Source: Candidatus Saccharimonadia bacterium (lineage in GTDB: Bacteria > Patescibacteriota > Saccharimonadia > UBA4664 > SCTI01). Taken from it: a DNA stretch of 50,070 nt. Positions 1-50,070 of this stretch are shown piece by piece. Within the stretch, counting starts at the first letter, position 1. Every line of letters begins with the position of its first letter. The stretch spans positions 1-50,070 of the forward strand of contig JBKJLI010000002.1 of assembly GCA_046597065.1 (NCBI GenBank), given 5' to 3'. The notes beneath the pieces were generated by a model, which made no database searches, was not told where the DNA came from, and was given only the letters and a program-made list of their open reading frames with translations. Made by a program: the position numbers and the translations under genes.

Positions 1-102
1 GTTGGGAATGATCAATACAGCTAGAATGCCGATGATCACGATGACGATCAAGAGCTCAAGCAGTGTAAAGCCAGACTCTCTTTTTAGTAGTTTATGTGAC
101 AT
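1..102 (-). CDS. Type IV pilin-like protein, N-terminal part (runs off the window; not in ORF track)
   Basis: Manual translation MSHKLLKRESG/FTLLELLIVIVIIGILAVLIIPN is a class III prepilin signal (G/FTLxE). Strong SD AGGAGGTGA at 111-119 on the - strand. Confidence 0.92.
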   Translation of the reverse strand, partial: MSHKLLKRESGFTLLELLIVIVIIGILAVLIIPN

Positions 103-232
103 GTGAGTGCTCACCTCCTAATATTTTGCGTTTCTTGAAATAATTTTTACTTATGTATAAAGCATAAGCTTTATTATCGATAATTATGGGCGCCTTGCTA
201 TAACCTGTCAAGCTCGAGTTGGCCAGAGTAGA

Positions 233-1453
233 TTAGACGGCGTTACTAAGCGCCGATAATGGTCCATAAACTGAGATAACAATAAATCCGACCATTCCAC
301 CGAGAACCAGTATTAAAATAGGCTCGATGATTGAAGTGATACCGCCAACCACTGTATCAACCTCTTTCTCGTAAAATGTTGCTAGCTTAACTAAAATTTC
401 ATCAAGTTTACCGGTTTCTTCGCCGACTGCCACCATTTGGCTGACAATAGGTGGGAAAACGTGTAATTGTTTTAACGGCTCCGAAACGGTTTTACCGGCT
501 TTGACGTCTCGGGCAATGACTTCGATAGCTTCTTGAAACACAGAGTTTCCAAGTGCGGTAGAAGTTGATTTGAGTGCATCTAAAATTGATATTCCAGATG
601 CCATTAAAGAACCGAACGTGCGCGCAAACCTAGCTACATTAACTTTCATAATAATTGGACCAAACACAGGCAGGCGTAAAAGTAAGGTATCGAGCAGGTG
701 CTTGCCCGGTTTGGTGCGGAAATAGCGGGTTATAAAAATGCCAGCAACAAATAAAGCTCCAGCTATAAAAATACCGTAGTTTGTCAGCACGTGGCTGATG
801 TTTAACATAAGCTTGGTGTACCAGGGTAAATCGCTGCCAAGCCCCTCAAAAATACTGGCCAGCTTTGGCACGATCACGGTCATCAAGAAAACAAATACGC
901 CTAATGTTACGGTCGTAATCACACCTGGGTAGATCATAGCGCTGCGAACCTTTCCAACAATCTCGGCATCTTTTTCTTGCTGAACCGCCAGGCGTTCCAG
1001 GACATCATCTAGCAGGCCGCCAGTTTCTCCAGCTTTAACCATATTTATATAGATGGGCGAAAAAATATCAGGATGTTCAGCCAGGGCGGCGCTTAGAGTT
1101 GCGCCTCCTTCAACTTTTTTGGCGGCAGCGGCTAAGGCGGCTTTGAGTTTTTTGTTAGTAGTTTGATCTTGAAGAATCGACAACGATTGCACAATCGGTA
1201 CACCGGCATTAATCATAGTGGCAAACTGTCGAGAAAAGATAACTTTATCGGTTAGCTTAACCTTGCCGCCAATTTTAAAGCGACTAAGATTAAAGCCACC
1301 GCCCTTTGCCGCTGTAGCCTGATTTTTAATTAGGATTGGCGTAAGACTCTTTTCGATCAAGCTGGCCGCAGCCGCCGATTGATCACTGGCAGTTAGGCTG
1401 CCTTTATGGATAGTGCCGCTTTTATCGCGAGCGGTATAAGTAAAGCTAGCCAT
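233..1453 (-). CDS. pilC: Type IV pilus platform protein PilC (GspF family)
   Basis: FSRQFATMINAGVP, GETGG.LD, AMIYP, GEETGKLD, IEP motifs; adjacent to pilB and a pilin. Confidence 0.95.
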   Translation of the reverse strand: MASFTYTARDKSGTIHKGSLTASDQSAAAASLIEKSLTPILIKNQATAAKGGGFNLSRFKIGGKVKLTDKVIFSRQFATMINAGVPIVQSLSILQDQTTNKKLKAALAAAAKKVEGGATLSAALAEHPDIFSPIYINMVKAGETGGLLDDVLERLAVQQEKDAEIVGKVRSAMIYPGVITTVTLGVFVFLMTVIVPKLASIFEGLGSDLPWYTKLMLNISHVLTNYGIFIAGALFVAGIFITRYFRTKPGKHLLDTLLLRLPVFGPIIMKVNVARFARTFGSLMASGISILDALKSTSTALGNSVFQEAIEVIARDVKAGKTVSEPLKQLHVFPPIVSQMVAVGEETGKLDEILVKLATFYEKEVDTVVGGITSIIEPILILVLGGMVGFIVISVYGPLSALSNAV

Positions 1454-1455
1454 TG

Positions 1456-3441
1456 CTACTCGCGCGTAACCCTTAGAATCTCTTCGATTGTAGTTTGGCC
1501 CTGCATGGCTTTAACAAAGCCGTCCTGTTGCATAGTTAGCATTCCGGCCTTAATGGCGGCTTGTTGGATATCTTCGCTGGTGGCATGAGAAACGATCATT
1601 TGTTGAATTGGCTCGTCTACCGCTAAGACTTCGTAGATGCCCATACGACCCAGGTAGGCGTTTCCACCACACTGGTCGCAACCCTCGCCGGCCTTGTAAA
1701 GTGCAAACTCGCCGCTTTTAAGTGGTCGAAGCTTGGCTTGATGTAATGCTGCTGGAACTTCGACCTGTTTGGCGCTTAAGGCTATTTCGGCTTCAGCTGC
1801 CTTGGCGGCTTTTGCGTCGGCAGCACTGCGGTTAAGAATGTTCGGATCAGAGGCGATCTTATCTAGTATTGACTTACTGGCATCAATTTTATGGCTTGGC
1901 TGCAGCACTTTTTTTCGGTGCTTGGGGTCGATGGATGCTTCTGACTCCGGTTCGCTATCCTCAACCGGCCTACTGGCATTAGGATCAAGGCTGTTTAGGT
2001 ACTTCATCGCGGCAGCGACATCGAAGTCGTCCTTGATGCTTTCAAGTGCTTTACCTTCGGGTATATAGCCAACTCGACAGCTTGGGCAAAGCCGGCGGAC
2101 TAAACGCTGGCCAATCACGGTATTTACAGTACTAGCTATTAAGAAGGGTTCAATGTTCATATCAAGTAGGCGGGGGAGGCAGGTGGCGGCATTATTTGTA
2201 TGAAGCGTCGAAAGCACGACGTGTCCGGTTAGGGCCGCTTGAACGGCTAGGTCGGCAGTCTCACCATCGCGGATCTCGCCCACCATGATGACGTTTGGGT
2301 CTTGGCGCAACAGAGCGCGCAGCCCACTGGCAAATGTCATTCCGGCCTTGGGGTTTACTTGAGTTTGGTTAACTCCAGTAACGCGGTATTCTACTGGGTC
2401 TTCAACCGTCGAAATATTAACACCTGGAGTGTTTAATAAACTTAATACGCTATAGAGCGTGGTTGATTTGCCCGAACCGGTTGGGCCAGTAACTAAAACC
2501 ATGCCGTGCGGTTTATGCAAGCTGCCGGTTATGCCGGCCAAAGCCGCTCCACCAAATCCCAGCTCTTCGAGCGTTAGCGCCCGGGCCGATTCATCTAGAA
2601 TACGCATAACCACCTTTTCGCCATCCATAATTGGCAGAGTTGAAACGCGTAGTGCCACGGTTTTAGATCCGACCGCAAATTTAAAGCGTCCATCCTGAGG
2701 AATGCGGTGTTCATCGATTTTTAAATTCGATAAAATTTTGATGCGCGAAATTACCGCCGCCAGAATTGGCTTTGGCAGAGTCATCATTTCGCGCAATACG
2801 CCGTCGATACGGAAACGAACTTGTACCAAGTTTTCACGAGGCTCAATGTGGATATCTGAGGCCCGCGATTTAACGGCGTATTCCAGGACAATATTGACCG
2901 TTTTGGCAATCGGGGCGTCTTCGGCTAGATCCTTTGCACTAACTTCTTGCTGGGCTTGTTCTTCATCGGCGCTACTATCTTTAATGGCTTTGGTGATTTC
3001 AGAAGATATATTACCCTTGTATTGATCAATTGCCGCTAATACATCATTCTGGCTGGCAAGAAAAATCTTTATATCCTGGCCAATCTGCTTGGCAATAAAG
3101 TCGGCTGCCTGAAAATCCTCTGGGTCGGCCATAGCCAGCTGCAGAGTAGTGCCCTGCTTCCCGAAAAGGACAGCCTGGTACTTTCGGGCAATGCGCTCGG
3201 GGATCTTGATTAGAATATCGCGGGGTATTTTAATATCTTTAAGTTCGACAAGAGGAACATCAATGCTTTTGGCATACAGCTTATGCAGGGCTGATTCGGT
3301 GATAAGTTTTCGTTTGAGAACCGTTTGCAGCAGCGTTTCGCCAGATTGTTCATGTGCGGTTTCCGCCTCTTGAATCACCTCTGGCTTGATTTTGTCGCTG
3401 GAAATCAGCAGACTCTTTAACTCGGTGTCAGATATCCGCAT
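1456..3441 (-). CDS. pilB: Type IV pilus assembly ATPase PilB (GspE family)
   Basis: ASDIHIEP, PQDGR, Walker A GPTGSGKSTT, EDPVE, LRQDP.VIMVGEIRD, His box TGH..LSTLHTN, CPSC/CDQC zinc ligands. Confidence 0.96.
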   Translation of the reverse strand: MRISDTELKSLLISSDKIKPEVIQEAETAHEQSGETLLQTVLKRKLITESALHKLYAKSIDVPLVELKDIKIPRDILIKIPERIARKYQAVLFGKQGTTLQLAMADPEDFQAADFIAKQIGQDIKIFLASQNDVLAAIDQYKGNISSEITKAIKDSSADEEQAQQEVSAKDLAEDAPIAKTVNIVLEYAVKSRASDIHIEPRENLVQVRFRIDGVLREMMTLPKPILAAVISRIKILSNLKIDEHRIPQDGRFKFAVGSKTVALRVSTLPIMDGEKVVMRILDESARALTLEELGFGGAALAGITGSLHKPHGMVLVTGPTGSGKSTTLYSVLSLLNTPGVNISTVEDPVEYRVTGVNQTQVNPKAGMTFASGLRALLRQDPNVIMVGEIRDGETADLAVQAALTGHVVLSTLHTNNAATCLPRLLDMNIEPFLIASTVNTVIGQRLVRRLCPSCRVGYIPEGKALESIKDDFDVAAAMKYLNSLDPNASRPVEDSEPESEASIDPKHRKKVLQPSHKIDASKSILDKIASDPNILNRSAADAKAAKAAEAEIALSAKQVEVPAALHQAKLRPLKSGEFALYKAGEGCDQCGGNAYLGRMGIYEVLAVDEPIQQMIVSHATSEDIQQAAIKAGMLTMQQDGFVKAMQGQTTIEEILRVTRE

Positions 3442-3580
3442 CTTGGGTAAATTATAGCATAAGCAGTAAAAAAAGTCGGCCGACTTAATCTGAATTTAAT
3501 CGCTGTCTGTCATGATGATTTTGGCCCCCGATGGGCAGAGCGGCGGCCAACGGGTGGTAATAAATGGAGGCAAAACTTTA

Positions 3581-4984
3581 ATGCGTTTTCGCTTTTGGCG
3601 TGCATTGGTCGGTTTGGCGATGCTAACACAGTTGGCAGACCCTTTTATCGTCGAAGCGACGGTTTTGACTCCATCATTACCACCCGCAATATTAATTAGT
3701 GAACTCCAAACTGCAAGCACAAACAACGCGGGTGAGGAGTTTGTCGAACTTTATAACGCGTCTAGCAACGATGTGTTGCTTACTGGTTGGACGATTGAAT
3801 ACAAGGCAGCTACATCCACAGATGCGGCTTCAAGTTGGTCAAAACGAGCCAGCTTAAGCGGCAACATTAAATCGCATGGATTTTATTTAGTCGCTGCCAA
3901 AGTCTATTTAACCAATGCAGATGCTGAATGGTCTCCAACCCTAGCTTCGAGCGCAGGAGTAGTTAGAGTAAAGGATGGTACCGGAGCCGTGGTTGAATTG
4001 CTTGGTTACGGTTCGACTGCAAACGTTTTTGAAACGGCAGCGGCAGCGGCACCGGCAGCCGGGCTAAGCCTGGAGCGGCTGCCGGGTAAAACCGATGAAA
4101 CGGCTGGTAACGGGGTTGACAGCGGCAACAACGCTCTCGATTTCGTGGTACGAACCACTCCTCAGCCGCAGTCAATGCAATCGGTATTTGAGCCTAATAT
4201 TGGTGAGGGATCAACCGATCCAACGAGCACTCCAGATACACAGCCGGCAGATGGCCCAGTGCTAGCGCCGCCCCAAATCACCGAACTGTTCGTAAACCCA
4301 GCTGCGCCGCTTAGTGATGATAAAGATGAATTTATTGAGTTATTTAATCCAAATGGTACAGCCTTCAATTTAGCCGGCTACATACTAGATAGTGGCAGTA
4401 ATTTTCATGATAGTTATATTTTACCGGCAACTGTGATACCAGCTAATAGCTATTTGGCCCTGTATTCTAGCCAGACCAAATTGAGCTTGGTAAATGGGGG
4501 AGGCGCAGCTAAGCTGGTCGACCCTCAAGGGGCATTGTTAGACCAGAGCACTAGTTACGGCAATGCACCGGAGGCACAATCATGGTCATTAGGTGAGAAT
4601 GGCTGGGCGTGGACGATTGATGTAACTCCAGGTGCTCCAAATATTCTAGTAATACCGGTAGTCGCTACGACAAATAGCGCCTCAAAGTCGGTATTGAAAA
4701 CTAAATCATCCTCAAAAGCCGCGACTAAGACTGCGGCTAAGCCCAAATCTACGACTAAAACCAAGACGGCCAAAACTGCGACAGCTAAATCTGCAACCAC
4801 CAAAGCCGATAGTGCACCAGTTTCTGCAGCAACATGGTTGATCATTGTGATCGCCACGCTTACCATAGGTTACGCAATCTATGAATACCGACAAGACATT
4901 GAGCGTCTCTACCACAAGCTCAGAGGAAACTCGCAAGATCGGCCAGAAATTAGGCCGGTTGATGCAAGGCGCCGAGATAGTTGA
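3581..4984 (+). CDS. Secreted/membrane-anchored protein with two lamin-tail-like domains
   Basis: GGAGG before ATG 3581; ILISEL..EFVELYN..LTGW and ITELFVNP..EFIELFNP..LAGY..TPGAPN repeats; K/T/A-rich stalk and C-terminal TM helix. Confidence 0.8.
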   Translation: MRFRFWRALVGLAMLTQLADPFIVEATVLTPSLPPAILISELQTASTNNAGEEFVELYNASSNDVLLTGWTIEYKAATSTDAASSWSKRASLSGNIKSHGFYLVAAKVYLTNADAEWSPTLASSAGVVRVKDGTGAVVELLGYGSTANVFETAAAAAPAAGLSLERLPGKTDETAGNGVDSGNNALDFVVRTTPQPQSMQSVFEPNIGEGSTDPTSTPDTQPADGPVLAPPQITELFVNPAAPLSDDKDEFIELFNPNGTAFNLAGYILDSGSNFHDSYILPATVIPANSYLALYSSQTKLSLVNGGGAAKLVDPQGALLDQSTSYGNAPEAQSWSLGENGWAWTIDVTPGAPNILVIPVVATTNSASKSVLKTKSSSKAATKTAAKPKSTTKTKTAKTATAKSATTKADSAPVSAATWLIIVIATLTIGYAIYEYRQDIERLYHKLRGNSQDRPEIRPVDARRRDS

Positions 4985-5372
4985 GTTAATTGGTGATTTA
5001 GGCAGTGGCAAAACCACTTTAGTACAGGGGCTGTTATCGGGGTTAGGTTATGACGGCGAGGCACCTAGCCCAACCTTTACCCTCAGTCGTGTATATAAGC
5101 TCTTGAGCGGCCTAGAACTGCATCATTTTGATCTATACCGACTAGCCGGACACGACCTGGTAAGTGATGAGTTAGAGGAAGTAGCAGGATCAAATGGAGT
5201 AGTGCTGGTAGTCGAGTGGGCCGATCATGGAGCAAGCCAACTCCCCAAAGATAGGGTGACAATTAAATTGGCCTATGGCGAAGACGTAAACTGTCGAGAA
5301 ATAACTGTTTTAGCAGGTGGATCAAAATCACAAAAGCTGATTGAGGGGCTTAAAGATGTACTTAGCGCTTAG
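4881..5372 (+). CDS. tsaE: tRNA threonylcarbamoyladenosine biosynthesis ATPase TsaE
   Basis: GDLGSGKTTLVQG, SPTFTL, HFDLYRL, VEW motifs. Confidence 0.95.
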   Translation: MNTDKTLSVSTTSSEETRKIGQKLGRLMQGAEIVELIGDLGSGKTTLVQGLLSGLGYDGEAPSPTFTLSRVYKLLSGLELHHFDLYRLAGHDLVSDELEEVAGSNGVVLVVEWADHGASQLPKDRVTIKLAYGEDVNCREITVLAGGSKSQKLIEGLKDVLSA

Positions 5373-5748
5373 AACCGATTCCGATCAGGCTCAAATACGG
5401 CTGGTTGATGCCAGTGGTAAGATTGTCGCGAAACGGGATTGGCTAGCCGGTCGGCAGTTGGCCGAAAGCTTGTTGCAAGAAGTGGTTGAGCTGCTTAAAT
5501 CAGCAGACAGTGATTGGGAAAATCTAAGCGGAGTCATCGTCTTTAGTGGTTCGGGATCATTCACTGGTTTGAGGATTGGAATAACGGTGGCTAATACGAT
5601 TGCATATGGGCAAACGGTTCCAATTGTTGGCCAGCGAGATGACAGCTGGCTGGTAGACGGGTACCTGCGGTTGGCAAACGGACAAAACGATAAACAGGTT
5701 ACGCCTTTTTATGGCGCCGAGCCCAATATCACAAAGCCAAAACGCTGA
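5356..5748 (+). CDS. tsaB: TsaB, short form
   Basis: MYLALRT start and GSGSFTGLRIG motif; follows tsaE; about 130 aa. Confidence 0.9.
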   Translation: MYLALRTDSDQAQIRLVDASGKIVAKRDWLAGRQLAESLLQEVVELLKSADSDWENLSGVIVFSGSGSFTGLRIGITVANTIAYGQTVPIVGQRDDSWLVDGYLRLANGQNDKQVTPFYGAEPNITKPKR

Positions 5749-5795
5749 GCTTGACGCAGGGTCTTTGCAAAGCTTTAATTATAGGTACGAATACT

Positions 5796-5906
5796 TTAAA
5801 GACTAGTGCTGATTTCTGCTTTACCGTAGCACGCTGATTACGCAAACAATCTGATACCGGCGACACTTCAAAGTCGGCGTGCACTCGCATCTGCACCTTT
5901 CAGCGC
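5796..5906 (+). promoter_or_regulatory. Putative structured 5' leader of rny
   Basis: GTGCTG/TAGCAC hairpin, then CGCTGA/TCAGCG enclosing CGAC/GTCG and GTGCA/TGCAC hairpins; TTGACG at 5751; SD AGGAGG just before ATG 5928. Confidence 0.45.
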
Positions 5907-5927
5907 TTCTTAACAACAGGAGGCGTT

Positions 5928-7445
5928 ATGGAAATTGGACTAATTATTGGTGGGCTGGTGGCCGGTGCGGCTGGCGGCTATGGCGCCAATGTTTATCGCT
6001 CGAGACAACAAACTAACACAGCGGCGGCAAAAGCTAAGTCGCTGCTTGATGATGCTAATCGTAAAGCTCAAGAGGTAGCTATCGAAGCTAAGGAACAGGC
6101 TTTAAAGGTGGCTGAAGAAAGTAAGCTCGAAGAAAAAGAGCGTCGGGGGCAGTTAATTGAAACTGAAACCCGCTTAAGCCAACGTGAATCAACATTAGAT
6201 AGAAAAATTGACGAGTTAGACAAGCGTTCCGAGGCGTTACGCAAAAGTGAGATTAGCTTGGATGAGCTGAAAGATGATCTTAAAAAACTGCGTACAAAGC
6301 AAGAAACAAATCTCGAGAAAATCGCCAAACTAAGCCGTGATGAGGCTAGGGACAAGCTAATGCAGATGATGGAAAGGGATGCTAAGACCGACCTAATAGC
6401 TATGGTTGAAAAACTTCAAGGTGAGGCTAGCGAACAGGCCGATGAGCGAGCTAAAGAAATTTTGGTGACCGCCATGGAGCGGATGGCTAGCGAACAGGCC
6501 GGTGAGCGCACCATTACAACGGTTCCCTTACCCAGTGACGAGCTTAAAGGAAGGGTTATCGGCAAGGAGGGTCGGAACATTCAGGCGATTGAACGAATGA
6601 CAGGTGTTGACGTGCTGGTAGACGACACGCCTGGTGTGATTGTGCTTTCAAGCTTTGACCCCATGCGCAGACAAGTTGCCCGCCTAACTTTAGAGAAACT
6701 GCTAGCCGATGGCCGTATTCACCCAGCGCGCATCGAGGAACTGGTTAAAAAGTCGCAAGTAGAGGTCGACAAGATCGTTAAAGAGGCTGGTGAAAGTGCT
6801 GCCAAAGAAGCCGGCGTGGTTGGGCTGCACCCAGAATTAATAAAACTGTTGGGTCAGTTGCGCTTTCGTACATCATATAGCCAGAACGTTCTGAAACACT
6901 CAGTAGAGATGGCTAATTTAGCGGCGATGATCGCGGCCGAGGTTGGCGCAGATGTCCGCGTCGTCAAAACTGCGGCGCTACTACACGACTTGGGTAAGGC
7001 GGTTACACACGAGATAGAGGGCCAGCATCACCACATATCGCGCGACTTAGCAGCTAAGTATGGCCTAGACAAAGACATCACCCACGCTATAGAGGCTCAC
7101 CATGATGATATTGAAGCGACAACTCCAGAGGCGGTTATTATCCGCATTGTTGATAGCTTAAGCGGCGGTCGTCCGGGTGCCCGTGGCGATACTATGGAAA
7201 ACTACATTAAGCGTATGACCGAACTCGAAAATTTAGCCAATACATTCGAGGGAGTCCAAAAAAGCTACGCCGTTTCAGCTGGTCGTGAGCTTAGGGTGCT
7301 GGTTGTGCCCGAAGCCATCGACGACCTGACCGCCATTAAGATGGCGCGCGATATCGCCACAAAAATTGAAGCTACATTAAAATTCCCGGGAGTGATTAAG
7401 GTTAATGTAATTCGCGAAACCCGTGCAATCGAGTACGCTAAGTAG
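5928..7445 (+). CDS. rny: Ribonuclease Y
   Basis: N-terminal TM, coiled coil, KH domain (KGRVIGKEGRNI), HD domain (LLHDLGK), RPGAR, AGRELRV, VIRETRA. Confidence 0.97.
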   Translation: MEIGLIIGGLVAGAAGGYGANVYRSRQQTNTAAAKAKSLLDDANRKAQEVAIEAKEQALKVAEESKLEEKERRGQLIETETRLSQRESTLDRKIDELDKRSEALRKSEISLDELKDDLKKLRTKQETNLEKIAKLSRDEARDKLMQMMERDAKTDLIAMVEKLQGEASEQADERAKEILVTAMERMASEQAGERTITTVPLPSDELKGRVIGKEGRNIQAIERMTGVDVLVDDTPGVIVLSSFDPMRRQVARLTLEKLLADGRIHPARIEELVKKSQVEVDKIVKEAGESAAKEAGVVGLHPELIKLLGQLRFRTSYSQNVLKHSVEMANLAAMIAAEVGADVRVVKTAALLHDLGKAVTHEIEGQHHHISRDLAAKYGLDKDITHAIEAHHDDIEATTPEAVIIRIVDSLSGGRPGARGDTMENYIKRMTELENLANTFEGVQKSYAVSAGRELRVLVVPEAIDDLTAIKMARDIATKIEATLKFPGVIKVNVIRETRAIEYAK

Positions 7446-7446
7446 T

Positions 7447-8241
7447 ATGAAGATTCTGTATATTGGCGACGTTACCAGCAAACTGGGTCGCCAAACGGTT
7501 GCCGAAGTGCTGCCAAATTTAATCAAGTCAGAGCAAATCGATTTTGTGATTGCCCAAGGAGAAAATGTATCTCACGGCAAGGGTTTGCAAATTAATCATG
7601 CCGAAGAGCTAGAGCGCTTGGGCGTAGATGCATTCACGGGGGGTAATCACTCATTTGATCGCACCGATGCGCTGGATCGACCAAATGTGGTGCGCCCCAT
7701 AAACGTCGCGCCTAACTCACTCGGATCTGGTAGCCGCATTATAAAAACACCCTTTGGCGATATTTTGATCATAAGTGTTCTTGGCGAAATGGTGGGGAAG
7801 CATGTTGGAGACGATTTACCGAATCCACTAAAGTCGGTTGATGCCGTCCTCGCAGCTCACGCAAATGAAAAGTTTGTGGCCAAAATAGTCAATTTTCACG
7901 GAGATTTTTCGAGCCAAAAAGTCATTGCCGGGCAGTATTACGACGGCAAGTTAACGGCTTTAATTGGTGATCATTGGCATGTACCAACGGCCGACGCACA
8001 AGTACAGCCAAAGGGTACCGCCCATATAAGTGATGTTGGCATGACTGGAGCATTTGATGCGTCGTTAGGTGTAAAAACTTCCTTGATGATTGAGCGTTGG
8101 CTTGATCCCTCGGCAAAGGTTCGTCAGGAGATGGAAGAAGAAGGCAGGCGTCAGTTTAACGCGGTCTTGATTGATGCCGAATTAGCAACTGGGCTAGCAA
8201 AATCGATAAAGCAGATACGAAAAATTCTGCCTGCCCTGTAA
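7447..8241 (+). CDS. ymdB: YmdB-like metallophosphoesterase (TIGR00282 type)
   Basis: MKILYIGD, GEN..HG.G, TGGNH, FHG, H.HVPTAD, DVGMTG; usual position after rny. Confidence 0.9.
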   Translation: MKILYIGDVTSKLGRQTVAEVLPNLIKSEQIDFVIAQGENVSHGKGLQINHAEELERLGVDAFTGGNHSFDRTDALDRPNVVRPINVAPNSLGSGSRIIKTPFGDILIISVLGEMVGKHVGDDLPNPLKSVDAVLAAHANEKFVAKIVNFHGDFSSQKVIAGQYYDGKLTALIGDHWHVPTADAQVQPKGTAHISDVGMTGAFDASLGVKTSLMIERWLDPSAKVRQEMEEEGRRQFNAVLIDAELATGLAKSIKQIRKILPAL

Positions 8242-8295
8242 ACCAGCGGCGTGACTTGGTATCGCCCCGGTGATTTGCTAGACTGAAAGGCAGTA

Positions 8296-8589
8296 ATGAG
8301 GGCTACTGGTATGACCAAGCAGAAGCTAATCGAGGCATTGGCGCGCGATACGTCTATGAGCAAGAAGGACATCGAAAAGGTGCTATCTAGCTTTGCCAAA
8401 ACCGTGGCCGACACTATAAAAAAGGGTGAAAAGGTGGCAATCACCGGCTTTGGAACTTTTGATTTGGGCAAACGGGCAGCGCGTCGAGGAGTTAACCCCC
8501 AGACCGGCAAGGATATTCAAATTCCGGAAATGCCCATGCCTCGGTTTCGCGCCGGTAAGCGCTTAAAAGAGTCGGTCCGGCCAAGTTAA
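8296..8589 (+). CDS. hup: DNA-binding protein HU (start 8296 or 8311)
   Basis: MTKQKLI, GFGTF, RAARRGVNPQTG, P.FRAGK.LKE. Confidence 0.95.
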   Translation: MRATGMTKQKLIEALARDTSMSKKDIEKVLSSFAKTVADTIKKGEKVAITGFGTFDLGKRAARRGVNPQTGKDIQIPEMPMPRFRAGKRLKESVRPS

Positions 8590-8641
8590 CTAGTCGAATT
8601 CAGTTAATTTGGCTATAATTACCAGGTTAAATGTAAATTAT

Positions 8642-8717
8642 CGGGGTGTGGCGCAGTTGGTAGCGTGCCTGCTTTGGGAGCAGGAGGTCGAAGGTTCGAG
8701 CCCTTTCACCCCGACCA
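8642..8717 (+). tRNA. tRNA-Pro(TGG)
   Basis: Cloverleaf; CCTGC-TTTGGGA-GCAGG anticodon arm; encoded CCA. Confidence 0.96.
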
Positions 8718-8725
8718 TTTAACTT

Positions 8726-8800
8726 GCGGGTGTCGTATAGTGGCTATTATGTCAGCCTTCCAAGCTGAAAACGCGGGTTCGATTCCCGCCACCCGCTCCA
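8726..8800 (+). tRNA. tRNA-Gly(TCC)
   Basis: GCGGGTG/CACCCGC acceptor, U73, TCAGC-CTTCCAA-GCTGA arm, CCA. Confidence 0.96.
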
Positions 8801-8812
8801 AAATGCATGCTT

Positions 8813-8889
8813 GCCCCTGTAGCTCAGTTGGATAGAGCAGAGGACTTCTAAGCCTAAGGTCGTAGGTTCGAATCCTACCGGGGGCACCA
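8813..8889 (+). tRNA. tRNA-Arg(TCT)
   Basis: Normal acceptor, D and T arms; loop CTTCTAA; two mismatches in the anticodon stem. Confidence 0.9.
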
Positions 8890-8907
8890 TTAACAATTAG
8901 TTAATAT

Positions 8908-8985
8908 GGCGGGTGTAGCTCAGTTGGTTAGAGCGTCGGTTTGTGGTACCGAAGGTCGTGGGTTCAAGACCCATCACTCGCCCCA
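8908..8985 (+). tRNA. tRNA-His(GTG)
   Basis: G-1/C73, TCGGT-TTGTGGT-ACCGA arm, CCA. Confidence 0.96.
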
Positions 8986-9067
8986 ATGCACTTATGCTTA
9001 TAAGATAACTCAAAACCTTGTCATAAAGTGAAACATGGTTCATATTTATGCATAATAATAAGGTTTA

Positions 9068-9772
9068 ATGAAAATGAAAAAATTGGCAGGATATTTATTC
9101 ATTGCTGGAGCAGTGATTGTAAATATTCCTTATTATTTGCTCATACAAAATTTTAACTACCCAGATATTTTGAGGGAACCTTCTGGACAGGTATTAACTA
9201 AATTTGCTGAGGGTGGGAGTGGTCTAATTTACACTTGGCTAGCCTTTGCGTTGGCTGGTTTTCCATTACTTTTTGCTGTGCTTATTCTTAACAAAGTTTG
9301 GGCAAATAAATCTCGCACACTACTTTCCCTAGCTACAACTTTTGGAGTTATCGGGCTATTAGCTCAACTAATCGGATTGCTTAGATGGGTGTTTGTTGTG
9401 CCAGTAATTGCCCAAGAATATGGCTCACAATCAGCTTCAGAAGCAACTAAAGCTGCTGCCATTATGGCTTTTCAAGCAGTCAATCAATTCGGAGGTGTAC
9501 TTTTGGGTGAATATGTTGGCCAATTGTTCACAATTCTCTCAATGATTTTCTTCAGTTTGCTGATTTTACAAAAAAAGCTCTTAAGCACATGGGTAGCTTG
9601 GCTTGGTTTTATAGCTTCATTTGTATATATATTTTCACAAACAGAGCTAATTCACACGGTTATTGATACTTTCCCAGTTATTGAAATTGCAGGATTACTT
9701 GGAAGTGTACTGTGGATAATTTGGATGATTTGCATGGGCGCGCTTCTCATAAGAGACAAATCAACTAGATAA
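9068..9772 (+). CDS. Multi-pass membrane protein, DUF4386-like
   Basis: F.YPDILR.P..VL..F, GLLRWVFVVP, GGVLLGE motifs; AT-rich; directly after tRNA-His. Confidence 0.65.
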   Translation: MKMKKLAGYLFIAGAVIVNIPYYLLIQNFNYPDILREPSGQVLTKFAEGGSGLIYTWLAFALAGFPLLFAVLILNKVWANKSRTLLSLATTFGVIGLLAQLIGLLRWVFVVPVIAQEYGSQSASEATKAAAIMAFQAVNQFGGVLLGEYVGQLFTILSMIFFSLLILQKKLLSTWVAWLGFIASFVYIFSQTELIHTVIDTFPVIEIAGLLGSVLWIIWMICMGALLIRDKSTR

Positions 9773-9950
9773 CTAGATTTTCGATTATTAAGAGTTTGAT
9801 TCTCTTCGACTGCAGAATTCAAAAGTTGGCCACTCCCGCCGGCACACGGTTGAATATCAGCGATCCATGTATTCGCATCGCCCTACCGACCGACGCCGCG
9901 CGCGAACAGGACACTGAGAATCGCCGTCTATTCACCGGCACCGCCTAACC

Positions 9951-9977
9951 TTTAGGCCCTGGTAACCAGGGCCTAAA
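9951..9977. terminator. Perfect 12-bp hairpin, probably a bidirectional terminator
   Basis: TTTAGGCCCTGG-TAA-CCAGGGCCTAAA between convergent genes. Confidence 0.6.
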
Positions 9978-9999
9978 AAGTACTTATATTCATTTAAAT

Positions 10000-10027
10000 A
10001 AAAAACCGGCTACAAGATGTAACCGGT
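10000..10027 (-). terminator. Intrinsic terminator after the NUDIX gene
   Basis: - strand ACCGGTTACA-TCT-TGTAGCCGGT followed by a T run. Confidence 0.65.
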
Positions 10028-10053
10028 AGAGGCGAGTCGTCGGTGCTCGCCCC

Positions 10054-10530
10054 TTAGATTTGGGGTACTGGTATGTCCCAGCCATACCGGCATAGGGCGG
10101 TATGGGCGCCACCGCTGAGAAATGGCAGCTGTGACTTTTTGAAAAAGCCTACCTCGACAATTTCGGCGCCTCGGTTGGTTTTGTAATCTAACAGCTCGCC
10201 ATGAAAAAGATCTAGATGGCGATTACCCACGCATGTTTGACCAAGAGAGGTCAGTTTAGGGGCGGTAATGCCAAGTTCTTGCACGATCTCTTTTTGGGCT
10301 TGGGCATATGGTGACCCGAGCCACCAGCGCAGCCCACCAGGTAGAAACCAGTCATCGCTACCGTAGCTGTGGCGAACCAGCACTACCATGTCTTGGTAAC
10401 TGAGTACTACTAGAACGCCGGGAATTTCCGGTAGCCGAAGCAGTTTATATACCCTGGTGAGGGTATATGCAATCCTTAATGCGAGTACCCTCATTCGCTT
10501 TTCCAATCTGTTTGGGTGCAGACTGGACAC
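10054..10530 (-). CDS. NUDIX-fold protein with degenerate Nudix box
   Basis: VLVRHSYG..WFLPGG..AQKEIVQELGI and EIVEVGFF...LP resemble small NUDIX hydrolases; start uncertain. Confidence 0.7.
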   Translation of the reverse strand: MSSLHPNRLEKRMRVLALRIAYTLTRVYKLLRLPEIPGVLVVLSYQDMVVLVRHSYGSDDWFLPGGLRWWLGSPYAQAQKEIVQELGITAPKLTSLGQTCVGNRHLDLFHGELLDYKTNRGAEIVEVGFFKKSQLPFLSGGAHTALCRYGWDIPVPQI

Positions 10531-10871
10531 AATTTAAGCCATAACTGGCTATTTTGCAACCGAGTAAATGATTTTTAGTATTAGCCGACCCGTCATATTC
10601 ATACAGTAGAGAAAGTGCCGTAATCTACTTGACCTAGGCTAAAGCAACCCTTCATTTAGGCCAGGGAGTATTGTGTACTCACTATAATCGCCTCCAACTG
10701 CCAGCAGCAGTTTTAATAGCCCCAGCGGCTGTTTGTTAGGTTAATAGCTATTAACCCGGAGGTCTTGGATTAAAGCCTCATAACTGGCCCCAGGAATTAT
10801 TCTCAAGTTGCCAGATAGCAATATGATTGCATATACTTAAACATAGTACTTATGTTTAAAAGGCGAAAATT

Positions 10872-12632
10872 ATGGCGAACGAGCCAAAACCAGAAATTTC
10901 ACAAAACCCAACCATAAACTCAAACTCACCCGTACCAACTGCTAGTAATCGAATGCCGCTGCATAAATCACATAAGGTTTTATACGTAGTGATAGCATTT
11001 TTAGTCGCCCTGTTAATTGGGGCCGGGGTATGGCTATACCTACTTTCAAATAATAACGATAATTCCGCCCAACCCGCAAAGCCCAAATCGCAAACTGCAT
11101 CTAAGCCAACGCAATCAAAGGTTGATGCTGATTTAGCTAAGTTTATAAATCCAACAACCGGCGAAACTTGGCTGGCTAGCCCTGTAAAGTTAGCAAAGTT
11201 AGGATATTTTAAAGATAGCGAATCCGAAAATGCAGCGGAGTATTTTAAAGTTGGTAGCCACGGGGCTAACACACTGATTATGGGTGAGTTTACTATGGTC
11301 GGAACCGAGGCGGTAGTGTTCGAAAAGTCACCAGCTGGGCAGGTTACGGCGATCATCCACCCCGATGGCCAAGCGGTGTATGACCAGGATGAGGATAAGT
11401 TTAGAAAAGAAGAGTTTGCTACCAGTATCAAAATTGATTCAACGACCCACTTTGACTCCTTATCACTTCCGCCAAAATTTGATCTTGATAAGGGTTACGT
11501 TGTCACCAAGCCCAACTATGCAACTTTAGGTGACATTATAGATTTTGGGGGCTCGCCGAATGCCCCAAAAACCTCTTTAGTACGTAAGATTGGCGCAAGT
11601 TCGCTATATCGCGATGAAACGGTATATACCGATACAAAATTGACTTCGATTGGCTACCACTTGCAAACACCGCTGGGTACATCTATCAATTTGGGTTATA
11701 CACCCTTAGAACTCGAGGCAAATCAGTACCAATGGTCATCAAATTCAATTGATGACAAGTTTCACGCCATTACTCGCGGATGCGGCGGAAGAGCATCCTC
11801 TGTCTCTAGAGTTGATAACCTGAGTGATGCAGACTTTCGAACGGTTGCTAAATCACCTTCTGGCCAGCAGGTCTACGAGCTGACCGATAGTGGCAGCCCG
11901 CTGATCCAAAAAGCCTACAGTGAATATAAAGACTTTAGTTCGGGTGATACCAGTGATGTTAACGCCGGAATTTCCAAAGCCGACTTTATTAAGGCGCATG
12001 CGATAGTAGGGTATAAGGATCATTTTGGACAGTGGCTAATTTACGTACGAGACCAGCTGGCGCCGGCCGGTGGTTGCGCAAAACCGGTGATATACCTGTA
12101 TCCAACCCATAGCCAGAATGTATCGGTAAGGGTGGGCGCAAATGTCAAATTATCAGAACCCTTTTATGATCCCTTAACCGGGTGGCAAAATGTACTAGCC
12201 AATCCCAACGGCACTTTGAGTGTAGGTGGAGTTAAATATGACTCACTGTTTTGGGAGGGCCCAGGAACGGGTTCGTATCCTTCTATTAACTCAGGGGTAG
12301 TTGTAGCGACCGACCAGGCAGTTACAAAAATTCGCCAGCAATTAGCCGAGCAAGGGTTAAATAGCAAAGAGGTAAACGACTTCGTCGACTATTGGAAAGA
12401 CAAACTACCTAAAACCAAATATGTCCGCTTAACCTGGTTAAATACAGCAGATATGAATCGCCTAGCGCCACTTACAATTAACCCAAAGCCCGATACAACT
12501 ATACGCGTCTTTCTAGACTTTGCCGGTCTCGATACACCCATAGATTTACTGGCGCAGAAACTAAATAAGGTCGATCGTAAAGGCTTTACGGTTGTGGAGT
12601 GGGGCGGATTGTCGCCATATAAGCTTTATTAA
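10872..12632 (+). CDS. N-terminally anchored surface protein with conserved C-terminal KPVIYLYP domain of unknown function
   Basis: TM helix near residues 36-58; KPVIYLYP, LFWEG, FVDYW, IRVF, GFTVVEWGG motifs. Confidence 0.75.
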   Translation: MANEPKPEISQNPTINSNSPVPTASNRMPLHKSHKVLYVVIAFLVALLIGAGVWLYLLSNNNDNSAQPAKPKSQTASKPTQSKVDADLAKFINPTTGETWLASPVKLAKLGYFKDSESENAAEYFKVGSHGANTLIMGEFTMVGTEAVVFEKSPAGQVTAIIHPDGQAVYDQDEDKFRKEEFATSIKIDSTTHFDSLSLPPKFDLDKGYVVTKPNYATLGDIIDFGGSPNAPKTSLVRKIGASSLYRDETVYTDTKLTSIGYHLQTPLGTSINLGYTPLELEANQYQWSSNSIDDKFHAITRGCGGRASSVSRVDNLSDADFRTVAKSPSGQQVYELTDSGSPLIQKAYSEYKDFSSGDTSDVNAGISKADFIKAHAIVGYKDHFGQWLIYVRDQLAPAGGCAKPVIYLYPTHSQNVSVRVGANVKLSEPFYDPLTGWQNVLANPNGTLSVGGVKYDSLFWEGPGTGSYPSINSGVVVATDQAVTKIRQQLAEQGLNSKEVNDFVDYWKDKLPKTKYVRLTWLNTADMNRLAPLTINPKPDTTIRVFLDFAGLDTPIDLLAQKLNKVDRKGFTVVEWGGLSPYKLY

Positions 12633-12746
12633 GTCTTAACTTTTTTATTGAAGAATATTTAATATGTTAATTAATTCATCTTTAACTAAGCCCCGCGAGG
12701 TCATTGCTGCCTAGTGGGGCCTCGTACTATTAATTGTAATTATTTG

Positions 12747-12774
12747 TTGACACCATTTTAGCCGGGAGTATCAT
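12747..12774 (+). promoter_or_regulatory. Sigma70-type promoter upstream of candidate ncRNA 1
   Basis: TTGACA-16 nt-TATCAT with AT-rich sequence upstream. Confidence 0.65.
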
Positions 12775-12780
12775 TGAGAT

Positions 12781-13162
12781 GTACGCAAGTATGAACACGC
12801 GACCCGGCAAAGGGGCAATGACATCATGATCCGAGGTACCGAGGCCTAGAAGGCCTGCCGCAAGCCGAAGTTCTTCCCTGGAGGGAAGTAGGTGAGTAAG
12901 GGCGGGTTCAAGCCCGTGGCGCTGGACCGTTAGAGCTGCCTCCCGTGGTAGTTCGTACGGGCTTGGCCCGTCTTTACCGCCGTTCGACGTTCGAGCACCA
13001 GTAAGTTCGTCTCGCAAGTTCAGCACCTCCTCACACCGGTTCCTGTCGGTCTTACCCGACACAGCACCCCCCGCTGGCAGTCTAAACTTGACTGCGGAAC
13101 CATCGATCACCGCCCTGGTGGATTAAGGCACGGATGCCTTGATTCACCGGGGTGATTTTTTT
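12781..13162 (+). ncRNA. Candidate large structured ncRNA of unknown class (ncRNA 1)
   Basis: Promoter, at least six local hairpins, long-range stem 12827-12841/13095-13109, terminator; G-U pairs favour the + strand; no credible ORF. Confidence 0.7.
13111..13162 (+). terminator. Intrinsic terminator
   Basis: 20-bp stem 13111-13130/13135-13154 with four G-U pairs, CGGA loop, then ATTTTTTT. Confidence 0.85.
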
Positions 13163-13225
13163 ATCAGCAAATATTAAGTCTAAGTCTGTATCATCAAGGA
13201 TGTCATAACCAAATAGGAGGTATCT

Positions 13226-13723
13226 ATGGCATCGAAAAGAACAATTTTGGCCGGGGGGTTGGCCAGCTTAGCAGCAGTTGCAGTAATTGGCGTGGGTTCG
13301 GTGGGCGCTGCAAGCCAAACTGGAGCCGGCAACAATCTAAGCGACAAAATATCATCGGCCTTTCATTTAAATAAAGCCGATGTGCAGAAAGTCATCGATC
13401 AAGATCACAGCGAGCACATGGCTCAGCGCGAGGCAGAGCACCAAGCCAAGTTAGATCAAGCGGTTAAGGATGGCAAAATTACTTCAGCCCAGAAGGATCA
13501 ACTAGAAGCTAAGCAAAAAGAATTGCGTAGCTTCATGGACACACTGAAAGATAAAAGCGAGTCTGAGCGGCATACCGCCATGAAGGCAAAGCTTGATGAG
13601 TTTAAGCAGTGGGCAACCGACAACAAGATTTCTGCGGATGTTGTAGGGCCTGGTCATCACAGGGGGCATATGGAAGGACGCATGGGCGGACACATGGACG
13701 TCGATATGCCTGAAGCTAACTAA
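13226..13723 (+). CDS. Secreted helical hypothetical protein upstream of a two-component pair
   Basis: SD AGGAGG; signal peptide; LDQAVKDGKIT..Q motif; G/H/M-rich tail. Confidence 0.8.
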   Translation: MASKRTILAGGLASLAAVAVIGVGSVGAASQTGAGNNLSDKISSAFHLNKADVQKVIDQDHSEHMAQREAEHQAKLDQAVKDGKITSAQKDQLEAKQKELRSFMDTLKDKSESERHTAMKAKLDEFKQWATDNKISADVVGPGHHRGHMEGRMGGHMDVDMPEAN

Positions 13724-13779
13724 GCTGTAACTACAATCCCCAAGTATCATCAAACCAGCGCGTAGGATGATTAAAAGCG

Positions 13780-13804
13780 ACCGCCGATCCGCATCGGCGG
13801 TTTT
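13780..13804 (+). terminator. Intrinsic terminator
   Basis: CCGCCGAT-CCGC-ATCGGCGG-TTTT. Confidence 0.75.
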
Positions 13805-13920
13805 GCTATTGTTAACTGATTATTAGCATCGCTAGGGGTATAAATGCGCTTTAAATTGGCTGTAAGGCCTAAAAAAAGTCTTTCAGCGTACTCTCAGATA
13901 AAAGCGTTTACAATGATGTT

Positions 13921-14607
13921 ATGAGAATTCTAGTCGTCGAAGACGAACATAAGATTGCTGGCGCCATTAAAAGGGGGCTAGAGCAGGAGTCGTTTGCCGT
14001 TGATGTAGCCTACGACGCCGATGAAGGTGTAACGTTAGCCACCAGCGAAGATTATGATTTGGTTATTCTAGACCGTATGCTCCCCGGCTTAATTGAGGGA
14101 GTGGATATCGTAAAAGAGATGCGAGCAAATCAAATCCACACACCTGTACTGCTACTTACCGCTAAAGACAAAATTGAGGATCGTGTCACCGGTTTAAATG
14201 CCGGAGCCGATGATTATTTGGTAAAGCCTTTTGCTTTTACAGAACTGTTAGCGCGATCGCGGGCACTACTAAGACGCCCTCAAGAAACCCTGGATACGGT
14301 ATTAAAATGTGATGACTTAGAGCTAAATACCGTTAGCTTTGAAGTTCGACGAGCCGGCAAGCCAATCAAACTTTCGGCAAAAGAGTTCGCCTTGCTAGGG
14401 TATATGCTGCGCAATCAGAATCAAACCCTAACCAAAAACCATCTAATAAACCACGTTTGGGATTATGATGCTGACGTATTGCCGAACACTGTAGAAGTTT
14501 ATATTGGCTATTTGCGTAACAAAATTGATCGTCCATTTAATGGGCCAGATTTGATTCATACCAGCCGCGGCTTTGGCTACAAGCTGGGCGTAGCCAGCCA
14601 TGTTTAA
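13921..14607 (+). CDS. OmpR/PhoB-family response regulator
   Basis: RILVVEDE, LDRMLPG, GADDYLVKPF, winged helix VEVYIGYLRNKID..RGFGY. Confidence 0.95.
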   Translation: MRILVVEDEHKIAGAIKRGLEQESFAVDVAYDADEGVTLATSEDYDLVILDRMLPGLIEGVDIVKEMRANQIHTPVLLLTAKDKIEDRVTGLNAGADDYLVKPFAFTELLARSRALLRRPQETLDTVLKCDDLELNTVSFEVRRAGKPIKLSAKEFALLGYMLRNQNQTLTKNHLINHVWDYDADVLPNTVEVYIGYLRNKIDRPFNGPDLIHTSRGFGYKLGVASHV

Positions 14608-15625
14608 ATCAGCTACCCTGCGGCTAACCGGCTGGTATCTAGTTATTGTAATGGCGCTGAGTTTGTTTTTTAGTTTTGTGATATATCAAAACTCAACCCA
14701 TGAGTTGGATAATAGTTTGCGCCATCAGCTGGGAGTTTTTCAGCAGGTGCCGCGAGTGACGGTTAATGGTCAGGTTTTTGATTTTGAGATGTTAAGAGAG
14801 CGCCAATTAGATGAGGGGCAACAGCATCTTAGAGCTTATTTAATTAACTTAAACCTGTTAATTTTATTGGTTGCGGGATTTGGTAGTTACTTTTTAGCAC
14901 GACGGACTTTGCGGCCGATCGAAGAAGCGCTTGAAGCTCAAAGTCGGTTTACAGCCGATGCCTCACATGAACTGCGTACACCTCTAACAGCCATGAAAGC
15001 CGAAATCGAAGTGGCGCTGCGTGATACCAAACTTAACACCAGCGATGCTAAGCTATTGTTCGAAAGTAATTTAGAAGAGATTGAAAAGCTGGAGTTGCTT
15101 TCAAATAGTTTGTTAATGCTGGCGCAAGGAAGTGACGGTCAAAAAGCTCATAAACTGGTTTTGATTAACAAGGTTTTTATAGAGGCCGAGACCAGGACCA
15201 AAAAGTTAGTCAAAATAAGCAAAACTCAATTACTAATTAAAACACCACAGGCCAGTGTTCGAGGCGATTTTGACAGCTTGGTCGAGCTACTTGTAATTTT
15301 GATCGACAACGCTATTAAATACGGTGCTGATGATAAGCGCGTTGAGTTGAGCGGCCGAGCAAGCACAAAATGGCTAACCATCGAGTTAAGTGATAACGGC
15401 AGGGGGATTGCCCCCAAAGATTTGCCCCATATATTCAGTCGTTTTTACCGGGCCGACGAATCTAGGAACAAAAAACAGGTTGGCGGTTTTGGCTTGGGGC
15501 TAGCAATTGCTAAGCAAATTGTGGAAATGCATCATGGCACAATCATGGTTGAAAGCGTTCCCGGTAGTGGTACCAAGTTTGTTATTAGGCTTCCGCTGGC
15601 CGTATCACCAAATCCAACCAATTAA
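14600..15625 (+). CDS. Sensor histidine kinase
   Basis: Two TM helices, H box DASHELRTPL, N box DNAIKY, DNGRGI, FSRFYR, GFGLGLAI. Confidence 0.95.
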   Translation: MFKSATLRLTGWYLVIVMALSLFFSFVIYQNSTHELDNSLRHQLGVFQQVPRVTVNGQVFDFEMLRERQLDEGQQHLRAYLINLNLLILLVAGFGSYFLARRTLRPIEEALEAQSRFTADASHELRTPLTAMKAEIEVALRDTKLNTSDAKLLFESNLEEIEKLELLSNSLLMLAQGSDGQKAHKLVLINKVFIEAETRTKKLVKISKTQLLIKTPQASVRGDFDSLVELLVILIDNAIKYGADDKRVELSGRASTKWLTIELSDNGRGIAPKDLPHIFSRFYRADESRNKKQVGGFGLGLAIAKQIVEMHHGTIMVESVPGSGTKFVIRLPLAVSPNPTN

Positions 15626-15701
15626 AAATATAGCTGAGTAGCATTTACCTTGGCTCAGCAAGTTGTTAGTGCCATAATGTCTTCAGATAGGCGTAAGCTT
15701 T

Positions 15702-16508
15702 ATGACCAACGACAACCACATCCGCCATCATCGCCACCCCGGCTACAGCTACTCGATCCACCCCAAGCAGCGGTGGTACGGCTTGGTATTCGTACCAATT
15801 GCGGTAGTTGTTCTGGCAGCATTGGTTTTTAAACCGGCTCAGTCTTCAGCCTTGGTATCGATACCCGAGCTAACGGGGGCGCTATTATTAAGTATGGTGC
15901 GACTATTGGCGGCCTACATTTTGGCGGTGGCGCTGTCGCTTCCACTAGCCTTGTTAATAAATCGCAGTGCTTTTACCGAGCGAATCTTTTTGCCGGCTTT
16001 CGATATTTTGCAGTCGGTACCGGTGCTAGCGTTTTTCCCAGTGGTAATCGTGTTTTTTGTGCACTACAACTTTTTAGAAGGTGCGGCCGTGTTTATCATC
16101 TTTATTAACATGCTTTGGAACCTAGTATTTAGTTTGGTCGGTGGACTGCGTCAAATCCCCCTAGACATTAAATCTGCTGCTCGCGTTTTTGGTATTACCG
16201 ATTGGCGTTATTTGCGCACGGTATTAATTCCGGCAATTTTCCCCTATCTTGTCACCGGCTCGCTGCTGGCCTGGGCAGAGGGCTGGAACATGCTTATCGT
16301 GGCTGAGGTTCTACATACCTACTTGCCTGGAAGCAGCCAGTCTTCGGATTTGTTTGGCATTGGCAGTGTAATGGTGCACGCATCGGCTAGTGGTCAGGGA
16401 AGCATTTTTGTAGCGGCGATTGTGGTGATGATTGTGGCGATTGCCCTTATGAACCTGTTTATCTGGCAACGCCTGTTAAGGGCTACCGAAAGGTTTCGTT
16501 TTGAGTAG
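15702..16508 (+). CDS. ABC transporter permease (NitT/TauT-like)
   Basis: DILQSVPVLAF, EAA-like loop SAARVFG, LIVAE. Confidence 0.85.
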   Translation: MTNDNHIRHHRHPGYSYSIHPKQRWYGLVFVPIAVVVLAALVFKPAQSSALVSIPELTGALLLSMVRLLAAYILAVALSLPLALLINRSAFTERIFLPAFDILQSVPVLAFFPVVIVFFVHYNFLEGAAVFIIFINMLWNLVFSLVGGLRQIPLDIKSAARVFGITDWRYLRTVLIPAIFPYLVTGSLLAWAEGWNMLIVAEVLHTYLPGSSQSSDLFGIGSVMVHASASGQGSIFVAAIVVMIVAIALMNLFIWQRLLRATERFRFE

Positions 16509-17235
16509 CACTGCCACCGACATCATCCAGCTGCATGGAGTGGATAAGTCCTATCCGCGCACTAGCCATCCGGCACTAATAAATATCGACTTTTTGGCGG
16601 TACGGGGTGAATTTATTGTGATCGTTGGACCGTCTGGCTGTGGTAAATCTACGCTGATTAAAATTATTGCTGGGCTAGAGCAGGCCAGTGAAGGTCAAGT
16701 AAAAGTTCCAAGCAAGGTATCGATGGTGTTTCAGTCTGGAGCTTTGTTCCCTTGGTTAACAGTAGCAAGTAATGTCAGTGTGGTTTTGGAATCCAGCGGA
16801 TTAAGTGAGGCACAAATTAGGCGCCGCGTACGCAAGCATTTAGAAATGGTGGGGCTGGATCAGCTAGCCGAAAAATACCCGCGCGAGCTTTCGGGTGGCC
16901 AGCGCCAGCGAGTTGGCTTGGCTCGAGCACTGGCGGTTGAGCCAGAGGTATTGGTTTTAGATGAGCCATTTGCGGCACTAGATATTCGCACTACCGATCA
17001 ACTGCATGCCGACTTATTAAAGATTTGGCAAGAAACCCAAAAAACCATTGTTATGGTATCGCACTCGATTGAAGAGGCGGTAACATTGGCCGACCGCATC
17101 GTTTTGATGAACAGCGGTAAAATCGCCCGCACTTACCACCTTGCCGATATGGCCAGGCCAAGGCGCGAACAAGCCAACAACTTTATCGAGCAAGTACAAG
17201 TAATCAGGCGCGATTTTTTGGGGCTAGGCGAGTAG
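16501..17235 (+). CDS. ABC transporter ATP-binding protein (NitT/TauT-like)
   Basis: GPSGCGKST, LSGGQRQR, LDEPFAALD, VSHSIEEA. Confidence 0.93.
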   Translation: MSSTATDIIQLHGVDKSYPRTSHPALINIDFLAVRGEFIVIVGPSGCGKSTLIKIIAGLEQASEGQVKVPSKVSMVFQSGALFPWLTVASNVSVVLESSGLSEAQIRRRVRKHLEMVGLDQLAEKYPRELSGGQRQRVGLARALAVEPEVLVLDEPFAALDIRTTDQLHADLLKIWQETQKTIVMVSHSIEEAVTLADRIVLMNSGKIARTYHLADMARPRREQANNFIEQVQVIRRDFLGLGE

Positions 17236-18827
17236 TGGGCGATAGCTTAAAACACCCAACGTGGTGGCAAAAAGGCGTAATCTATCAGATATATATTCGC
17301 TCATTTTGCGATTCAAACGGCGATGGCATTGGCGATTTACAGGGCGTAATTTCTAAGTTAGATTACCTGGCCGATTTGGGTATTGATGCTATTTGGTTAT
17401 CTCCGGTGACAGTCAGTGCTAACGCCGACTGGGGCTACGATGTCATGGACTTTTACGACATAGACCCAGACCTTGGGACGCTAGATGATTTTGATGAGCT
17501 TCTAACCGCGGCCAAGCGCCGCAACATAAAGGTAGTGTTCGACTTTGTGCCAAACCATACCAGCACAAAGCATCCCTGGTTTTTAAACGCATTAACCGGG
17601 CGCGATGCTAAATATCGCAACTACTACCTATGGTCGGATAGGGTACATGGCCACCGTCCAAATAACTGGCGGTCGTGGTTTGGCGGCAGCGCTTGGAGCT
17701 ATCATGCATCAACCAAACAGTATTATCTACACAACTTTTTGCCGCAACAGGCCGATTTAAACTGGCGCAATCCCGATGTTAAGGTAGAGTTTGATCGTAT
17801 AATTAAATTTTGGCTCGATCGAGGGGTAGACGGTTTTCGCATCGATGTGTTTAATATGATGATTAAAGATAAGCAACTACGTGATAATCCCAAAACTGCA
17901 AAGGGTGATGATTTAGAGTTGGTGGTGTTTGGGCAGCAACCTTTGTACACCACTTCGCGACCAGGTGTGCACCAAATTTTAAAGCGCTGGCGAGCAATTG
18001 CCGATAGCTACCCAGGCCATCGTTTGTTGCTAGGCGAAACTACTATGACCTATAACGTTAAAAAAGTGGCTACCTATTATGGTGAACAAGATGAGCTCGA
18101 ACTGGCCTTTAACTTTAACTTTTTGCGGGCACGTCTTAATGCTAGCGAGTTGCGCAACGTGGTAGAAGAAACTGAAGATGCAATTAGGTTACCCAACTGG
18201 CCAGTTTGGAGCGGATCCAATCACGACGAACCGGCCCGTTTGGCCAGCCGTTGGGCCGGTGGTGATGAGCGTAAAATCAGGGCGGCCTTGGTGGCATTGC
18301 TAGCCTTAAAAGGCACACCAGTGCTGTATTACGGCGATGAGATTGGTTTGCAGAACGTTTACGTACCGCCCTGGAGGTTGCGCGATCCATGGGGTAAAAA
18401 GTACTGGCCAATCTATGCTGGGCGTGATCGAGGGCGTACTCCGATGGCATGGCGCCATCGCCGTGGAGCTGGTTTCACCGATCCAAATGTGCGTCCATGG
18501 TTACCATATGGTGAACTGGCTCATCGCAACGTGGCAACCCAGCGCGCAAAAAAGGATTCCACCTGGCAGTTTGCGCGGGACTTGATTGCGCTTAGGCGCA
18601 AGCATCGCGATTTAAGCCAGGGTGGTTACGAAACCATTGCGACGGTACCTAGTGTTTGGGCCTGGCGAAGAGGCAATACTACTGTAGTGGTAAACATGTC
18701 GAAGTTCCACCAGGAGATGTTAAATATACATGGCAAGGTTGTATTAGGTAGTGATCGAGCTCGGGAGGGCCATCGAGTTAGTGATTTGCTGCATTTGAAA
18801 CCCTGGGAAGCAGTAATAATAAATTAA
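17235..18827 (+). CDS. GH13 alpha-glucosidase/oligo-1,6-glucosidase family protein
   Basis: WW..VIYQIY.RSF.DSNGDGIGDL, VPNHTS, GVDGFRID, LLGE, SNHD, YYGDEIG. Confidence 0.93.
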   Translation: MGDSLKHPTWWQKGVIYQIYIRSFCDSNGDGIGDLQGVISKLDYLADLGIDAIWLSPVTVSANADWGYDVMDFYDIDPDLGTLDDFDELLTAAKRRNIKVVFDFVPNHTSTKHPWFLNALTGRDAKYRNYYLWSDRVHGHRPNNWRSWFGGSAWSYHASTKQYYLHNFLPQQADLNWRNPDVKVEFDRIIKFWLDRGVDGFRIDVFNMMIKDKQLRDNPKTAKGDDLELVVFGQQPLYTTSRPGVHQILKRWRAIADSYPGHRLLLGETTMTYNVKKVATYYGEQDELELAFNFNFLRARLNASELRNVVEETEDAIRLPNWPVWSGSNHDEPARLASRWAGGDERKIRAALVALLALKGTPVLYYGDEIGLQNVYVPPWRLRDPWGKKYWPIYAGRDRGRTPMAWRHRRGAGFTDPNVRPWLPYGELAHRNVATQRAKKDSTWQFARDLIALRRKHRDLSQGGYETIATVPSVWAWRRGNTTVVVNMSKFHQEMLNIHGKVVLGSDRAREGHRVSDLLHLKPWEAVIIN

Positions 18828-18895
18828 GAAAGCCCGTTTTATTGACAGACGGCTTGGCTAGCTACCATACTAAGCCTATTAACTTAGGCATATTC

Positions 18896-19786
18896 ATGGC
18901 AAAAGCTGCCCCAAAACACCCTGCAAAACCTACTAAAACCAAAACTCATAAACCCAGCGCTTATATTTCAAACCCAATTGATTTATTTGCTCCCAGCTGG
19001 AAAGCGATTAAGGCCAATATTGGCGGCTTGCTAAAGATTTATGCATTCGCCCTAATTATTCCAATGCTACTCATTGGAATTGCAACAATAGCTTTAGTGC
19101 TGACGGTAATCAAAGTAGGGATTTCGACAATGGTCGTAGTTCTGGCGCTTTTTATATTAGCTATCTTGGTATTCTTAATCGCCCTATCTCCGGCGACAAA
19201 TTTGGCGTTACTTGATAGCGTGCGGGGAAAGACAATTAAGGTTGGGCCTACTTTTAGAGAATCGGTTAGGCTCGCGCCAACGGTTTTAGGTGCGGCAATC
19301 CTTACGGGTCTTGCAGTGTTGGGCGGTTTGATTCTGTTTATCATACCAGGGCTGATCTTTGCGGCTTGGTTTTCACTTAGCACTTACGTGATTGTTGACC
19401 AAAAGGTAGGCGCACTCGAAGGTATGAAGCGCAGTAAAGCCCTGGTTAATAAGCATGTTATCGAAATGTGGGGCTTGTACAGCGTGGCCGGAGCCATTGG
19501 TATATTAAAGGTGGTCCCATTATTGGGTGATATTGCCGCCGCCGGGCTAACCATCGCCTTTACCGCCGCCCCCACATTGCGTTATTTACAGTTAAAGGAG
19601 CTTAGTGAAGGTGAGGCTGAGGCACCCGCAACCCATTGGGCCAACTACGCCCTGATAGTATTGGGTCTGATCGGCGGAAGTATTTCGACCAATGCCGAAA
19701 AAGCCTCGCTCAACTCAAATTTCAATCTAAATGGTTCGATACAAAATCAAGATAACGCACTGCCGACTTCTAACTCTCTTTATTAG
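18896..19786 (+). CDS. Multi-pass membrane protein of unknown function
   Basis: GLILFIIPG..WFSL..ALEGMKRSKALV motif. ATG 18896 preferred because the TTG at 18842 lies in a TTGACA -35 box. Confidence 0.7.
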   Translation: MAKAAPKHPAKPTKTKTHKPSAYISNPIDLFAPSWKAIKANIGGLLKIYAFALIIPMLLIGIATIALVLTVIKVGISTMVVVLALFILAILVFLIALSPATNLALLDSVRGKTIKVGPTFRESVRLAPTVLGAAILTGLAVLGGLILFIIPGLIFAAWFSLSTYVIVDQKVGALEGMKRSKALVNKHVIEMWGLYSVAGAIGILKVVPLLGDIAAAGLTIAFTAAPTLRYLQLKELSEGEAEAPATHWANYALIVLGLIGGSISTNAEKASLNSNFNLNGSIQNQDNALPTSNSLY

Positions 19787-19825
19787 ATCAACTGATATAA
19801 TAATCGGCATGCCAAGCATGCATTT

Positions 19826-19902
19826 GCGCCCGTAGCTCAGCTGGATAGAGCGTTGGTTTCCGGTACCAAAGGTCGAGGGTTCGAATCCCCCCGGGCGCAC
19901 CA
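19826..19902 (+). tRNA. tRNA-Arg(CCG)
   Basis: TTGGT-TTCCGGT-ACCAA arm; GCGCCCG/CGGGCGC; ACCA. Confidence 0.96.
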
Positions 19903-19951
19903 AATCGCTGGTAAGCTGATCTGAAAAATGCTACTATAGCCCGGTTCACGG

Positions 19952-20028
19952 GCGCCCGTAGCTCAGCGGATTAGAGTACTTGGCTTCGAACCAAGGGGTC
20001 GCAGGTTCGAATCCTGCCGGGCGCACCA
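19952..20028 (+). tRNA. tRNA-Arg(TCG)
   Basis: CTTGG-CTTCGAA-CCAAG arm; ACCA. Confidence 0.95.
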
Positions 20029-20039
20029 TTTAACAACAC

Positions 20040-20116
20040 GGGCCATTAGCTCAGTTGGTTAGAGCAGGGGACTCTTAATCCCCGTGTCCTGGGTTCGAAT
20101 CCCAGATGGCCCTCCA
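20040..20116 (+). tRNA. tRNA-Lys(CTT)
   Basis: GGGGA-CTCTTAA-TCCCC arm; GGGCCAT/ATGGCCC; TCCA. Confidence 0.95.
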
Positions 20117-20190
20117 GCAATTATTTATTCACCTAAGCCCGAAAATCTATAATATAATTGAAGGTACAAATGTTATAGAAAGGCACTGAT

Positions 20191-20523
20191 ATGAGCAAGT
20201 TTATTTTGCTATACAACGGACCAGCAACACCCCCAGACATGATGGATGATGCTAAGAGAAATCAGATTATGGGTGATTGGAAAACATGGATGGAAAAGGT
20301 TGGGCCTGCAATGGTAGAAATGGGTTCACCGATGGGCAATGGTCGGTCCGTAGTAGATGATGGATCAACCGGTAAGCCATTAGAAATAAGTGGTTATTCA
20401 ATAGTACAAGCTGAAGATATTAATGCGGCATTAGATTTAGTCGATGGCCATCCGTTTTTGAGTGACAAAAGCGGAAAATTTAGCGTAGAAGTATTTGAGC
20501 TATTTCCACAACCGGGGATGTAG
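20191..20523 (+). CDS. YCII-related protein
   Basis: KFILLY, W..W, G.P, SGYSIVQA, HP motifs. Confidence 0.7.
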   Translation: MSKFILLYNGPATPPDMMDDAKRNQIMGDWKTWMEKVGPAMVEMGSPMGNGRSVVDDGSTGKPLEISGYSIVQAEDINAALDLVDGHPFLSDKSGKFSVEVFELFPQPGM

Positions 20524-20626
20524 TGTTGGTACCTAGATGGCTTGCGCTGACTATAAACTGTTGCACGGTATCGACCATAAATATCTCGCCACGATGATAA
20601 GAAGTGCTTAGAGGTCGCGATAATAT

Positions 20627-20839
20627 ATGAAATTCTTTCGCACAACTAAATTTATTCATTTACCAATCTCTATGGCTGGATATTTGATATGGTTTATCGG
20701 ACTAGCTTTTCTAATAACTGTGTTCATTTCTATTGATAAAGGTTCTCATTCTGTGAGTGACACAATATACGGAATATTCCCATTTTTTGCATCTGTGTTT
20801 TTACTGATTGAATGGTTTACATCTAAAACTAGTGATTGA
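20627..20839 (+). CDS. Small two-TM hypothetical protein
   Basis: 70-aa ORF with two hydrophobic segments; SHSVSDT motif. Confidence 0.7.
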   Translation: MKFFRTTKFIHLPISMAGYLIWFIGLAFLITVFISIDKGSHSVSDTIYGIFPFFASVFLLIEWFTSKTSD

Positions 20840-20859
20840 ATTTTTGGTATATTAAACTT

Positions 20860-21123
20860 ATGAATTACACAATTATCGATGTTCGCGAACCAGATGAGTA
20901 TGCTAATGGTCACGTAAAAAATGCAATAAATCTACCTCTTGGACGAGTAATGCGCGGCGCAAGTGAGTTAAGTGGTACGCCAAAAACTACCAACGTAATC
21001 GTTTACTGCAAGAGTGGTGGTCGAGCAGCTGTAGCCGAAAATGCCTTGAAACAGCAAGGTTTTACTAATGTTACAAATAGTATTAACCAGGAACAAGTTG
21101 AAGCCCAGACGGCCCTCCAATAA
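20860..21123 (+). CDS. Rhodanese-like domain protein
   Basis: IIDVREPDEY..GHVKNAINLP, YCKSGGRA. Confidence 0.9.
   Translation: MNYTIIDVREPDEYANGHVKNAINLPLGRVMRGASELSGTPKTTNVIVYCKSGGRAAVAENALKQQGFTNVTNSINQEQVEAQTALQ
21100..21119 (+). repeat. Degenerate copy of the tRNA-Lys 3' end (att-like direct repeat)
   Basis: GAAGCCCAGACGGCCCTCCA vs GAATCCCAGATGGCCCTCCA at 20097-20116: 18/20 identical. Confidence 0.75.
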
Positions 21124-21218
21124 TTGACATTGAAATATAGCTTAGTTAGCGGCCGCACACTTGTTTTGGCAATTATACAGTGGCTCAGTTTTGGTGGCCT
21201 TTTTGTTATACTTACTAG

Positions 21219-21569
21219 GTGAAAAACAAAACTAAGCTAATCAGCATTATCCTGGTACTCGGTGTATCGATATTTATTGGCATTGGCTTCTTCTTGAACA
21301 GTAATTCAGGCAAGGAAACAAAAGTAAAAATTATTGATTACGGGTTTAGTATATGTACGCAAGATATCGCAGCAAGCGATTGTGGGCCGTATAAGGTAAC
21401 AGTGCAGAGCACAGGTAGTAAGAATACTGTTTATCAAGCGGCTGGGTATAGTAATCAAGAAAGCAAACAATATGATGAGATTAGAGCGAAGATAATTAAA
21501 GCAAAAGAGCAGAATGCTGAAGTAATTATCAAAGTTAATAAGCAGGGTGAAATAGTTTCAGTTAGATAA
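21219..21569 (+). CDS. Anchored/secreted hypothetical protein
   Basis: N-terminal hydrophobic helix, Cys pair; TATACT 6 nt before GTG. Confidence 0.7.
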   Translation: MKNKTKLISIILVLGVSIFIGIGFFLNSNSGKETKVKIIDYGFSICTQDIAASDCGPYKVTVQSTGSKNTVYQAAGYSNQESKQYDEIRAKIIKAKEQNAEVIIKVNKQGEIVSVR

Positions 21570-21696
21570 GTTATATTTCTGCAATATAGCTACAATGGCC
21601 TACATGATAGTCGCCCCCATTGCACTAATATATCCAGAGGTCTTAAGCCTCTGTTTTTAATAAAAGATATACTACAATTAGGCAAAAGAGGTTTAT

Positions 21697-22113
21697 ATGA
21701 TTAATAATCGTTTTTTTGAATCAGTTAGCACAAAAGCGTTGCTATCAACTATCTGGATTTTCGCATCGCTAAACTACATTTATTGCGATCTTATAGGGTT
21801 AATGGATAGCGTACTACTAAAGCAGTACCTGCAGGGTACGGTTAATGGCATACCAATAACTCAGGAACTACTCATTAGTGCTGCCGTCTTAGTGGAAATA
21901 CCAATGGCCATGGTATTACTTTCTCGAATACTCAGATATCGAGCGAACCGCTGGGCCAACATAGTTGCTGGATCAATAATGACCATAGTACAAATTGCAA
22001 CTTTATTTAAGGGTACGCCGACAAATTATTATTTATTTTGCAGTGTGGTTGAAATTGCAGCTACGGCTTTTGTAGTTTGGATTGCCTGGAACTGGAAATC
22101 CACGGAAGCTTAA
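21697..22113 (+). CDS. Four-TM membrane protein, DUF6326-like
   Basis: LSTIWIF..LNYIYCD, EIPMAMVLLS, NRWANI, YY.F...VE, AW.W. Confidence 0.7.
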   Translation: MINNRFFESVSTKALLSTIWIFASLNYIYCDLIGLMDSVLLKQYLQGTVNGIPITQELLISAAVLVEIPMAMVLLSRILRYRANRWANIVAGSIMTIVQIATLFKGTPTNYYLFCSVVEIAATAFVVWIAWNWKSTEA

Positions 22114-22191
22114 TCGATTTAGGATTATAGGCAATGATGCTTAAAGCGAATGTTTTAGTAGTGTGGGCCAAATAGGAATACAATGCATCTT

Positions 22192-22833
22192 ATGAATAGT
22201 AGCCCCAAACCCAAACATCGTTTTCGAAAAAGGTGGCTCTTTTTATTGTTATTAATTCCGCTTATTCCGTTATATTTTCTGGTAAGACCTGACACATATC
22301 TGCCCCATAACCATGTTGTTCTAACAGTACCCTTTGATATAAACCACCCTCCCGACTCTATGATTCCAATGGGTGAAACAATCCATCATCCTAAATCAGA
22401 ATCACCGCATGGACATCCTGGTATAGATTTTGGATGGTCCCATGGCGATGGCACAGTAAGCTCTGCGTCAGACGGAAAGGTTTTGTCTATCACGGATGGA
22501 GGTAGTGAAAAAGGCTTATGGGACGTCACTATAGCTTCGGGTGCTTATGAATTACGGTACAAAGAATTAAAAAGCTACGATCAAAAACTACATAAAGGCT
22601 CAGTAATTAAAAAAGGTGAGCCAATTGGCGTACCCGGTACTTTGGCGGGTGGATTTCATTGGGAATTAGCGTCACCAAGTGTACTGCAGGATCGTTTTTG
22701 TCCATTAAAATATTTTGATAATTCTGCCAAAATGATGATCGAATCAATTTGGTTAAAAGTTCCAAGTGATGACAAAATAAAAAGTCAATTTCCGGACATT
22801 TGTAGTGGGGATTACAAAAATAAAACCGATTAA
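22192..22833 (+). CDS. M23 peptidase-like anchored protein
   Basis: GHPGIDF, ASDGKV, G..IKKGEPIG, FHWEL; the HxH motif is incomplete. Confidence 0.65.
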   Translation: MNSSPKPKHRFRKRWLFLLLLIPLIPLYFLVRPDTYLPHNHVVLTVPFDINHPPDSMIPMGETIHHPKSESPHGHPGIDFGWSHGDGTVSSASDGKVLSITDGGSEKGLWDVTIASGAYELRYKELKSYDQKLHKGSVIKKGEPIGVPGTLAGGFHWELASPSVLQDRFCPLKYFDNSAKMMIESIWLKVPSDDKIKSQFPDICSGDYKNKTD

Positions 22834-22842
22834 CTAATATAC

Positions 22843-22871
22843 TTGCAGATCGGCATAATTAAGCGTAATAT
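22843..22871 (+). promoter_or_regulatory. Sigma70-type promoter upstream of candidate ncRNA 2
   Basis: TTGCAG-17 nt-TAATAT, ending just where the GC-rich folded block starts. Confidence 0.55.
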
Positions 22872-22877
22872 TCTCTG

Positions 22878-23307
22878 CGTCGGCACCTGGCCGCGCAGTG
22901 CATTCATGTGGTCTGCACCGCGCGAAGGGAGCCGCTGAACCAAGGTAATCGATGTTTTCTGGCTAGGCTGTTCGTGTAAGCCCAATAGAAGCTGCGAACG
23001 GCTTCAACCAATTCGCTCAGCGCCGGAGGGGTGTAGGGGCGAAAAGGTTGTGTGATCGGTGCACAGACCGATTGCAGTAAGAAAGATCCCTGCTATTTGT
23101 CACTCTCGTCGGTGACTTCTACCAGGGTCCAGACCCATCGAAGGCGCGTGTCTCACACCGCCGCACCACTCCCCCCGCCGTGCGGGCAACTAGCTCGCAG
23201 GGAGTGATTTTTAGCCACCGGCCCCGGTCCCTGAGACCGGTGACAGCTAAAGATCTTGGTTCACTTAGGGGACCGTTCCGGTTGTGATGAGCGCCGGAAC
23301 GGTCCCC
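22878..23307 (+). ncRNA. Candidate large structured ncRNA of unknown class (ncRNA 2)
   Basis: 5' hairpin, 11-bp long-range stem 22936-22946/23253-23263, many internal hairpins with + strand G-U pairs, 14-bp terminal hairpin. Confidence 0.72.
23268..23307. terminator. Perfect 14-bp GC hairpin (3' end of ncRNA 2 and/or terminator of the convergent operon)
   Basis: GGGGACCGTTCCGG-N12-CCGGAACGGTCCCC; no clear U tract. Confidence 0.6.
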
Positions 23308-23327
23308 GACCATTTGGAATTATTTTG

Positions 23328-23735
23328 CTATAGCCAGCTAAAGAGACTACGGAAAAAACCGGTAATGGAGTTAACAATGTATGTTATCGTTGGCTGTTGG
23401 CGCTTATATACCTCTCCGGGATGCGAGAAATCAAGTTTGGGCTTCAGTGAAGCATACTGGCTACGAATCGAATCGGTATAGGGCAGCTCTTCACCGTCTG
23501 CCGTTAATAATAAGACACTGGGCCTAACCTCATCCTTGGTGTTTGAAAGTATTCGTTGAATTTTCAAATCATGATCAACAATAATGTATCGAGCTGGCGA
23601 AACACTGGCAACAACCGAAATATTACCCCCACTAGTGCTGGCCTCTTCGCCAGCGACCACCACAAAGCTGGCCAAAAGCGTGCTTAAGACCAGAATTGCC
23701 GCCGCTCTAATACCGGTGATTAGGTAGCGTCTCAC
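23328..23735 (-). CDS. Secreted hypothetical protein
   Basis: Signal-like N-terminus; 4-nt overlap with the upstream ORF. Confidence 0.7.
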   Translation of the reverse strand: MRRYLITGIRAAAILVLSTLLASFVVVAGEEASTSGGNISVVASVSPARYIIVDHDLKIQRILSNTKDEVRPSVLLLTADGEELPYTDSIRSQYASLKPKLDFSHPGEVYKRQQPTITYIVNSITGFFRSLFSWL

Positions 23736-24169
23736 AGTAACAACCTAGTATACACGAGATAACCGTACTTTTGGGCGGGGTTGATTATTATTGGGATTAC
23801 TAGAAAAAGATGACCGTCAATAAACTGGCGATATGGCTGCATATCCAGTAGGTTTGATTTTAGGCTGGTTGGAATCACACTGGCATTGGTCTGCTGATAA
23901 AACACGGTTAACTGGGGCCGAGGTAGTCCATCTTTACTCGAGTAAGTGATGCTTGATCCTTCAAACTTTTGTAGAAAATATCCGCTCCCAAGCAGTTTGC
24001 TCGCAAGCTCGGCGTCGGGGCTAGATACAGCTGAGATTACCACGGGGTTACTAACCACCTTTTGGTACTGTTTGCTTGTATGTGACTGTAGCCAGCTTAT
24101 GCCGTTAAAACTTATCCCAAGTACTACCCCCAAAAGGACAAGTGATTTATTTAGGTTGAGTTTGTTCAC
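23732..24169 (-). CDS. Anchored hypothetical protein, possibly a single PDC/Cache-like domain
   Basis: N-terminal TM; C-terminal LFLVIPI...YGYLVY strand pair. Confidence 0.6.
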   Translation of the reverse strand: MNKLNLNKSLVLLGVVLGISFNGISWLQSHTSKQYQKVVSNPVVISAVSSPDAELASKLLGSGYFLQKFEGSSITYSSKDGLPRPQLTVFYQQTNASVIPTSLKSNLLDMQPYRQFIDGHLFLVIPIIINPAQKYGYLVYTRLLL

Positions 24170-25169
24170 GCCGGATCACCAATGCGATTATCAGTACTAC
24201 GACTATATAAATACAAATAGATCTAATAACGTGGTAGCTATAAACGTGATTAAAGACTTGTTTTTGGATATTTATTTGGTGCTCATAAGTAGATTGGGGG
24301 TAAAAGCTAATCACGGCGACAGAACCAAAATCTGAAACATTTATGGTACTGCCTTCAGTAAACGCTTTGATCCCACGATAATTAATTTCTTGATCCCTAA
24401 TACTTTGGTTACCAGATTTTAGGGTGTCAAAAACATGGCTCTGCCCCTTCAAATTAGTACTGTCATTAATCGCCATACCATTTTCTAAAAGCAGGTTACC
24501 TTCCCAATCAACGAGCGCCGATTGAAAGTTTGTTAACGAGGAGCCAAGGATAGTTCGTTTTGCTAAACCTTCCATTGTCATAGTCCCGGCTATAATTCCT
24601 ATAAAACGGTTGCTAGAGTCAATCACAGGTGCTGTAAATGTAATGACTGAGCGTCCGCTTTTAGCAGTTATCTTTGAGCCAAGTGTAGGTTTATGATTTT
24701 CTAAAACGTACTTAATATTTAAGTAAGAAGTGTAATCAGTGCCTAAATATTTTTCTGGGTTGGGAAGGTCGGTAGCTAACGATCTAAGTATGCCGTTTGA
24801 ATCAAGGACGCTGAGGCTGTTAAAATTTTGATTGATGTTACGCTGAACCGCCAAATTAGGAGTTAGACTGGCATAATTGCCACTATTAATCCGATTTATA
24901 ACACCGGGTTCTTTAGCTAATTTGCTAATGACGCTTGCAGCATTATTTAAAGCAACTTCGGTGAGCCGGACTGTGCCTCGGTGGAAAACGTCCAGCTGAG
25001 TCAAGCTGGATTGTTCAATTTGCTTGGTAGTGGACAGCTCTAACTCACCACTCATATTATGGTAACTCCAAATGCTACTTATTAGAGTTGCCAAAAAACC
25101 CATAACAATAATTGTGTAAAGGACGCTGTGCGTACGTATATGCTTTTTAGCGCGAACGCGTTTCGCCAT
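24147..25169 (-). CDS. TM-Cache-TM sensor-like protein with no cytoplasmic output domain
   Basis: LSVLDSNG, GTDYT, SGRSVITFTAPVID..FIGIIAG, LVDWEG; ends about 8 aa after TM2. Confidence 0.75.
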   Translation of the reverse strand: MAKRVRAKKHIRTHSVLYTIIVMGFLATLISSIWSYHNMSGELELSTTKQIEQSSLTQLDVFHRGTVRLTEVALNNAASVISKLAKEPGVINRINSGNYASLTPNLAVQRNINQNFNSLSVLDSNGILRSLATDLPNPEKYLGTDYTSYLNIKYVLENHKPTLGSKITAKSGRSVITFTAPVIDSSNRFIGIIAGTMTMEGLAKRTILGSSLTNFQSALVDWEGNLLLENGMAINDSTNLKGQSHVFDTLKSGNQSIRDQEINYRGIKAFTEGSTINVSDFGSVAVISFYPQSTYEHQINIQKQVFNHVYSYHVIRSICIYIVVVLIIALVIRREQTQPK

Positions 25170-25213
25170 CTATGATTCCGCTTATGCTAATAATAATACT
25201 ATAGAATAGGTCA

Positions 25214-25777
25214 ATGAGATCATTTATGGGGCGGTTGCCAACAAAAAATATAATTGTCGCAACGGCATTATTAGTTCTAGGATTAGTATTTTTACTAATT
25301 TGGCTCAGTCAACCATCCATGGGACACATAAAATATGTCACTTCACTTAAAGCTGATTCGGCGCCAAAGCCGGAGCAGACAAAGGTTAGTGGAGTAAGTG
25401 CAAACTTTCAAATCCCGGCTGGATACCAAGTGAACAGTTTGCCGAAAAATCCTTCAAATCCTGAAAGTTATCGCTACGTCGAAAAAAAACCGGGCGGCGC
25501 CTTGCTTACTATCGGCATAAAGCCATGGGATAAAGCCATAACCGAAGATTCCGCAGTTAGATATAGGCAGATAAACCCTGATACCTACTTAAAATCCACC
25601 CTGACGCTGGATGGAGGCGAGGCCATTAAGTACAGCTTAAAGGCAGAGACATTCGAAGAGGTAGTGCTATCGACGAATAGTGGTAGATTGGCAACTATTG
25701 CACTTTCGGGCGGTGGGGATGGGCAGGAGTACGCCAAGCAGTTAGGGGATTTAGTTTCAAGTTGGCATTGGAAATAA
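25214..25777 (+). CDS. Anchored hypothetical protein, possibly PsbP/Mog1-like
   Basis: N-terminal TM, FQIPAGY, TLDGGEA, C-terminal LVSSWHWK; fold is a guess. Confidence 0.65.
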   Translation: MRSFMGRLPTKNIIVATALLVLGLVFLLIWLSQPSMGHIKYVTSLKADSAPKPEQTKVSGVSANFQIPAGYQVNSLPKNPSNPESYRYVEKKPGGALLTIGIKPWDKAITEDSAVRYRQINPDTYLKSTLTLDGGEAIKYSLKAETFEEVVLSTNSGRLATIALSGGGDGQEYAKQLGDLVSSWHWK

Positions 25778-25818
25778 GCTAGTCTAGTCCCCTGCCCTAC
25801 CCTATAATAAGCATAACC

Positions 25819-26877
25819 ATGTTGGAGATTTTAAAACAGATTGTAGCTGGCGCCTTAAGTGTGGTCGCCTTAGCGGTGCTTCCTGGCACAACAAATTATC
25901 AGCTTAACAGCTATGGGTTTGGCTCGGGAGGAGTTGCAAACTCATCGACTCCAAACTATGCACTTGAAGGTATCAGTGGTGAGGTTGGGTCAAGCGCCAA
26001 CAGTACAACCACCTATACTCAGAACAATGGTACGGTTGCAACTCAGCAGGCCAACGTGCCAACGGCGCCAACCTTTGACAACCCCAGCAACTACTACAAC
26101 AAGCTGAGATTAATAATTAATACCGCAAGCAACCCCAGTGACGCCAAGTTTGCGGTGGCAATAAGTAGCGACAACTTTGTGACCACTCAGTATGTTCAGA
26201 ATGATGCCACCGTTGGTAGCGCCTTGGGCACCGAAGACTATCTAACCTACGCCGGCTGGGGCAGCGGTACCGGGACATTGGTAATTGGCTTAATTTCAAA
26301 TACGACCTATAAAGTAAAGGTTAAGGCGACCCAGGGTAAATTCACTGAATCGGCATATGGGCCCACTGCATCAGCTGCCACTGTTTCAAGCTCACTCACA
26401 TTTGCCTTAAGTACGACCAGCCAGCCATCGCCACCATTTAGCATAAACATTGGCAGCCTGTTACCGGCTACGGTCACAACCGCCAGCGACAACATAATTA
26501 TTGATATTACCGCTAACGGCGAAACCGGAAGCAACGTTTATGTGCGCTCGCAGAATGGGGGCTTAAGCAGTACAGCGGGAGCTTATACAATCGTTTCGGC
26601 TTCGGCTGACCTAGCATCAGCCAACGAGGGCTTCGGCCTACAGTCTGCCTCGGTTAGCCAAACCAGCGGCGGTCCACTGGTAGCTTTGTCGCCCTACAAT
26701 CTAGCATCAGGTAATGTGGGGCTGCTAGATAGCAGTTTAAGGGCACTGTTTAGTGCATCTAGCGCAATAGTAGGTGGGCATGGAACGGCCGCCCTTAAAG
26801 CTAAGGCCAGCTCTAGTACGCCAAGTGCCAACGACTATTCTGATATTTTAACCATAGTTGCCGCAGCTAACTACTAA
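25819..26877 (+). CDS. Secreted beta-rich surface protein (WxL/pilin-like C-terminus), paralog 1
   Basis: Signal peptide, S/T/G-rich; ends STPSANDYSDILTIVAAANY. Confidence 0.7.
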   Translation: MLEILKQIVAGALSVVALAVLPGTTNYQLNSYGFGSGGVANSSTPNYALEGISGEVGSSANSTTTYTQNNGTVATQQANVPTAPTFDNPSNYYNKLRLIINTASNPSDAKFAVAISSDNFVTTQYVQNDATVGSALGTEDYLTYAGWGSGTGTLVIGLISNTTYKVKVKATQGKFTESAYGPTASAATVSSSLTFALSTTSQPSPPFSINIGSLLPATVTTASDNIIIDITANGETGSNVYVRSQNGGLSSTAGAYTIVSASADLASANEGFGLQSASVSQTSGGPLVALSPYNLASGNVGLLDSSLRALFSASSAIVGGHGTAALKAKASSSTPSANDYSDILTIVAAANY

Positions 26878-26972
26878 CTAACTTCTTTAAAAAATCAAAA
26901 ATAGGCTTGCATTGTCTAGGTAATATGCTTATGCTTATGAAAAGCACCTAATCTAAAGAGATTTACCCCAAA

Positions 26973-28028
26973 ATGCAAAAACACAAAAGCTTCAAAAAAT
27001 TAAGTTCGATTGTAGCCGCCTTTGCAATACTGGGTGCGGTTATTTTGCCGTTCGCAACACCAGCTAGCGCGGCATCGTTAAGTAACACCTATATAAGACT
27101 TGACCGTATCGCGGCTTCAACCGCAACTTCGGTTAGGGTCGTCTTTAAGACATCAGCCGTTAACGGTACCGAAGCCAAGGTGGTTGTCGACTTTGACACC
27201 GGTTCCAGTTTTACAGTTAATACGACACAAACCATAACAACCGCCGCATGTGCTTCTGAAACCGGCTTTACCGCGCTGCCGACCGGTACAACACTTGCTG
27301 CCACAGGCGATAACTCTGCCAAGTCAGTAACAGTTACAGCGGTATCTGACCTAGCGGTTAGCACCACCTACTGCTTTGACCTCACCAGCACAACTGCTGT
27401 TACAACTCCAACTGCCGGTATTTATACGGGAAATGTAGCGACCCAGACTGCGGGTAGTGCTGCCATCGATAACATTGATGTCGCCGAGCGAATTATTGCT
27501 AACGATCAAATTGTGGTAAATGCCAGCGTACCACCATCATTCACCTTTGCTCTAAGTGGAAACACCGATACCATTCCAGCCATTAACTCCGGCACAATAT
27601 CTTCATCGACCGGACGTACTGTAACTATTACTACAAACGCCAGTAAGGGTTGGATCGCATGGGTCAGAAGCCTAAACGGTGGCTTAACCTCGGCCTCTGC
27701 ATCAAAAACCATCCTTACAACTCAAGTAGGTTCGGCAGCCCACACCTTAAGTGCAAGTGCGGAAGACTATGCTCTCGATGTAGACTTAACTACCGACGCA
27801 GCCGGTGGCGGAACAGTTACCATCGACTCCTTCTACAATGGTGCATCTACTTCTGCAGGTGGAGGCATTGATAACACCAAGCTTCGTCCGATTGCTAGTA
27901 GCAATGGGACAGCCGGTGGATCAGGCGACGTGCTGACCTTGATTGAACGAGCCTCCGCAGCCGTCGACACCCCAGCTGCAAACGACTATACCGATACCCT
28001 CACAGTTATCGGAGCCGGTAGCTACTAA
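26973..28028 (+). CDS. Secreted beta-rich surface protein (WxL/pilin-like C-terminus), paralog 2
   Basis: ASA signal; V.ASVPPSFTFAL, TTNASKGW; ends DTPAANDYTDTLTVIGAGSY. Confidence 0.7.
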   Translation: MQKHKSFKKLSSIVAAFAILGAVILPFATPASAASLSNTYIRLDRIAASTATSVRVVFKTSAVNGTEAKVVVDFDTGSSFTVNTTQTITTAACASETGFTALPTGTTLAATGDNSAKSVTVTAVSDLAVSTTYCFDLTSTTAVTTPTAGIYTGNVATQTAGSAAIDNIDVAERIIANDQIVVNASVPPSFTFALSGNTDTIPAINSGTISSSTGRTVTITTNASKGWIAWVRSLNGGLTSASASKTILTTQVGSAAHTLSASAEDYALDVDLTTDAAGGGTVTIDSFYNGASTSAGGGIDNTKLRPIASSNGTAGGSGDVLTLIERASAAVDTPAANDYTDTLTVIGAGSY

Positions 28029-28047
28029 CTCAGTTCGAAGCCCACAA

Positions 28048-28079
28048 CTAAAAAGACGGTCATGCGACCGTCTTTTTAG
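28048..28079. terminator. Bidirectional intrinsic terminator
   Basis: CTAAAAAGACGGTC-ATGC-GACCGTCTTTTTAG. Confidence 0.85.
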
Positions 28080-28126
28080 TTTAAGAAGTAGTCGAAAATG
28101 AATACGCTTATGTATAATAGATTCAG

Positions 28127-29182
28127 ATGGTTAAGAGGATTTATGGCGCCAGCGTTGCGCTAGTTTTACTGTTAGGCTGCCTTGTTGCGGCGGTCGCTTT
28201 AAGTGGAAACGCCCATGCAGCCAATGGGGCCTTAAGTCTTACAACCTCACCGCTGCCTGTAAACCTGGTAGTTGCACCAGGAAATACGGCATCGACGGAT
28301 CTTAGAATAAAGAATAGCGGTGTCAAGACTGAACTAATTAAGATCAAGCTGATGAAGTTTGAGGCCTTTGGTGAAGACGGTAAACCTAAAATAGAGGATC
28401 GCGGCCCAGGAGACGACTACTTTGACTGGGTGAGATTCTCTGAATCCACTTTTACTCTTGAACCGAACATTTGGAAGACCATAAAAATGAACATTGCTGT
28501 GCCTAAGTCAGCGGCATTTGGGTATTACTACGCGGTGAGTTTTGAAAGAGCAACCGAAGGAGTTACAAGCAAGGATCGCCAAACGACGCTGCAAGGCGCT
28601 CCAGCCACGCTTGTCCTACTTGAAGCCAGAGTGCCGGGTGCCAAGCGCCAGCTAGATGTGGTGGAGTTTAGTACCGATCACAAGTTGTATGAGTTTTTGC
28701 CCACCACCTTTCGTATAAAGCTGCGAAATAAGGGCAATGTGCATGTTGCGCCATCTGGCAGCATATTCATTTCAAAAAATAAATCAAAATCCGATGGAAT
28801 CGTATCGATAAACCAAGAACGAGGCAACATATTACCCGCTTCTAACCGGCAGTTTAGCGCCAAGTGGGCCGATGGCACGCCGGTTTATCAGTTTAAAGAA
28901 AGTAATGGTGAGGTTGTTCTTGATAGTCGCGGGAAGTCAAAAAGTGTTCTAAATTGGGACGGTCTATCGCTGAATAAGCTGCGCTTCGGCCACTACACTG
29001 CAACATTAACCATGGCCTACAACGATGGTACTAGAGATGTACCGGTAGAAGCCGAGGTCGGCTTTTGGGTCATACCCTGGCGAATTATTTTTGGAGTAAT
29101 TCTTTTAATCGTTATACCTTCAACACTAGCTTACTGGATAGCAAAATGGCGCCTTAAGCGCTCATCGGGGAAACGAAAATGA
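28127..29182 (+). CDS. DUF916/DUF3324-like Ig-fold protein with C-terminal TM anchor, paralog A
   Basis: SP..NL...PG..L.IKNSG, F.VP..A..G.YY, LRNKGNVHVAP.G, ILP, GHYTATL, FWVIPW, TM plus basic tail. Confidence 0.7.
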   Translation: MVKRIYGASVALVLLLGCLVAAVALSGNAHAANGALSLTTSPLPVNLVVAPGNTASTDLRIKNSGVKTELIKIKLMKFEAFGEDGKPKIEDRGPGDDYFDWVRFSESTFTLEPNIWKTIKMNIAVPKSAAFGYYYAVSFERATEGVTSKDRQTTLQGAPATLVLLEARVPGAKRQLDVVEFSTDHKLYEFLPTTFRIKLRNKGNVHVAPSGSIFISKNKSKSDGIVSINQERGNILPASNRQFSAKWADGTPVYQFKESNGEVVLDSRGKSKSVLNWDGLSLNKLRFGHYTATLTMAYNDGTRDVPVEAEVGFWVIPWRIIFGVILLIVIPSTLAYWIAKWRLKRSSGKRK

Positions 29183-30219
29183 GAAAGTTGCTAAAAAGTT
29201 TTATCTCTCTAATAATCGTTCTGTTTATTTCCATAGTGCCCGGCAATTCTCATGCGGCCAATGGCGCCTTAAGTTTGACCACATCACCTTTGCCGATAAG
29301 CTTGGTCGCAACTCCTGGGAGCTCAACCACCACCGATCTGCGCATTAAAAATAGTGGTACCCAAAATGAGAGAATCACCATAAAGTTAATGAAGTTTGAG
29401 GCCTTTGGTGAAGACGGTAAACCTAAAATAGAGGATCGTGGCCCAGGTGATAGTTACTTTGACTGGGTGAAGTTTTCGGAACCTACATTCACGCTTGAAC
29501 CGAACGTTTGGAAGACCATAAAAATGACCATTAACCTGCCTAAAAGCGCGGCATTTGGGTACTACTACGCGGTCAGTTTTGTGCGATCAAATGAGGGTGT
29601 ATCGAGCCAGCCACGTCAAACGACGCTGCAGGGTGCTCCTGCTACTTTAGTTTTGCTTGAAGCCCGTGTGCCGGGTGCCAAGCGAAAACTTAATGTGGTG
29701 GAGTTTAGCACCGACCACAAGCTGTATGAGTTTTTGCCCACCACCTTTCGCATAAAGTTGCGTAACGAAGGTAACGTTCATGTTGCGCCGGCAGGTAGCA
29801 TTTTTATTGGTCGTAGTTCTAGGCAGCAGACCGGTTTAGTTTCGATAAACCAAGATAGGGGTAGTATTTTACCCGCTTCTAACCGGCAGTTTAGCGCCAA
29901 GTGGGCCGATGGATTTCCGGTATATAAATTAAAAGAAAATAATGGTGAGGTAGAGCTAGATAGCCATGGCAAGCAGAAGCAGTCGCTGGTATGGGACCTA
30001 ACCCAAGCCAATAAGCTACGCTTCGGCCACTACACTGCAACATTAACCATGGCCTACAACGATGGTACCAGAGATGTACCAGTAGAAGCCGAGGTCGGCT
30101 TTTGGGTCATACCCTGGCGAATTATCGCGGGCGTATTGTTAGTACTTGCACTTGTAGGACTGGGATTAAGATCTAGCATTCGTAATTTGTGGCGCCGGAT
30201 TCGCCGCAAGAGGACCTAG
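29179..30219 (+). CDS. DUF916/DUF3324-like protein, paralog B
   Basis: Close paralog of 28127-29182; ATGA overlap. Confidence 0.7.
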   Translation: MRKLLKSFISLIIVLFISIVPGNSHAANGALSLTTSPLPISLVATPGSSTTTDLRIKNSGTQNERITIKLMKFEAFGEDGKPKIEDRGPGDSYFDWVKFSEPTFTLEPNVWKTIKMTINLPKSAAFGYYYAVSFVRSNEGVSSQPRQTTLQGAPATLVLLEARVPGAKRKLNVVEFSTDHKLYEFLPTTFRIKLRNEGNVHVAPAGSIFIGRSSRQQTGLVSINQDRGSILPASNRQFSAKWADGFPVYKLKENNGEVELDSHGKQKQSLVWDLTQANKLRFGHYTATLTMAYNDGTRDVPVEAEVGFWVIPWRIIAGVLLVLALVGLGLRSSIRNLWRRIRRKRT

Positions 30220-30224
30220 AGCTC

Positions 30225-31352
30225 ATGGTTATAAAATGGAGTGCGCTTTTTTTTGGCGCGGCCCTTGTTATAGTGGCGCCATCGGTCTTAAAAGCAGCCA
30301 GTGGCGACGAGCTTAATATTGCCCCAGCACTGCAAGAGGTGATTGTTACTGGCACCGACATAACCAAGCCGGTAACTGTTACAGTTGCGAACAGCGGTCC
30401 TAGTAGTCGTACCTACAAGTTGAGCGTGGTCGATTTTGGGAGTTTAGGGGAAAGTGGGGGTCTGGCTTTCTTGGGTCAGACTGCAAATGAGAGCGAGCAT
30501 CGATTTGGCTTGTCGCCGTGGGTACAAGCTCCCGCCACCGTAAATGTTGCCGCTCGCAGTAGCAGTGACGTAGTGATTACGATTGAAAATCGCACTACAC
30601 TTTCGCCCGGTGGCCACTATGCGGCGGTTATTGTTACTCCAGTGGATCAGGCCTCAAAGCCGAAACAAGTACAACTTCAGCAGCAGCTCGCCTCTTTGAT
30701 ACTTTTAAGGAAAACTGGTGGGGAGCAGTATCGTTTTGGTGTAAGCGGCCAATCATTTAACAGCAACTGGCTGAAGCTACCAGGCTCGATAAATTTAAGA
30801 GTGGCTAACAGCGGCAATGTCCATGTAGTGCCAAGAGGACTGATACGGCTGGTTGATCCAAGAGGGGAGGTTGTATATCGGGCGACGATTAATCAGGGTT
30901 CAAGCTTTATCTTACCCGGGAGCGTTCGCAACTTTAACGTCACTTTAATGAAGCAGAAAAACGCCCTGTGGCCGGGGAAGTACTTACTGCTAACGCAGAC
31001 ACGCAATGACGGCAGTGATAGCGTTCAAACCATCAAAAAAGAGATTTGGTATCTGGGCTACATTGGCGTGATTGCGATAGTCGCGTTAGTGGGGCTAGCT
31101 CTGCTTGCAATAGTGGCAATCTGGTTGATCCGAAAGCGGAAACCACGGCCAAAGATACCTCCAAAAACTTTTAATAAAAATGTCACCGAGAAGGTAGAAG
31201 AGGAATTGCCTCCAGAAGTCCCCGATACTGTAGTTACACAAAAACCGGTTGTTAAAAAGCCCTCCCCAATGCGAAAACAAAAGGTTTTTAAGCCTACCGA
31301 TGGAATGCGCCGGACAACTAAAAAAAGCGCCTCTGAGAAGCCAAAAAAGTAG
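30225..31352 (+). CDS. DUF916/DUF3324-like protein, divergent paralog C, with long K/P-rich tail
   Basis: PGGHYAAV, ANSGNVHVVPRG, ILPGSVR, WPGKY, TM helix. Confidence 0.7.
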   Translation: MVIKWSALFFGAALVIVAPSVLKAASGDELNIAPALQEVIVTGTDITKPVTVTVANSGPSSRTYKLSVVDFGSLGESGGLAFLGQTANESEHRFGLSPWVQAPATVNVAARSSSDVVITIENRTTLSPGGHYAAVIVTPVDQASKPKQVQLQQQLASLILLRKTGGEQYRFGVSGQSFNSNWLKLPGSINLRVANSGNVHVVPRGLIRLVDPRGEVVYRATINQGSSFILPGSVRNFNVTLMKQKNALWPGKYLLLTQTRNDGSDSVQTIKKEIWYLGYIGVIAIVALVGLALLAIVAIWLIRKRKPRPKIPPKTFNKNVTEKVEEELPPEVPDTVVTQKPVVKKPSPMRKQKVFKPTDGMRRTTKKSASEKPKK

Positions 31353-31469
31353 CTAAAAAAAGTTTCAAAAAATAAAATTTTTACAAACCTGGTTTACAGG
31401 TTGCGTTAATGCTTATGCTTTGATAAAATTCAGACATAGCAAATTTAGCCGCATTTAAAGCGACAAAAG

Positions 31470-34400
31470 GTGTTGTGGAGAAATATACAAAAAGTGAGAA
31501 TCAAAATAAAGATTCCAAATCTAAAACAGCCAAAACCGCTGACCTTAGTATCGATACTGGTGCTTGGCTTTTTGGCGTCGATTGCACTTATTTCATTACC
31601 GGCAAAGGCTGCCACCGGGATCAACAAACAGATCAACTTTCAGGGTAAAGTCGTTAATGCCAACGGTACCAACGTGACCGATGGTGCCTACAACTTCGAC
31701 TTCAAAATTTATACGGTTGCCAGTGGTGGAGCGGCAATTTGGAGCGAGCTGTCAAAATCAACCACGGTTACTAGCGGTGTATTCCAGACCAGCTTGGGCT
31801 CGGCTACTACCCTTCCAGGTTCGATCGACTTTAATACCGACAACATTTATTTAGGAATAACTTTTAATGGTGACGCTGCCGGTGAAATGACTCCGCGCGT
31901 GCAGTTTAGTGCCGTACCGCAGGCCTTTAACTCCGAGAAAGTGGGCGGAATTTTGGCATCCGGTCTGGTACAACTTACTCCCAGCGGTCAGCAAACTGGA
32001 ACGATTAATATTAGTGGCTCACTAACCTCGGCCAGTACGTTGCAGGGTACCAGTGCTACTCTGACTGGCGGTAACTCATTGACGCTGGGTACCGCTAGTT
32101 CATTAACTGGTGCCATAATTTTAAACAACGCTACTAATACCAACACCGTTACGCTGCAAAGCGGGGTGTCGGGTAGCTCTTATACGCTGACAATGCCGAC
32201 CACCGCTCCCAGCGTGAGCCAGTGTTTGCAGAGCGATAGCGTGACGGCTAGTCAGCTTAAGTTTGGTAGTTGCGCCGGCGGTTCTACGACACTTCAAAAC
32301 GCCTATGACGCCGCTAGTGGTAATATTATTACCACAAGTAACGCCAAGGATGTAACATTTACGCTGGCCGACACCGCGACCGATAGTAACTTTATTGTAA
32401 ATGTGGCCACCGGCTCGACCAGTAAGTTTGCCATCCAGCAGAACGGATCGGACGTTTTGAGCGTGAGCGCTACCGGCGCGGTATTAAGCAAAAACTCAGC
32501 CAACTCCGCAACCGCGTTCCAGATTCAAAACAGCAGCGGCGCCAACGTGGCGCGCGTTGATACCAGTGGTGCCAATGCCAACAACTTGGTGACAAACCCA
32601 AGCTTTGAAAACAACTCCACAACCGGCTGGACCGGCAACGGTGGCTGTACTTTAACGGCGGTTACAAGTGCCACTACCGGCCCGTTTAATGGTCAGTACA
32701 GCGGCCAGTGTAGCAACACTGCAACTATAGGTGCCGAGTATCGGTTTGTAACCGGCGCGTTGACTGCTAGTACCGCTTATACCTTTAACTTTTATGCGAA
32801 GGCATCGGCTACTTCTGGTGCTTTCCTAAGTTTTGGGCACGTTGAGAACGGCGGAGCCGAGGATGTTGCTGGACTATCATTAACAACTCAAGCTGTCAGC
32901 ACCAGTGGCTGGACTCGTTACTCGTTGAGCTTTAAAACTGGTGCTACTTTGGCGTCTGGCGATTATCTCTACGTTAAGCAGACCGACGCAACCGCTCGCA
33001 GCGTCTGGCTAGATGGGGCCACTCTACAGACCGATGCTAACGGTGATGGTAACTATCGCGAAGGTAAGATTGCCCTGGGTGGCATCATTACCAGCCCAAC
33101 ACTTTTACAAAACGAGAGCAACTCAACTACTGCATTTCAGGTGCAAAATGCCGCCGGTGCAAGTGTGTTTACGATTGATACTACCGATAGCAACCTGCTG
33201 CCCAACCCAGGTGCTGAGGTAAGTGCGGCGGGTTGGTCGGCCAAGGGCAGCGGCACTATTATTCGCGATAGCTCTCAGCAAAAGTTTGGCATTGCAGCCT
33301 TTAAGGTGGTTACCACGGCTACGGCTAACGATGGCGCCCAGTACGCCGGCTTAAACCTGGCGATTGGAACCTACTCGATTGGCGTATCAATAAAAAACAA
33401 TGCCACCGCTTTTGGCGCGGGTGCCTTGCAAGTTGGTATTACCAACACCGGTGGTGACAATGTGTGTACACTTGCGCCTGCAGTGAGTGCAACTATTCCT
33501 ACAAGTACCGGTTGGACACGATTTACCTGTTCGGTAACTATTGCCACAACGGTTGGTACAGCCTTTTATGTTAAGCAAACCGAGGCAGTAGCGCACACAA
33601 TTTGGGTTGATGGCATAGAGCTGGACTCTGGAGCAACCTTGACTCCCTATGGGGTTGGCTCGCTGTCATTTAATGCGGTAATTAAAACACCGTTAACTCT
33701 TCTAAACCAGTCGGATTCGACCAGTGCACTGGCGGTCTATAACGCGGCCGGCCTACAGTTACTTGGCGTCGATACCTTGAATGCAGGAGTTAACATTGCG
33801 ACTGGCGCGGTAGCCGGTACTGTAACCATCGGCAATACTACTGGTGCCTCGGCGGTGACAATCCAGGGTGGAACTGGCGCTATTAATATTGGTACACAGG
33901 CAATTGCGGATACCATTACGATTGGAAACTCCACTGGCGCCACCTCGGTGGTGATTAACAACGGCACGGGCGCGCTAAACCTTGGTACCAACGCTATCGC
34001 TCACACCGTCACCATCGGCAACACTACCGGCGCATCGGCTTTAACCTTACAGGCTGGAACCGGTAACGTTTCGATAACCGGAGCAGCCGCTACAACCTTT
34101 ACCATCGGGCCAGCTGCCGGTACCGGAGCCATTACCGTCGGACCATCAACCGCTTCGCAGACTATCAACATTGGCAATACGGCTAAAGGTGCAGGTAGCG
34201 CAAATACAATTAACATCGGCGCTACAAATAACGCCTCTACTGGTACTACCGCGATTGCGATAGGTAGCAGCAACACTAGTACAGGTGTTACCACCGTAAC
34301 CATAAAGGCCGGTACCACCGCTACTTCGGCCGGCCCCTCAGTAACTTTGGGTGCAACCGCTAGTACCACCGCGGTTTGTTCAAGCTTGGCTGCGGCCACC

Positions 34401-35369
34401 GCCCCAACGGCTGGTACCGCCTATGAGCTGCGCGACTGTAGCGGTACCCCAGCGGCCGACTTTGCCGAAAACTATCCGGTTGCAAGCGGAGTCGAGTATG
34501 GCGACGTTGTGGCAATTGGCACAAAAATGATCAACACCTACGATGTTACCAACGGCAACATCGATTGGACCAAGATTAAGGGTAGAATCACTCAGTTGGT
34601 AAAAAGCAGCCAGGGCTATCAGTCGGGTGCACTGGGAATTGTTTCAGAAAACCAGAGCGATTTTACAACTGCTGGTTATAACATTAAGTCTGGTGACAAC
34701 CCCAAGACGGTGGCACTTGTAGGGCGCGTACCGGTTAAGGTCACCACCGAAAATGGCGCAATTGAACCCGGAGACTTTTTGGCGAGTTCTGATACGCGAC
34801 CTGGCTACGCCATGAAGGCAACCGGAGCCGGTTACATTATTGGCCAGGCGCTTGAAGCATTTACCGACGCCAAACCCGGAAAAGTAATGGTGTTTGCTCG
34901 TTCTGGCTATAGTCCTGGGCCAAATCCGAGCCAGAATCTTCAGCATGGAAGTTTTGGCGATCTAATATCTAAGGGTACTTTGACGGCCAGCAACATCAAG
35001 GTAAGCGGCCTGCTTGAGGTTCAAGACATTGTGGTAAATGGCCACTTTATTACAGCCGGCGGACAGCCAACCGCTTTGTTGCTTGGTTCTGCCGGTGTTG
35101 GCGCAAACATATCAATTAGTGGCACAGATACCATCGGCACCATTAGTATTACTACCGGAACCAAGACTACGCCTGGCGAGCTTGCAAAGATCGTGTTTAG
35201 TAAAAGCTATACTCAGCCGCCAAAGGTGCTATTAAGCCCGTCTAACGAGGCCGCATCAAAAGCTCAGTTTTATCGCGGCACAACTGGAAAGGCCGATTTT
35301 ACCCTCAACCTATCTTCGCAGGCAAGCGCCAAAACTAACTATAAGTTCGATTACTTTATCGGGCAGTAA
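31470..35369 (+). CDS. Large secreted tail-fibre-like adhesin
   Basis: Signal (AKA/A); INFQGK..EMTPR..VPQA domain; two CBM4/9-like modules (NLVTNPSFE, NLLPNPGAE); IG.TTGA repeats; peptidase-G2-like ADFAE..GRVPVKV..PG.AMKA..IIGQALE. Start uncertain. Confidence 0.75.
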   Translation: MLWRNIQKVRIKIKIPNLKQPKPLTLVSILVLGFLASIALISLPAKAATGINKQINFQGKVVNANGTNVTDGAYNFDFKIYTVASGGAAIWSELSKSTTVTSGVFQTSLGSATTLPGSIDFNTDNIYLGITFNGDAAGEMTPRVQFSAVPQAFNSEKVGGILASGLVQLTPSGQQTGTINISGSLTSASTLQGTSATLTGGNSLTLGTASSLTGAIILNNATNTNTVTLQSGVSGSSYTLTMPTTAPSVSQCLQSDSVTASQLKFGSCAGGSTTLQNAYDAASGNIITTSNAKDVTFTLADTATDSNFIVNVATGSTSKFAIQQNGSDVLSVSATGAVLSKNSANSATAFQIQNSSGANVARVDTSGANANNLVTNPSFENNSTTGWTGNGGCTLTAVTSATTGPFNGQYSGQCSNTATIGAEYRFVTGALTASTAYTFNFYAKASATSGAFLSFGHVENGGAEDVAGLSLTTQAVSTSGWTRYSLSFKTGATLASGDYLYVKQTDATARSVWLDGATLQTDANGDGNYREGKIALGGIITSPTLLQNESNSTTAFQVQNAAGASVFTIDTTDSNLLPNPGAEVSAAGWSAKGSGTIIRDSSQQKFGIAAFKVVTTATANDGAQYAGLNLAIGTYSIGVSIKNNATAFGAGALQVGITNTGGDNVCTLAPAVSATIPTSTGWTRFTCSVTIATTVGTAFYVKQTEAVAHTIWVDGIELDSGATLTPYGVGSLSFNAVIKTPLTLLNQSDSTSALAVYNAAGLQLLGVDTLNAGVNIATGAVAGTVTIGNTTGASAVTIQGGTGAINIGTQAIADTITIGNSTGATSVVINNGTGALNLGTNAIAHTVTIGNTTGASALTLQAGTGNVSITGAAATTFTIGPAAGTGAITVGPSTASQTINIGNTAKGAGSANTINIGATNNASTGTTAIAIGSSNTSTGVTTVTIKAGTTATSAGPSVTLGATASTTAVCSSLAAATAPTAGTAYELRDCSGTPAADFAENYPVASGVEYGDVVAIGTKMINTYDVTNGNIDWTKIKGRITQLVKSSQGYQSGALGIVSENQSDFTTAGYNIKSGDNPKTVALVGRVPVKVTTENGAIEPGDFLASSDTRPGYAMKATGAGYIIGQALEAFTDAKPGKVMVFARSGYSPGPNPSQNLQHGSFGDLISKGTLTASNIKVSGLLEVQDIVVNGHFITAGGQPTALLLGSAGVGANISISGTDTIGTISITTGTKTTPGELAKIVFSKSYTQPPKVLLSPSNEAASKAQFYRGTTGKADFTLNLSSQASAKTNYKFDYFIGQ

Positions 35370-35393
35370 TATTTAGATAGCCGAAACGGTGGG

Positions 35394-35771
35394 CTAAACT
35401 TCTTCGGACAGTAAAAGTTGAAGATGGTCGGTTACGTCTGTCGGTGTAACGTTAATCTTAATCATAAAGCTGTCGGCACCCATGGCCATGACTCGGTGTT
35501 CAACCTCTTCATCGCCCATGTTTGTAAGTACAATAACTTTTGGTTTAGGGTGGGGGTGAGGGGGCATTGATTCAAGAATCTTAAAACCGTCAACTTTTGG
35601 CAGCATTAGGTCTAGCAGTACGACATGAGGCTTAAACTCTTTTATTAGGGCAATCCCGGCCTCGCCGTCTACCGCTACACCCACCTCATAGCCGTTGCTT
35701 TCAAGATGCAAACGGTAAAGTTCGCAAATAGCCTCTTCGTCTTCAATAAGGGCGATTTTAAGATTAGACAT
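35394..35771 (-). CDS. Single-domain response regulator (receiver only)
   Basis: IALIEDE, VLLDLMLPKVDG, LTN, FMIK. Confidence 0.92.
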   Translation of the reverse strand: MSNLKIALIEDEEAICELYRLHLESNGYEVGVAVDGEAGIALIKEFKPHVVLLDLMLPKVDGFKILESMPPHPHPKPKVIVLTNMGDEEVEHRVMAMGADSFMIKINVTPTDVTDHLQLLLSEEV

Positions 35772-35896
35772 GCGAGAAGTATAACAAAGAACATCAGCTA
35801 AGGGAGAATTTAATATTTACTTTACAGGTAATTTATGTTAAAACATGTGTACGCTACATCCGTAGCAAGCCCTTCGAAAATTAGAAACGAGGAAGC

Positions 35897-36388
35897 ATGT
35901 CGTCAAGCATGATTAACCGGCGTAAGTCCACTGTGGCTGCCGCCGTGCTGGCGGCAACTGTTTTGCTACTGGTTTTTCACCAGTTGATCTTCGATGTGGT
36001 TGTTCATTTCTGGCATCGTGCCGAGAGCTACCACGTTAACCCGCTGATCTTCGTATTCCTGCTGCTAGCGACCTTTTACCACTACTACAAAGGGTGGTAC
36101 CAGATTGCGATCGGCATCTACAGAAGGGATCGGAAGTTGCTGGTGCGTGGTGTGATCTTGAATCGGACAGTTTGGGCAATTCCCTATCTTTATGTGCTGA
36201 TCTTCGGCTATGGCTACCCCTGGTGGGTGCTGGCTGGGGTGATCGGCTGGATCGTAGTTGCAATGGCTTCGTTTATTCGCAACTACCGTCGCCCAGAATA
36301 CCTGCACAAGATGAACGCCTCGTGGTTCGGCCGGATAATTGAGCGTCATCTGAACAAGGCCAAGCCAAAGGTGGGTGATGTCGAGTGA
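35897..36388 (+). CDS. Membrane protein of unknown function
   Basis: About four hydrophobic segments; GAGGA SD; GTGA overlap with the next gene. Confidence 0.75.
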   Translation: MSSSMINRRKSTVAAAVLAATVLLLVFHQLIFDVVVHFWHRAESYHVNPLIFVFLLLATFYHYYKGWYQIAIGIYRRDRKLLVRGVILNRTVWAIPYLYVLIFGYGYPWWVLAGVIGWIVVAMASFIRNYRRPEYLHKMNASWFGRIIERHLNKAKPKVGDVE

Positions 36389-37050
36389 GCCATTTCAATT
36401 TCTGGAGGCTCCAGGGCTGGCTATACGACGCTTTGTTTGTACTGGTGCCTCATCGGCGCCTGGTCGAAGAGGTAGCCCGCACAACTGGTAAGCATAACGA
36501 CCTAATACTGGACGCCGGCTGCGGAAGCGGCCGGCTAAGTCAGTGGTCGGCATCTCGCGTGGTCGGCATCGATTTTTCGGAATCGATGATTAGAGCCGCT
36601 CGCAGACGTAAGCGTGGGTCGGTTTTTAAGGCTGACTTGAATGCCCCGCTACCATTCAGCTCCCACACGTTTGATTACGTTGTGTCGCTGAATGTGCTAT
36701 ATGCATTGCCTCGTCCTGGGGTGACGCTTATGGAACTAGCTCGAGTGTTGAACTATGGCGGTGAGCTAGTGGTTGCAACTCCGACCACATCCAAGCTAAC
36801 ACCACTAGTTGTTGAACACTTCAAGACTGCCTCGCCATGGCAGCTGGTGATTTCGTTCATCAATCTACCGCGCCTGATTGCCTGGTGTATCAACCTGGGT
36901 ATTAGGGGTTGGTTCGATAACAGCCGGTTCACCTGGTTGTCAGAAGCCGAGCTTACGGAGGCGGTTAAGGCAGCCGGTCTAAAGGTCATTTCGGTCGAGC
37001 CTTGCTACGCAGGGATCGACATCATGCTGGTTGCTCGAAAGGAGGGGTAA
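36385..37050 (+). CDS. Class I SAM-dependent methyltransferase
   Basis: ILDAGCGSG, GIDFS..M, ADL..LPF...FD.V, E.ARVL..GG.L. Confidence 0.92.
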   Translation: MSHFNFWRLQGWLYDALFVLVPHRRLVEEVARTTGKHNDLILDAGCGSGRLSQWSASRVVGIDFSESMIRAARRRKRGSVFKADLNAPLPFSSHTFDYVVSLNVLYALPRPGVTLMELARVLNYGGELVVATPTTSKLTPLVVEHFKTASPWQLVISFINLPRLIAWCINLGIRGWFDNSRFTWLSEAELTEAVKAAGLKVISVEPCYAGIDIMLVARKEG

Positions 37051-37652
37051 TGCCCGACTGGACGTTTGAGCGGGTTGATCCCCGTGAACTGCCGTTTGAC
37101 CTAGTATCAGCCTCTTTCAGGGACTGGTTTCATCGAGAGCCGTGGCTCGAAGTGGCGCGCTGTCCAAGTTGCTCTCCCCAGGGTGACTTTGGCTCAGCCG
37201 GCCGTTTTACAGATTTCGGTAACGGAGTCTGTCCGGCCTGCGGTAGTGAGCTCCAGGAGTACTGGACCGATCAGCGAGTAGCTCAGTATTTTCTCGATTC
37301 CATGGACAATGAAGGCCTAGGCCTCTACGTCATGAAAGAGGCGGGAGATATCGTGGCCTGGGCTTGGGTTTACAGCATCAGCTGCGTTCCCGAATTGGCC
37401 GACCTGGGTCCGAATGGTACCTACGTAGACACATTCGGATTTGTTGTCAACGGTCAGGCACCATTCATGGATCTCTTCGGGTGGGGGCACCTCGAAGAAC
37501 AGAAGCGAGGTGCAGAGTACTTTGTCTACCGCACGCATGTTGATGCCGAGTACATTCGGCAGGTAACCGAAGGTTTTGGTTACCGCTTCTTGCGTCGGTC
37601 AACGGTTGAAGTAGACCGTGAGTACCACATCTACGTTCCGGAGCCGCTGTAG
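37050..37652 (+). CDS. GNAT-like protein with inserted CxxC/CxxC zinc ribbon
   Basis: SD AAGGAGG and TAATG coupling; F..EPW.E, CPSC..CPAC, IVAWAW.Y, YVDTFG, V.RT, FGY. Confidence 0.6.
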   Translation: MPDWTFERVDPRELPFDLVSASFRDWFHREPWLEVARCPSCSPQGDFGSAGRFTDFGNGVCPACGSELQEYWTDQRVAQYFLDSMDNEGLGLYVMKEAGDIVAWAWVYSISCVPELADLGPNGTYVDTFGFVVNGQAPFMDLFGWGHLEEQKRGAEYFVYRTHVDAEYIRQVTEGFGYRFLRRSTVEVDREYHIYVPEPL

Positions 37653-37660
37653 GCATCGGC

Positions 37661-37695
37661 GGGGTGGGTTGGCTATCAGCCGACCCACCCCTTTT
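37661..37695 (+). terminator. Intrinsic terminator
   Basis: GGGGTGGGTTGGCT-ATC-AGCCGACCCACCCC-TTTT. Confidence 0.85.
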
Positions 37696-37744
37696 CATTT
37701 AACATAAGCGGTATTATAATATGTACAACAATAAAGAAACAAAA

Positions 37745-38356
37745 ATGCAACCAACCGACTACAGTATTGAGTTTTCTCACATCTATCTTAATGAAACCTT
37801 TAGCCACGAGCACCAAAAAAGTATCAGTGTGCTCAAAGAGTTTATTGACGAACTGGATGGTAATGATACCTACTCGCTTAACGTTTTAATCGATGACTAT
37901 AACGCTACCGACGAAGTCCTTGATATTAAAGACTTCAAGCAGCAGTTAGAAGATGCTGGAGTGATGCCAGACTACTTAGCCTATGAAGCACGCTTAGTAG
38001 ATTACTCTTCTACGTTGTTATCGCACATGAAGGAAAATAAGTTGAAGCGAAGCTACATCCGCTACATCGAGAACAAGGGCATAATTCCATGCTCATTTAT
38101 GATTGCAACCTGGTATCTTTTGCGTTTGGGGGCGTTGCCGCTTAATCCCGAGACCCTTGTTTATGAAAAGAACGGCGGCCATTCCAAAGCATTCGTTGCT
38201 AAAAATATCGTCAGCATTCTTCCCGATCGATTTAGAGGAGTTGAACATAAGGCAGAACTGATTATTCGAGCAACTCCGTTCGCTGCCATGAACGCACAAA
38301 TCGAGCGAATATATTATGATGGTGTAGAGGAGAGAGCACTAGCTGGTGTCCATTAG
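37745..38356 (+). CDS. Hypothetical cytoplasmic enzyme, motif pattern reminiscent of the SCO2522 family
   Basis: SIEFSHIY, LIDDY, DYLAYE, C...IATWYLLRLG, SILPDRF..VEH. Family resemblance is from memory. ATG 37721 abuts a TATAAT box, so 37745 is preferred. Confidence 0.6.
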   Translation: MQPTDYSIEFSHIYLNETFSHEHQKSISVLKEFIDELDGNDTYSLNVLIDDYNATDEVLDIKDFKQQLEDAGVMPDYLAYEARLVDYSSTLLSHMKENKLKRSYIRYIENKGIIPCSFMIATWYLLRLGALPLNPETLVYEKNGGHSKAFVAKNIVSILPDRFRGVEHKAELIIRATPFAAMNAQIERIYYDGVEERALAGVH

Positions 38357-40529
38357 ACTTATAAGCTATATTTTTGCCTTTGTCGTTATGGCAATTTTGG
38401 GGGCTTTTGTTTATGCCAACAATAAGAACGGACGCATCAATAAAACTTTCTTCTTATTTACAATTTCGGCCGACATCTGGATTTTCTCGTTATTAATTGC
38501 CGACAACACGACCTCACTGGCATTAATTGATCTCGGTGCCAGACTGGCTTTTGTAAGTTCAACGGCAACCCTATGCATGCTTGTAATTTTTACCCTAGCA
38601 CTGGCCTACCCTAAGCGCAAAAGCACTCGGACAACCCTGGCATTTATTGTTCCGGCCACTCTTTTAATTGCAACCGCTCCAACCAGTTTAGCAATTCAAA
38701 GCGTATCGGTGCAGGATTACGGGGCCGGTGTTAGTGGAGGTATAGCATATGATATCTTTTCGCTGTATGCGGGCGTTTGCCTGCTTGCAGCTTTAATAAC
38801 TCTGGCTAAGGGAATAAAGCGTGGTGATGCCAGGACTAAAACCCAGCTAACCTACCTAGGTTTAGGTCTTGCGCTAACAGGCGTTACAGCAATACTGACT
38901 AATTTAGTATTTGTATCGTTTGCCTATCTTGGCCCACCTTCATACCTCTTCCTTGCTGGTTTCACCGCTTTTGCAGTAGTAAAACACCGACTCTTTAACG
39001 TGAGGGCAGTGGTTGCCCGATCGATTGCATATGTTCTACTACTACTGACTTTAGCGGGTTCTTATGGTGCCACCCTGTTTGCAGTATCCAACTTTCTTTT
39101 CCCCGAAAGCAAAAGTAGCACGGCTCAGAGCGTTGTGTATGTAGTACTTGCTGTTTTGCTGGCTTTTACCTTCCAGCCCCTCAAGAGCTTCTTCGAAAAG
39201 TTAACCGATCGTATTTTCTTTCGTGATCGTTATGATTCCCAGGTGGTGCTTAACGAGATTGGGCAGATTTTGGTGGCCGAGTTTAAGCTTGATCGTTTGT
39301 TGCGCAAAACCCTGGCCAGAATCAGCCAAGATCTAAAAATTGGCAACAGTCTGTTCTATGTTTTCGAAGAAGATGAGATTTATAAGGTGGAGCATTACGG
39401 TGCAGTGGCTCATAAGCAAATAACCGCCAAAGAGTTGCAAACTCTTCGTCATCGCACGATTGTGGCCGATGAGCTGAATGAGGGCCATGAAAAGCAGTTG
39501 ATGGAAGAGTACGACTTTAGGGTGGTAATGCATTTGCGCACTAAGGAAGAGTTTGTGGGTTACTTGCTGCTTGGCGACAAGCTAAGTGGCGACATTTATA
39601 CTCCGCAAGACATCGAGGTGCTTGAAATTTTGTCGCAAGAACTGGCGGTGGCCATAAGTAACGCCAAGGCTTACGAAGAGATTGCCGAGTTTAATGCTAC
39701 CCTCCAGGGTAAGGTAGATGATGCCACAAAGCGTTTGCGCAGTGCCAACATTCATTTAAAAGAACTTGATCAAGCCAAGGATGAGTTTATTTCGATGGCC
39801 TCGCACCAGCTGCGCACTCCGCTAACAACCATTAAGGGTTATCTGTCTATGCTCCAAGAAGGTGATGCTGGCAAGATGAAGCCGGAACAACTGGAGTTCA
39901 TAAACTACGCCTATGCCGGCTCTCAGCGCATGGTCAACTTAATCTCTGATTTACTCAACGTGTCGCGAATGTCGGCAGGTAAGTTCTTAATTGAAAAGGC
40001 GCCAATTGACCTAACTCAGGTAACGGCCGAAGAGGTGCAGCAGCTGCAAAGTCACGCTGTGTCAAAAAATCTTAAACTGGCGTATGAACCACCAAAACAA
40101 AAACTAGACCTGGTTAGCTTAGATGAAAACAAGACCAGGCAGGTAATTATGAACTTTATTGATAACGCCGTTTACTATACCAAAGAGGGTAGTGTAACGG
40201 TTAGCTTGAATAAGGTCGGAAGCAATGTAGAGTTGCGGGTTAAAGACACCGGCATAGGTGTGCCGCCGGACGCTCAAAAGAAGCTGTTTACCAAATTCTA
40301 TCGTGCTGGCAATGCCCAAACCGTACGCCCCGACGGCACTGGCTTGGGGCTTTACTTAGCCAAGCGGGTGGTAGAGGATCAGGGTGGTACAATAATCTTT
40401 GAAACTACTGAAGGCAAAGGGAGCACTTTTGGCTTCTCTTTGCCAATGAAAGCAGGAAAGGTTGATATAGATGTCGAGAGTAAGCAACCCCCAAGACAGC
40501 TCACAGGATCGGGCAGTGGCAGCCAGTAA
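38346..40529 (+). CDS. Sensor histidine kinase with HisKA_7TM-like N-terminus and GAF-like domain
   Basis: Many TM helices, A.VKHRLF, LG.K.SGD.Y...D..VL, ASHQLRTPL, NFIDNA, DTGIG, GTGLGL. Confidence 0.92.
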   Translation: MSIRLISYIFAFVVMAILGAFVYANNKNGRINKTFFLFTISADIWIFSLLIADNTTSLALIDLGARLAFVSSTATLCMLVIFTLALAYPKRKSTRTTLAFIVPATLLIATAPTSLAIQSVSVQDYGAGVSGGIAYDIFSLYAGVCLLAALITLAKGIKRGDARTKTQLTYLGLGLALTGVTAILTNLVFVSFAYLGPPSYLFLAGFTAFAVVKHRLFNVRAVVARSIAYVLLLLTLAGSYGATLFAVSNFLFPESKSSTAQSVVYVVLAVLLAFTFQPLKSFFEKLTDRIFFRDRYDSQVVLNEIGQILVAEFKLDRLLRKTLARISQDLKIGNSLFYVFEEDEIYKVEHYGAVAHKQITAKELQTLRHRTIVADELNEGHEKQLMEEYDFRVVMHLRTKEEFVGYLLLGDKLSGDIYTPQDIEVLEILSQELAVAISNAKAYEEIAEFNATLQGKVDDATKRLRSANIHLKELDQAKDEFISMASHQLRTPLTTIKGYLSMLQEGDAGKMKPEQLEFINYAYAGSQRMVNLISDLLNVSRMSAGKFLIEKAPIDLTQVTAEEVQQLQSHAVSKNLKLAYEPPKQKLDLVSLDENKTRQVIMNFIDNAVYYTKEGSVTVSLNKVGSNVELRVKDTGIGVPPDAQKKLFTKFYRAGNAQTVRPDGTGLGLYLAKRVVEDQGGTIIFETTEGKGSTFGFSLPMKAGKVDIDVESKQPPRQLTGSGSGSQ

Positions 40530-40902
40530 CGGTAAAACTATATTTTTGGCCGAAGACGATCCGTTTATTTCACGGATGTACAACGTTAAGTTGGAAAGCG
40601 CCGGTTTTAAGATTGTACTGGCTAGCAACGGCCGCGACGCCTATGAGCAGATCAAGGCAGTTAAACCGGATTTAATATTACTTGATATAAACATGCCGGA
40701 AATGACTGGCTTCGAAGTGGTTAAAGCCCTTCAAACTGATGGCGAAACCGATCTCATAAAAAAGATCACGGTTTTAACCAACTCGGCCAACCCCGCCGAT
40801 CATCAGTTGGCCGAAAGCCTGGGCATAGATTATGTAGTAAAAGCCGATATGACACCTCATGATGTACTAGACAAAATAAACCTCAAGCTGGGCTTAAAGT
40901 AG
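40471..40902 (+). CDS. Single-domain response regulator (start may be slightly downstream)
   Basis: IFLAEDD, LLDINMPEMTG, LTN, YVVK. Confidence 0.9.
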   Translation: MSRVSNPQDSSQDRAVAASNGKTIFLAEDDPFISRMYNVKLESAGFKIVLASNGRDAYEQIKAVKPDLILLDINMPEMTGFEVVKALQTDGETDLIKKITVLTNSANPADHQLAESLGIDYVVKADMTPHDVLDKINLKLGLK

Positions 40903-40914
40903 CTTTAATTTTAT

Positions 40915-42087
40915 CTAGGGTAGTTTATAGACTTCGCGGACACGATGCAGGCTATAGACAGTGCCACTTGAATGCAAGCTTCCTGGTAAAGTAGACACCG
41001 CCGAAATATAGCCAGCGGCGCGAACGATATCAATACTGGACGCGTTAAAGCTACCGTAAGGGTAGGCAAAGTGCAAAATGGGATGGCCAAGATGCGCTTC
41101 CATGGCTTGTTTATTGGAGATGATTTCAAAGCGCTGGTCATCTTGCGATAAAGTGGGCAGATTAGAGTGATCGACCGTGTGGCCGGCAATGGTTATTAGC
41201 CCACCGCGGTCTAAGGCAACAATTTGGTCCCAATTCATATAAGAGTCGCCGCAGCCACCTGGTGGTTGAAGGGCGTCGCCATAACGTCTTAAGGCACCTA
41301 TGCACCATTTGCTGCGCTCGCCACCTGTAATAATGTAGAAAGTGGCTGGCATGTTATGGCGCATAAGGGTTTCGGCGGCATTAAGTTGAGTGCTAAAGCC
41401 ATCATCAAAAGTTATGACCACCGGTTTAGCTGGTAGACCACCACGGCCACTTAAAGCCAGGGTTAGAGCATCCATGGTAATCGCGGTATAGCCGTGGCTA
41501 GTTAAGAAGCTCAACTGGCTATCGAAATCGGCAGGAGGGTTGTGATATAGCAATATTGGCACATTTAAATTACTGGTTGTAGCCACAGGCGCTTGTTGGG
41601 CAACCAAAGTGCGTTGAAAACTTAATTGGCGGTTGAGTTGTGCTAGACGGGTACGAAGCGCGCCCATAGCAGCGCGCGCTTGCTTATGGTGCCCAGTTTG
41701 TAAATCAACTTGGATACTGGCCAGTTCGGCCTCAAGTTCTGACGGCTGAATTATGGGTGAAGCAGCTTGGGCTTGCTCGAACCCAGTAATTTGGCGGCTA
41801 AGTTCGCGAAACTGCTGAATAGAGCGGTTGTCATGGATGGCTTCTTCGCTAAGACTATGTATTTCGGCACTGCTGGCTAAAGCGTTAATACTTCCCAACA
41901 TTCCGAATGCAAAAATTAGGCCAACAATGGCATATACGGCGATGGCCAGTTGCCGAACGCGAGTAGCTGATAGCAAGACCACAAATGGATGGTGCTCTTG
42001 GTAGGCCCACTTGTCCGAACTAGATTTGACGGCCCGGGACTTTTTAGAGGCTGATTTTTTAGCCTTGCTAGGAGTTTTTTTTGTCAT
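40915..42087 (-). CDS. Membrane-anchored polysaccharide deacetylase (NodB/CE4)
   Basis: PILLYH, ITFDDG, HTVDH, FAYPYG; TM and coiled stalk at the N-terminus. Confidence 0.9.
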   Translation of the reverse strand: MTKKTPSKAKKSASKKSRAVKSSSDKWAYQEHHPFVVLLSATRVRQLAIAVYAIVGLIFAFGMLGSINALASSAEIHSLSEEAIHDNRSIQQFRELSRQITGFEQAQAASPIIQPSELEAELASIQVDLQTGHHKQARAAMGALRTRLAQLNRQLSFQRTLVAQQAPVATTSNLNVPILLYHNPPADFDSQLSFLTSHGYTAITMDALTLALSGRGGLPAKPVVITFDDGFSTQLNAAETLMRHNMPATFYIITGGERSKWCIGALRRYGDALQPPGGCGDSYMNWDQIVALDRGGLITIAGHTVDHSNLPTLSQDDQRFEIISNKQAMEAHLGHPILHFAYPYGSFNASSIDIVRAAGYISAVSTLPGSLHSSGTVYSLHRVREVYKLP

Positions 42088-42112
42088 TAAGGTCTTTGGT
42101 TATTTGGTGAAA

Positions 42113-42571
42113 TTATAAATGAGGTCGATGCAGGTGGCCACCGGCTCGTAGCTTTCGCCACTCATAAAAAGTCAGCCCCAAGATCACAAAGTTAAATAGC
42201 ATTAAACCAAGTAGTCCTATACTAAAACCTTGGATCAGCAGGATGATTTGATAAACGATGAATCCGCCAAGAACCAATAATGCCAAAGGGTAGGCCCAAA
42301 GATACTCTTTAAGTAGACAATAGGCCAAGCCAACCCTTATGAGACCGTGTGACAGCAAGTAAAAAAAGACATACTGCTTGGCGCCTCCAGCTAACTCTTC
42401 GGTGGTATGAAAGCCGAGACGTTCAAGTGGTTTAATCCAGTTTTCAAAAGTCCCCAGGCTAATTAAACCGATTACGGCGGCACTTGCCAGCTCGGCGGCA
42501 CCCCCTACAGCTTTTAAAATTATGCCAAAATAAAAGGCGTCATCGATATAATCAGCATATTTTTTGATCAT
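42113..42571 (-). CDS. Membrane protein, DUF2127-like
   Basis: GIILK...G..E, YLLSHG, LWAYP, F.VYQ, EW; ATG 42571 follows TATAAT by 6 nt. Confidence 0.75.
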   Translation of the reverse strand: MIKKYADYIDDAFYFGIILKAVGGAAELASAAVIGLISLGTFENWIKPLERLGFHTTEELAGGAKQYVFFYLLSHGLIRVGLAYCLLKEYLWAYPLALLVLGGFIVYQIILLIQGFSIGLLGLMLFNFVILGLTFYEWRKLRAGGHLHRPHL

Positions 42572-42596
42572 AAATATATTATAGCTTGAAATGCTG

Positions 42597-42638
42597 AGCG
42601 GCCCCCACACAAGAATCCTTTCTTGCATGGAGGCCGCT
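42597..42638 (-). terminator. Long hairpin after ORF 42653-43078
   Basis: - strand AGCGGCCTCCATGCAAGAA..TTCTTGTGTGGGGGCCGCT with G-U pairs. Confidence 0.65.
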
Positions 42639-42652
42639 GGGCCAGATGTGGC

Positions 42653-43078
42653 TTAAGCCGGCTGTAGGGCCGGGCGCGCCTTGCTGGCGTATGCCCTTCC
42701 GATGAAGGGGATGGAGCGTCGTTTCCACTGGCCAAGGGTGAGCTTCCAGTGCTCGAGCTTGGGCGTGACGCCCCTTAGCTGCCCGTTCGGCCGGATGGTC
42801 TGGAGGTAGATATCGGCGATTCCGAGAGCCTCGAACCACCGCGACAGGGCTCGGTTGAGCAGGTCGCCGTCGATGTCGGAGAAGTGAATCTGGTTGCCGA
42901 TGATCGACCAGAAGTCGATATCACCACGCCGCTCCATTGCGACAAGCGCAACACGCAGCTTCCCAACCGCAAGAGGGCTGAGCATGAGCTCGGGCAGGGT
43001 CAGGTGGGGGTTGACACTGAAACCGTCGTTACCGCGGTACAGCAGGGCCAGATTTTCATGGGGGATGACAGTTGTCAT
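42653..43078 (-). CDS. GC-rich hypothetical protein
   Basis: SD AGGAG, promoter TTGTCA-17-TAACAT (43162-43134), own hairpin; no recognisable motif. Confidence 0.7.
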   Translation of the reverse strand: MTTVIPHENLALLYRGNDGFSVNPHLTLPELMLSPLAVGKLRVALVAMERRGDIDFWSIIGNQIHFSDIDGDLLNRALSRWFEALGIADIYLQTIRPNGQLRGVTPKLEHWKLTLGQWKRRSIPFIGRAYASKARPALQPA

Positions 43079-43230
43079 GTTACTCCTGGTTTGGTGTGGT
43101 AGGTACAGCGGGCAAAATCGCGCGCAAGCAAGTATGTTACCTTAAAATGACGCTTTTGACAAGTATCTCAGCCCTCGATGTTGCCTAAGTCTGGCAAACT
43201 ATGTATATCTCAGTCTAAAAATAGGTATAA

Positions 43231-44880
43231 TTGGTGAATTGGAGCATAACCATTTCCACTAAACTCGCAGTAAAATCGAAACTCCACCTACTGCCGCTTA
43301 TCGCTATCGCGTTGGTAGCAGCGGCTTTTGCCATTAAGGTGGTGTTTTTTTCGAATGCCGGCGGTGCGGTGGTTTGCGATAAGGTTGCCTCACGCACCGG
43401 CTCAGATTCAAATGCTGGCACTGAAGCCAGCCCATATAAATCGGCCCAAAAGGTAGCCGATAATTTAACGGCCGGTCAGACGGGATGTTTGCATGCCGGC
43501 GTATACACCGAGCTAGCCAACGGTGGATACGTTTTGCGCCCGCTGCATGGCGGGACCTCTACAACCAGCCAAATTATTATTCGCAGTTATCCTAATGATC
43601 CAAGTGGCCGCGCCACACTACAGGGACCCATTGATATTCAGTTAAACTCAAACTTTGTGACTTTATCCGATCTTAATCTTGATGGTTCAACTTATGGTAG
43701 TAACTCAATGGAGGTATACGCCAGCAATTTTAGCTTGCTAAGAAATGATATTACCAATAAACATCTTGGGGGTAGCTGCATATATTTGGGATCAGATGGA
43801 TCATATCCTCAAACCGGCCCAGCCACGAATGTATTAATTAAAGACAATATCATTCATGAGTGTGGTAAGCCCGCCAATGGGAATCAAGATCATTCAATAT
43901 ATGCGCACTCACCTCGCGGCGGCCAGATAACCGAAAACATCTTTTACGACCCAACCGGCTTTCAGATTCAGTTCTGGACAGACAGCCAAGGTCTGCAGAT
44001 TGATCACAACATATTTAACGGCGGATCGGTAGTCGGCGGAATTGTCTTTGGAGGGGGAGATAACTTGCTCTCGAATAATAATTCTGTAAACAACAACATT
44101 ATTACCAATGCTGCCCAAAAAGGAATAACCTATTGCTGGGCCGGTTCGGCGGCTGCTAACTGCGCGGCCGGACCTTCGGGCATTGGAAATGTGGCCAACA
44201 ACAATTGCCTATATGGCAACATTGGTGGTGATATCTCCGCCCAAATCGGATTTACGGCGAGTGGTAACTTAACATCTACAAATCCACTATATGTAAATTC
44301 CGCTTCTCATGATTTTACCCTTCAGACCGGCAGCCCATGCTTGGCAAAGACTGGTTATGACATTGCCGTAGCGGTTAATGCTGCCATTGCCGCAGCCGGC
44401 TTAAGTGGCGGCTCGAACTCGCTACCCCCAGCTGCGCCAACTGGCCTAACCGCAACAGCAAGCCCAGGGCAGGTTGTTCTTAACTGGACAGTAAGCCCAA
44501 TAGATGAGGCCGTTACTCGCTACAACATATACCGATTGGATACTGCAGGAGTTTGGGGTTATACGGCCAACGGTACAACCACAACTTTTACGAATGCATC
44601 TGGTATTACCAATGGTACTCAATATTGTTACACCATTAATGCGGTCAATTCAGCGGGGCCAAGTCCTCAAAGCACCCAGGCTTGTGCTACGCCAATGGCT
44701 ACAACCAAGATTGGTGACCTAAATGGCGATAACTCAGTTAACATTTTTGACTTAAGCATCTTGTTAACCAACTTTGGCAAAACTCCGGCACAATCAACTA
44801 ATCCTGCCGCCGATCTAAATGCTAACAACTTTATTGATATTTACGACCTATCAATTCTACTGAGTCATTATGGAACCTAG
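43231..44880 (+). CDS. Secreted right-handed beta-helix protein with Fn3 and C-terminal dockerin-like domain
   Basis: GSDSNAGT.ASPY, N-rich repeats, PAAPTGL..W..Y.IYR..Y.Y.INAVN, two GDLN.D..V.I.DLSILL repeats. Start uncertain. Confidence 0.85.
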   Translation: MVNWSITISTKLAVKSKLHLLPLIAIALVAAAFAIKVVFFSNAGGAVVCDKVASRTGSDSNAGTEASPYKSAQKVADNLTAGQTGCLHAGVYTELANGGYVLRPLHGGTSTTSQIIIRSYPNDPSGRATLQGPIDIQLNSNFVTLSDLNLDGSTYGSNSMEVYASNFSLLRNDITNKHLGGSCIYLGSDGSYPQTGPATNVLIKDNIIHECGKPANGNQDHSIYAHSPRGGQITENIFYDPTGFQIQFWTDSQGLQIDHNIFNGGSVVGGIVFGGGDNLLSNNNSVNNNIITNAAQKGITYCWAGSAAANCAAGPSGIGNVANNNCLYGNIGGDISAQIGFTASGNLTSTNPLYVNSASHDFTLQTGSPCLAKTGYDIAVAVNAAIAAAGLSGGSNSLPPAAPTGLTATASPGQVVLNWTVSPIDEAVTRYNIYRLDTAGVWGYTANGTTTTFTNASGITNGTQYCYTINAVNSAGPSPQSTQACATPMATTKIGDLNGDNSVNIFDLSILLTNFGKTPAQSTNPAADLNANNFIDIYDLSILLSHYGT

Positions 44881-44896
44881 GGGAACAGAAATATAG

Positions 44897-44937
44897 AACC
44901 CCCTACAGCAAGAAAAGTAATCCTGCTATAGGGGGCT
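44897..44937 (-). terminator. Hairpin terminator between convergent genes
   Basis: - strand AGCCCCCTATAGCAGGA..TCTTGCTGTAGGGGGTT. Confidence 0.7.
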
Positions 44938-44941
44938 ATTG

Positions 44942-45367
44942 TCAGCTTCCGCTGACGATGAACTTCGAGACCGTGGCAGAGCCAACAGGCATCGAGATTC
45001 TGACCGTCTGGTGGTTGTCGTCGAAGGCGGCGACCAGTGTGGGCTGGTAGAAGCGTTCGAGGCACAACATGCGGCTGGTCTGCGGTGTGTTGTACGGGTT
45101 GTAAAACCCAACATCGGCCTGGTTGCCGCCGAGAATGCTGAGGTTGATGACCTCGCCGGGATCGAGCGAGTTGAGGCCGAAGCTGAAGCTGAAGCAGATC
45201 TGGTTGTAGGTCTGCTTGTTTCCCGGGAAGACCACCCGCACAGAGGCGGTCTGGGTGGGCGACAACAGGAAGCTGCTGGGCTGGGTCACCACGTTTGCGT
45301 TGGCGGCCGGAGCAACGAGTGCGCCGAAGGCAAGCATCGTTACGACCATGGTGAGGAACTTGCTCAT
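44942..45367 (-). CDS. GC-rich secreted hypothetical protein
   Basis: AGGAGG SD, promoter TTGACA-17-TAATAT (45435-45407), signal peptide ending AANA, two Cys. Confidence 0.8.
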   Translation of the reverse strand: MSKFLTMVVTMLAFGALVAPAANANVVTQPSSFLLSPTQTASVRVVFPGNKQTYNQICFSFSFGLNSLDPGEVINLSILGGNQADVGFYNPYNTPQTSRMLCLERFYQPTLVAAFDDNHQTVRISMPVGSATVSKFIVSGS

Positions 45368-45783
45368 GATGGACCTCCTGGGTCCTAGGAGTTGGCAATG
45401 TTGCATATATTAACATAAGAACTAACTATTGTCAATACTAGCTAATATGTATAGAATTTGTTGCATAGTATCTAGTACTCCGATATCCAAGATTATAAGA
45501 ATAAGAATAGTAGTGACATAGACGTGCCATATTATAGTTCAAAATACGAAAAGAGCCTCCAGAAAGCAGAAGATTTTTCAGTTCTGATTGAGGGCTAGGT
45601 GCCTATGCGAGGAGTTTCGTTTTCGCCCGTACTCAATATCTTCGTGAGTTGAGGCTGATTGATGATAGGAAGCTGGGCCTCTAGCGAGGAATTCTGGCTC
45701 GAATCCTTGATGTGCAGCGCCCGTTCATAAGGGCTATAATATACATAAAGTCTCAATTTTAGCTCGGAGCGACTAATATTAAA

Positions 45784-47076
45784 ATGTTAGCGAGAAATCG
45801 CAGAAGCCTACTACAAGCATCAGTCTTATTAATATTAGCGATAATTTCAGGCATTTATATTTATACTCGAGGTCATGCGGCGGGGTGTACAGTTACGTTA
45901 AGTCCTGGTGTAAATGTGGGCGCGGCTTTTAACTCACCATCATTAACCGCCGGACAAACCCTATGCCTTCATACCGGCAATTACGGTGGGCCAACATCTG
46001 CGATCGCGCTAACTAATGGTGGCACATCGGGCAGCCCGATTACCTTAACGACGGTACCGGGCGAGGCACCTGCAACCATTGAGGGTGGATTTACAGTTGG
46101 CAATAATAGTACTTCTGGGCTGCGAAACAATATTACCGTTAGCCATATTAACTTTAAGTTAAATCTAACCGACAACAATAGAGTCAATGCACAATACGGC
46201 TGTAGCTCAACCAGAGTGCTGGGGGTTACATTAACCGGCAGTAATATCATTTTTGAATATAATGATGTGTCTGAGGCAAGCGTATCTCCAGCATTTCGTG
46301 ATACCCCATTGGGTGCAAATTTTACGGGCGTTAGAAGTAGCAACGTAATTATCCGTAATAATAAAATTCACGATTTTGGCGCTTGCGACCACTTTGATCA
46401 TGGAATTTACTTTGACTATGTCGATAATGGGCAGATTTATGGTAACTGGATTTGGAATGGTGGTTGTGCGTATGGTTTAGGAGGCGACCCAACAAAGGGT
46501 TGTGGAGCCGGCATTCAGCTATATAGTGATCCAATTGGCACCCAAGTTTATGGCAACGTTATTGATGGCGCCGGTATTGGTATGTATTTATCTAAAAACC
46601 ACAATAATGTTTATAACAATGTCATCATGAACATCAAAGGAATGTACCGTACGGACGGCGTTTTTGAATCGCCTTACACCTATTCTGGCTACGCCGGTGA
46701 CGCGACTAATACGTTTGTTAATAATAACTATTTTAATGCCGGTCCGCTTTGCAGTGATTGTAGCGCCACGTCTACGGTAGGTGGACAGCAGAGCAACATT
46801 TCTTCTAACCCCATGTTTACCGATCCCGCAGCTCATAATTACACACTTAAAGTCGGGTCCCCCATCACGGCTTATTCTGGCATGTGGAATGGTGATTTAA
46901 GCAATGGAGTCGTTGCGAAGGTGGGGGACATCAACGGCGACAATGTAGTTAATATTCTTGATTTAAGCATTTTACTTTCGGCATGGAACACAAATAACTC
47001 AAGTTCAGACCTAAACAAAGACGGGTCGGTAGGTATTTTTGATCTATCCATCCTACTTAGTCATTATGGAAACTAG
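45784..47076 (+). CDS. Secreted right-handed beta-helix protein with C-terminal dockerin-like domain
   Basis: RGHAA signal, TLCLHTGNY, IIRNNKIHD, DHGIY, NPMFTD...NYTL..GSP, duplicated dockerin repeat. Confidence 0.85.
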   Translation: MLARNRRSLLQASVLLILAIISGIYIYTRGHAAGCTVTLSPGVNVGAAFNSPSLTAGQTLCLHTGNYGGPTSAIALTNGGTSGSPITLTTVPGEAPATIEGGFTVGNNSTSGLRNNITVSHINFKLNLTDNNRVNAQYGCSSTRVLGVTLTGSNIIFEYNDVSEASVSPAFRDTPLGANFTGVRSSNVIIRNNKIHDFGACDHFDHGIYFDYVDNGQIYGNWIWNGGCAYGLGGDPTKGCGAGIQLYSDPIGTQVYGNVIDGAGIGMYLSKNHNNVYNNVIMNIKGMYRTDGVFESPYTYSGYAGDATNTFVNNNYFNAGPLCSDCSATSTVGGQQSNISSNPMFTDPAAHNYTLKVGSPITAYSGMWNGDLSNGVVAKVGDINGDNVVNILDLSILLSAWNTNNSSSDLNKDGSVGIFDLSILLSHYGN

Positions 47077-47077
47077 T

Positions 47078-47590
47078 TTATGTTTTAGCTGTCTTGTCTG
47101 TTGGTTTAGATTTAATCTCATTTACTAATTTTGATGCCAAAGTCTCTGATGTGGTTTCATAATTACCGCTTTCAAGAATAATTTTAAGCGAATTTAGATC
47201 CGATTTATATCTATTCTCGCTTATTGATTGCAGGGCGGGCTGGGCCACCGAAAAAACTCCTCGGGTATTGATATGATTATCTATCCTTAAATTGCATCCA
47301 GTTTTAGTTGGAATGATTGTATAAGTTGCATCGAAGGTTATTGGACCGCGATGGCTAACCGCGCTAAAGCTGCTATGCCCATCATTCTTGACGATCACTG
47401 CAGAAAGGTCAAAAGACCGTCCTAGCCCAGCGGCATGAAAATAAATCGTGCTGCCTGGGTTAAATCCATCTGTTGCGGTAAGTTCACTAACACCAGCCTG
47501 CCATAAAGGGTAATTATCTAGCTTCATGAGGAAGCCAAAAACGTCTTCCTTTGAGACTAGTAGATCAATTGAGTGAGATGCGACAACCAT
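47078..47590 (-). CDS. SRPBCC/polyketide-cyclase-like protein
   Basis: E.VF.FL....NYP.W, GP, DL..LK.ILES. Confidence 0.75.
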   Translation of the reverse strand: MVVASHSIDLLVSKEDVFGFLMKLDNYPLWQAGVSELTATDGFNPGSTIYFHAAGLGRSFDLSAVIVKNDGHSSFSAVSHRGPITFDATYTIIPTKTGCNLRIDNHINTRGVFSVAQPALQSISENRYKSDLNSLKIILESGNYETTSETLASKLVNEIKSKPTDKTAKT

Positions 47591-47593
47591 AAA

Positions 47594-47740
47594 CTATACG
47601 CGGTTACGGCGTGTAACCATATCATAGATAAACACTATAGCCGCTATAACCAGTAAAATGTGAATAAAAGATCCACCAACTTGGCCCATAAATCCTAACA
47701 ACCAAAGAACTAATAGTACTCCTAGAATTGTATACAACAT
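47594..47740 (-). CDS. 48-aa lmo0937-family (DUF5670-like) membrane peptide (not in ORF track)
   Basis: MLYTILGVLLVLWLLGFMGQVGGSFIHILLVIAAIVFIYDMVTRRNRV; AGGAG upstream. Confidence 0.85.
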   Translation of the reverse strand: MLYTILGVLLVLWLLGFMGQVGGSFIHILLVIAAIVFIYDMVTRRNRV

Positions 47741-48020
47741 AGCGTTTTCTCCTATATAAGTATTAATTGCTTTTATTTTAGCTCTAAGTTATTTCACAGT
47801 AATTGTGCATTCTTATAAAAATGCTAATTAATTCTACAAAAAATTCAAAAAACTGAACCTCTATCAAAACCATTTTTGGTATTTGGAAAGCTAGGTTTAA
47901 TCATATGATCGCGAGAGTTGACAAAACACACAAAATATAGTATAAAATTATCTATTCAATCTGTAATTCACAGTTGAAGTGCAGTTCCCAGCAAACTCTA
48001 CCTGAAAGATTGGGACATAC

Positions 48021-48407
48021 ATGAATGAAAAGCTTCACAGCCTAGTGATCAACTTCATCAGGTGGATCAACGGAGCAATCGGGGTGCCTGTCATCATGAT
48101 CTTGGTCATGGTGTTCGGGTCCATCCTGAACGAAGCGACGGGCCTTGGTTCAACTCTCGGGCATGCCGCTGGAAGCCCGGTTGCTGATGAGCCCTGGCAA
48201 TGGAGCATCGTGCTGGTCATGTTCGGCTACCAGTTCGTGCTGCTGCTCTTGCTGCTCGCAGTTGCCCACTACTACCAGGCAGCCGGAACTCGCCGATTCC
48301 GTTCGGCAATAAAGGCCGGTCAGTCGGGTTCGCTCGATTACGGCCTTGGCTACTACAGCTACAGTGTCGCCGGCGACCTTCGCGTTTCTAGCCGATTCGC
48401 GCCATAA
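48021..48407 (+). CDS. GC-rich two-TM hypothetical protein
   Basis: Promoter TTGACA-17-TATAAA (47918-47946); downstream hairpin 48414-48470. Confidence 0.65.
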   Translation: MNEKLHSLVINFIRWINGAIGVPVIMILVMVFGSILNEATGLGSTLGHAAGSPVADEPWQWSIVLVMFGYQFVLLLLLLAVAHYYQAAGTRRFRSAIKAGQSGSLDYGLGYYSYSVAGDLRVSSRFAP

Positions 48408-48413
48408 GTCACA

Positions 48414-48470
48414 CACCCATCCGGAGCCTCTGATTCGCGCACATAGCGCAATCATGCTCTCGGGTGGGTG
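48414..48470 (+). terminator. Long imperfect 3' hairpin
   Basis: CACCCATCCG..GAGC..TGATT..GCGC / GCGC..AATCA..GCTC..CGGGTGGGTG. Confidence 0.6.
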
Positions 48471-48670
48471 CAAATTTCATAATCTATTAATTATATTTCA
48501 AAATATACACCAGCTCATTGCCAATCGCATGGCAAGGGCACCGAACATTTAATCAGCCCTGTTTTTTGTCTCACTTCGGGGATAAATCGTTTCGCAAATA
48601 TTGATATAATTTGCAGCGTTAACTTACATAGCTGAATAGGTTAAAGTATAAGCATTAGGGTAATAACTTC

Positions 48671-50070
48671 TTGAGTTTAGTAAAAACCAGATTAAAAATT
48701 AACTGGTTGCAATTAGCAACACTGCTACTACTAGCCGTCTTGGTTGGATTATACCTAATCTTTCGAGGGCATGCCGCAAGCGCAACCTGTACTCAAACTT
48801 TAGCGGCTGGTTCATCGGCAATGACAATCCAAAATGCTGTAAATACCGCAGCAGGTGGTAGTGTAATCTGTCTACCAGCAGGTACATACCCAGCTTTATC
48901 ATTTACAGGCTCTAACAATCGCACAGATTACGCAACTCTGCAGGCTTCGCCCGGCGCATCGGTTATAACAGGTGAAATTAGCGTAAATACTGGAGCTTAT
49001 TTCTCCTTTGACGGCTTTATTCTGCCCGGTGTGCATATTTACGGCACTAGTAATGGTGGAGTCAGCCATCACATAAAGGTTTTGAATAATACCACCAACA
49101 GCGACAATGTTTATGTTGCAGAGGGCGATCATGATGTGTTGATCGAGGGTAACACCATCATTGGGCACAATAGTATGGGCGTAACAGCAAGCACCTCAAG
49201 CTCAAACCCGCTGATATATAACATAACCATCAGGGGCAACACCTTTAAGGGAAACGTTGGTGGCGGTTCATACTCCGAGGACGGAATACGTTTAGGCTGG
49301 TTTGACAATGTACTAATCGAAAACAATGACTTAAGCGGCGTCAACCAAGTTACCACTGACCCCGCTGGCAATCACAATGATGTTCTCCAGGCAGTATGGG
49401 GAGGAAGTAATCTTACTTTTAGAAATAATTATTTGCACAATAACAGCGGACAAGGATTTTTCCTTAAGGATCCACTTGGCAACAATCCCAAATGTGCCAC
49501 TCCCGCAAACCCTAACGGCAATCAATACTGTAACGTCTATTTCGAAAACAATCTGATTGTGCATAGTACTGTTCAAGATGCGGAAGCAGCACCTGGTTTT
49601 ACGCAAAACCAGTTCCAGGTTTTTGATACCCATAATATCTACATATTTAATAACACCATTTGGGATAACGAAGCTAACTTCATCCTTCGATACGGAGTTT
49701 CCGGAGTAGTCATGAAGAACAATATTATTCAGACTGTTCAAACTTATGATACTTGGGATTTTGCGGGCAATGTAACCAGTGACTACAACTTGTCTCAAAA
49801 TTGGAATGGATCATTTAACACCGGCACCCATGACCTTACGGCTTCGCCGACTTGGGTCAATCCTAATAACGCTACCGAACACGCAACTCCTGCTAACTGG
49901 AACTATCGTTTAGCAGCCGGCAGTAAAGGTATCGACGTAGGCACTAACTCCAGCGGCATAAATGGCTATGCAGTTCCAGCATTGGACAAAGAAGGCAAGA
50001 CACGCATCGACATAGCCAACATAGCTAATGGGGCGAGCGGCTTCTATGACATGGGAGCATTTGAATATGG
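48671..50070 (+). CDS. Secreted right-handed beta-helix protein, 3'-truncated by the window (not in ORF track)
   Basis: Frame from TTG 48671 reads MSLVKTRL..IFRGHAA..IQNAVNTAAGGSVICLPAGTY and ends in the same frame with FYDMGAFEY at the window edge. Confidence 0.85.
   Translation, partial: MSLVKTRLKINWLQLATLLLLAVLVGLYLIFRGHAASATCTQTLAAGSSAMTIQNAVNTAAGGSVICLPAGTYPALSFTGSNNRTDYATLQASPGASVITGEISVNTGAYFSFDGFILPGVHIYGTSNGGVSHHIKVLNNTTNSDNVYVAEGDHDVLIEGNTIIGHNSMGVTASTSSSNPLIYNITIRGNTFKGNVGGGSYSEDGIRLGWFDNVLIENNDLSGVNQVTTDPAGNHNDVLQAVWGGSNLTFRNNYLHNNSGQGFFLKDPLGNNPKCATPANPNGNQYCNVYFENNLIVHSTVQDAEAAPGFTQNQFQVFDTHNIYIFNNTIWDNEANFILRYGVSGVVMKNNIIQTVQTYDTWDFAGNVTSDYNLSQNWNGSFNTGTHDLTASPTWVNPNNATEHATPANWNYRLAAGSKGIDVGTNSSGINGYAVPALDKEGKTRIDIANIANGASGFYDMGAFEY

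Follow-up and report, generated by a model that had tools for sequence, protein, structure and literature searches.

A GC-rich promoter-to-terminator unit in a very reduced bacterial genome as a candidate lineage-specific, stand-alone non-coding RNA

Introduction

C-rich sRNAs of Gram-positive bacteria pair with the ribosome-binding sites of mRNAs. The locus described here resembles the trans-acting sRNAs of RsaE/RoxS type in its strong promoter, its intrinsic terminator and the lack of a plus-strand ORF, and also in its C-rich stretches that are predicted to be single-stranded (the linker CACCUCCUCACACC and the loop ACCCCCC). It is unlike them in length, since its 380 nt exceed theirs several times, in that no such Rfam family is found at E ≤ 10, and in that it has no enrichment of targets and is conserved only to a near-identical strain.

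OLE, GOLLD, ROOL and the raiA motif are large structured bacterial ncRNAs, the function of which is unknown. The locus is similar to them in that it is several hundred nucleotides long, GC-rich in comparison to its flanks, stand-alone and predicted to adopt a multibranch fold. However, those classes rest on conservation in many species and on covariation, whereas the locus has no homologues (60, 150, and 400 genomes searched), and it matches none of these families. A different comparison is offered by riboswitches, T-boxes and protein-dependent attenuators, with which the locus shares a structured region and a terminator placed just 5′ of a gene with a strong ribosome-binding site; in contrast to these, it contains no aptamer family and no antiterminator, and the homologues of the gene carry no such leader.

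The last comparison comes from the window itself, i.e., the whole stretch of 50,070 nt that was analysed, which contains a GC3-rich secreted-protein cassette (45367–44942). Both units have a near-consensus promoter, a GC-rich body of a few hundred bases, a very long terminator and a third-position bias. The frame of the cassette is intact and equipped with AGGAGG, an ATG and a signal-peptide-like start, whereas the corresponding frame of the locus is cut by four TAG codons and lacks a convincing ribosome-binding site.

A first-pass annotation of the sequence had described the locus as a stand-alone, highly structured RNA gene of no recognisable class. In the present analysis the bracketed unit on the plus strand, the exceptional hairpins and the failure to match any known class speak for that description, while the folding z-score, the G-U pairs of the core and a codon-like rhythm do not. 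The reading of the locus as an orphan case of an ordinary promoter-to-terminator small RNA gene is plausible but unproven.

Results

Genomic setting, promoter and terminator

The genome comprises 716,426 bases in three contigs and is 97% complete; the window opens contig 1 and covers its first 50 kb. The features discussed are collected in Table 1. Genes of an OmpR-type response regulator and a histidine kinase come after the gene of the 165-aa exported protein, so that the locus is followed by a regulatory operon. The first-pass annotation had seen no reverse transcriptase (RT), nuclease or transposase nearby, and the scan of six neighbouring ORFs agrees with this. It had also seen a GC-rich block behind the promoter; the body, of ~330 bases, indeed has a GC content of 62%, compared to 37–47% in the flanks. 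The locus is present in only three public runs, each of soil DNA, one of which may be the window's own source.

The sigma-70-type promoter, reported previously as TTGACA-16-TATCAT, is found as described and matches the consensus at 11 of 12 positions, with transcription predicted to start at ~12781. The 1.43 million strand positions of the genome contain only 29 sites of at least 11/12, the locus promoter included; most of them are located 13–60 nt ahead of an ORF and one ~290 nt 5′ of the 16S rRNA. The 20-bp terminator and its U tract were likewise confirmed, and the terminator looks constitutive. The energy of this terminator is −35.6 kcal/mol, and in a scan for uninterrupted stems of at least 10 pairs followed by a T-rich tail it tops the length ranking of the 53 terminators of the genome. 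Between promoter and terminator no ORF on the plus strand reaches 20 codons. A chance pairing of such a promoter with the genome's best terminator, 340 nt further on the same strand, is excluded, and the features by which an sRNA is recognised (own promoter and intrinsic terminator, no translated ORF) are present at the locus by prediction.

Table 1. Coordinates of the features discussed in the text (positions in the window)
Feature	Position	Strand	Remarks
Gene of 586-aa membrane-anchored protein	10872–12632		upstream of the locus; without Pfam family
Minus ORF	12730–13110	−	126 codons from GTG; codon-aligned with plus frame 0
Promoter, sigma-70 type	12747–12774	+	TTGACA-16-TATCAT, 11/12 match; hexamers 12747–12752, 12769–12774
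5′ hairpin (predicted)	12781–12792	+	GUAC-GCAA-GUAU, GNRA-type loop; MFE helices
5′ multibranch domain (predicted)	12793–13021	+	weak 4-bp closing helices 12793–12796/13018–13021 and 12799–12802/13012–13015
Plus frame 0	12826–13155	+	ATG 12826 to TGA 13153; third-position GC 0.72
Central rod (predicted)	12891–12981	+	26 pairs (4 + 12 + 10); inner hairpins 12919–12930, 12933–12954
C/U-rich linker (predicted unpaired)	13022–13037	+	16 nt
3′ four-way junction (predicted)	13038–13101	+	closing stem GGUUCC/GGAACC; hairpins 13044–13061, 13062–13076, 13077–13095
Intrinsic terminator	13111–13162	+	20-bp stem 13111–13154, loop CGGA, A, T7 at 13156–13162
Gene of 165-aa exported protein	13226–13723		downstream of the locus
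GC3-rich secreted-protein cassette	45367–44942	−	real gene, 141–154 aa; same window

Known RNA classes and a second orphan RNA

The claim that no known class is recognisable stood when cmscan was run against Rfam: the body matches none of 4227 families at gathering. At E ≤ 10 the region 12600–13300 gave only a 14-bit snoRNA match on the minus strand, just beyond the terminator (13159–13237), which we take to be chance. RNase P RNA (RF00010) was rejected, there being no match at E ≤ 10 at the locus, and the genome has its own copy at C2:212735–213117 (254.6 bits). The same applies to tmRNA (RF00023), which is found by the ARAGORN/covariance model criterion at C2:226917–227295 (107 bits) and nowhere in the window. 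SRP RNA (RF00169, RF01854) matches neither the locus nor any other part of the genome. Among the proteins of the genome no SRP_SPB domain and no Ffh or FtsY were found; the best SRP54 GTPase match reaches 19.1 bits over 35 positions and the best TIGR00959 match 18.6 bits. In those portions of PMC10768705 that touch on SRP, the passages appear to deal with the host's genes. 6S RNA (RF00013), a rod of ~185 nt with a central bubble, was also rejected for the locus; a 6S-like candidate is located at C2:210736–210894 (44.4 bits, below the cut-off of 46.4).

Elsewhere in the genome a second orphan RNA candidate of 633 nt was observed at C2:221637–222269; its folding z-score is −11.6 and it lacks a codon rhythm. 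The two share no word longer than 8 nt, and the second is a better candidate than the locus.

Homologue searches and strain comparison

It had been proposed that relatives be sought across related genomes with nhmmer and a covariance model, and none were found. By BLAST the locus is single copy in its own genome and is absent from all of 60 relatives; among 400 genomes of the class only matches of 17–44 nt appeared (E 0.006 to 0.1), with no homologue. In 150 relatives, covariance model R1, built of the sequence and the predicted fold, found nothing, its best score being 10.6 bits (E 0.24). Neither nhmmer nor blastn detected a relative in the 33 loci fetched, and the phage and plasmid collections contained no homologue. 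In metagenome contigs, the 211 stretches reached through peptides of the 165-aa neighbour yielded no confirmed case and a 23-mer had no match; in viral contigs each of three patterns had no match. A 20-mer gave eight matches in genome contigs, all of which were rejected: they lie in unrelated GC-rich sequence that resembles coding sequence (peptide GGFKPV), their flanks are unrelated, and neither a tRNA nor an R1 match accompanies them. Searching RNA terms together with the group names, in a literature search that was not exhaustive, found nothing in print.

The control was tmRNA (379 nt), for which the same BLAST matched 48 of the 60 relatives, with 70–78% identity over the full length in seven of nine same-family genomes. 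Since the control was matched, the blank is real at the family level and the element is confined to the species or genus. No homologue with compensatory base changes, such as would mark a conserved structured RNA class, was found in anything searched.

A comparison of strains comes from run X2, which contains short contigs of a strain ~3% away. In the flank pieces displayed, 35 of 1074 bases (3.3%) are different, with 5 of 174 in the spacer past the 165-aa gene, whereas the pieces that cover the RNA body (12781–12829 and 13067–13162, 145 bases) contain at most one difference, and none is listed anywhere in 12781–13162. The flank rate predicts 4.7 differences in the 145 bases covered (P ~0.05, Poisson estimate). 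Where contigs of the related strains in X2 and X3 reach the promoter hexamers, no difference is listed within these; position 12777, which lies between the −10 hexamer and the start, is different in X2. The near-identity is modest evidence of constraint on the body and speaks against a neutral relic.

Predicted fold and hairpin density

In the MFE fold (Table 1) the 5′ multibranch domain includes the hairpins 12842–12856 (AGGCCU/AGGCCU) and 12873–12888 (CUUCCC/GGGAAG); its closing helices are poorly defined, because positional entropy is high at 12781–12840 and 12981–13020. The lowest positional entropy of the core belongs to the central rod, for which the alternative fold of 12891–12981 consists of two local hairpins (12902–12917 and 12957–12971). 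The four-way junction has a positional entropy of 0.02–0.09 and presents the loop ACCCCCC in hairpin 13062–13076. Two elements proposed earlier are absent from the MFE fold. One is the imperfect long-range stem 12827–12841/13095–13109, in which 11 of 15 positions pair when read by eye; in place of that partner, 13096–13101 pairs with 13038–13043. The other is the inner stem 12918–12926/13019–13027.

Six local hairpins had also been listed. Five of them are perfect 6-bp stems with loops of 3–7 nt (starts at 12842, 12873, 12957, 13044, and 13077), while 12902–12917 is a stem of 4–5 bp only and gives way to the long rod in the MFE fold. Dinucleotide shuffles contain 0.52 ± 0.71 such hairpins and none of 2000 reaches five. 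In the genome itself only four of 6505 windows of 330 nt hold five: two belong to one convergent-terminator locus (9773–10053), one lies near a tRNA of contig 3 and one is the target. Windows with four hairpins include those at RNase P RNA, at the 16S leader and at a tRNA-Ser cluster. When only windows with GC ≥ 0.58 are considered (n = 164), a single one, at the target itself, has four hairpins and all others have at most three. Hairpin density separated the target from GC-rich coding sequence in this genome, unlike the folding z-scores.

Folding energy and G-U pairs

The whole unit folds with −170.3 kcal/mol, z −6.16 compared to −2.62 on the other strand, and much of this is supplied by the terminator. 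For the core the z-scores are −3.83 on the plus and −1.22 on the minus strand (−3.09 and −1.35 in a second run). The coding control consisted of 330-nt windows of the same genome with GC ≥ 0.58 inside long ORFs (n = 17), of which 5 in sense and 5 in antisense orientation have z ≤ −3.09; the body of the real GC-rich gene in the window has z −5.1/−4.2. Because coding windows equal it, the z-score cannot tell RNA genes from GC-rich coding sequence here. An MFE scan of the first 130 kb of contig 1 placed the target windows 13th and 17th of 1740 window-strands.

The first-pass annotation had further argued that many non-Watson-Crick positions are G-U on the plus strand, as expected from selection on a plus-strand RNA. 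This holds for the terminator, with four G-U pairs on the plus strand vs. one on the minus (the plus-strand G-U pairs are mismatches on the minus), but not for the core, where G-U pairs number 10 of 103 on the plus and 12 of 105 on the minus strand. There are 46 pairs common to the folds of both strands.

A codon-like rhythm and two reading frames

Counted from 12781, GC by phase is 0.56, 0.50, and 0.72 (chi-square 11.5, p = 0.003), a level that 0.36% of shuffles reach, and third-phase GC climbs to 0.77–0.87 across 12781–12990. The signal exceeds the median coding window of the genome, and 23% of all genome windows reach the same level. It is absent in RNase P RNA, tmRNA and the second orphan RNA, and the 16S maximum is 9.1 (11 overlapping windows). 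It was considered whether the rhythm is a by-product of pairing and this was rejected: the phases of the pairs are evenly spread (26/41/36), the unpaired bases carry the pattern too (0.42, 0.30, 0.61) and the pairing-independent set gives p = 0.012. The period-three composition by which protein genes are recognised is thus present, and the codon log-odds are intermediate.

Measured against the long ORFs of the genome, these log-odds are 0.08–0.10 for the minus ORF and −0.07 for the plus frame; for reference, shadow ORFs have −0.07 ± 0.12, free-standing ORFs a median of 0.19 and the GC-rich cassette gene 0.10. Plus frame 0 is cut by four TAG codons only (12847, 12889, 12931, 12949), and no further TAG occurs in the region. 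Its codon choices (TTC 5 vs. TTT 1, AAG 8 vs. AAA 1, ACC 7, CAC 5, ATC 3) resemble those of the cassette gene. Recoding of TAG was rejected, as none of 47 tRNAs has the anticodon CTA and TAG stops 128 of 407 long ORFs, and no tandem or 42-nt repeat stands behind the spaced TAGs. A direct repeat, CAGCACCTCC/CAGCACCCCC, occurs at 13021 and 13062.

The minus ORF stays open for 126 codons, where ~4.4 stops are expected. It has an alternative start, TTG at 13017 (95 codons), with GAGGAGGTG 8 nt ahead of it and in frame; the public gene call of 95 aa on this ORF is a singleton cluster known from this contig only. The first codon position is real-gene-like in G (0.41) and T (0.11), while its GC of 0.76–0.87 is seen in <1% of real-ORF windows. 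A search of 1.84 billion representatives with the minus ORF returned nothing but its own gene call and a single weak stretch of 33 residues, and the plus frame had no match in 5.8 billion clusters (59–191-residue range). Neither translation has a Pfam or PHROG family or a paralogue within the genome. Single-sequence AlphaFold gave a pLDDT of 37.7 for the minus ORF, with all 126 residues <50, and 44.7 for the plus frame; in the protein atlas the recognition of the minus ORF is 1985, whereas 91 of 100 real proteins reach 2300. The minus ORF is probably a shadow frame.

Among the findings that the earlier description had named as counting against it are a folding energy no better than that of dinucleotide shuffles and a conservation that follows codon structure, and each of these two applies in part. 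The energy beats the shuffles but does not surpass that of the genome's own GC-rich coding windows, and the composition shows a codon-like period of three, with the open 126-codon frame opposite.

The linker and its possible partners

The predicted linker contains CACCUCCU, a word of 8 letters that is identical to the 3′ end of this genome's 16S rRNA; read on the minus strand, the word becomes GAGGAGGTG, the ribosome-binding site of the minus ORF. The linker also complements the 7-nt Shine-Dalgarno sequence AGGAGGU (13215–13221) of the 13226 gene. Counting both strands, the genome has 13 copies of the 8-mer. Several sites that look like ribosome-binding sites have 9–11 nt of complementarity to the linker (e.g., C2:83076, C1:206357, C2:108483), and genome-wide the count of complementary sites is no higher than chance. 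If exposed, such an anti-Shine-Dalgarno word may pair with ribosome-binding sites, the AGGAGGU of 13226 included; the proposal is built on one 8-mer noticed after the fact.

Discussion

Three other explanations have to be weighed against a stand-alone RNA, and two of them build on the two frames that fit the codon-like rhythm. The transcript may be the mRNA relic of a small GC3-rich plus-strand gene cassette, decayed or interrupted by TAG, with a short 5′ UTR ahead of the ATG at 12826 and the minus ORF as its shadow frame. The third-position GC of frame 0 and its rise towards the 5′ side, the cassette-like choice of TTC, AAG, ACC, CAC, and ATC, the fact that every TAG of the region falls in this frame with no further stop before 13153, the codon alignment of the minus ORF and an anatomy identical to that of 45367–44942 (strong promoter, GC-rich body, 17–20-bp terminator) are consistent with such an origin. 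However, four nonsense codons without a frameshift would be an odd form of decay, TAG is a normal stop in this genome and no tRNA reads it, the translation has neither relatives nor a fold, and its codon log-odds are those of a shadow frame. Five perfect hairpins are also unexpected in coding sequence, given that the other GC-rich windows do not go beyond three, and in a neutral relic the divergence from X2 should equal or exceed that of the flanks, whereas the body has at most one difference in 145 bases. We regard a mere relic as unlikely. The opposite strand could instead hold the gene: the minus ORF, of 95–126 aa, would be a real orphan gene and the plus unit an overlapping antisense RNA, in the style of cis-antisense or type I toxin-antitoxin systems. 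Its length without stops, the gene-like G and T of the first position, the ribosome-binding site ahead of the in-frame TTG, log-odds about one standard deviation over the shadow-ORF mean and the exact complement of that site, which the plus RNA exposes in the predicted fold, point in this direction. Against it, the sole promoter-like site on the minus strand is 9/12 and no terminator stands behind the ORF, the final 17 codons are the AT-rich promoter of the plus unit, and the GC of the first position is nearly without parallel in real ORFs. The protein, moreover, has no relative beyond its singleton gene call, is predicted without a single confident residue and is poorly recognised by the atlas, and the hairpin density would be left unexplained. 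This makes a gene on the minus strand very unlikely.

The third explanation concerns the neighbour. The first-pass annotation had itself mentioned an attenuator for the 13226 gene, and the unit may be seen as a long 5′ leader of the 13226 operon, the terminator of which stops transcription unless a factor permits read-through; in the read-through RNA, ACCUCCU of the linker could mask the strong AGGAGGU of 13226. Only 64 nt separate the end of the terminator from the start codon, no plus-strand promoter-like site of at least 9/12 exists in 13155–13225, the linker complements the Shine-Dalgarno sequence and the operon downstream is regulatory. Yet no competing antiterminator was found when the RNA was refolded with the 3′ arm of the terminator removed: the 5′ arm, pairing with 13026–13037, gains −5.6 kcal/mol vs. 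−35.6 for the terminator, which is the strongest in the genome, so a conventional attenuator did not hold up. No riboswitch or leader family matches. Homologues of the 165-aa protein exist in 38 of 60 relatives, and at the 19 loci examined no similar sequence was present; on the readable upstream sides ORFs end ~30–170 nt off the gene, which leaves no room for a 400-nt leader. A leader is, on this evidence, a distinctly unlikely reading.

The preferred reading, to which we give about as much credence as doubt, is that the locus encodes a stand-alone, lineage-specific non-coding RNA of ~380 nt on the plus strand, possibly derived from a coding cassette. According to this reading, the transcription unit would yield an untranslated RNA from ~12781 to ~13160, limited to the species or genus, and we infer that this RNA is made and stable. 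It would fold into the 5′ multibranch domain with the 26-bp rod, the exposed linker, the 3′ four-way junction with its C-rich loop and the terminator. The RNA would act in trans, and the likeliest mode is that the exposed C-rich stretches pair with the ribosome-binding sites of mRNAs. The body may descend from a GC3-rich gene cassette like 45367–44942, the promoter and terminator of which were kept while the body was later retained as RNA; this descent is proposed because the period-three composition is codon-like. A bolder version, in which the locus encodes a large structured RNA that is functional, specific to the species and of an undescribed class, and is one of at least two in the genome, we hold only tentatively and think doubtful.

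For scans of this kind the locus advises caution, since in this genome shuffle z-scores fail to separate RNA genes from GC-rich coding sequence, and a public gene call already lies on the opposite strand. Should the undescribed class be true, ultra-small genomes without an SRP pathway would still invent and keep large structured RNAs. If the RNA is real, a very reduced genome devotes ~400 bases, a top promoter and its strongest terminator to an RNA that its relatives do not share; regulatory RNAs would then seem to evolve fast in a group in which RNA biology has hardly been studied.

Further Candidate RNA Genes of the Genome

Besides the putative hairpin-rich plus-strand RNA unit downstream of the 586-aa gene (the target), a second orphan RNA candidate that shares its anatomy lies on contig 2 (C2) of the genome (G000). 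Its TTGACA-17-TAGAAT promoter is followed by a body of ~620 nt with 53–63% GC and by a 10-bp terminator. The plus strand folds at −308.5 kcal/mol (z −11.62; z −6.32 for the minus strand). A search of Rfam returned no match at E ≤ 0.01, no period-3 signal was detected (p = 0.14) and the ORFs inside the candidate contain no Pfam families. BLAST gave 0 matches among 60 relatives, and the longest word shared with the target does not exceed 8 nt.

Coordinates of the features described in this part
Feature	Location	Strand	Remarks
Second orphan RNA candidate	G000:C2:221602-222270 (locus L070 103-770)	+	outside window
6S RNA candidate	G000:C2:210736-210894		44.4 bits, just below Rfam cut-off 46.4
tRNA-Arg (gcg), 90 nt	G000:C1:74257-74346	-	ARAGORN
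GC-rich gene cassette	window 44890-45435	-	promoter + RBS + ORF + terminator
Hairpin GCCCCG.../...TGGGGC	window 12690-12720		between 586-aa gene and target's promoter
Intergenic gap, convergent genes	window 9773-10053		five perfect hairpins
165-aa exported protein gene, OmpR-type regulator, histidine kinase	window 13226-15625		in that gene order

The 6S RNA candidate adjoins tRNA-Pro, with RNase P RNA 1.8 kb away. The tRNA-Arg (gcg) on contig 1 (C1) measures 90 nt vs 76–77 nt in the remaining Arg tRNAs, and may carry an insertion or an intron.

The SRP pathway seems to be missing from G000 and 20 relatives (G001-G020). Neither SRP RNA (RF00169, RF01854; sought across the whole genome) nor an SRP_SPB domain was found in G000, where the top match to the SRP54 GTPase reached just 19.1 bits, spanning 35 positions, and that to TIGR00959 (ffh) just 18.6 bits. 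In the 20 relatives (12 families) the sole PF00448 match scored 22.8 bits over 38 positions, while the same search gave matches in 14/14 control genomes. The SRP passages of PMC10768705 appear to be about the host's genes.

Hairpins, Gaps and Neighboring Genes

In the hairpin that precedes the target's promoter, the G-U pair 12695/12715 is replaced by G-C (T>C at 12715) in related strains from the public soil DNA runs X2 and X3, a swap that fits a hairpin of plus-strand RNA. In folding, both strands of the gap between convergent genes are outliers. Among the structures in this gap, probably stacked terminators, are a perfect 11-bp hairpin (~9953-9975) and, on the minus strand, a terminator (10027-10005).

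The GC-rich cassette looks like recently acquired foreign DNA. GC3 of its gene is 0.83 vs a genome mean of 0.50. A TTGACA-17-TAATAT promoter with TG is followed by AGGAGG, by an ATG near 45367 that opens an ORF of ~141 aa with a signal-peptide-like N-terminus and no Pfam family, and by a 17-bp terminator.

Downstream of the target, the 165-aa exported protein belongs to no Pfam family and has homologues in 38/60 relatives, and its C-terminus is rich in His/Met (GHHRGHMEGRMGGHMDVDM). Together with the adjacent regulator and kinase it may constitute a module of metal- or envelope-stress function.

Follow-up and report, generated by a model that had tools for sequence, protein, structure and literature searches.

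OLE, ROOL, GOLLD, raiA and HEARO are stand-alone non-coding RNAs of several hundred nucleotides with many helices, and the candidate element described here is like them in each of these respects. Variable or prophage regions close to tRNA genes are a frequent location of ROOL and GOLLD. For ROOL, GOLLD and OLE, RNA-only assemblies have recently been shown (PMC12286853). Three further papers describe the GC-IGR pipeline, which exploits long intergenic regions whose GC content is well above that of their surroundings (PMC6429828, PMC8632094, PMC11109978); the searched passages of PMC11109978 contain no mention of CPR or Patescibacteria genomes. Our literature search, which was limited in coverage, found no description of such an RNA in CPR bacteria. 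We analysed a 50,070-nt window from a Candidatus Saccharimonadia bacterium, in which an earlier note made from the letters alone had pointed to a stand-alone, highly structured + strand RNA of ~430 nt that is not a 5' leader. This reading was supported by the thermodynamics of the segment, by one contig from an RNA library and by a few polymorphisms, and the segment probably does represent a genuine structured RNA that stands alone and is specific to its lineage.

The element lies in a stretch of 494 nt (22834-23327) that holds no ORF of 80 aa or more and is among the longest ORF-free gaps of contig 1. The GC content of this stretch is 0.56 overall and 0.60-0.62 in its core; the three genomic contigs lie at 0.478-0.495, and the 5 kb around the element at 0.33-0.44. 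With 716,426 bases in 3 contigs at 97% completeness, the 716-kb genome is of the CPR type. The short ORFs within the element (51-65 aa) gave no Pfam match better than E 0.16, and no repeat arrays were found within it. A BLAST search of the genome with the 441-nt element returned the self-match only, which makes the element single-copy. Two other blocks of the window are also GC-rich (42653-43078 and 44942-45406, GC 0.60-0.63), and these correspond to foreign-looking ORFs. The next ORF (23328-23735) was found on the - strand, convergent with the + strand element, as had been claimed; because of this orientation the element is not a 5' leader, and the same-strand gene directly downstream that would mark a riboswitch or another cis-regulatory leader is absent.

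The fold and the partition function were computed with RNAfold for positions 22870-23310 (441 nt). One dominant fold emerged, with 68% of the bases engaged in 151 pairs and with pairing probabilities that exceed 0.9 for nearly all helices. Fifteen of these pairs are G-U, each of which becomes a C-A mismatch on the opposite strand, and the count supports the remark in the earlier note that the wobbles favour the + strand. From 5' to 3' the predicted fold comprises a hairpin, a core closed by the long-range stem P1 and a further perfect hairpin (Table 1). P1 encloses ~305 nt, within which the central domain is closed by the stacked helices 22949-22954/23136-23141 and 22958-22962/23129-23133. The junction between arms C and D is the longest single-stranded segment of the RNA core.

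Table 1. Predicted features of the element and natural variants at paired positions (P, pairing probability)
Feature	Position	Strand	Remarks
AT-rich spacer with two overlapping promoter-like hexamer pairs	22830..22871	+	follows the upstream stop codon
5' hairpin of four helix segments that stack, separated by small internal loops	22879..22935	+	segment P 0.77-0.99
Closing stem P1, 5' strand	22936..22946	+	pairs with 23253-23263; 9 pairs, P 0.97
Central multi-branch domain with four arms, closed by two helices that stack	22949..23141	+	main helices P 0.91-1.00
Arm A	22965-23004	+	central domain
Arm B	23005-23050	+	central domain; apical loop GGAGG
Arm C	23051-23076	+	central domain
Arm D	23088-23127	+	central domain; one 2-bp segment only P 0.54
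Purine-rich junction between arms C and D, 11 nt	23077..23087	+	unpaired probability >0.7
3' domain, three hairpins	23143..23254	+	P 0.85-0.99
Hairpin E	23143-23162	+	3' domain
Hairpin F	23167-23206	+	3' domain
Hairpin G	23207-23254	+	3' domain
Closing stem P1, 3' strand	23253..23263	+	pairs with 22936-22946
Perfect GC-rich hairpin, 15 bp (+2)	23268..23307	+	P 0.97
Variant	22949	+	transversion, opens terminal pair
Variant	22966	+	G-U to A-U, pair kept
Variant	22968	+	C-G to U-G, pair kept
Variant	23008	+	C-G to U-G, pair kept
Variant	23123	+	C-G to U-G, pair kept
Variant	23209	+	U-G to C-G, pair kept

All of the sequence features named in the earlier note were found where it had placed them, and most of them recur in the computed fold. 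This holds for the 5' hairpin (22881-22934), for the hairpins at 23051-23076, 23099-23116 and 23167-23206, and for the hairpin after the stem, which had been described as 14 bp long and was found at 23268-23307 with 15+2 pairs. The long-range stem had been drawn with 11 bp; it is present (P 0.97), but RNAfold uses 9 of the 11 pairs, and the two extra pairs of the longer version, a G-U and a U-A, compete with the helix 23207-23215/23246-23254. Three of the proposed local pairings exist in the sequence but give way to other helices. GAAGCTG/CGGCTTC (22988-23005) and GGGT/ACCC (23125-23136) are displaced in the minimum-energy fold by long-range helices of P>=0.95, namely 22965-22975/22994-23004 together with the two closing helices of the central domain, and CCCGC/GCGGG is displaced by the local helix 23181-23187/23193-23199 (P 0.99).

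The strength of this fold was compared with shuffled sequences, with known RNAs of the same genome and with random genomic windows. The + strand of 22870-23310 folds at -209.1 kcal/mol (z -6.69), and none of 100 dinucleotide shuffles was as good; the - strand reaches -194.9 kcal/mol (z -4.74), so that the + strand is better by 14 kcal/mol. With the same tool, the RNase P RNA (383 nt) and the tmRNA (379 nt) of the genome gave z-scores of -4.34 and -2.78, respectively, and by this measure the element folds more strongly than either. For the genomic background, the energies of 638 random 441-nt windows were regressed on GC content. The + strand lay 3.55 residual SD below expectation, as extreme as only 1 of the 638 windows, and the - strand lay at -2.37 SD. 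In raw energy, too, a single window of the 638 was as low as the + strand, and the 26 background windows with a GC content of at least 0.56 had residuals mostly near zero. These results show that the fold exceeds chance expectation.

Natural variants of the element were sought with a word index in five sequencing runs (X1-X5), three of which contain part of the stretch, and contigs were compared over 22100-24000. The first of the three (X1) is a soil DNA run that is possibly the source of the assembly and was not counted; the second (X2) is a soil DNA run from a different study and the third (X3) a metatranscriptome library. In the remaining two (X4 and X5) the words are almost entirely absent. 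From the metatranscriptome library came one 348-nt contig, which covers 22895-23242, lies wholly inside the element and has 12 differences (96.6% identity); the remainder of 22100-24000 is uncovered in this library, which counts neither for nor against. An RNA library thus contains a near relative of the element, where the contig gives no strand, ends or level and the library may carry DNA, and we take this one contig from one library as a hint of expression. The absence of both expression and covariation had been named in the earlier note as one outcome contrary to its claim; of the two, expression now has a hint, in this contig.

The second soil run gave four short contigs. One of them lies over the element (23059-23320) and has a single difference in 262 positions, compared with 18 of 218, 4 of 232 and 4 of 119 positions for those over neighbouring genes. 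Contig depths are low (3.6-6.1 in this run, and 3.9 and 5.2 for the variant-bearing contigs), and single differences may be errors. Ten differences are listed inside the element, nine from the metatranscriptome and one from the soil run, and none of them falls in the junction between arms C and D. Six lie in predicted helices, and five of the six keep the pair (Table 1). All five of these are transitions; since a random transition in these helices keeps the pair with a probability of 0.546, five of five corresponds to p ~0.05. When the same sites are read on the - strand, each of the five is mismatched, either in the reference (2) or in the variant (3). The within-species variants at the six helix sites form a weak but consistent hint of a + strand RNA structure under selection.

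These data bear on whether the segment is non-functional DNA, be it what is left of a GC-rich gene of foreign origin or other junk with a fortuitously good fold. The foreign-looking ORFs in the other GC-rich blocks of the window would fit such an origin, as would the lack of homologues to attest selection. The fold, however, is extreme both against dinucleotide shuffles of constant composition and against GC-adjusted genomic windows, and the short ORFs within the segment bear no trace of a protein family. Substitutions in helices keep their pairs, the soil contig over the element differs less than those over neighbouring genes (1/262 vs 18/218), and the element is present in an RNA library. 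We therefore regard non-functional DNA as quite unlikely.

Signals for transcription initiation and termination were examined around the element. The hexamers TTGCAG (22843-22848) and TAATAT (22866-22871), separated by a 17-nt spacer, had been pointed out in the earlier note. Both are present at these positions, but by our count they match the sigma-70 consensus at 3 of 6 and 4 of 6 bases, a weaker match than had been implied, and a promoter scan lists instead TTAACT-18-CATAAT at 22830-22859 (9/12). The scan of 22300-23800 gave 4 promoter-like sites against 2.2 +/- 1.5 in shuffles, which is no excess. Transcription is expected to start at ~22866-22880. At the other end, no intrinsic terminator was called by the scan in 22300-23800, because the 3' hairpin is not directly followed by a U-run; the hairpin itself is very strong, and the sequence beyond it is only loosely U-rich. 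This hairpin, with no U-run directly after it, is likely the 3' end of the RNA or a terminator.

The position of the element raises the question of whether it belongs to the upstream genes. It starts 46 nt past the stop codon of an M23-like gene, and six ORFs upstream of it are oriented as it is. The co-directional gene block upstream spans 20191-22833 (YCII-like, rhodanese, DUF6326 and M23-like). Its 3' hairpin ends 21 nt from the end of the convergent gene. The element could accordingly be a structured 3' region of the upstream block, serving as an mRNA-stabilising 3' UTR or as an insulator between convergent units. Its proximity and co-orientation to the upstream genes are compatible with this reading, as is the weak consensus match of its own promoter, and a hairpin so close to the convergent gene could terminate transcription in both directions. 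On the other side, seven internal hairpins, set in two multi-branch domains that a long-range stem closes, far exceed the needs of a terminator or stabiliser, and the contig from the RNA library lies entirely within the element (22895-23242). On balance a 3' region of the upstream block appears unlikely.

We then compared the window with known RNA families. A scan of the whole window with the 4227 families of Rfam 15 gave seven matches at the gathering score, all of them tRNAs, and the element matched none of these families at that score; the known-family match that the earlier note had named as a contrary outcome was thus not found. A permissive scan of 22700-23450 (E<=10) returned seven matches at noise level (14-18 bits), all to models of snoRNAs, miRNAs and sRNAs. 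At this threshold the element had no match to RNase P RNA, tmRNA, SRP RNA, 6S, OLE, ROOL, GOLLD, HEARO or raiA, and ARAGORN found no tmRNA in the window. The RNase P RNA of the genome lies elsewhere, on contig 2 at 212735-213117 (254.6 bits), as does its tmRNA at 226917-227295 of the same contig (107 bits). A 6S-like match (RF00013) was found on contig 2 at 210736-210894 with 44.4 bits, which is below the cut-off of 46.4; the multi-branched fold of the element is unlike the long irregular hairpin with a central bubble of 6S RNA.

No match to the SRP RNA models RF00169 and RF01854 was found anywhere in the genome at E<=1. The SRP proteins were not found either: PF02978 gave no match in the genome and PF00448 only a 19-bit P-loop match, while none of 30 sampled relatives had PF02978 and none of 60 sampled genomes of the phylum had PF00448. 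Loss of SRP has already been reported for Parcubacteria (PMC4508563). Because SRP proteins were not found, no SRP RNA is expected, and the idea that the element is a hidden SRP RNA was rejected. More generally, a very divergent form of a universal RNA (RNase P, tmRNA, SRP RNA or 6S) would agree with the size and structural richness of the element, which are comparable to those of RNase P RNA and tmRNA, and with the failure of both Rfam SRP models to find an SRP RNA in the genome. Against it, RNase P, tmRNA and 6S-like matches all lie at other sites of the genome, the element matches none of these families at E<=10, and no SRP RNA is expected where its proteins are missing. We consider a divergent universal RNA to be very improbable.

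Homologues of the element were searched for at the level of sequence and of structure. With the whole element as query, BLAST found no match in 60 relatives (including 9 of the family and 43 more of the order) or in 400 genomes sampled across the phylum, where the genomes sampled are a small part of the phylum and the searched collections may omit records very close to the genome of the window. As a positive control, the tmRNA of the genome matched 49 of the 60 relatives by the same BLAST, with full-length matches of 70-78% identity in 7 of the 9 family genomes; because this control works, a vertically inherited RNA of the size of the element would have been detected. Among 50,697 phage records BLAST gave only two 27-nt chance matches (E 0.4), and among 72,556 plasmid records it gave none.

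Covariance models built from the single sequence covered the central domain (22947-23143) and the 3' domain (23141-23256). The central-domain model was found in 0 of 150 relatives (one 24-nt match of 12.3 bits), in 0 of 9 family genomes at E<=10 and in 0 of 150 genomes of the phylum sample (one 26-nt match of 15.7 bits); with filters off, its best score over 63,299 bases, made up of the other orphan RNAs plus the syntenic stretches from three relatives, was 11.1 bits. The 3'-domain model was found in 0 of 150 relatives. Short words were searched as well. An 18-mer of the junction had 4 matches in metagenome contigs, none of which extended; the two that were inspected lay apparently in coding sequence. 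An 18-mer of loop A had 10 matches in genome contigs, again without extension. Four 16-18-mers gave 13, 0, 8 and 17 matches in viral contigs, which are chance or coding coincidences; 15 of the 17 come from one group of related phage contigs with a shared, apparently coding stretch and are not homologues. Its absence from every other genus searched means that the RNA performs no conserved housekeeping function, and the element could be young or in decay.

The genomic neighbourhood was compared with that of related genera. The element lies 2.7 kb downstream of a cluster of tRNA-Arg, tRNA-Arg and tRNA-Lys genes. Of three other genera examined, at least two retain the order alpha-amylase, tRNA-Arg(CCG), tRNA-Arg(TCG), tRNA-Lys(CTT), and in the third all four are present in a different gene order. 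The genes after tRNA-Lys vary between the genera, and among the ORFs of the window at 20.1-35.4 kb only a YCII-like one has a counterpart in the compared regions. No GC-rich, gene-free block comparable to the element was found after the tRNA cluster in the regions of the three relatives. A search of 52 other genomes of the order for the M23-like neighbour gave one distant homologue (36% identity), with no RNA beside it. The element thus sits in a hypervariable, low-GC stretch that follows a conserved tRNA cluster.

Such a setting invites the view that the element is the cargo or remnant of a mobile element or phage, for example an RNA of the guide, omega or retron type whose protein partner is gone, or an ornate RNA of the phage type. 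In keeping with this view, the tRNA cluster 2.7 kb upstream is conserved in the three other genera and the genes that follow it are not, the region has a GC content of 0.33-0.44 against 0.48-0.50 for the genome, the M23-like neighbour is rare in the order (1/52), and none of the other genera searched has the RNA. Positions 20201 and 23320 carry a 13-nt direct repeat, which is roughly the chance expectation. However, a Pfam search of 27 neighbouring ORFs found no integrase, transposase, recombinase, reverse transcriptase, nuclease or defence protein, and a PADLOC search of 12 neighbouring ORFs gave no match. With no partner domain in the 27 ORFs and no arrays in the element, nothing typical of retron, DRT, omega-RNA, bridge-RNA or CRISPR-type systems was found. 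A repeat of the 3' end of tRNA-Lys was not found downstream, the phage and plasmid searches yielded only the 27-nt chance matches, the four scans of viral contigs yielded chance or coding coincidences, and there was no match to the HEARO, GOLLD or ROOL models of Rfam. An origin as mobile cargo or remnant is rather unlikely in the light of these searches.

Taken together, the reading that we favour, with reasonable though by no means full confidence, is an independent, accessory, lineage-specific RNA gene on the + strand with a very stable, compact and multi-branched product. The gene would be non-coding and ~390-450 nt long. Its transcription would start in the AT-rich spacer behind the upstream gene and end at or just past the hairpin 23268-23307, and the transcript would adopt one dominant shape, in which a 5' hairpin, a P1-closed core with a four-armed and a three-hairpin domain, and a 3' hairpin follow one another. 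The gene would be accessory, lying in the hypervariable stretch and not being common to the other genera. We infer that the RNA would act in trans as a stable structural RNA, either as a protein-binding scaffold or decoy or as a self-assembling particle. A trans-acting structural RNA is most likely, ahead of a cis-regulator or a ribozyme of a known class, because the element lacks a downstream gene, an adjacent gene for a partner and a binding motif that recurs, and it bears no signature of a known ribozyme or riboswitch.

Further orphan structured RNAs were noted in this genome, one in the window at 12778-13170 and one on contig 2 at ~96740-97335, neither of which is in Rfam. The first of them was searched for in other genera and not found. 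Kinship between the element and this RNA was considered and rejected: the two share short motifs, but their alignment is no better than that of shuffles, which were as good in 119 of 300 cases by local score and in 38 of 200 by global score. It is conceivable, if improbable, that the element is one of a set of large, very stable, lineage-specific RNAs that would form a new, fast-turnover accessory class. Rather than degenerate known RNAs, the members of such a set might be self-assembling RNA particles or scaffolds that serve the epibiotic lifestyle or act against phages.

Reduced CPR genomes are thought to retain little beyond essentials. Here, ~0.2% of a reduced genome is apparently given to at least three long, exceptionally well-folded RNAs that are absent from databases, and searches for two of these orphan RNAs found neither of them in any sister genus. 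If these RNAs are real and expressed, they would indicate that large structured RNAs can arise or turn over quickly, and they would offer compact, highly stable natural folds for structural work. Since the element is an orphan, ordinary covariation-based discovery would never flag it, and it can serve to test how much comparative pipelines miss.

The RNAs named at the outset are among the known systems closest to the element. Its place in a variable region near tRNA genes resembles the setting of ROOL and GOLLD, and it shows exactly the signature on which the GC-IGR pipeline relies. At ~430 nt it is shorter than OLE, ROOL and GOLLD. The OLE, ROOL, GOLLD, raiA and HEARO families have hundreds to thousands of members with covariation, whereas the element has none outside near-identical strains, and the Rfam models of these families fail to match it, also at E<=10. 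Likewise, GC-IGR candidates are validated by comparing many representatives, and the element is without such representatives. The RNase P RNA and tmRNA of the same genome are like the element in size (383 and 379 nt), in being GC-enriched and in being structured. RNase P RNA and tmRNA are typically abundant in metatranscriptomes. In distribution they part ways, tmRNA being found by the same BLAST in 49 of the 60 relatives and the element in none, and in folding strength the element exceeds both. RNAs of the 6S, Ms1 and CsrB type are trans-acting, stable and abundant, with their own promoter and a hairpin end; a likeness of the element to them is a functional conjecture. In structure the element has neither the rod with a central bubble of 6S nor a repeated binding motif, and the genome has a separate 6S-like locus. 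The element is a singleton family; although a member of none of these families, it resembles the large non-coding RNAs of unknown function.

The predicted structured RNA at window positions 22843-23307 (+) is accompanied in the window by a second stand-alone candidate, presumably the "ncRNA 1" of the earlier note, and elsewhere in the same genome by a third ORF-poor, highly structured block. The second candidate has the promoter TTGACA-17-TATCAT (12748-12776), a GC-rich body measuring about 380 nt and, at 13111-13162, a 20-bp hairpin with seven consecutive U residues after it. Its folding gave a z-score of -5.49. A Rfam scan of this candidate returned nothing at E<=10, its similarity to the RNA at 22843-23307 was not significant, and BLAST found it in 0 of 60 relatives. 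The 126-aa ORF that overlaps it on the minus strand is spurious.

The third block, on contig 2 of the genome, displayed a z-score of -5.71, with none of 100 shuffles folding equally well, and it has a promoter-like TTGTCA-17-TTAAAT upstream and no Rfam match at E<=0.01. Another GC-rich block with a weaker score (z -2.81) was located just upstream on the same strand, at 1340-1800 of L088, the contig 2 region that holds the third block. We also compared folding energies, regressed on GC content, across a background of 638 random 441-nt windows of the genome. The most extreme of these windows came from the third block, and windows at contig 1 ~215189 (-) and contig 2 ~248103 (-) had residuals of -3.2 and -3.1 SD, respectively, both stronger than that of the RNase P window (-2.6 SD); neither of the two matched Rfam.

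Features of the window and of contig 2
Feature	Coordinates	Strand	Remarks
Second stand-alone structured RNA candidate	window 12748-13166	+	promoter, GC-rich body, hairpin and U-run
Third ORF-poor, highly structured block, ~596 nt	contig 2 ~96740-97335 (L088:540-1135)	-	folding
Three successive ORFs (351, 351, 346 aa)	window 26973-30219	+	near-equal lengths
Short GC-rich block, 141-aa ORF	window 42653-43078	-	GC 0.60-0.63 (both blocks)
Short GC-rich block, 154-aa ORF	window 44942-45406	-	GC 0.60-0.63 (both blocks)

Window positions 20100-35400 form a hypervariable stretch that begins after a conserved tRNA-Arg/Arg/Lys cluster, is low in GC over its first 5 kb, and has genes with nearly no same-place counterparts when compared with three further genera of its family. 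The plus-strand gene block whose last member is the RNA at 22843-23307 is flanked by a 13-nt direct repeat (20201 and 23320), which is close to chance expectation. The three successive ORFs, which may represent a paralogous set of surface proteins, matched no Pfam family, except that the third showed weak Fn3-like similarity; downstream of them lie a 387-aa ORF and then a protein of 1299 aa that carries a carbohydrate-binding domain. The 141-aa and 154-aa ORFs look like recently acquired foreign genes, their blocks having a GC content well over the genome value and AT-rich DNA on the flanks.

Among known RNAs, a 6S RNA match at contig 2 210736-210894 (+), which precedes the RNase P RNA gene by about 1.8 kb, scored just under the Rfam cut-off (44.4 vs 46.4 bits). 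Both signal recognition particle (SRP) RNA models were without a match in the genome, and the Ffh M domain (PF02978) was detected neither there nor in any of 30 sampled relatives. The SRP54-type GTPase domain common to Ffh and FtsY (PF00448) was found in 0 of 60 genomes of the phylum at E<=1e-10, and all 14 control genomes were positive. FtsY seems to be missing, along with SRP, from this genome and the sampled relatives. The failure to find SRP here is consistent with a published report on Parcubacteria (PMC4508563).

Follow-up and report, generated by a model that had tools for sequence, protein, structure and literature searches.

The window analysed here, 50,070 nt from a soil Saccharibacteria genome, carries on its plus strand a gene for a soluble protein of 203 residues (hereafter X; 37745..38356), followed by genes for a sensor histidine kinase of 727 residues (38346..40529; start codon GTG) and a receiver-only response regulator of 143 residues (40471..40902). 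The stop of X and the GTG of the kinase overlap by 11 nt, and the receiver reading frame begins within the 3′ end of the kinase gene, with an alternative GTG start at 40516 behind an AGGA. This confirmed the layout described in the initial annotation—a soluble protein of about 200 residues overlapping the start of a multi-TM kinase, then a receiver. The open reading frame of X spans 37721..38356 (211 aa); we take the ATG at 37745 as its likely start, since the –10 element of a promoter-like site (TTTTCA-17-TATAAT; 37692..37720, plus strand) overlaps the ATG at 37721, and the protein called in a public collection (P0001) is the same 203-residue form. The promoter-like site is a consensus match alone: the region contains 11 such sites, where 10.2 would be expected. 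Ahead of it lies an intrinsic-terminator-like hairpin (37661..37691, plus strand; a 14-bp stem with 10 G-C pairs and a T run), and X, the kinase and the receiver form one unit behind this strong terminator and the promoter-like site.

The terminator ends an upstream unit of three plus-strand genes: a small membrane protein (W_163; 35897..36388) with no family in Pfam or NCBIfam, a class I SAM-dependent methyltransferase (36385..37050; Methyltransf_11 in Pfam, E 9e-19, and recognised by NCBIfam) whose start overlaps the membrane-protein stop, and a CxxC...CxxC protein without a known family (W_216; 37002..37652), whose likely start, ATG 37050, overlaps the methyltransferase stop. A second receiver-only protein, assigned by Pfam and synteny, is encoded divergently from the cassette (35394..35771, minus strand), and Pfam identified a polysaccharide deacetylase gene just downstream in the window. 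The window DNA matched two soil-metagenome runs, one of them possibly its source; no RNA run was listed as containing it.

The kinase shows the domains of a two-component sensor. Pfam assigned HisKA_7TM to residues 8–219 (E 1.5e-13), a weak GAF domain, HisKA with its phospho-acceptor His (9.5e-19) and HATPase_c (2.3e-27). The sensor part is wholly membrane-embedded; S486-H487 was invariant among seven X-linked kinases. The only Pfam match of the receiver is Response_reg (E 1e-18), and an output domain is absent. An own-genome scan found no further HisKA_7TM kinase.

What, then, is X? Structure prediction strongly supports a stand-alone class I aminoacyl-tRNA synthetase (aaRS) catalytic core with a Rossmann-type fold, ArgRS-like in shape, and thereby the HUP/class I aaRS-like fold that had been proposed from the spacing of its motifs; the nearest structures were ArgRS, GluRS, CysRS and MetRS. 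Residues 1..202 of X aligned to 101..356 of the ArgRS structure 3fnr, whose KMSKR lies at about 359–363, beyond the end of the alignment if the assumed numbering offset holds. X ends 12 residues past strand 5 and so stops at the strand preceding KMSKS, leaving no segment to bear that motif. Compared with ArgRS (Pfam tRNA-synt_1d), all 203 residues belong to the predicted catalytic core: the N-terminal add-on domain and the anticodon-binding domain are missing, as are some 110 residues of ArgRS insertions, and there is no significant sequence similarity. The HIGH position (residues 20–23) reads S-H-E-H, of which only H23 aligns, with the last His of H135-M-G-H138 in PhArgRS, and even H23 gives way to Q or N in six of 12 fused relatives and is not family-invariant. 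Profile–profile comparison (hhalign) of the X family with 24 Saccharibacteria ArgRS gave a probability of only 2–3%, which leaves the predicted fold as the basis for relating X to ArgRS; a family-profile search of PDB sequences returned only spurious PPR-repeat matches, and in the ESM Atlas the homologue P0007 gave a single match at 0.76, below the lead threshold. The genome encodes its own ArgRS elsewhere.

These losses bear on whether X, with its degenerate motifs, could still adenylate an amino acid and join it to an acceptor in the manner of MshC or GluQRS. We consider such ATP-dependent ligation very unlikely, given the missing KMSKS-bearing segment, the substitutions of the residual His and an acidic HIGH place, where D/E16, E17 and E22 are conserved across the family.

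By contrast with the ATP-handling motifs, another residue set is retained. All five motifs quoted in the initial annotation (E9xxH12xY14, L48IDDY52, D76YLAxE81, C116xxxxAxWxLxRLG129 and S157ILPxRFxxVEH168) occur in the translation and were conserved in an alignment of 126 family sequences, in which E9, D50 and E81 were invariant and H12, Y14, Y52, C116, W123, R127, L128, G129, L159 and E167 conserved in at least 90%. In the predicted structure the conserved carboxylates (E9, D50, D51, D76, E81 and E167), like H12, Y14, Y52, C116, W123 and R127, fall at strand C-termini or helix N-termini, and each of the 12 fused relatives examined retains both groups. Such a near-invariant Cys/His/Tyr/Asp/Glu set suggests chemistry. 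In the ungapped register E9 falls opposite PhArgRS E124, which corresponds in position to D118 of E. coli ArgRS, a residue that binds the guanidinium (PMC3956977). The X/ArgRS register is uncertain in the second half of the protein; by element order, the ArgRS helix with the Tyr/Asp arginine-binding pair faces the C116–R127 helix of X, which bears different residues. F163/E167 had been considered as the counterpart of this pair and was rejected, as element order places that helix opposite residues 116–127.

Small class I aaRS-like Rossmann proteins that stand alone and lack HIGH and KMSKS are known from the cyclodipeptide synthases (CDPS), which use aminoacyl-tRNA, cluster with genes for tailoring methyltransferases and resemble the class Ic enzymes TyrRS and TrpRS. 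X is likewise small and stand-alone, with a predicted fold of this general type and the same motif losses. The comparisons gave no support for a closer, CDPS-type likeness of the kind envisaged in the initial annotation: no CDPS chain was among the best 50 structural matches, the Pfam model (PF16715) did not match X—in a scan of the own genome it matched elsewhere, at E 0.012—and X differs in its nearest structures (ArgRS, GluRS, CysRS) and in its conserved Cys/His/Asp/Glu set. Going by residue descriptions, X is also reminiscent of the fungal RCDPS (AnkA, AvaA), tRNA-dependent enzymes once annotated as hypothetical, in which a DDxxE motif, a Cys and tyrosines count among the key residues (PMC11610942); X combines a DD(Y) motif with a near-invariant Cys and conserved Tyr and has an ArgRS-like look, whereas RCDPS exceed 500 aa and are fungal. 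The acidity of X (a pI of 5.1 and a net charge of –10, with a median pI of 6.1 across the family) is not favourable to binding of tRNA.

So far, the family to which X belongs is listed only under PF28097 and as a remote SCO2522 relative. PF28097.1 was listed among precomputed Pfam assignments for P0001 and for seven of nine other first matches. Our own Pfam scan, with matches to X accepted up to E 10, gave Xol-1_N at 0.19 only. The likeness to the actinobacterial SCO2522 family, pointed out in the initial annotation, holds weakly: NCBIfam SCO2522_fam matched X in two colinear stretches at E 2e-6, but at 27.5 bits, well below the 200-bit cut-off, and the model has 314 positions against the 203 residues of X. 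The likeness is corroborated by the methyltransferase-fused relatives, since in four of five scanned the methyltransferase matched SCO2525_fam (E 1e-38 to 1e-44), mirroring the SCO2521–SCO2525 cluster of Streptomyces. Counterparts of SCO2521, SCO2523 and SCO2524 were not detected near X, and judged by its score X is a remote relative of the SCO2522 family (NF040566) only. Our literature searches found no paper on the X family and none on SCO2522 itself, with mentions confined to the operon and SCO2525. The family comprises 377 clusters at 50% identity; where an organism label was available, the carriers were CPR bacteria, DPANN archaea and a single Omnitrophota MAG, all organisms with minimal biosynthesis.

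We then examined the neighbourhoods of related genes. A scan with a single motif, [NSD]IEFAHIY, retrieved 14 loci and hence a biased sample of the family. In all eight informative CPR loci—those with enough flank—a HisKA_7TM kinase lay zero to three genes downstream of X, which establishes the recurrent linkage predicted earlier; these loci show five different gene orders and span several CPR classes, with start/stop overlaps in the window and in locus L020, one gene between X and kinase in L012 and L010, and two or three in L016 and L018. The archaeal loci have no kinase nearby; their neighbours are MFS transporters, and in DPANN X occurs as a tandem pair.

An enzyme gene adjoining a kinase with an entirely membrane-embedded sensor recalls quorum-sensing pairs of a synthase and a multi-pass membrane kinase, such as CqsA/CqsS and LuxM/LuxN. 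This part of the synthase/receptor layout stood (8/8 loci), but the notion of a dedicated pair was weakened. HisKA_7TM kinases were found in 169 of 401 Patescibacteria genomes against seven of 401 for X, so the kinase does not need X, and orthologous kinases in X-less Saccharimonadia follow other enzyme cassettes. The window also differs from the quorum-sensing pairs in its unrelated enzyme family and in receivers without output domains. Orthologues of the kinase (34–42% identity) were present in six other Saccharimonadia, and the same receiver as at 35394..35771 lay upstream of the orthologous kinase in seven of eight other Saccharimonadia loci by synteny. Among the six X-less loci, two carry PvlArgDC (arginine decarboxylase) with a partner protein—a FeeM-like GNAT in L069, and a relative of it without a Pfam match in L064—two carry ThiF with an uncharacterised protein, one has an uncharacterised 374-aa protein and one has no cassette. 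The 7TM domains of orthologous kinases did not group by cassette: identity was 22% between the two PvlArgDC loci and 20–21% between the window and L019/L021. Literature searches on Saccharibacteria kinases and agmatine returned nothing relevant.

This variability raises the question of whether X is functionally tied to the kinase at all, or a passenger in a hotspot for accessory cassettes upstream of a conserved kinase. Related genomes do carry differing cassettes, the kinase is common without X, sensor and cassette showed no co-variation, and the closest counterpart of the window's X is from Berkelbacteria (42% identity) and is not the other Saccharibacteria X, which suggests transfer. We nonetheless judge a mere passenger to be decidedly improbable, since the linkage recurs in every informative locus across several CPR classes and different gene orders, the genes run in one direction and their ends overlap or lie close together, and nearly all alternative cassettes likewise encode small-molecule enzymes.

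Alternatively, X might be a non-catalytic co-sensor that binds an amino acid (e.g. arginine), an amine or uncharged tRNA and reports to the kinase, by the same logic as the HisRS-like domain of GCN2. The absence of ATP motifs, the overlap with the kinase start, E9 at the guanidinium-binding position of ArgRS and an arginine decarboxylase in the equivalent slot of two of the six X-less loci would all fit. We rate this as improbable: archaeal members have no kinase nearby, intervening genes separate X from the kinase in four CPR loci, the fusion partners are enzymes and not signalling domains, and the near-invariant residues point to catalysis.

At other loci X is accompanied by a partner, Y, with a membrane N-terminus and a fold nearest to the GNAT_L decarboxylases of PKS loading, not to Fem/MprF transferases. 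Y differs from the chain-initiation GNAT_L decarboxylases CurA, SxtA and GphF in standing alone with its membrane N-terminus, outside a PKS module. The membrane N-terminus of Y bears on a further reading, namely that X and Y aminoacylate or acylate a lipid or cell-wall precursor and that the kinase monitors the state of the membrane and not a diffusible signal. Consistent with such envelope modification, LPG_synthase_C genes (the domain for aa-tRNA-dependent lipid aminoacylation) occur in L019 and L064, a Mur ligase flanks L019, L021, L064 and L069, the window has its polysaccharide deacetylase gene immediately downstream, and the sensor is wholly membrane-embedded. Yet the fold of Y points away from Fem/MprF, NNMT-type small-molecule methyltransferase fusions and archaeal MFS neighbours fit a soluble metabolite better, and a search of the window's genome with one Y query gave no match; on balance we regard this reading as unlikely. 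A role in defence had also been considered and was dropped, PADLOC giving no matches for X, Y, W_216 or the fused forms.

We tentatively favour, as a possibility short of an even chance, that X is a small-molecule enzyme of aaRS descent that works independently of ATP, possibly with aminoacyl-tRNA as a requirement, and is coupled to a membrane sensor. X would be a class I aaRS descendant reduced to its catalytic core, closest in shape to ArgRS, that lost the ATP-handling HIGH/KMSKS and anticodon modules. It would retain a strongly conserved and highly acidic pocket along the edge of the Rossmann sheet where the active site canonically lies, and its near-invariant Cys stands at the N-terminus of a helix. 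X would most likely act in a compact small-molecule pathway, either taking an already activated aminoacyl group from aminoacyl-tRNA, as CDPS and fungal RCDPS do, or binding a cationic amino acid or amine. Variable partners may tailor its product: Y as a putative membrane-anchored GNAT_L-like acyl-CoA decarboxylase/acyltransferase, a SAM methyltransferase, ThiF or AsnB. In CPR the cassette sits directly upstream of the conserved 7TM histidine kinase with receiver-only partners, often with translational coupling, and the kinase would most plausibly sense a product that partitions into the membrane, or the change that this product causes there. A tandem X pair is coupled to an MFS transporter instead in DPANN archaea. 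Gene layout, predicted fold, motif losses, residue conservation, linkage and fusions are what the analysis shows; enzymatic activity, donor, product and sensing by the kinase are inferred.

Stand-alone aaRS-derived cores are rare, and the characterised ones—CDPS, RCDPS, MshC and GluQRS—perform chemistry other than tRNA charging. Signalling in Patescibacteria is in our assessment poorly understood, and the position of X before the one Saccharibacteria 7TM kinase, along with the other enzyme cassettes in the same slot, offers experimental handles on what these epibionts sense. Our analysis also links the uncharacterised actinobacterial SCO2521–2525 cluster to an aaRS-like fold. On a more speculative and, in our estimate, unlikely extension, ultra-small symbionts (CPR, DPANN) might channel charged tRNA, possibly Arg-tRNA, towards the making of a small amphiphilic signal through a minimal ATP-independent, ArgRS-derived synthase; the Saccharibacteria 7TM kinase would be the receptor, and the swapped cassettes (X and a GNAT_L-like partner, arginine decarboxylase and a FeeM-like N-acyl synthase, ThiF and an uncharacterised protein) would be signal dialects. 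If so, Patescibacteria would gain a first circuit of quorum-sensing-like or host-sensing type, and tRNA-dependent small-molecule synthases would have arisen from aaRS independently for a third time.

The partners of X in the window itself fit the favoured enzymatic reading less readily, as the strong terminator separates X from the methyltransferase and W_216 genes and the one-query search found no Y in this genome. W_216 is rare (three of 401 genomes), with only zinc-ribbon hints in Pfam, and hhalign of Y against W_216 gave 1%, which does not show it to be Y-like. A W_216 homologue does sit between X and the kinase in a Berkelbacteria locus (L016:2273-2857; blastp E 3e-16), and W_163 faintly resembles the membrane N-terminus of Y (blastp E 0.006 to residues 6–116 of the Y in L020).

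X, a 203-aa protein read from the ATG at 37745 (ORF 37721/37745–38356, + strand), is followed on the same strand by a sensor kinase (38346–40529; GTG start, 727 aa) in which Pfam models recognised HisKA_7TM (residues 8–219), a weak GAF, HisKA and HATPase_c, and then by a 143-aa protein (40471–40902, +) whose Pfam receiver domain comes without an output domain. The reading frames of X and kinase share 11 nt at the end of X, with a GGAGAG stretch ahead of the kinase start, and the kinase stop overlaps the receiver ORF. Directly 5′ of X sits a terminator-like hairpin (37661–37691; 14 pairs plus a T run) and, between the two, a promoter-like TTTTCA-17-TATAAT (37692–37720), so that, judged from these sites, X, kinase and receiver look like a unit of their own. 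It is preceded by a three-gene unit with tight overlaps, encoding a membrane protein (W_163; 35897–36388), a SAM methyltransferase (36385–37050) and the protein W_216 (37002/37050–37652). The window's DNA is present in soil-metagenome runs; its genome comprises 716 kb in 3 contigs (97% complete), and the nearest named homologue of X comes from a Saccharimonadales MAG.

The initial annotation had proposed recurrent linkage to 7TM kinases, and this was borne out: all eight loci of CPR (Patescibacteria-type) bacteria in which 3 kb or more of sequence follows X carry a same-strand HisKA_7TM kinase within three genes. In the window X directly precedes the kinase, whereas other loci include the GNAT_L-like partner protein Y—some 390 aa long, its N-terminal part a membrane region and its C-terminal domain of 240 aa—in the order Y-X-kinase (L019, L021 and, with a 41-nt overlap, L020 = L013) or X-Y-kinase (L012 and L010, mutual close relatives); the remaining two read X-ThiF-W_216-like-kinase (L016) and X-AsnB-Y fragment-kinase (L018). 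Loci ending at or just past X (L017 = L011, with a Y fragment, and L022) fell outside this count, and L014 and L015 were set aside because they encode long proteins matching the N-terminal half of X only (L014:428–2449 and L015:6542–8653); the family protein P0140 likewise matches this half only and also has a NadD-like nucleotidyltransferase domain, the three proteins spanning 673–825 aa. A search of the window's genome found no Y; W_163, the methyltransferase and W_216 take its place there. W_163 faintly resembles the membrane part of Y (E 0.006), and W_216 has a single clear relative, a gene between X and kinase in Berkelbacteria (E 3e-16). The converse linkage fails, with HisKA_7TM kinases in 169 of 401 Patescibacteria genomes and X in 7 (the set includes the window's own genome); within the window's class, X was absent from every other genome sampled.

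Among 50%-identity cluster representatives, 377 relatives of X were retrieved at E ≤1e-3. Across an alignment of 126 sequences, E9, D50 and E81 never vary, and H12, Y14, Y52, C116, W123, R127, L128, G129, L159 and E167 are at least 90% conserved; these positions belong to the five motifs of the initial annotation. X matched none of the Pfam models searched; in a public protein collection it and most close relatives are tagged PF28097.1. The suggested likeness to SCO2522 held in part: X matches NCBIfam SCO2522_fam at E 2e-6, in two colinear stretches (profile positions 68–126 and 199–258), but reaches 27.5 bits against a cut-off of 200. Nine of 17 long family members scanned are fused to an NNMT/PNMT/TEMT-type methyltransferase, and four of five such fusions scanned match SCO2525_fam (E 1e-38 to 1e-44). 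Since a preprint places SCO2522 and SCO2525 in one Streptomyces operon (bioRxiv 10.1101/2024.06.24.600410), these sequence matches offer independent support for the relation. A literature search with the term SCO2522 returned no paper.

An AlphaFold2 model built with the same alignment (pLDDT 94.6, pTM 0.90) predicts five main strands (4–14, 43–50, 77–80, 152–160 and 186–191) with interleaved helices. Foldseek against the PDB ranked ArgRS first (2zue_A, E 4.6e-4, probability 1.00), followed by GluRS, GlnRS, MetRS, TrpRS, pantothenate synthetase and NMNAT. The best 50 VIA-align rows from 48,161 representative chains were all class I aaRS-type catalytic domains, headed by P. horikoshii ArgRS 2zuf_A (15.9; rmsd 3.0, 195 aligned, residues 117–423) and yeast ArgRS (15.9), with GluRS (about 12), GluQRS (11.8), CysRS (11.8), MetRS (11.5), MshC (10.6), TyrRS (9.3) and TrpRS (8.5) below. 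The predicted model thus agrees with the HUP/class I aaRS-like fold that had been proposed; by sequence the relation to ArgRS was undetectable (hhalign, 2–3%), and it rests on the predicted structure.

We mapped residues onto the sequence of P. horikoshii ArgRS through the first, gap-free part of the structural alignment, in which model residue 2 pairs with chain residue 117. In this register X E9 corresponds to E124 of the strand-1 motif, H23 to H138, the final His of H-M-G-H, and D50/D51 lie at most one residue off D166/D167. In E. coli ArgRS the guanidinium is bound by the strand-1 acidic D118 with Y313 and D317, and H132, the last His of HIGH, touches the substrate main chain (PMC3956977); X would therefore retain the strand-1 carboxylate. 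The HIGH place reads S-H-E-H, and 6 of the 12 fused relatives have Q or N instead of H23. KMSKS is absent, the protein terminating just ahead of that place (the 3fnr alignment ends at residue 356, with KMSKR some 3 residues on if the numbering offset is right), as is the anticodon domain. By element order, the ArgRS Tyr/Asp helix corresponds to helix 116–127 (P-C-S...W...R-L-G), whose conserved residues differ, so that in the model the amino-acid pocket is rebuilt and arginine is to be taken as a lead, not as established. Together, the conserved carboxylates (E9, D/E16, E17, E22, D50, D51, D76, E81, E167) make for a very acidic site (X pI 5.1, net charge −10; family median pI 6.1), which would suit a cationic substrate or metal and be a poor match for tRNA; K99, R102 and K/R113 form a conserved basic stretch. 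A separate ArgRS is encoded elsewhere in the genome (L063:1177–2802; contig 2, about 239.4–241.0 kb). It has KMSKR, reads T-L-G-N at the H-I-G-H place of C. jejuni ArgRS, with both histidines gone, and like its relatives scores low against the Pfam ArgRS model (38 bits).

A scan of species genomes yielded 14 X loci, a sample seeded by one motif in which related genomes are not independent: seven from CPR bacteria (Berkelbacteria, Moranbacteria, two Saccharibacteria, CPR2, Paceibacterota and one MAG titled Bdellovibrionales, filed under the window's phylum in the genome set) and seven from archaea (labelled Nanohalarchaeota, Aenigmatarchaeota, Nanoarchaeota, "archaeon" and Methanosarcinales). 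One fused family member bears an Omnitrophota label. X was found, with at least two matches per genome, in 6 of 42 genomes of the phylum to which one of the archaeal loci belongs. Archaeal X forms a/b pairs, with C116 retained in copy a and Thr in copy b, and an MFS transporter adjoins X in four of the seven archaeal loci, representing two lineages. Besides DPANN archaea, one Paceibacterota MAG has tandem a/b paralogues (L022:3018–4332; L024, L027, L028, L029); the Paceibacterota 'a' copy clusters with archaeal 'a' copies (support 99/98), hinting at CPR-DPANN transfer. In a 17-sequence tree, X of the window is nearest to that of Berkelbacteria (42% identity; fork support 84/86), not to other Saccharibacteria X, which suggests transfer of the cassette.

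Six X-less Saccharimonadia genomes encode an orthologue of the window's kinase (34–42% identity, E 1e-130 to 1e-175), with a receiver-only gene nearby, as in the window, in all except L065. Directly 5′ of this kinase, two loci carry a pyruvoyl-dependent arginine decarboxylase, with a 439-aa FeeM-like/GNAT partner (L069:5143–6980) or a 629-aa partner that shares its N-terminal region with the 439-aa protein and matched no Pfam model (L064:6040–8428). Two others carry ThiF and a conserved protein of no known family (L066:5917–8600 and L068:3443–6241; 479 and 508 aa, 35% identical to each other), L067 a 374-aa unknown protein, and L065 no obvious cassette. X is thus one of several enzyme cassettes occupying a fixed slot before a conserved membrane kinase. 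Between kinases, the 7TM parts share 18–26% identity and the cores 43–73%; by sequence identity, the 7TM parts did not group by cassette type.

With lower probability, X is a mere hitch-hiker or a pure co-sensor. Several features mark X as more likely a small-molecule metabolic enzyme than a scaffold: a predicted aaRS catalytic core that no longer has its ATP or anticodon functions; a nucleophile-like, conserved Cys with a His/Tyr/Asp/Glu constellation, retained even in fusions; fusions to amine-type methyltransferases, GNAT and the NadD-like domain; ThiF, AsnB and the GNAT_L-like protein as neighbours; and transporters beside archaeal X. The closest working analogy is offered by cyclodipeptide synthases and their fungal arginine-containing counterparts (CDPS/RCDPS), aaRS-like proteins that use charged tRNA, on which X would by analogy also draw. 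Its product might act in or at the membrane and be sensed by the wholly membrane-embedded kinase, which would fit both the fixed place of X before that sensor and the amine/acyl chemistry of the alternative cassettes, among them arginine decarboxylase with an N-acyl-amino-acid-synthase-like protein. An envelope-modification circuit combining X with the membrane sensor fits slot and cassettes equally well. Of the synthase/receptor pair envisaged in the initial annotation, we regard an enzyme coupled to a membrane sensor as a tentative proposition, somewhat short of even, and a specific tRNA-dependent signal as its product as unlikely.

Elsewhere in the window, a conventional second two-component system (13921–15622; OmpR-type regulator and small HisKA/HATPase_c kinase) is followed by ABC transporter genes, and the window starts with T2SSF and T2SSE/MshEN genes of type IV pilus-type machinery (236–3441). 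Five consecutive ORFs of about 350–390 aa, mostly of no clear family and with weak Fn3-like hints in two (25819–31349), precede a 1299-aa Thr/Ser/Gly/Ala-rich protein with a CBM_4_9 domain (31470–35369); all are probably surface proteins. Beta-helix proteins, two with dockerin type I domains, are encoded at 43231–47073 and 48671–50068. G+C drops to 0.39–0.40 at 20001–22000 and 46001–48000, against about 0.47 elsewhere, and a tRNA gene cluster (19826–20116) precedes the first dip.
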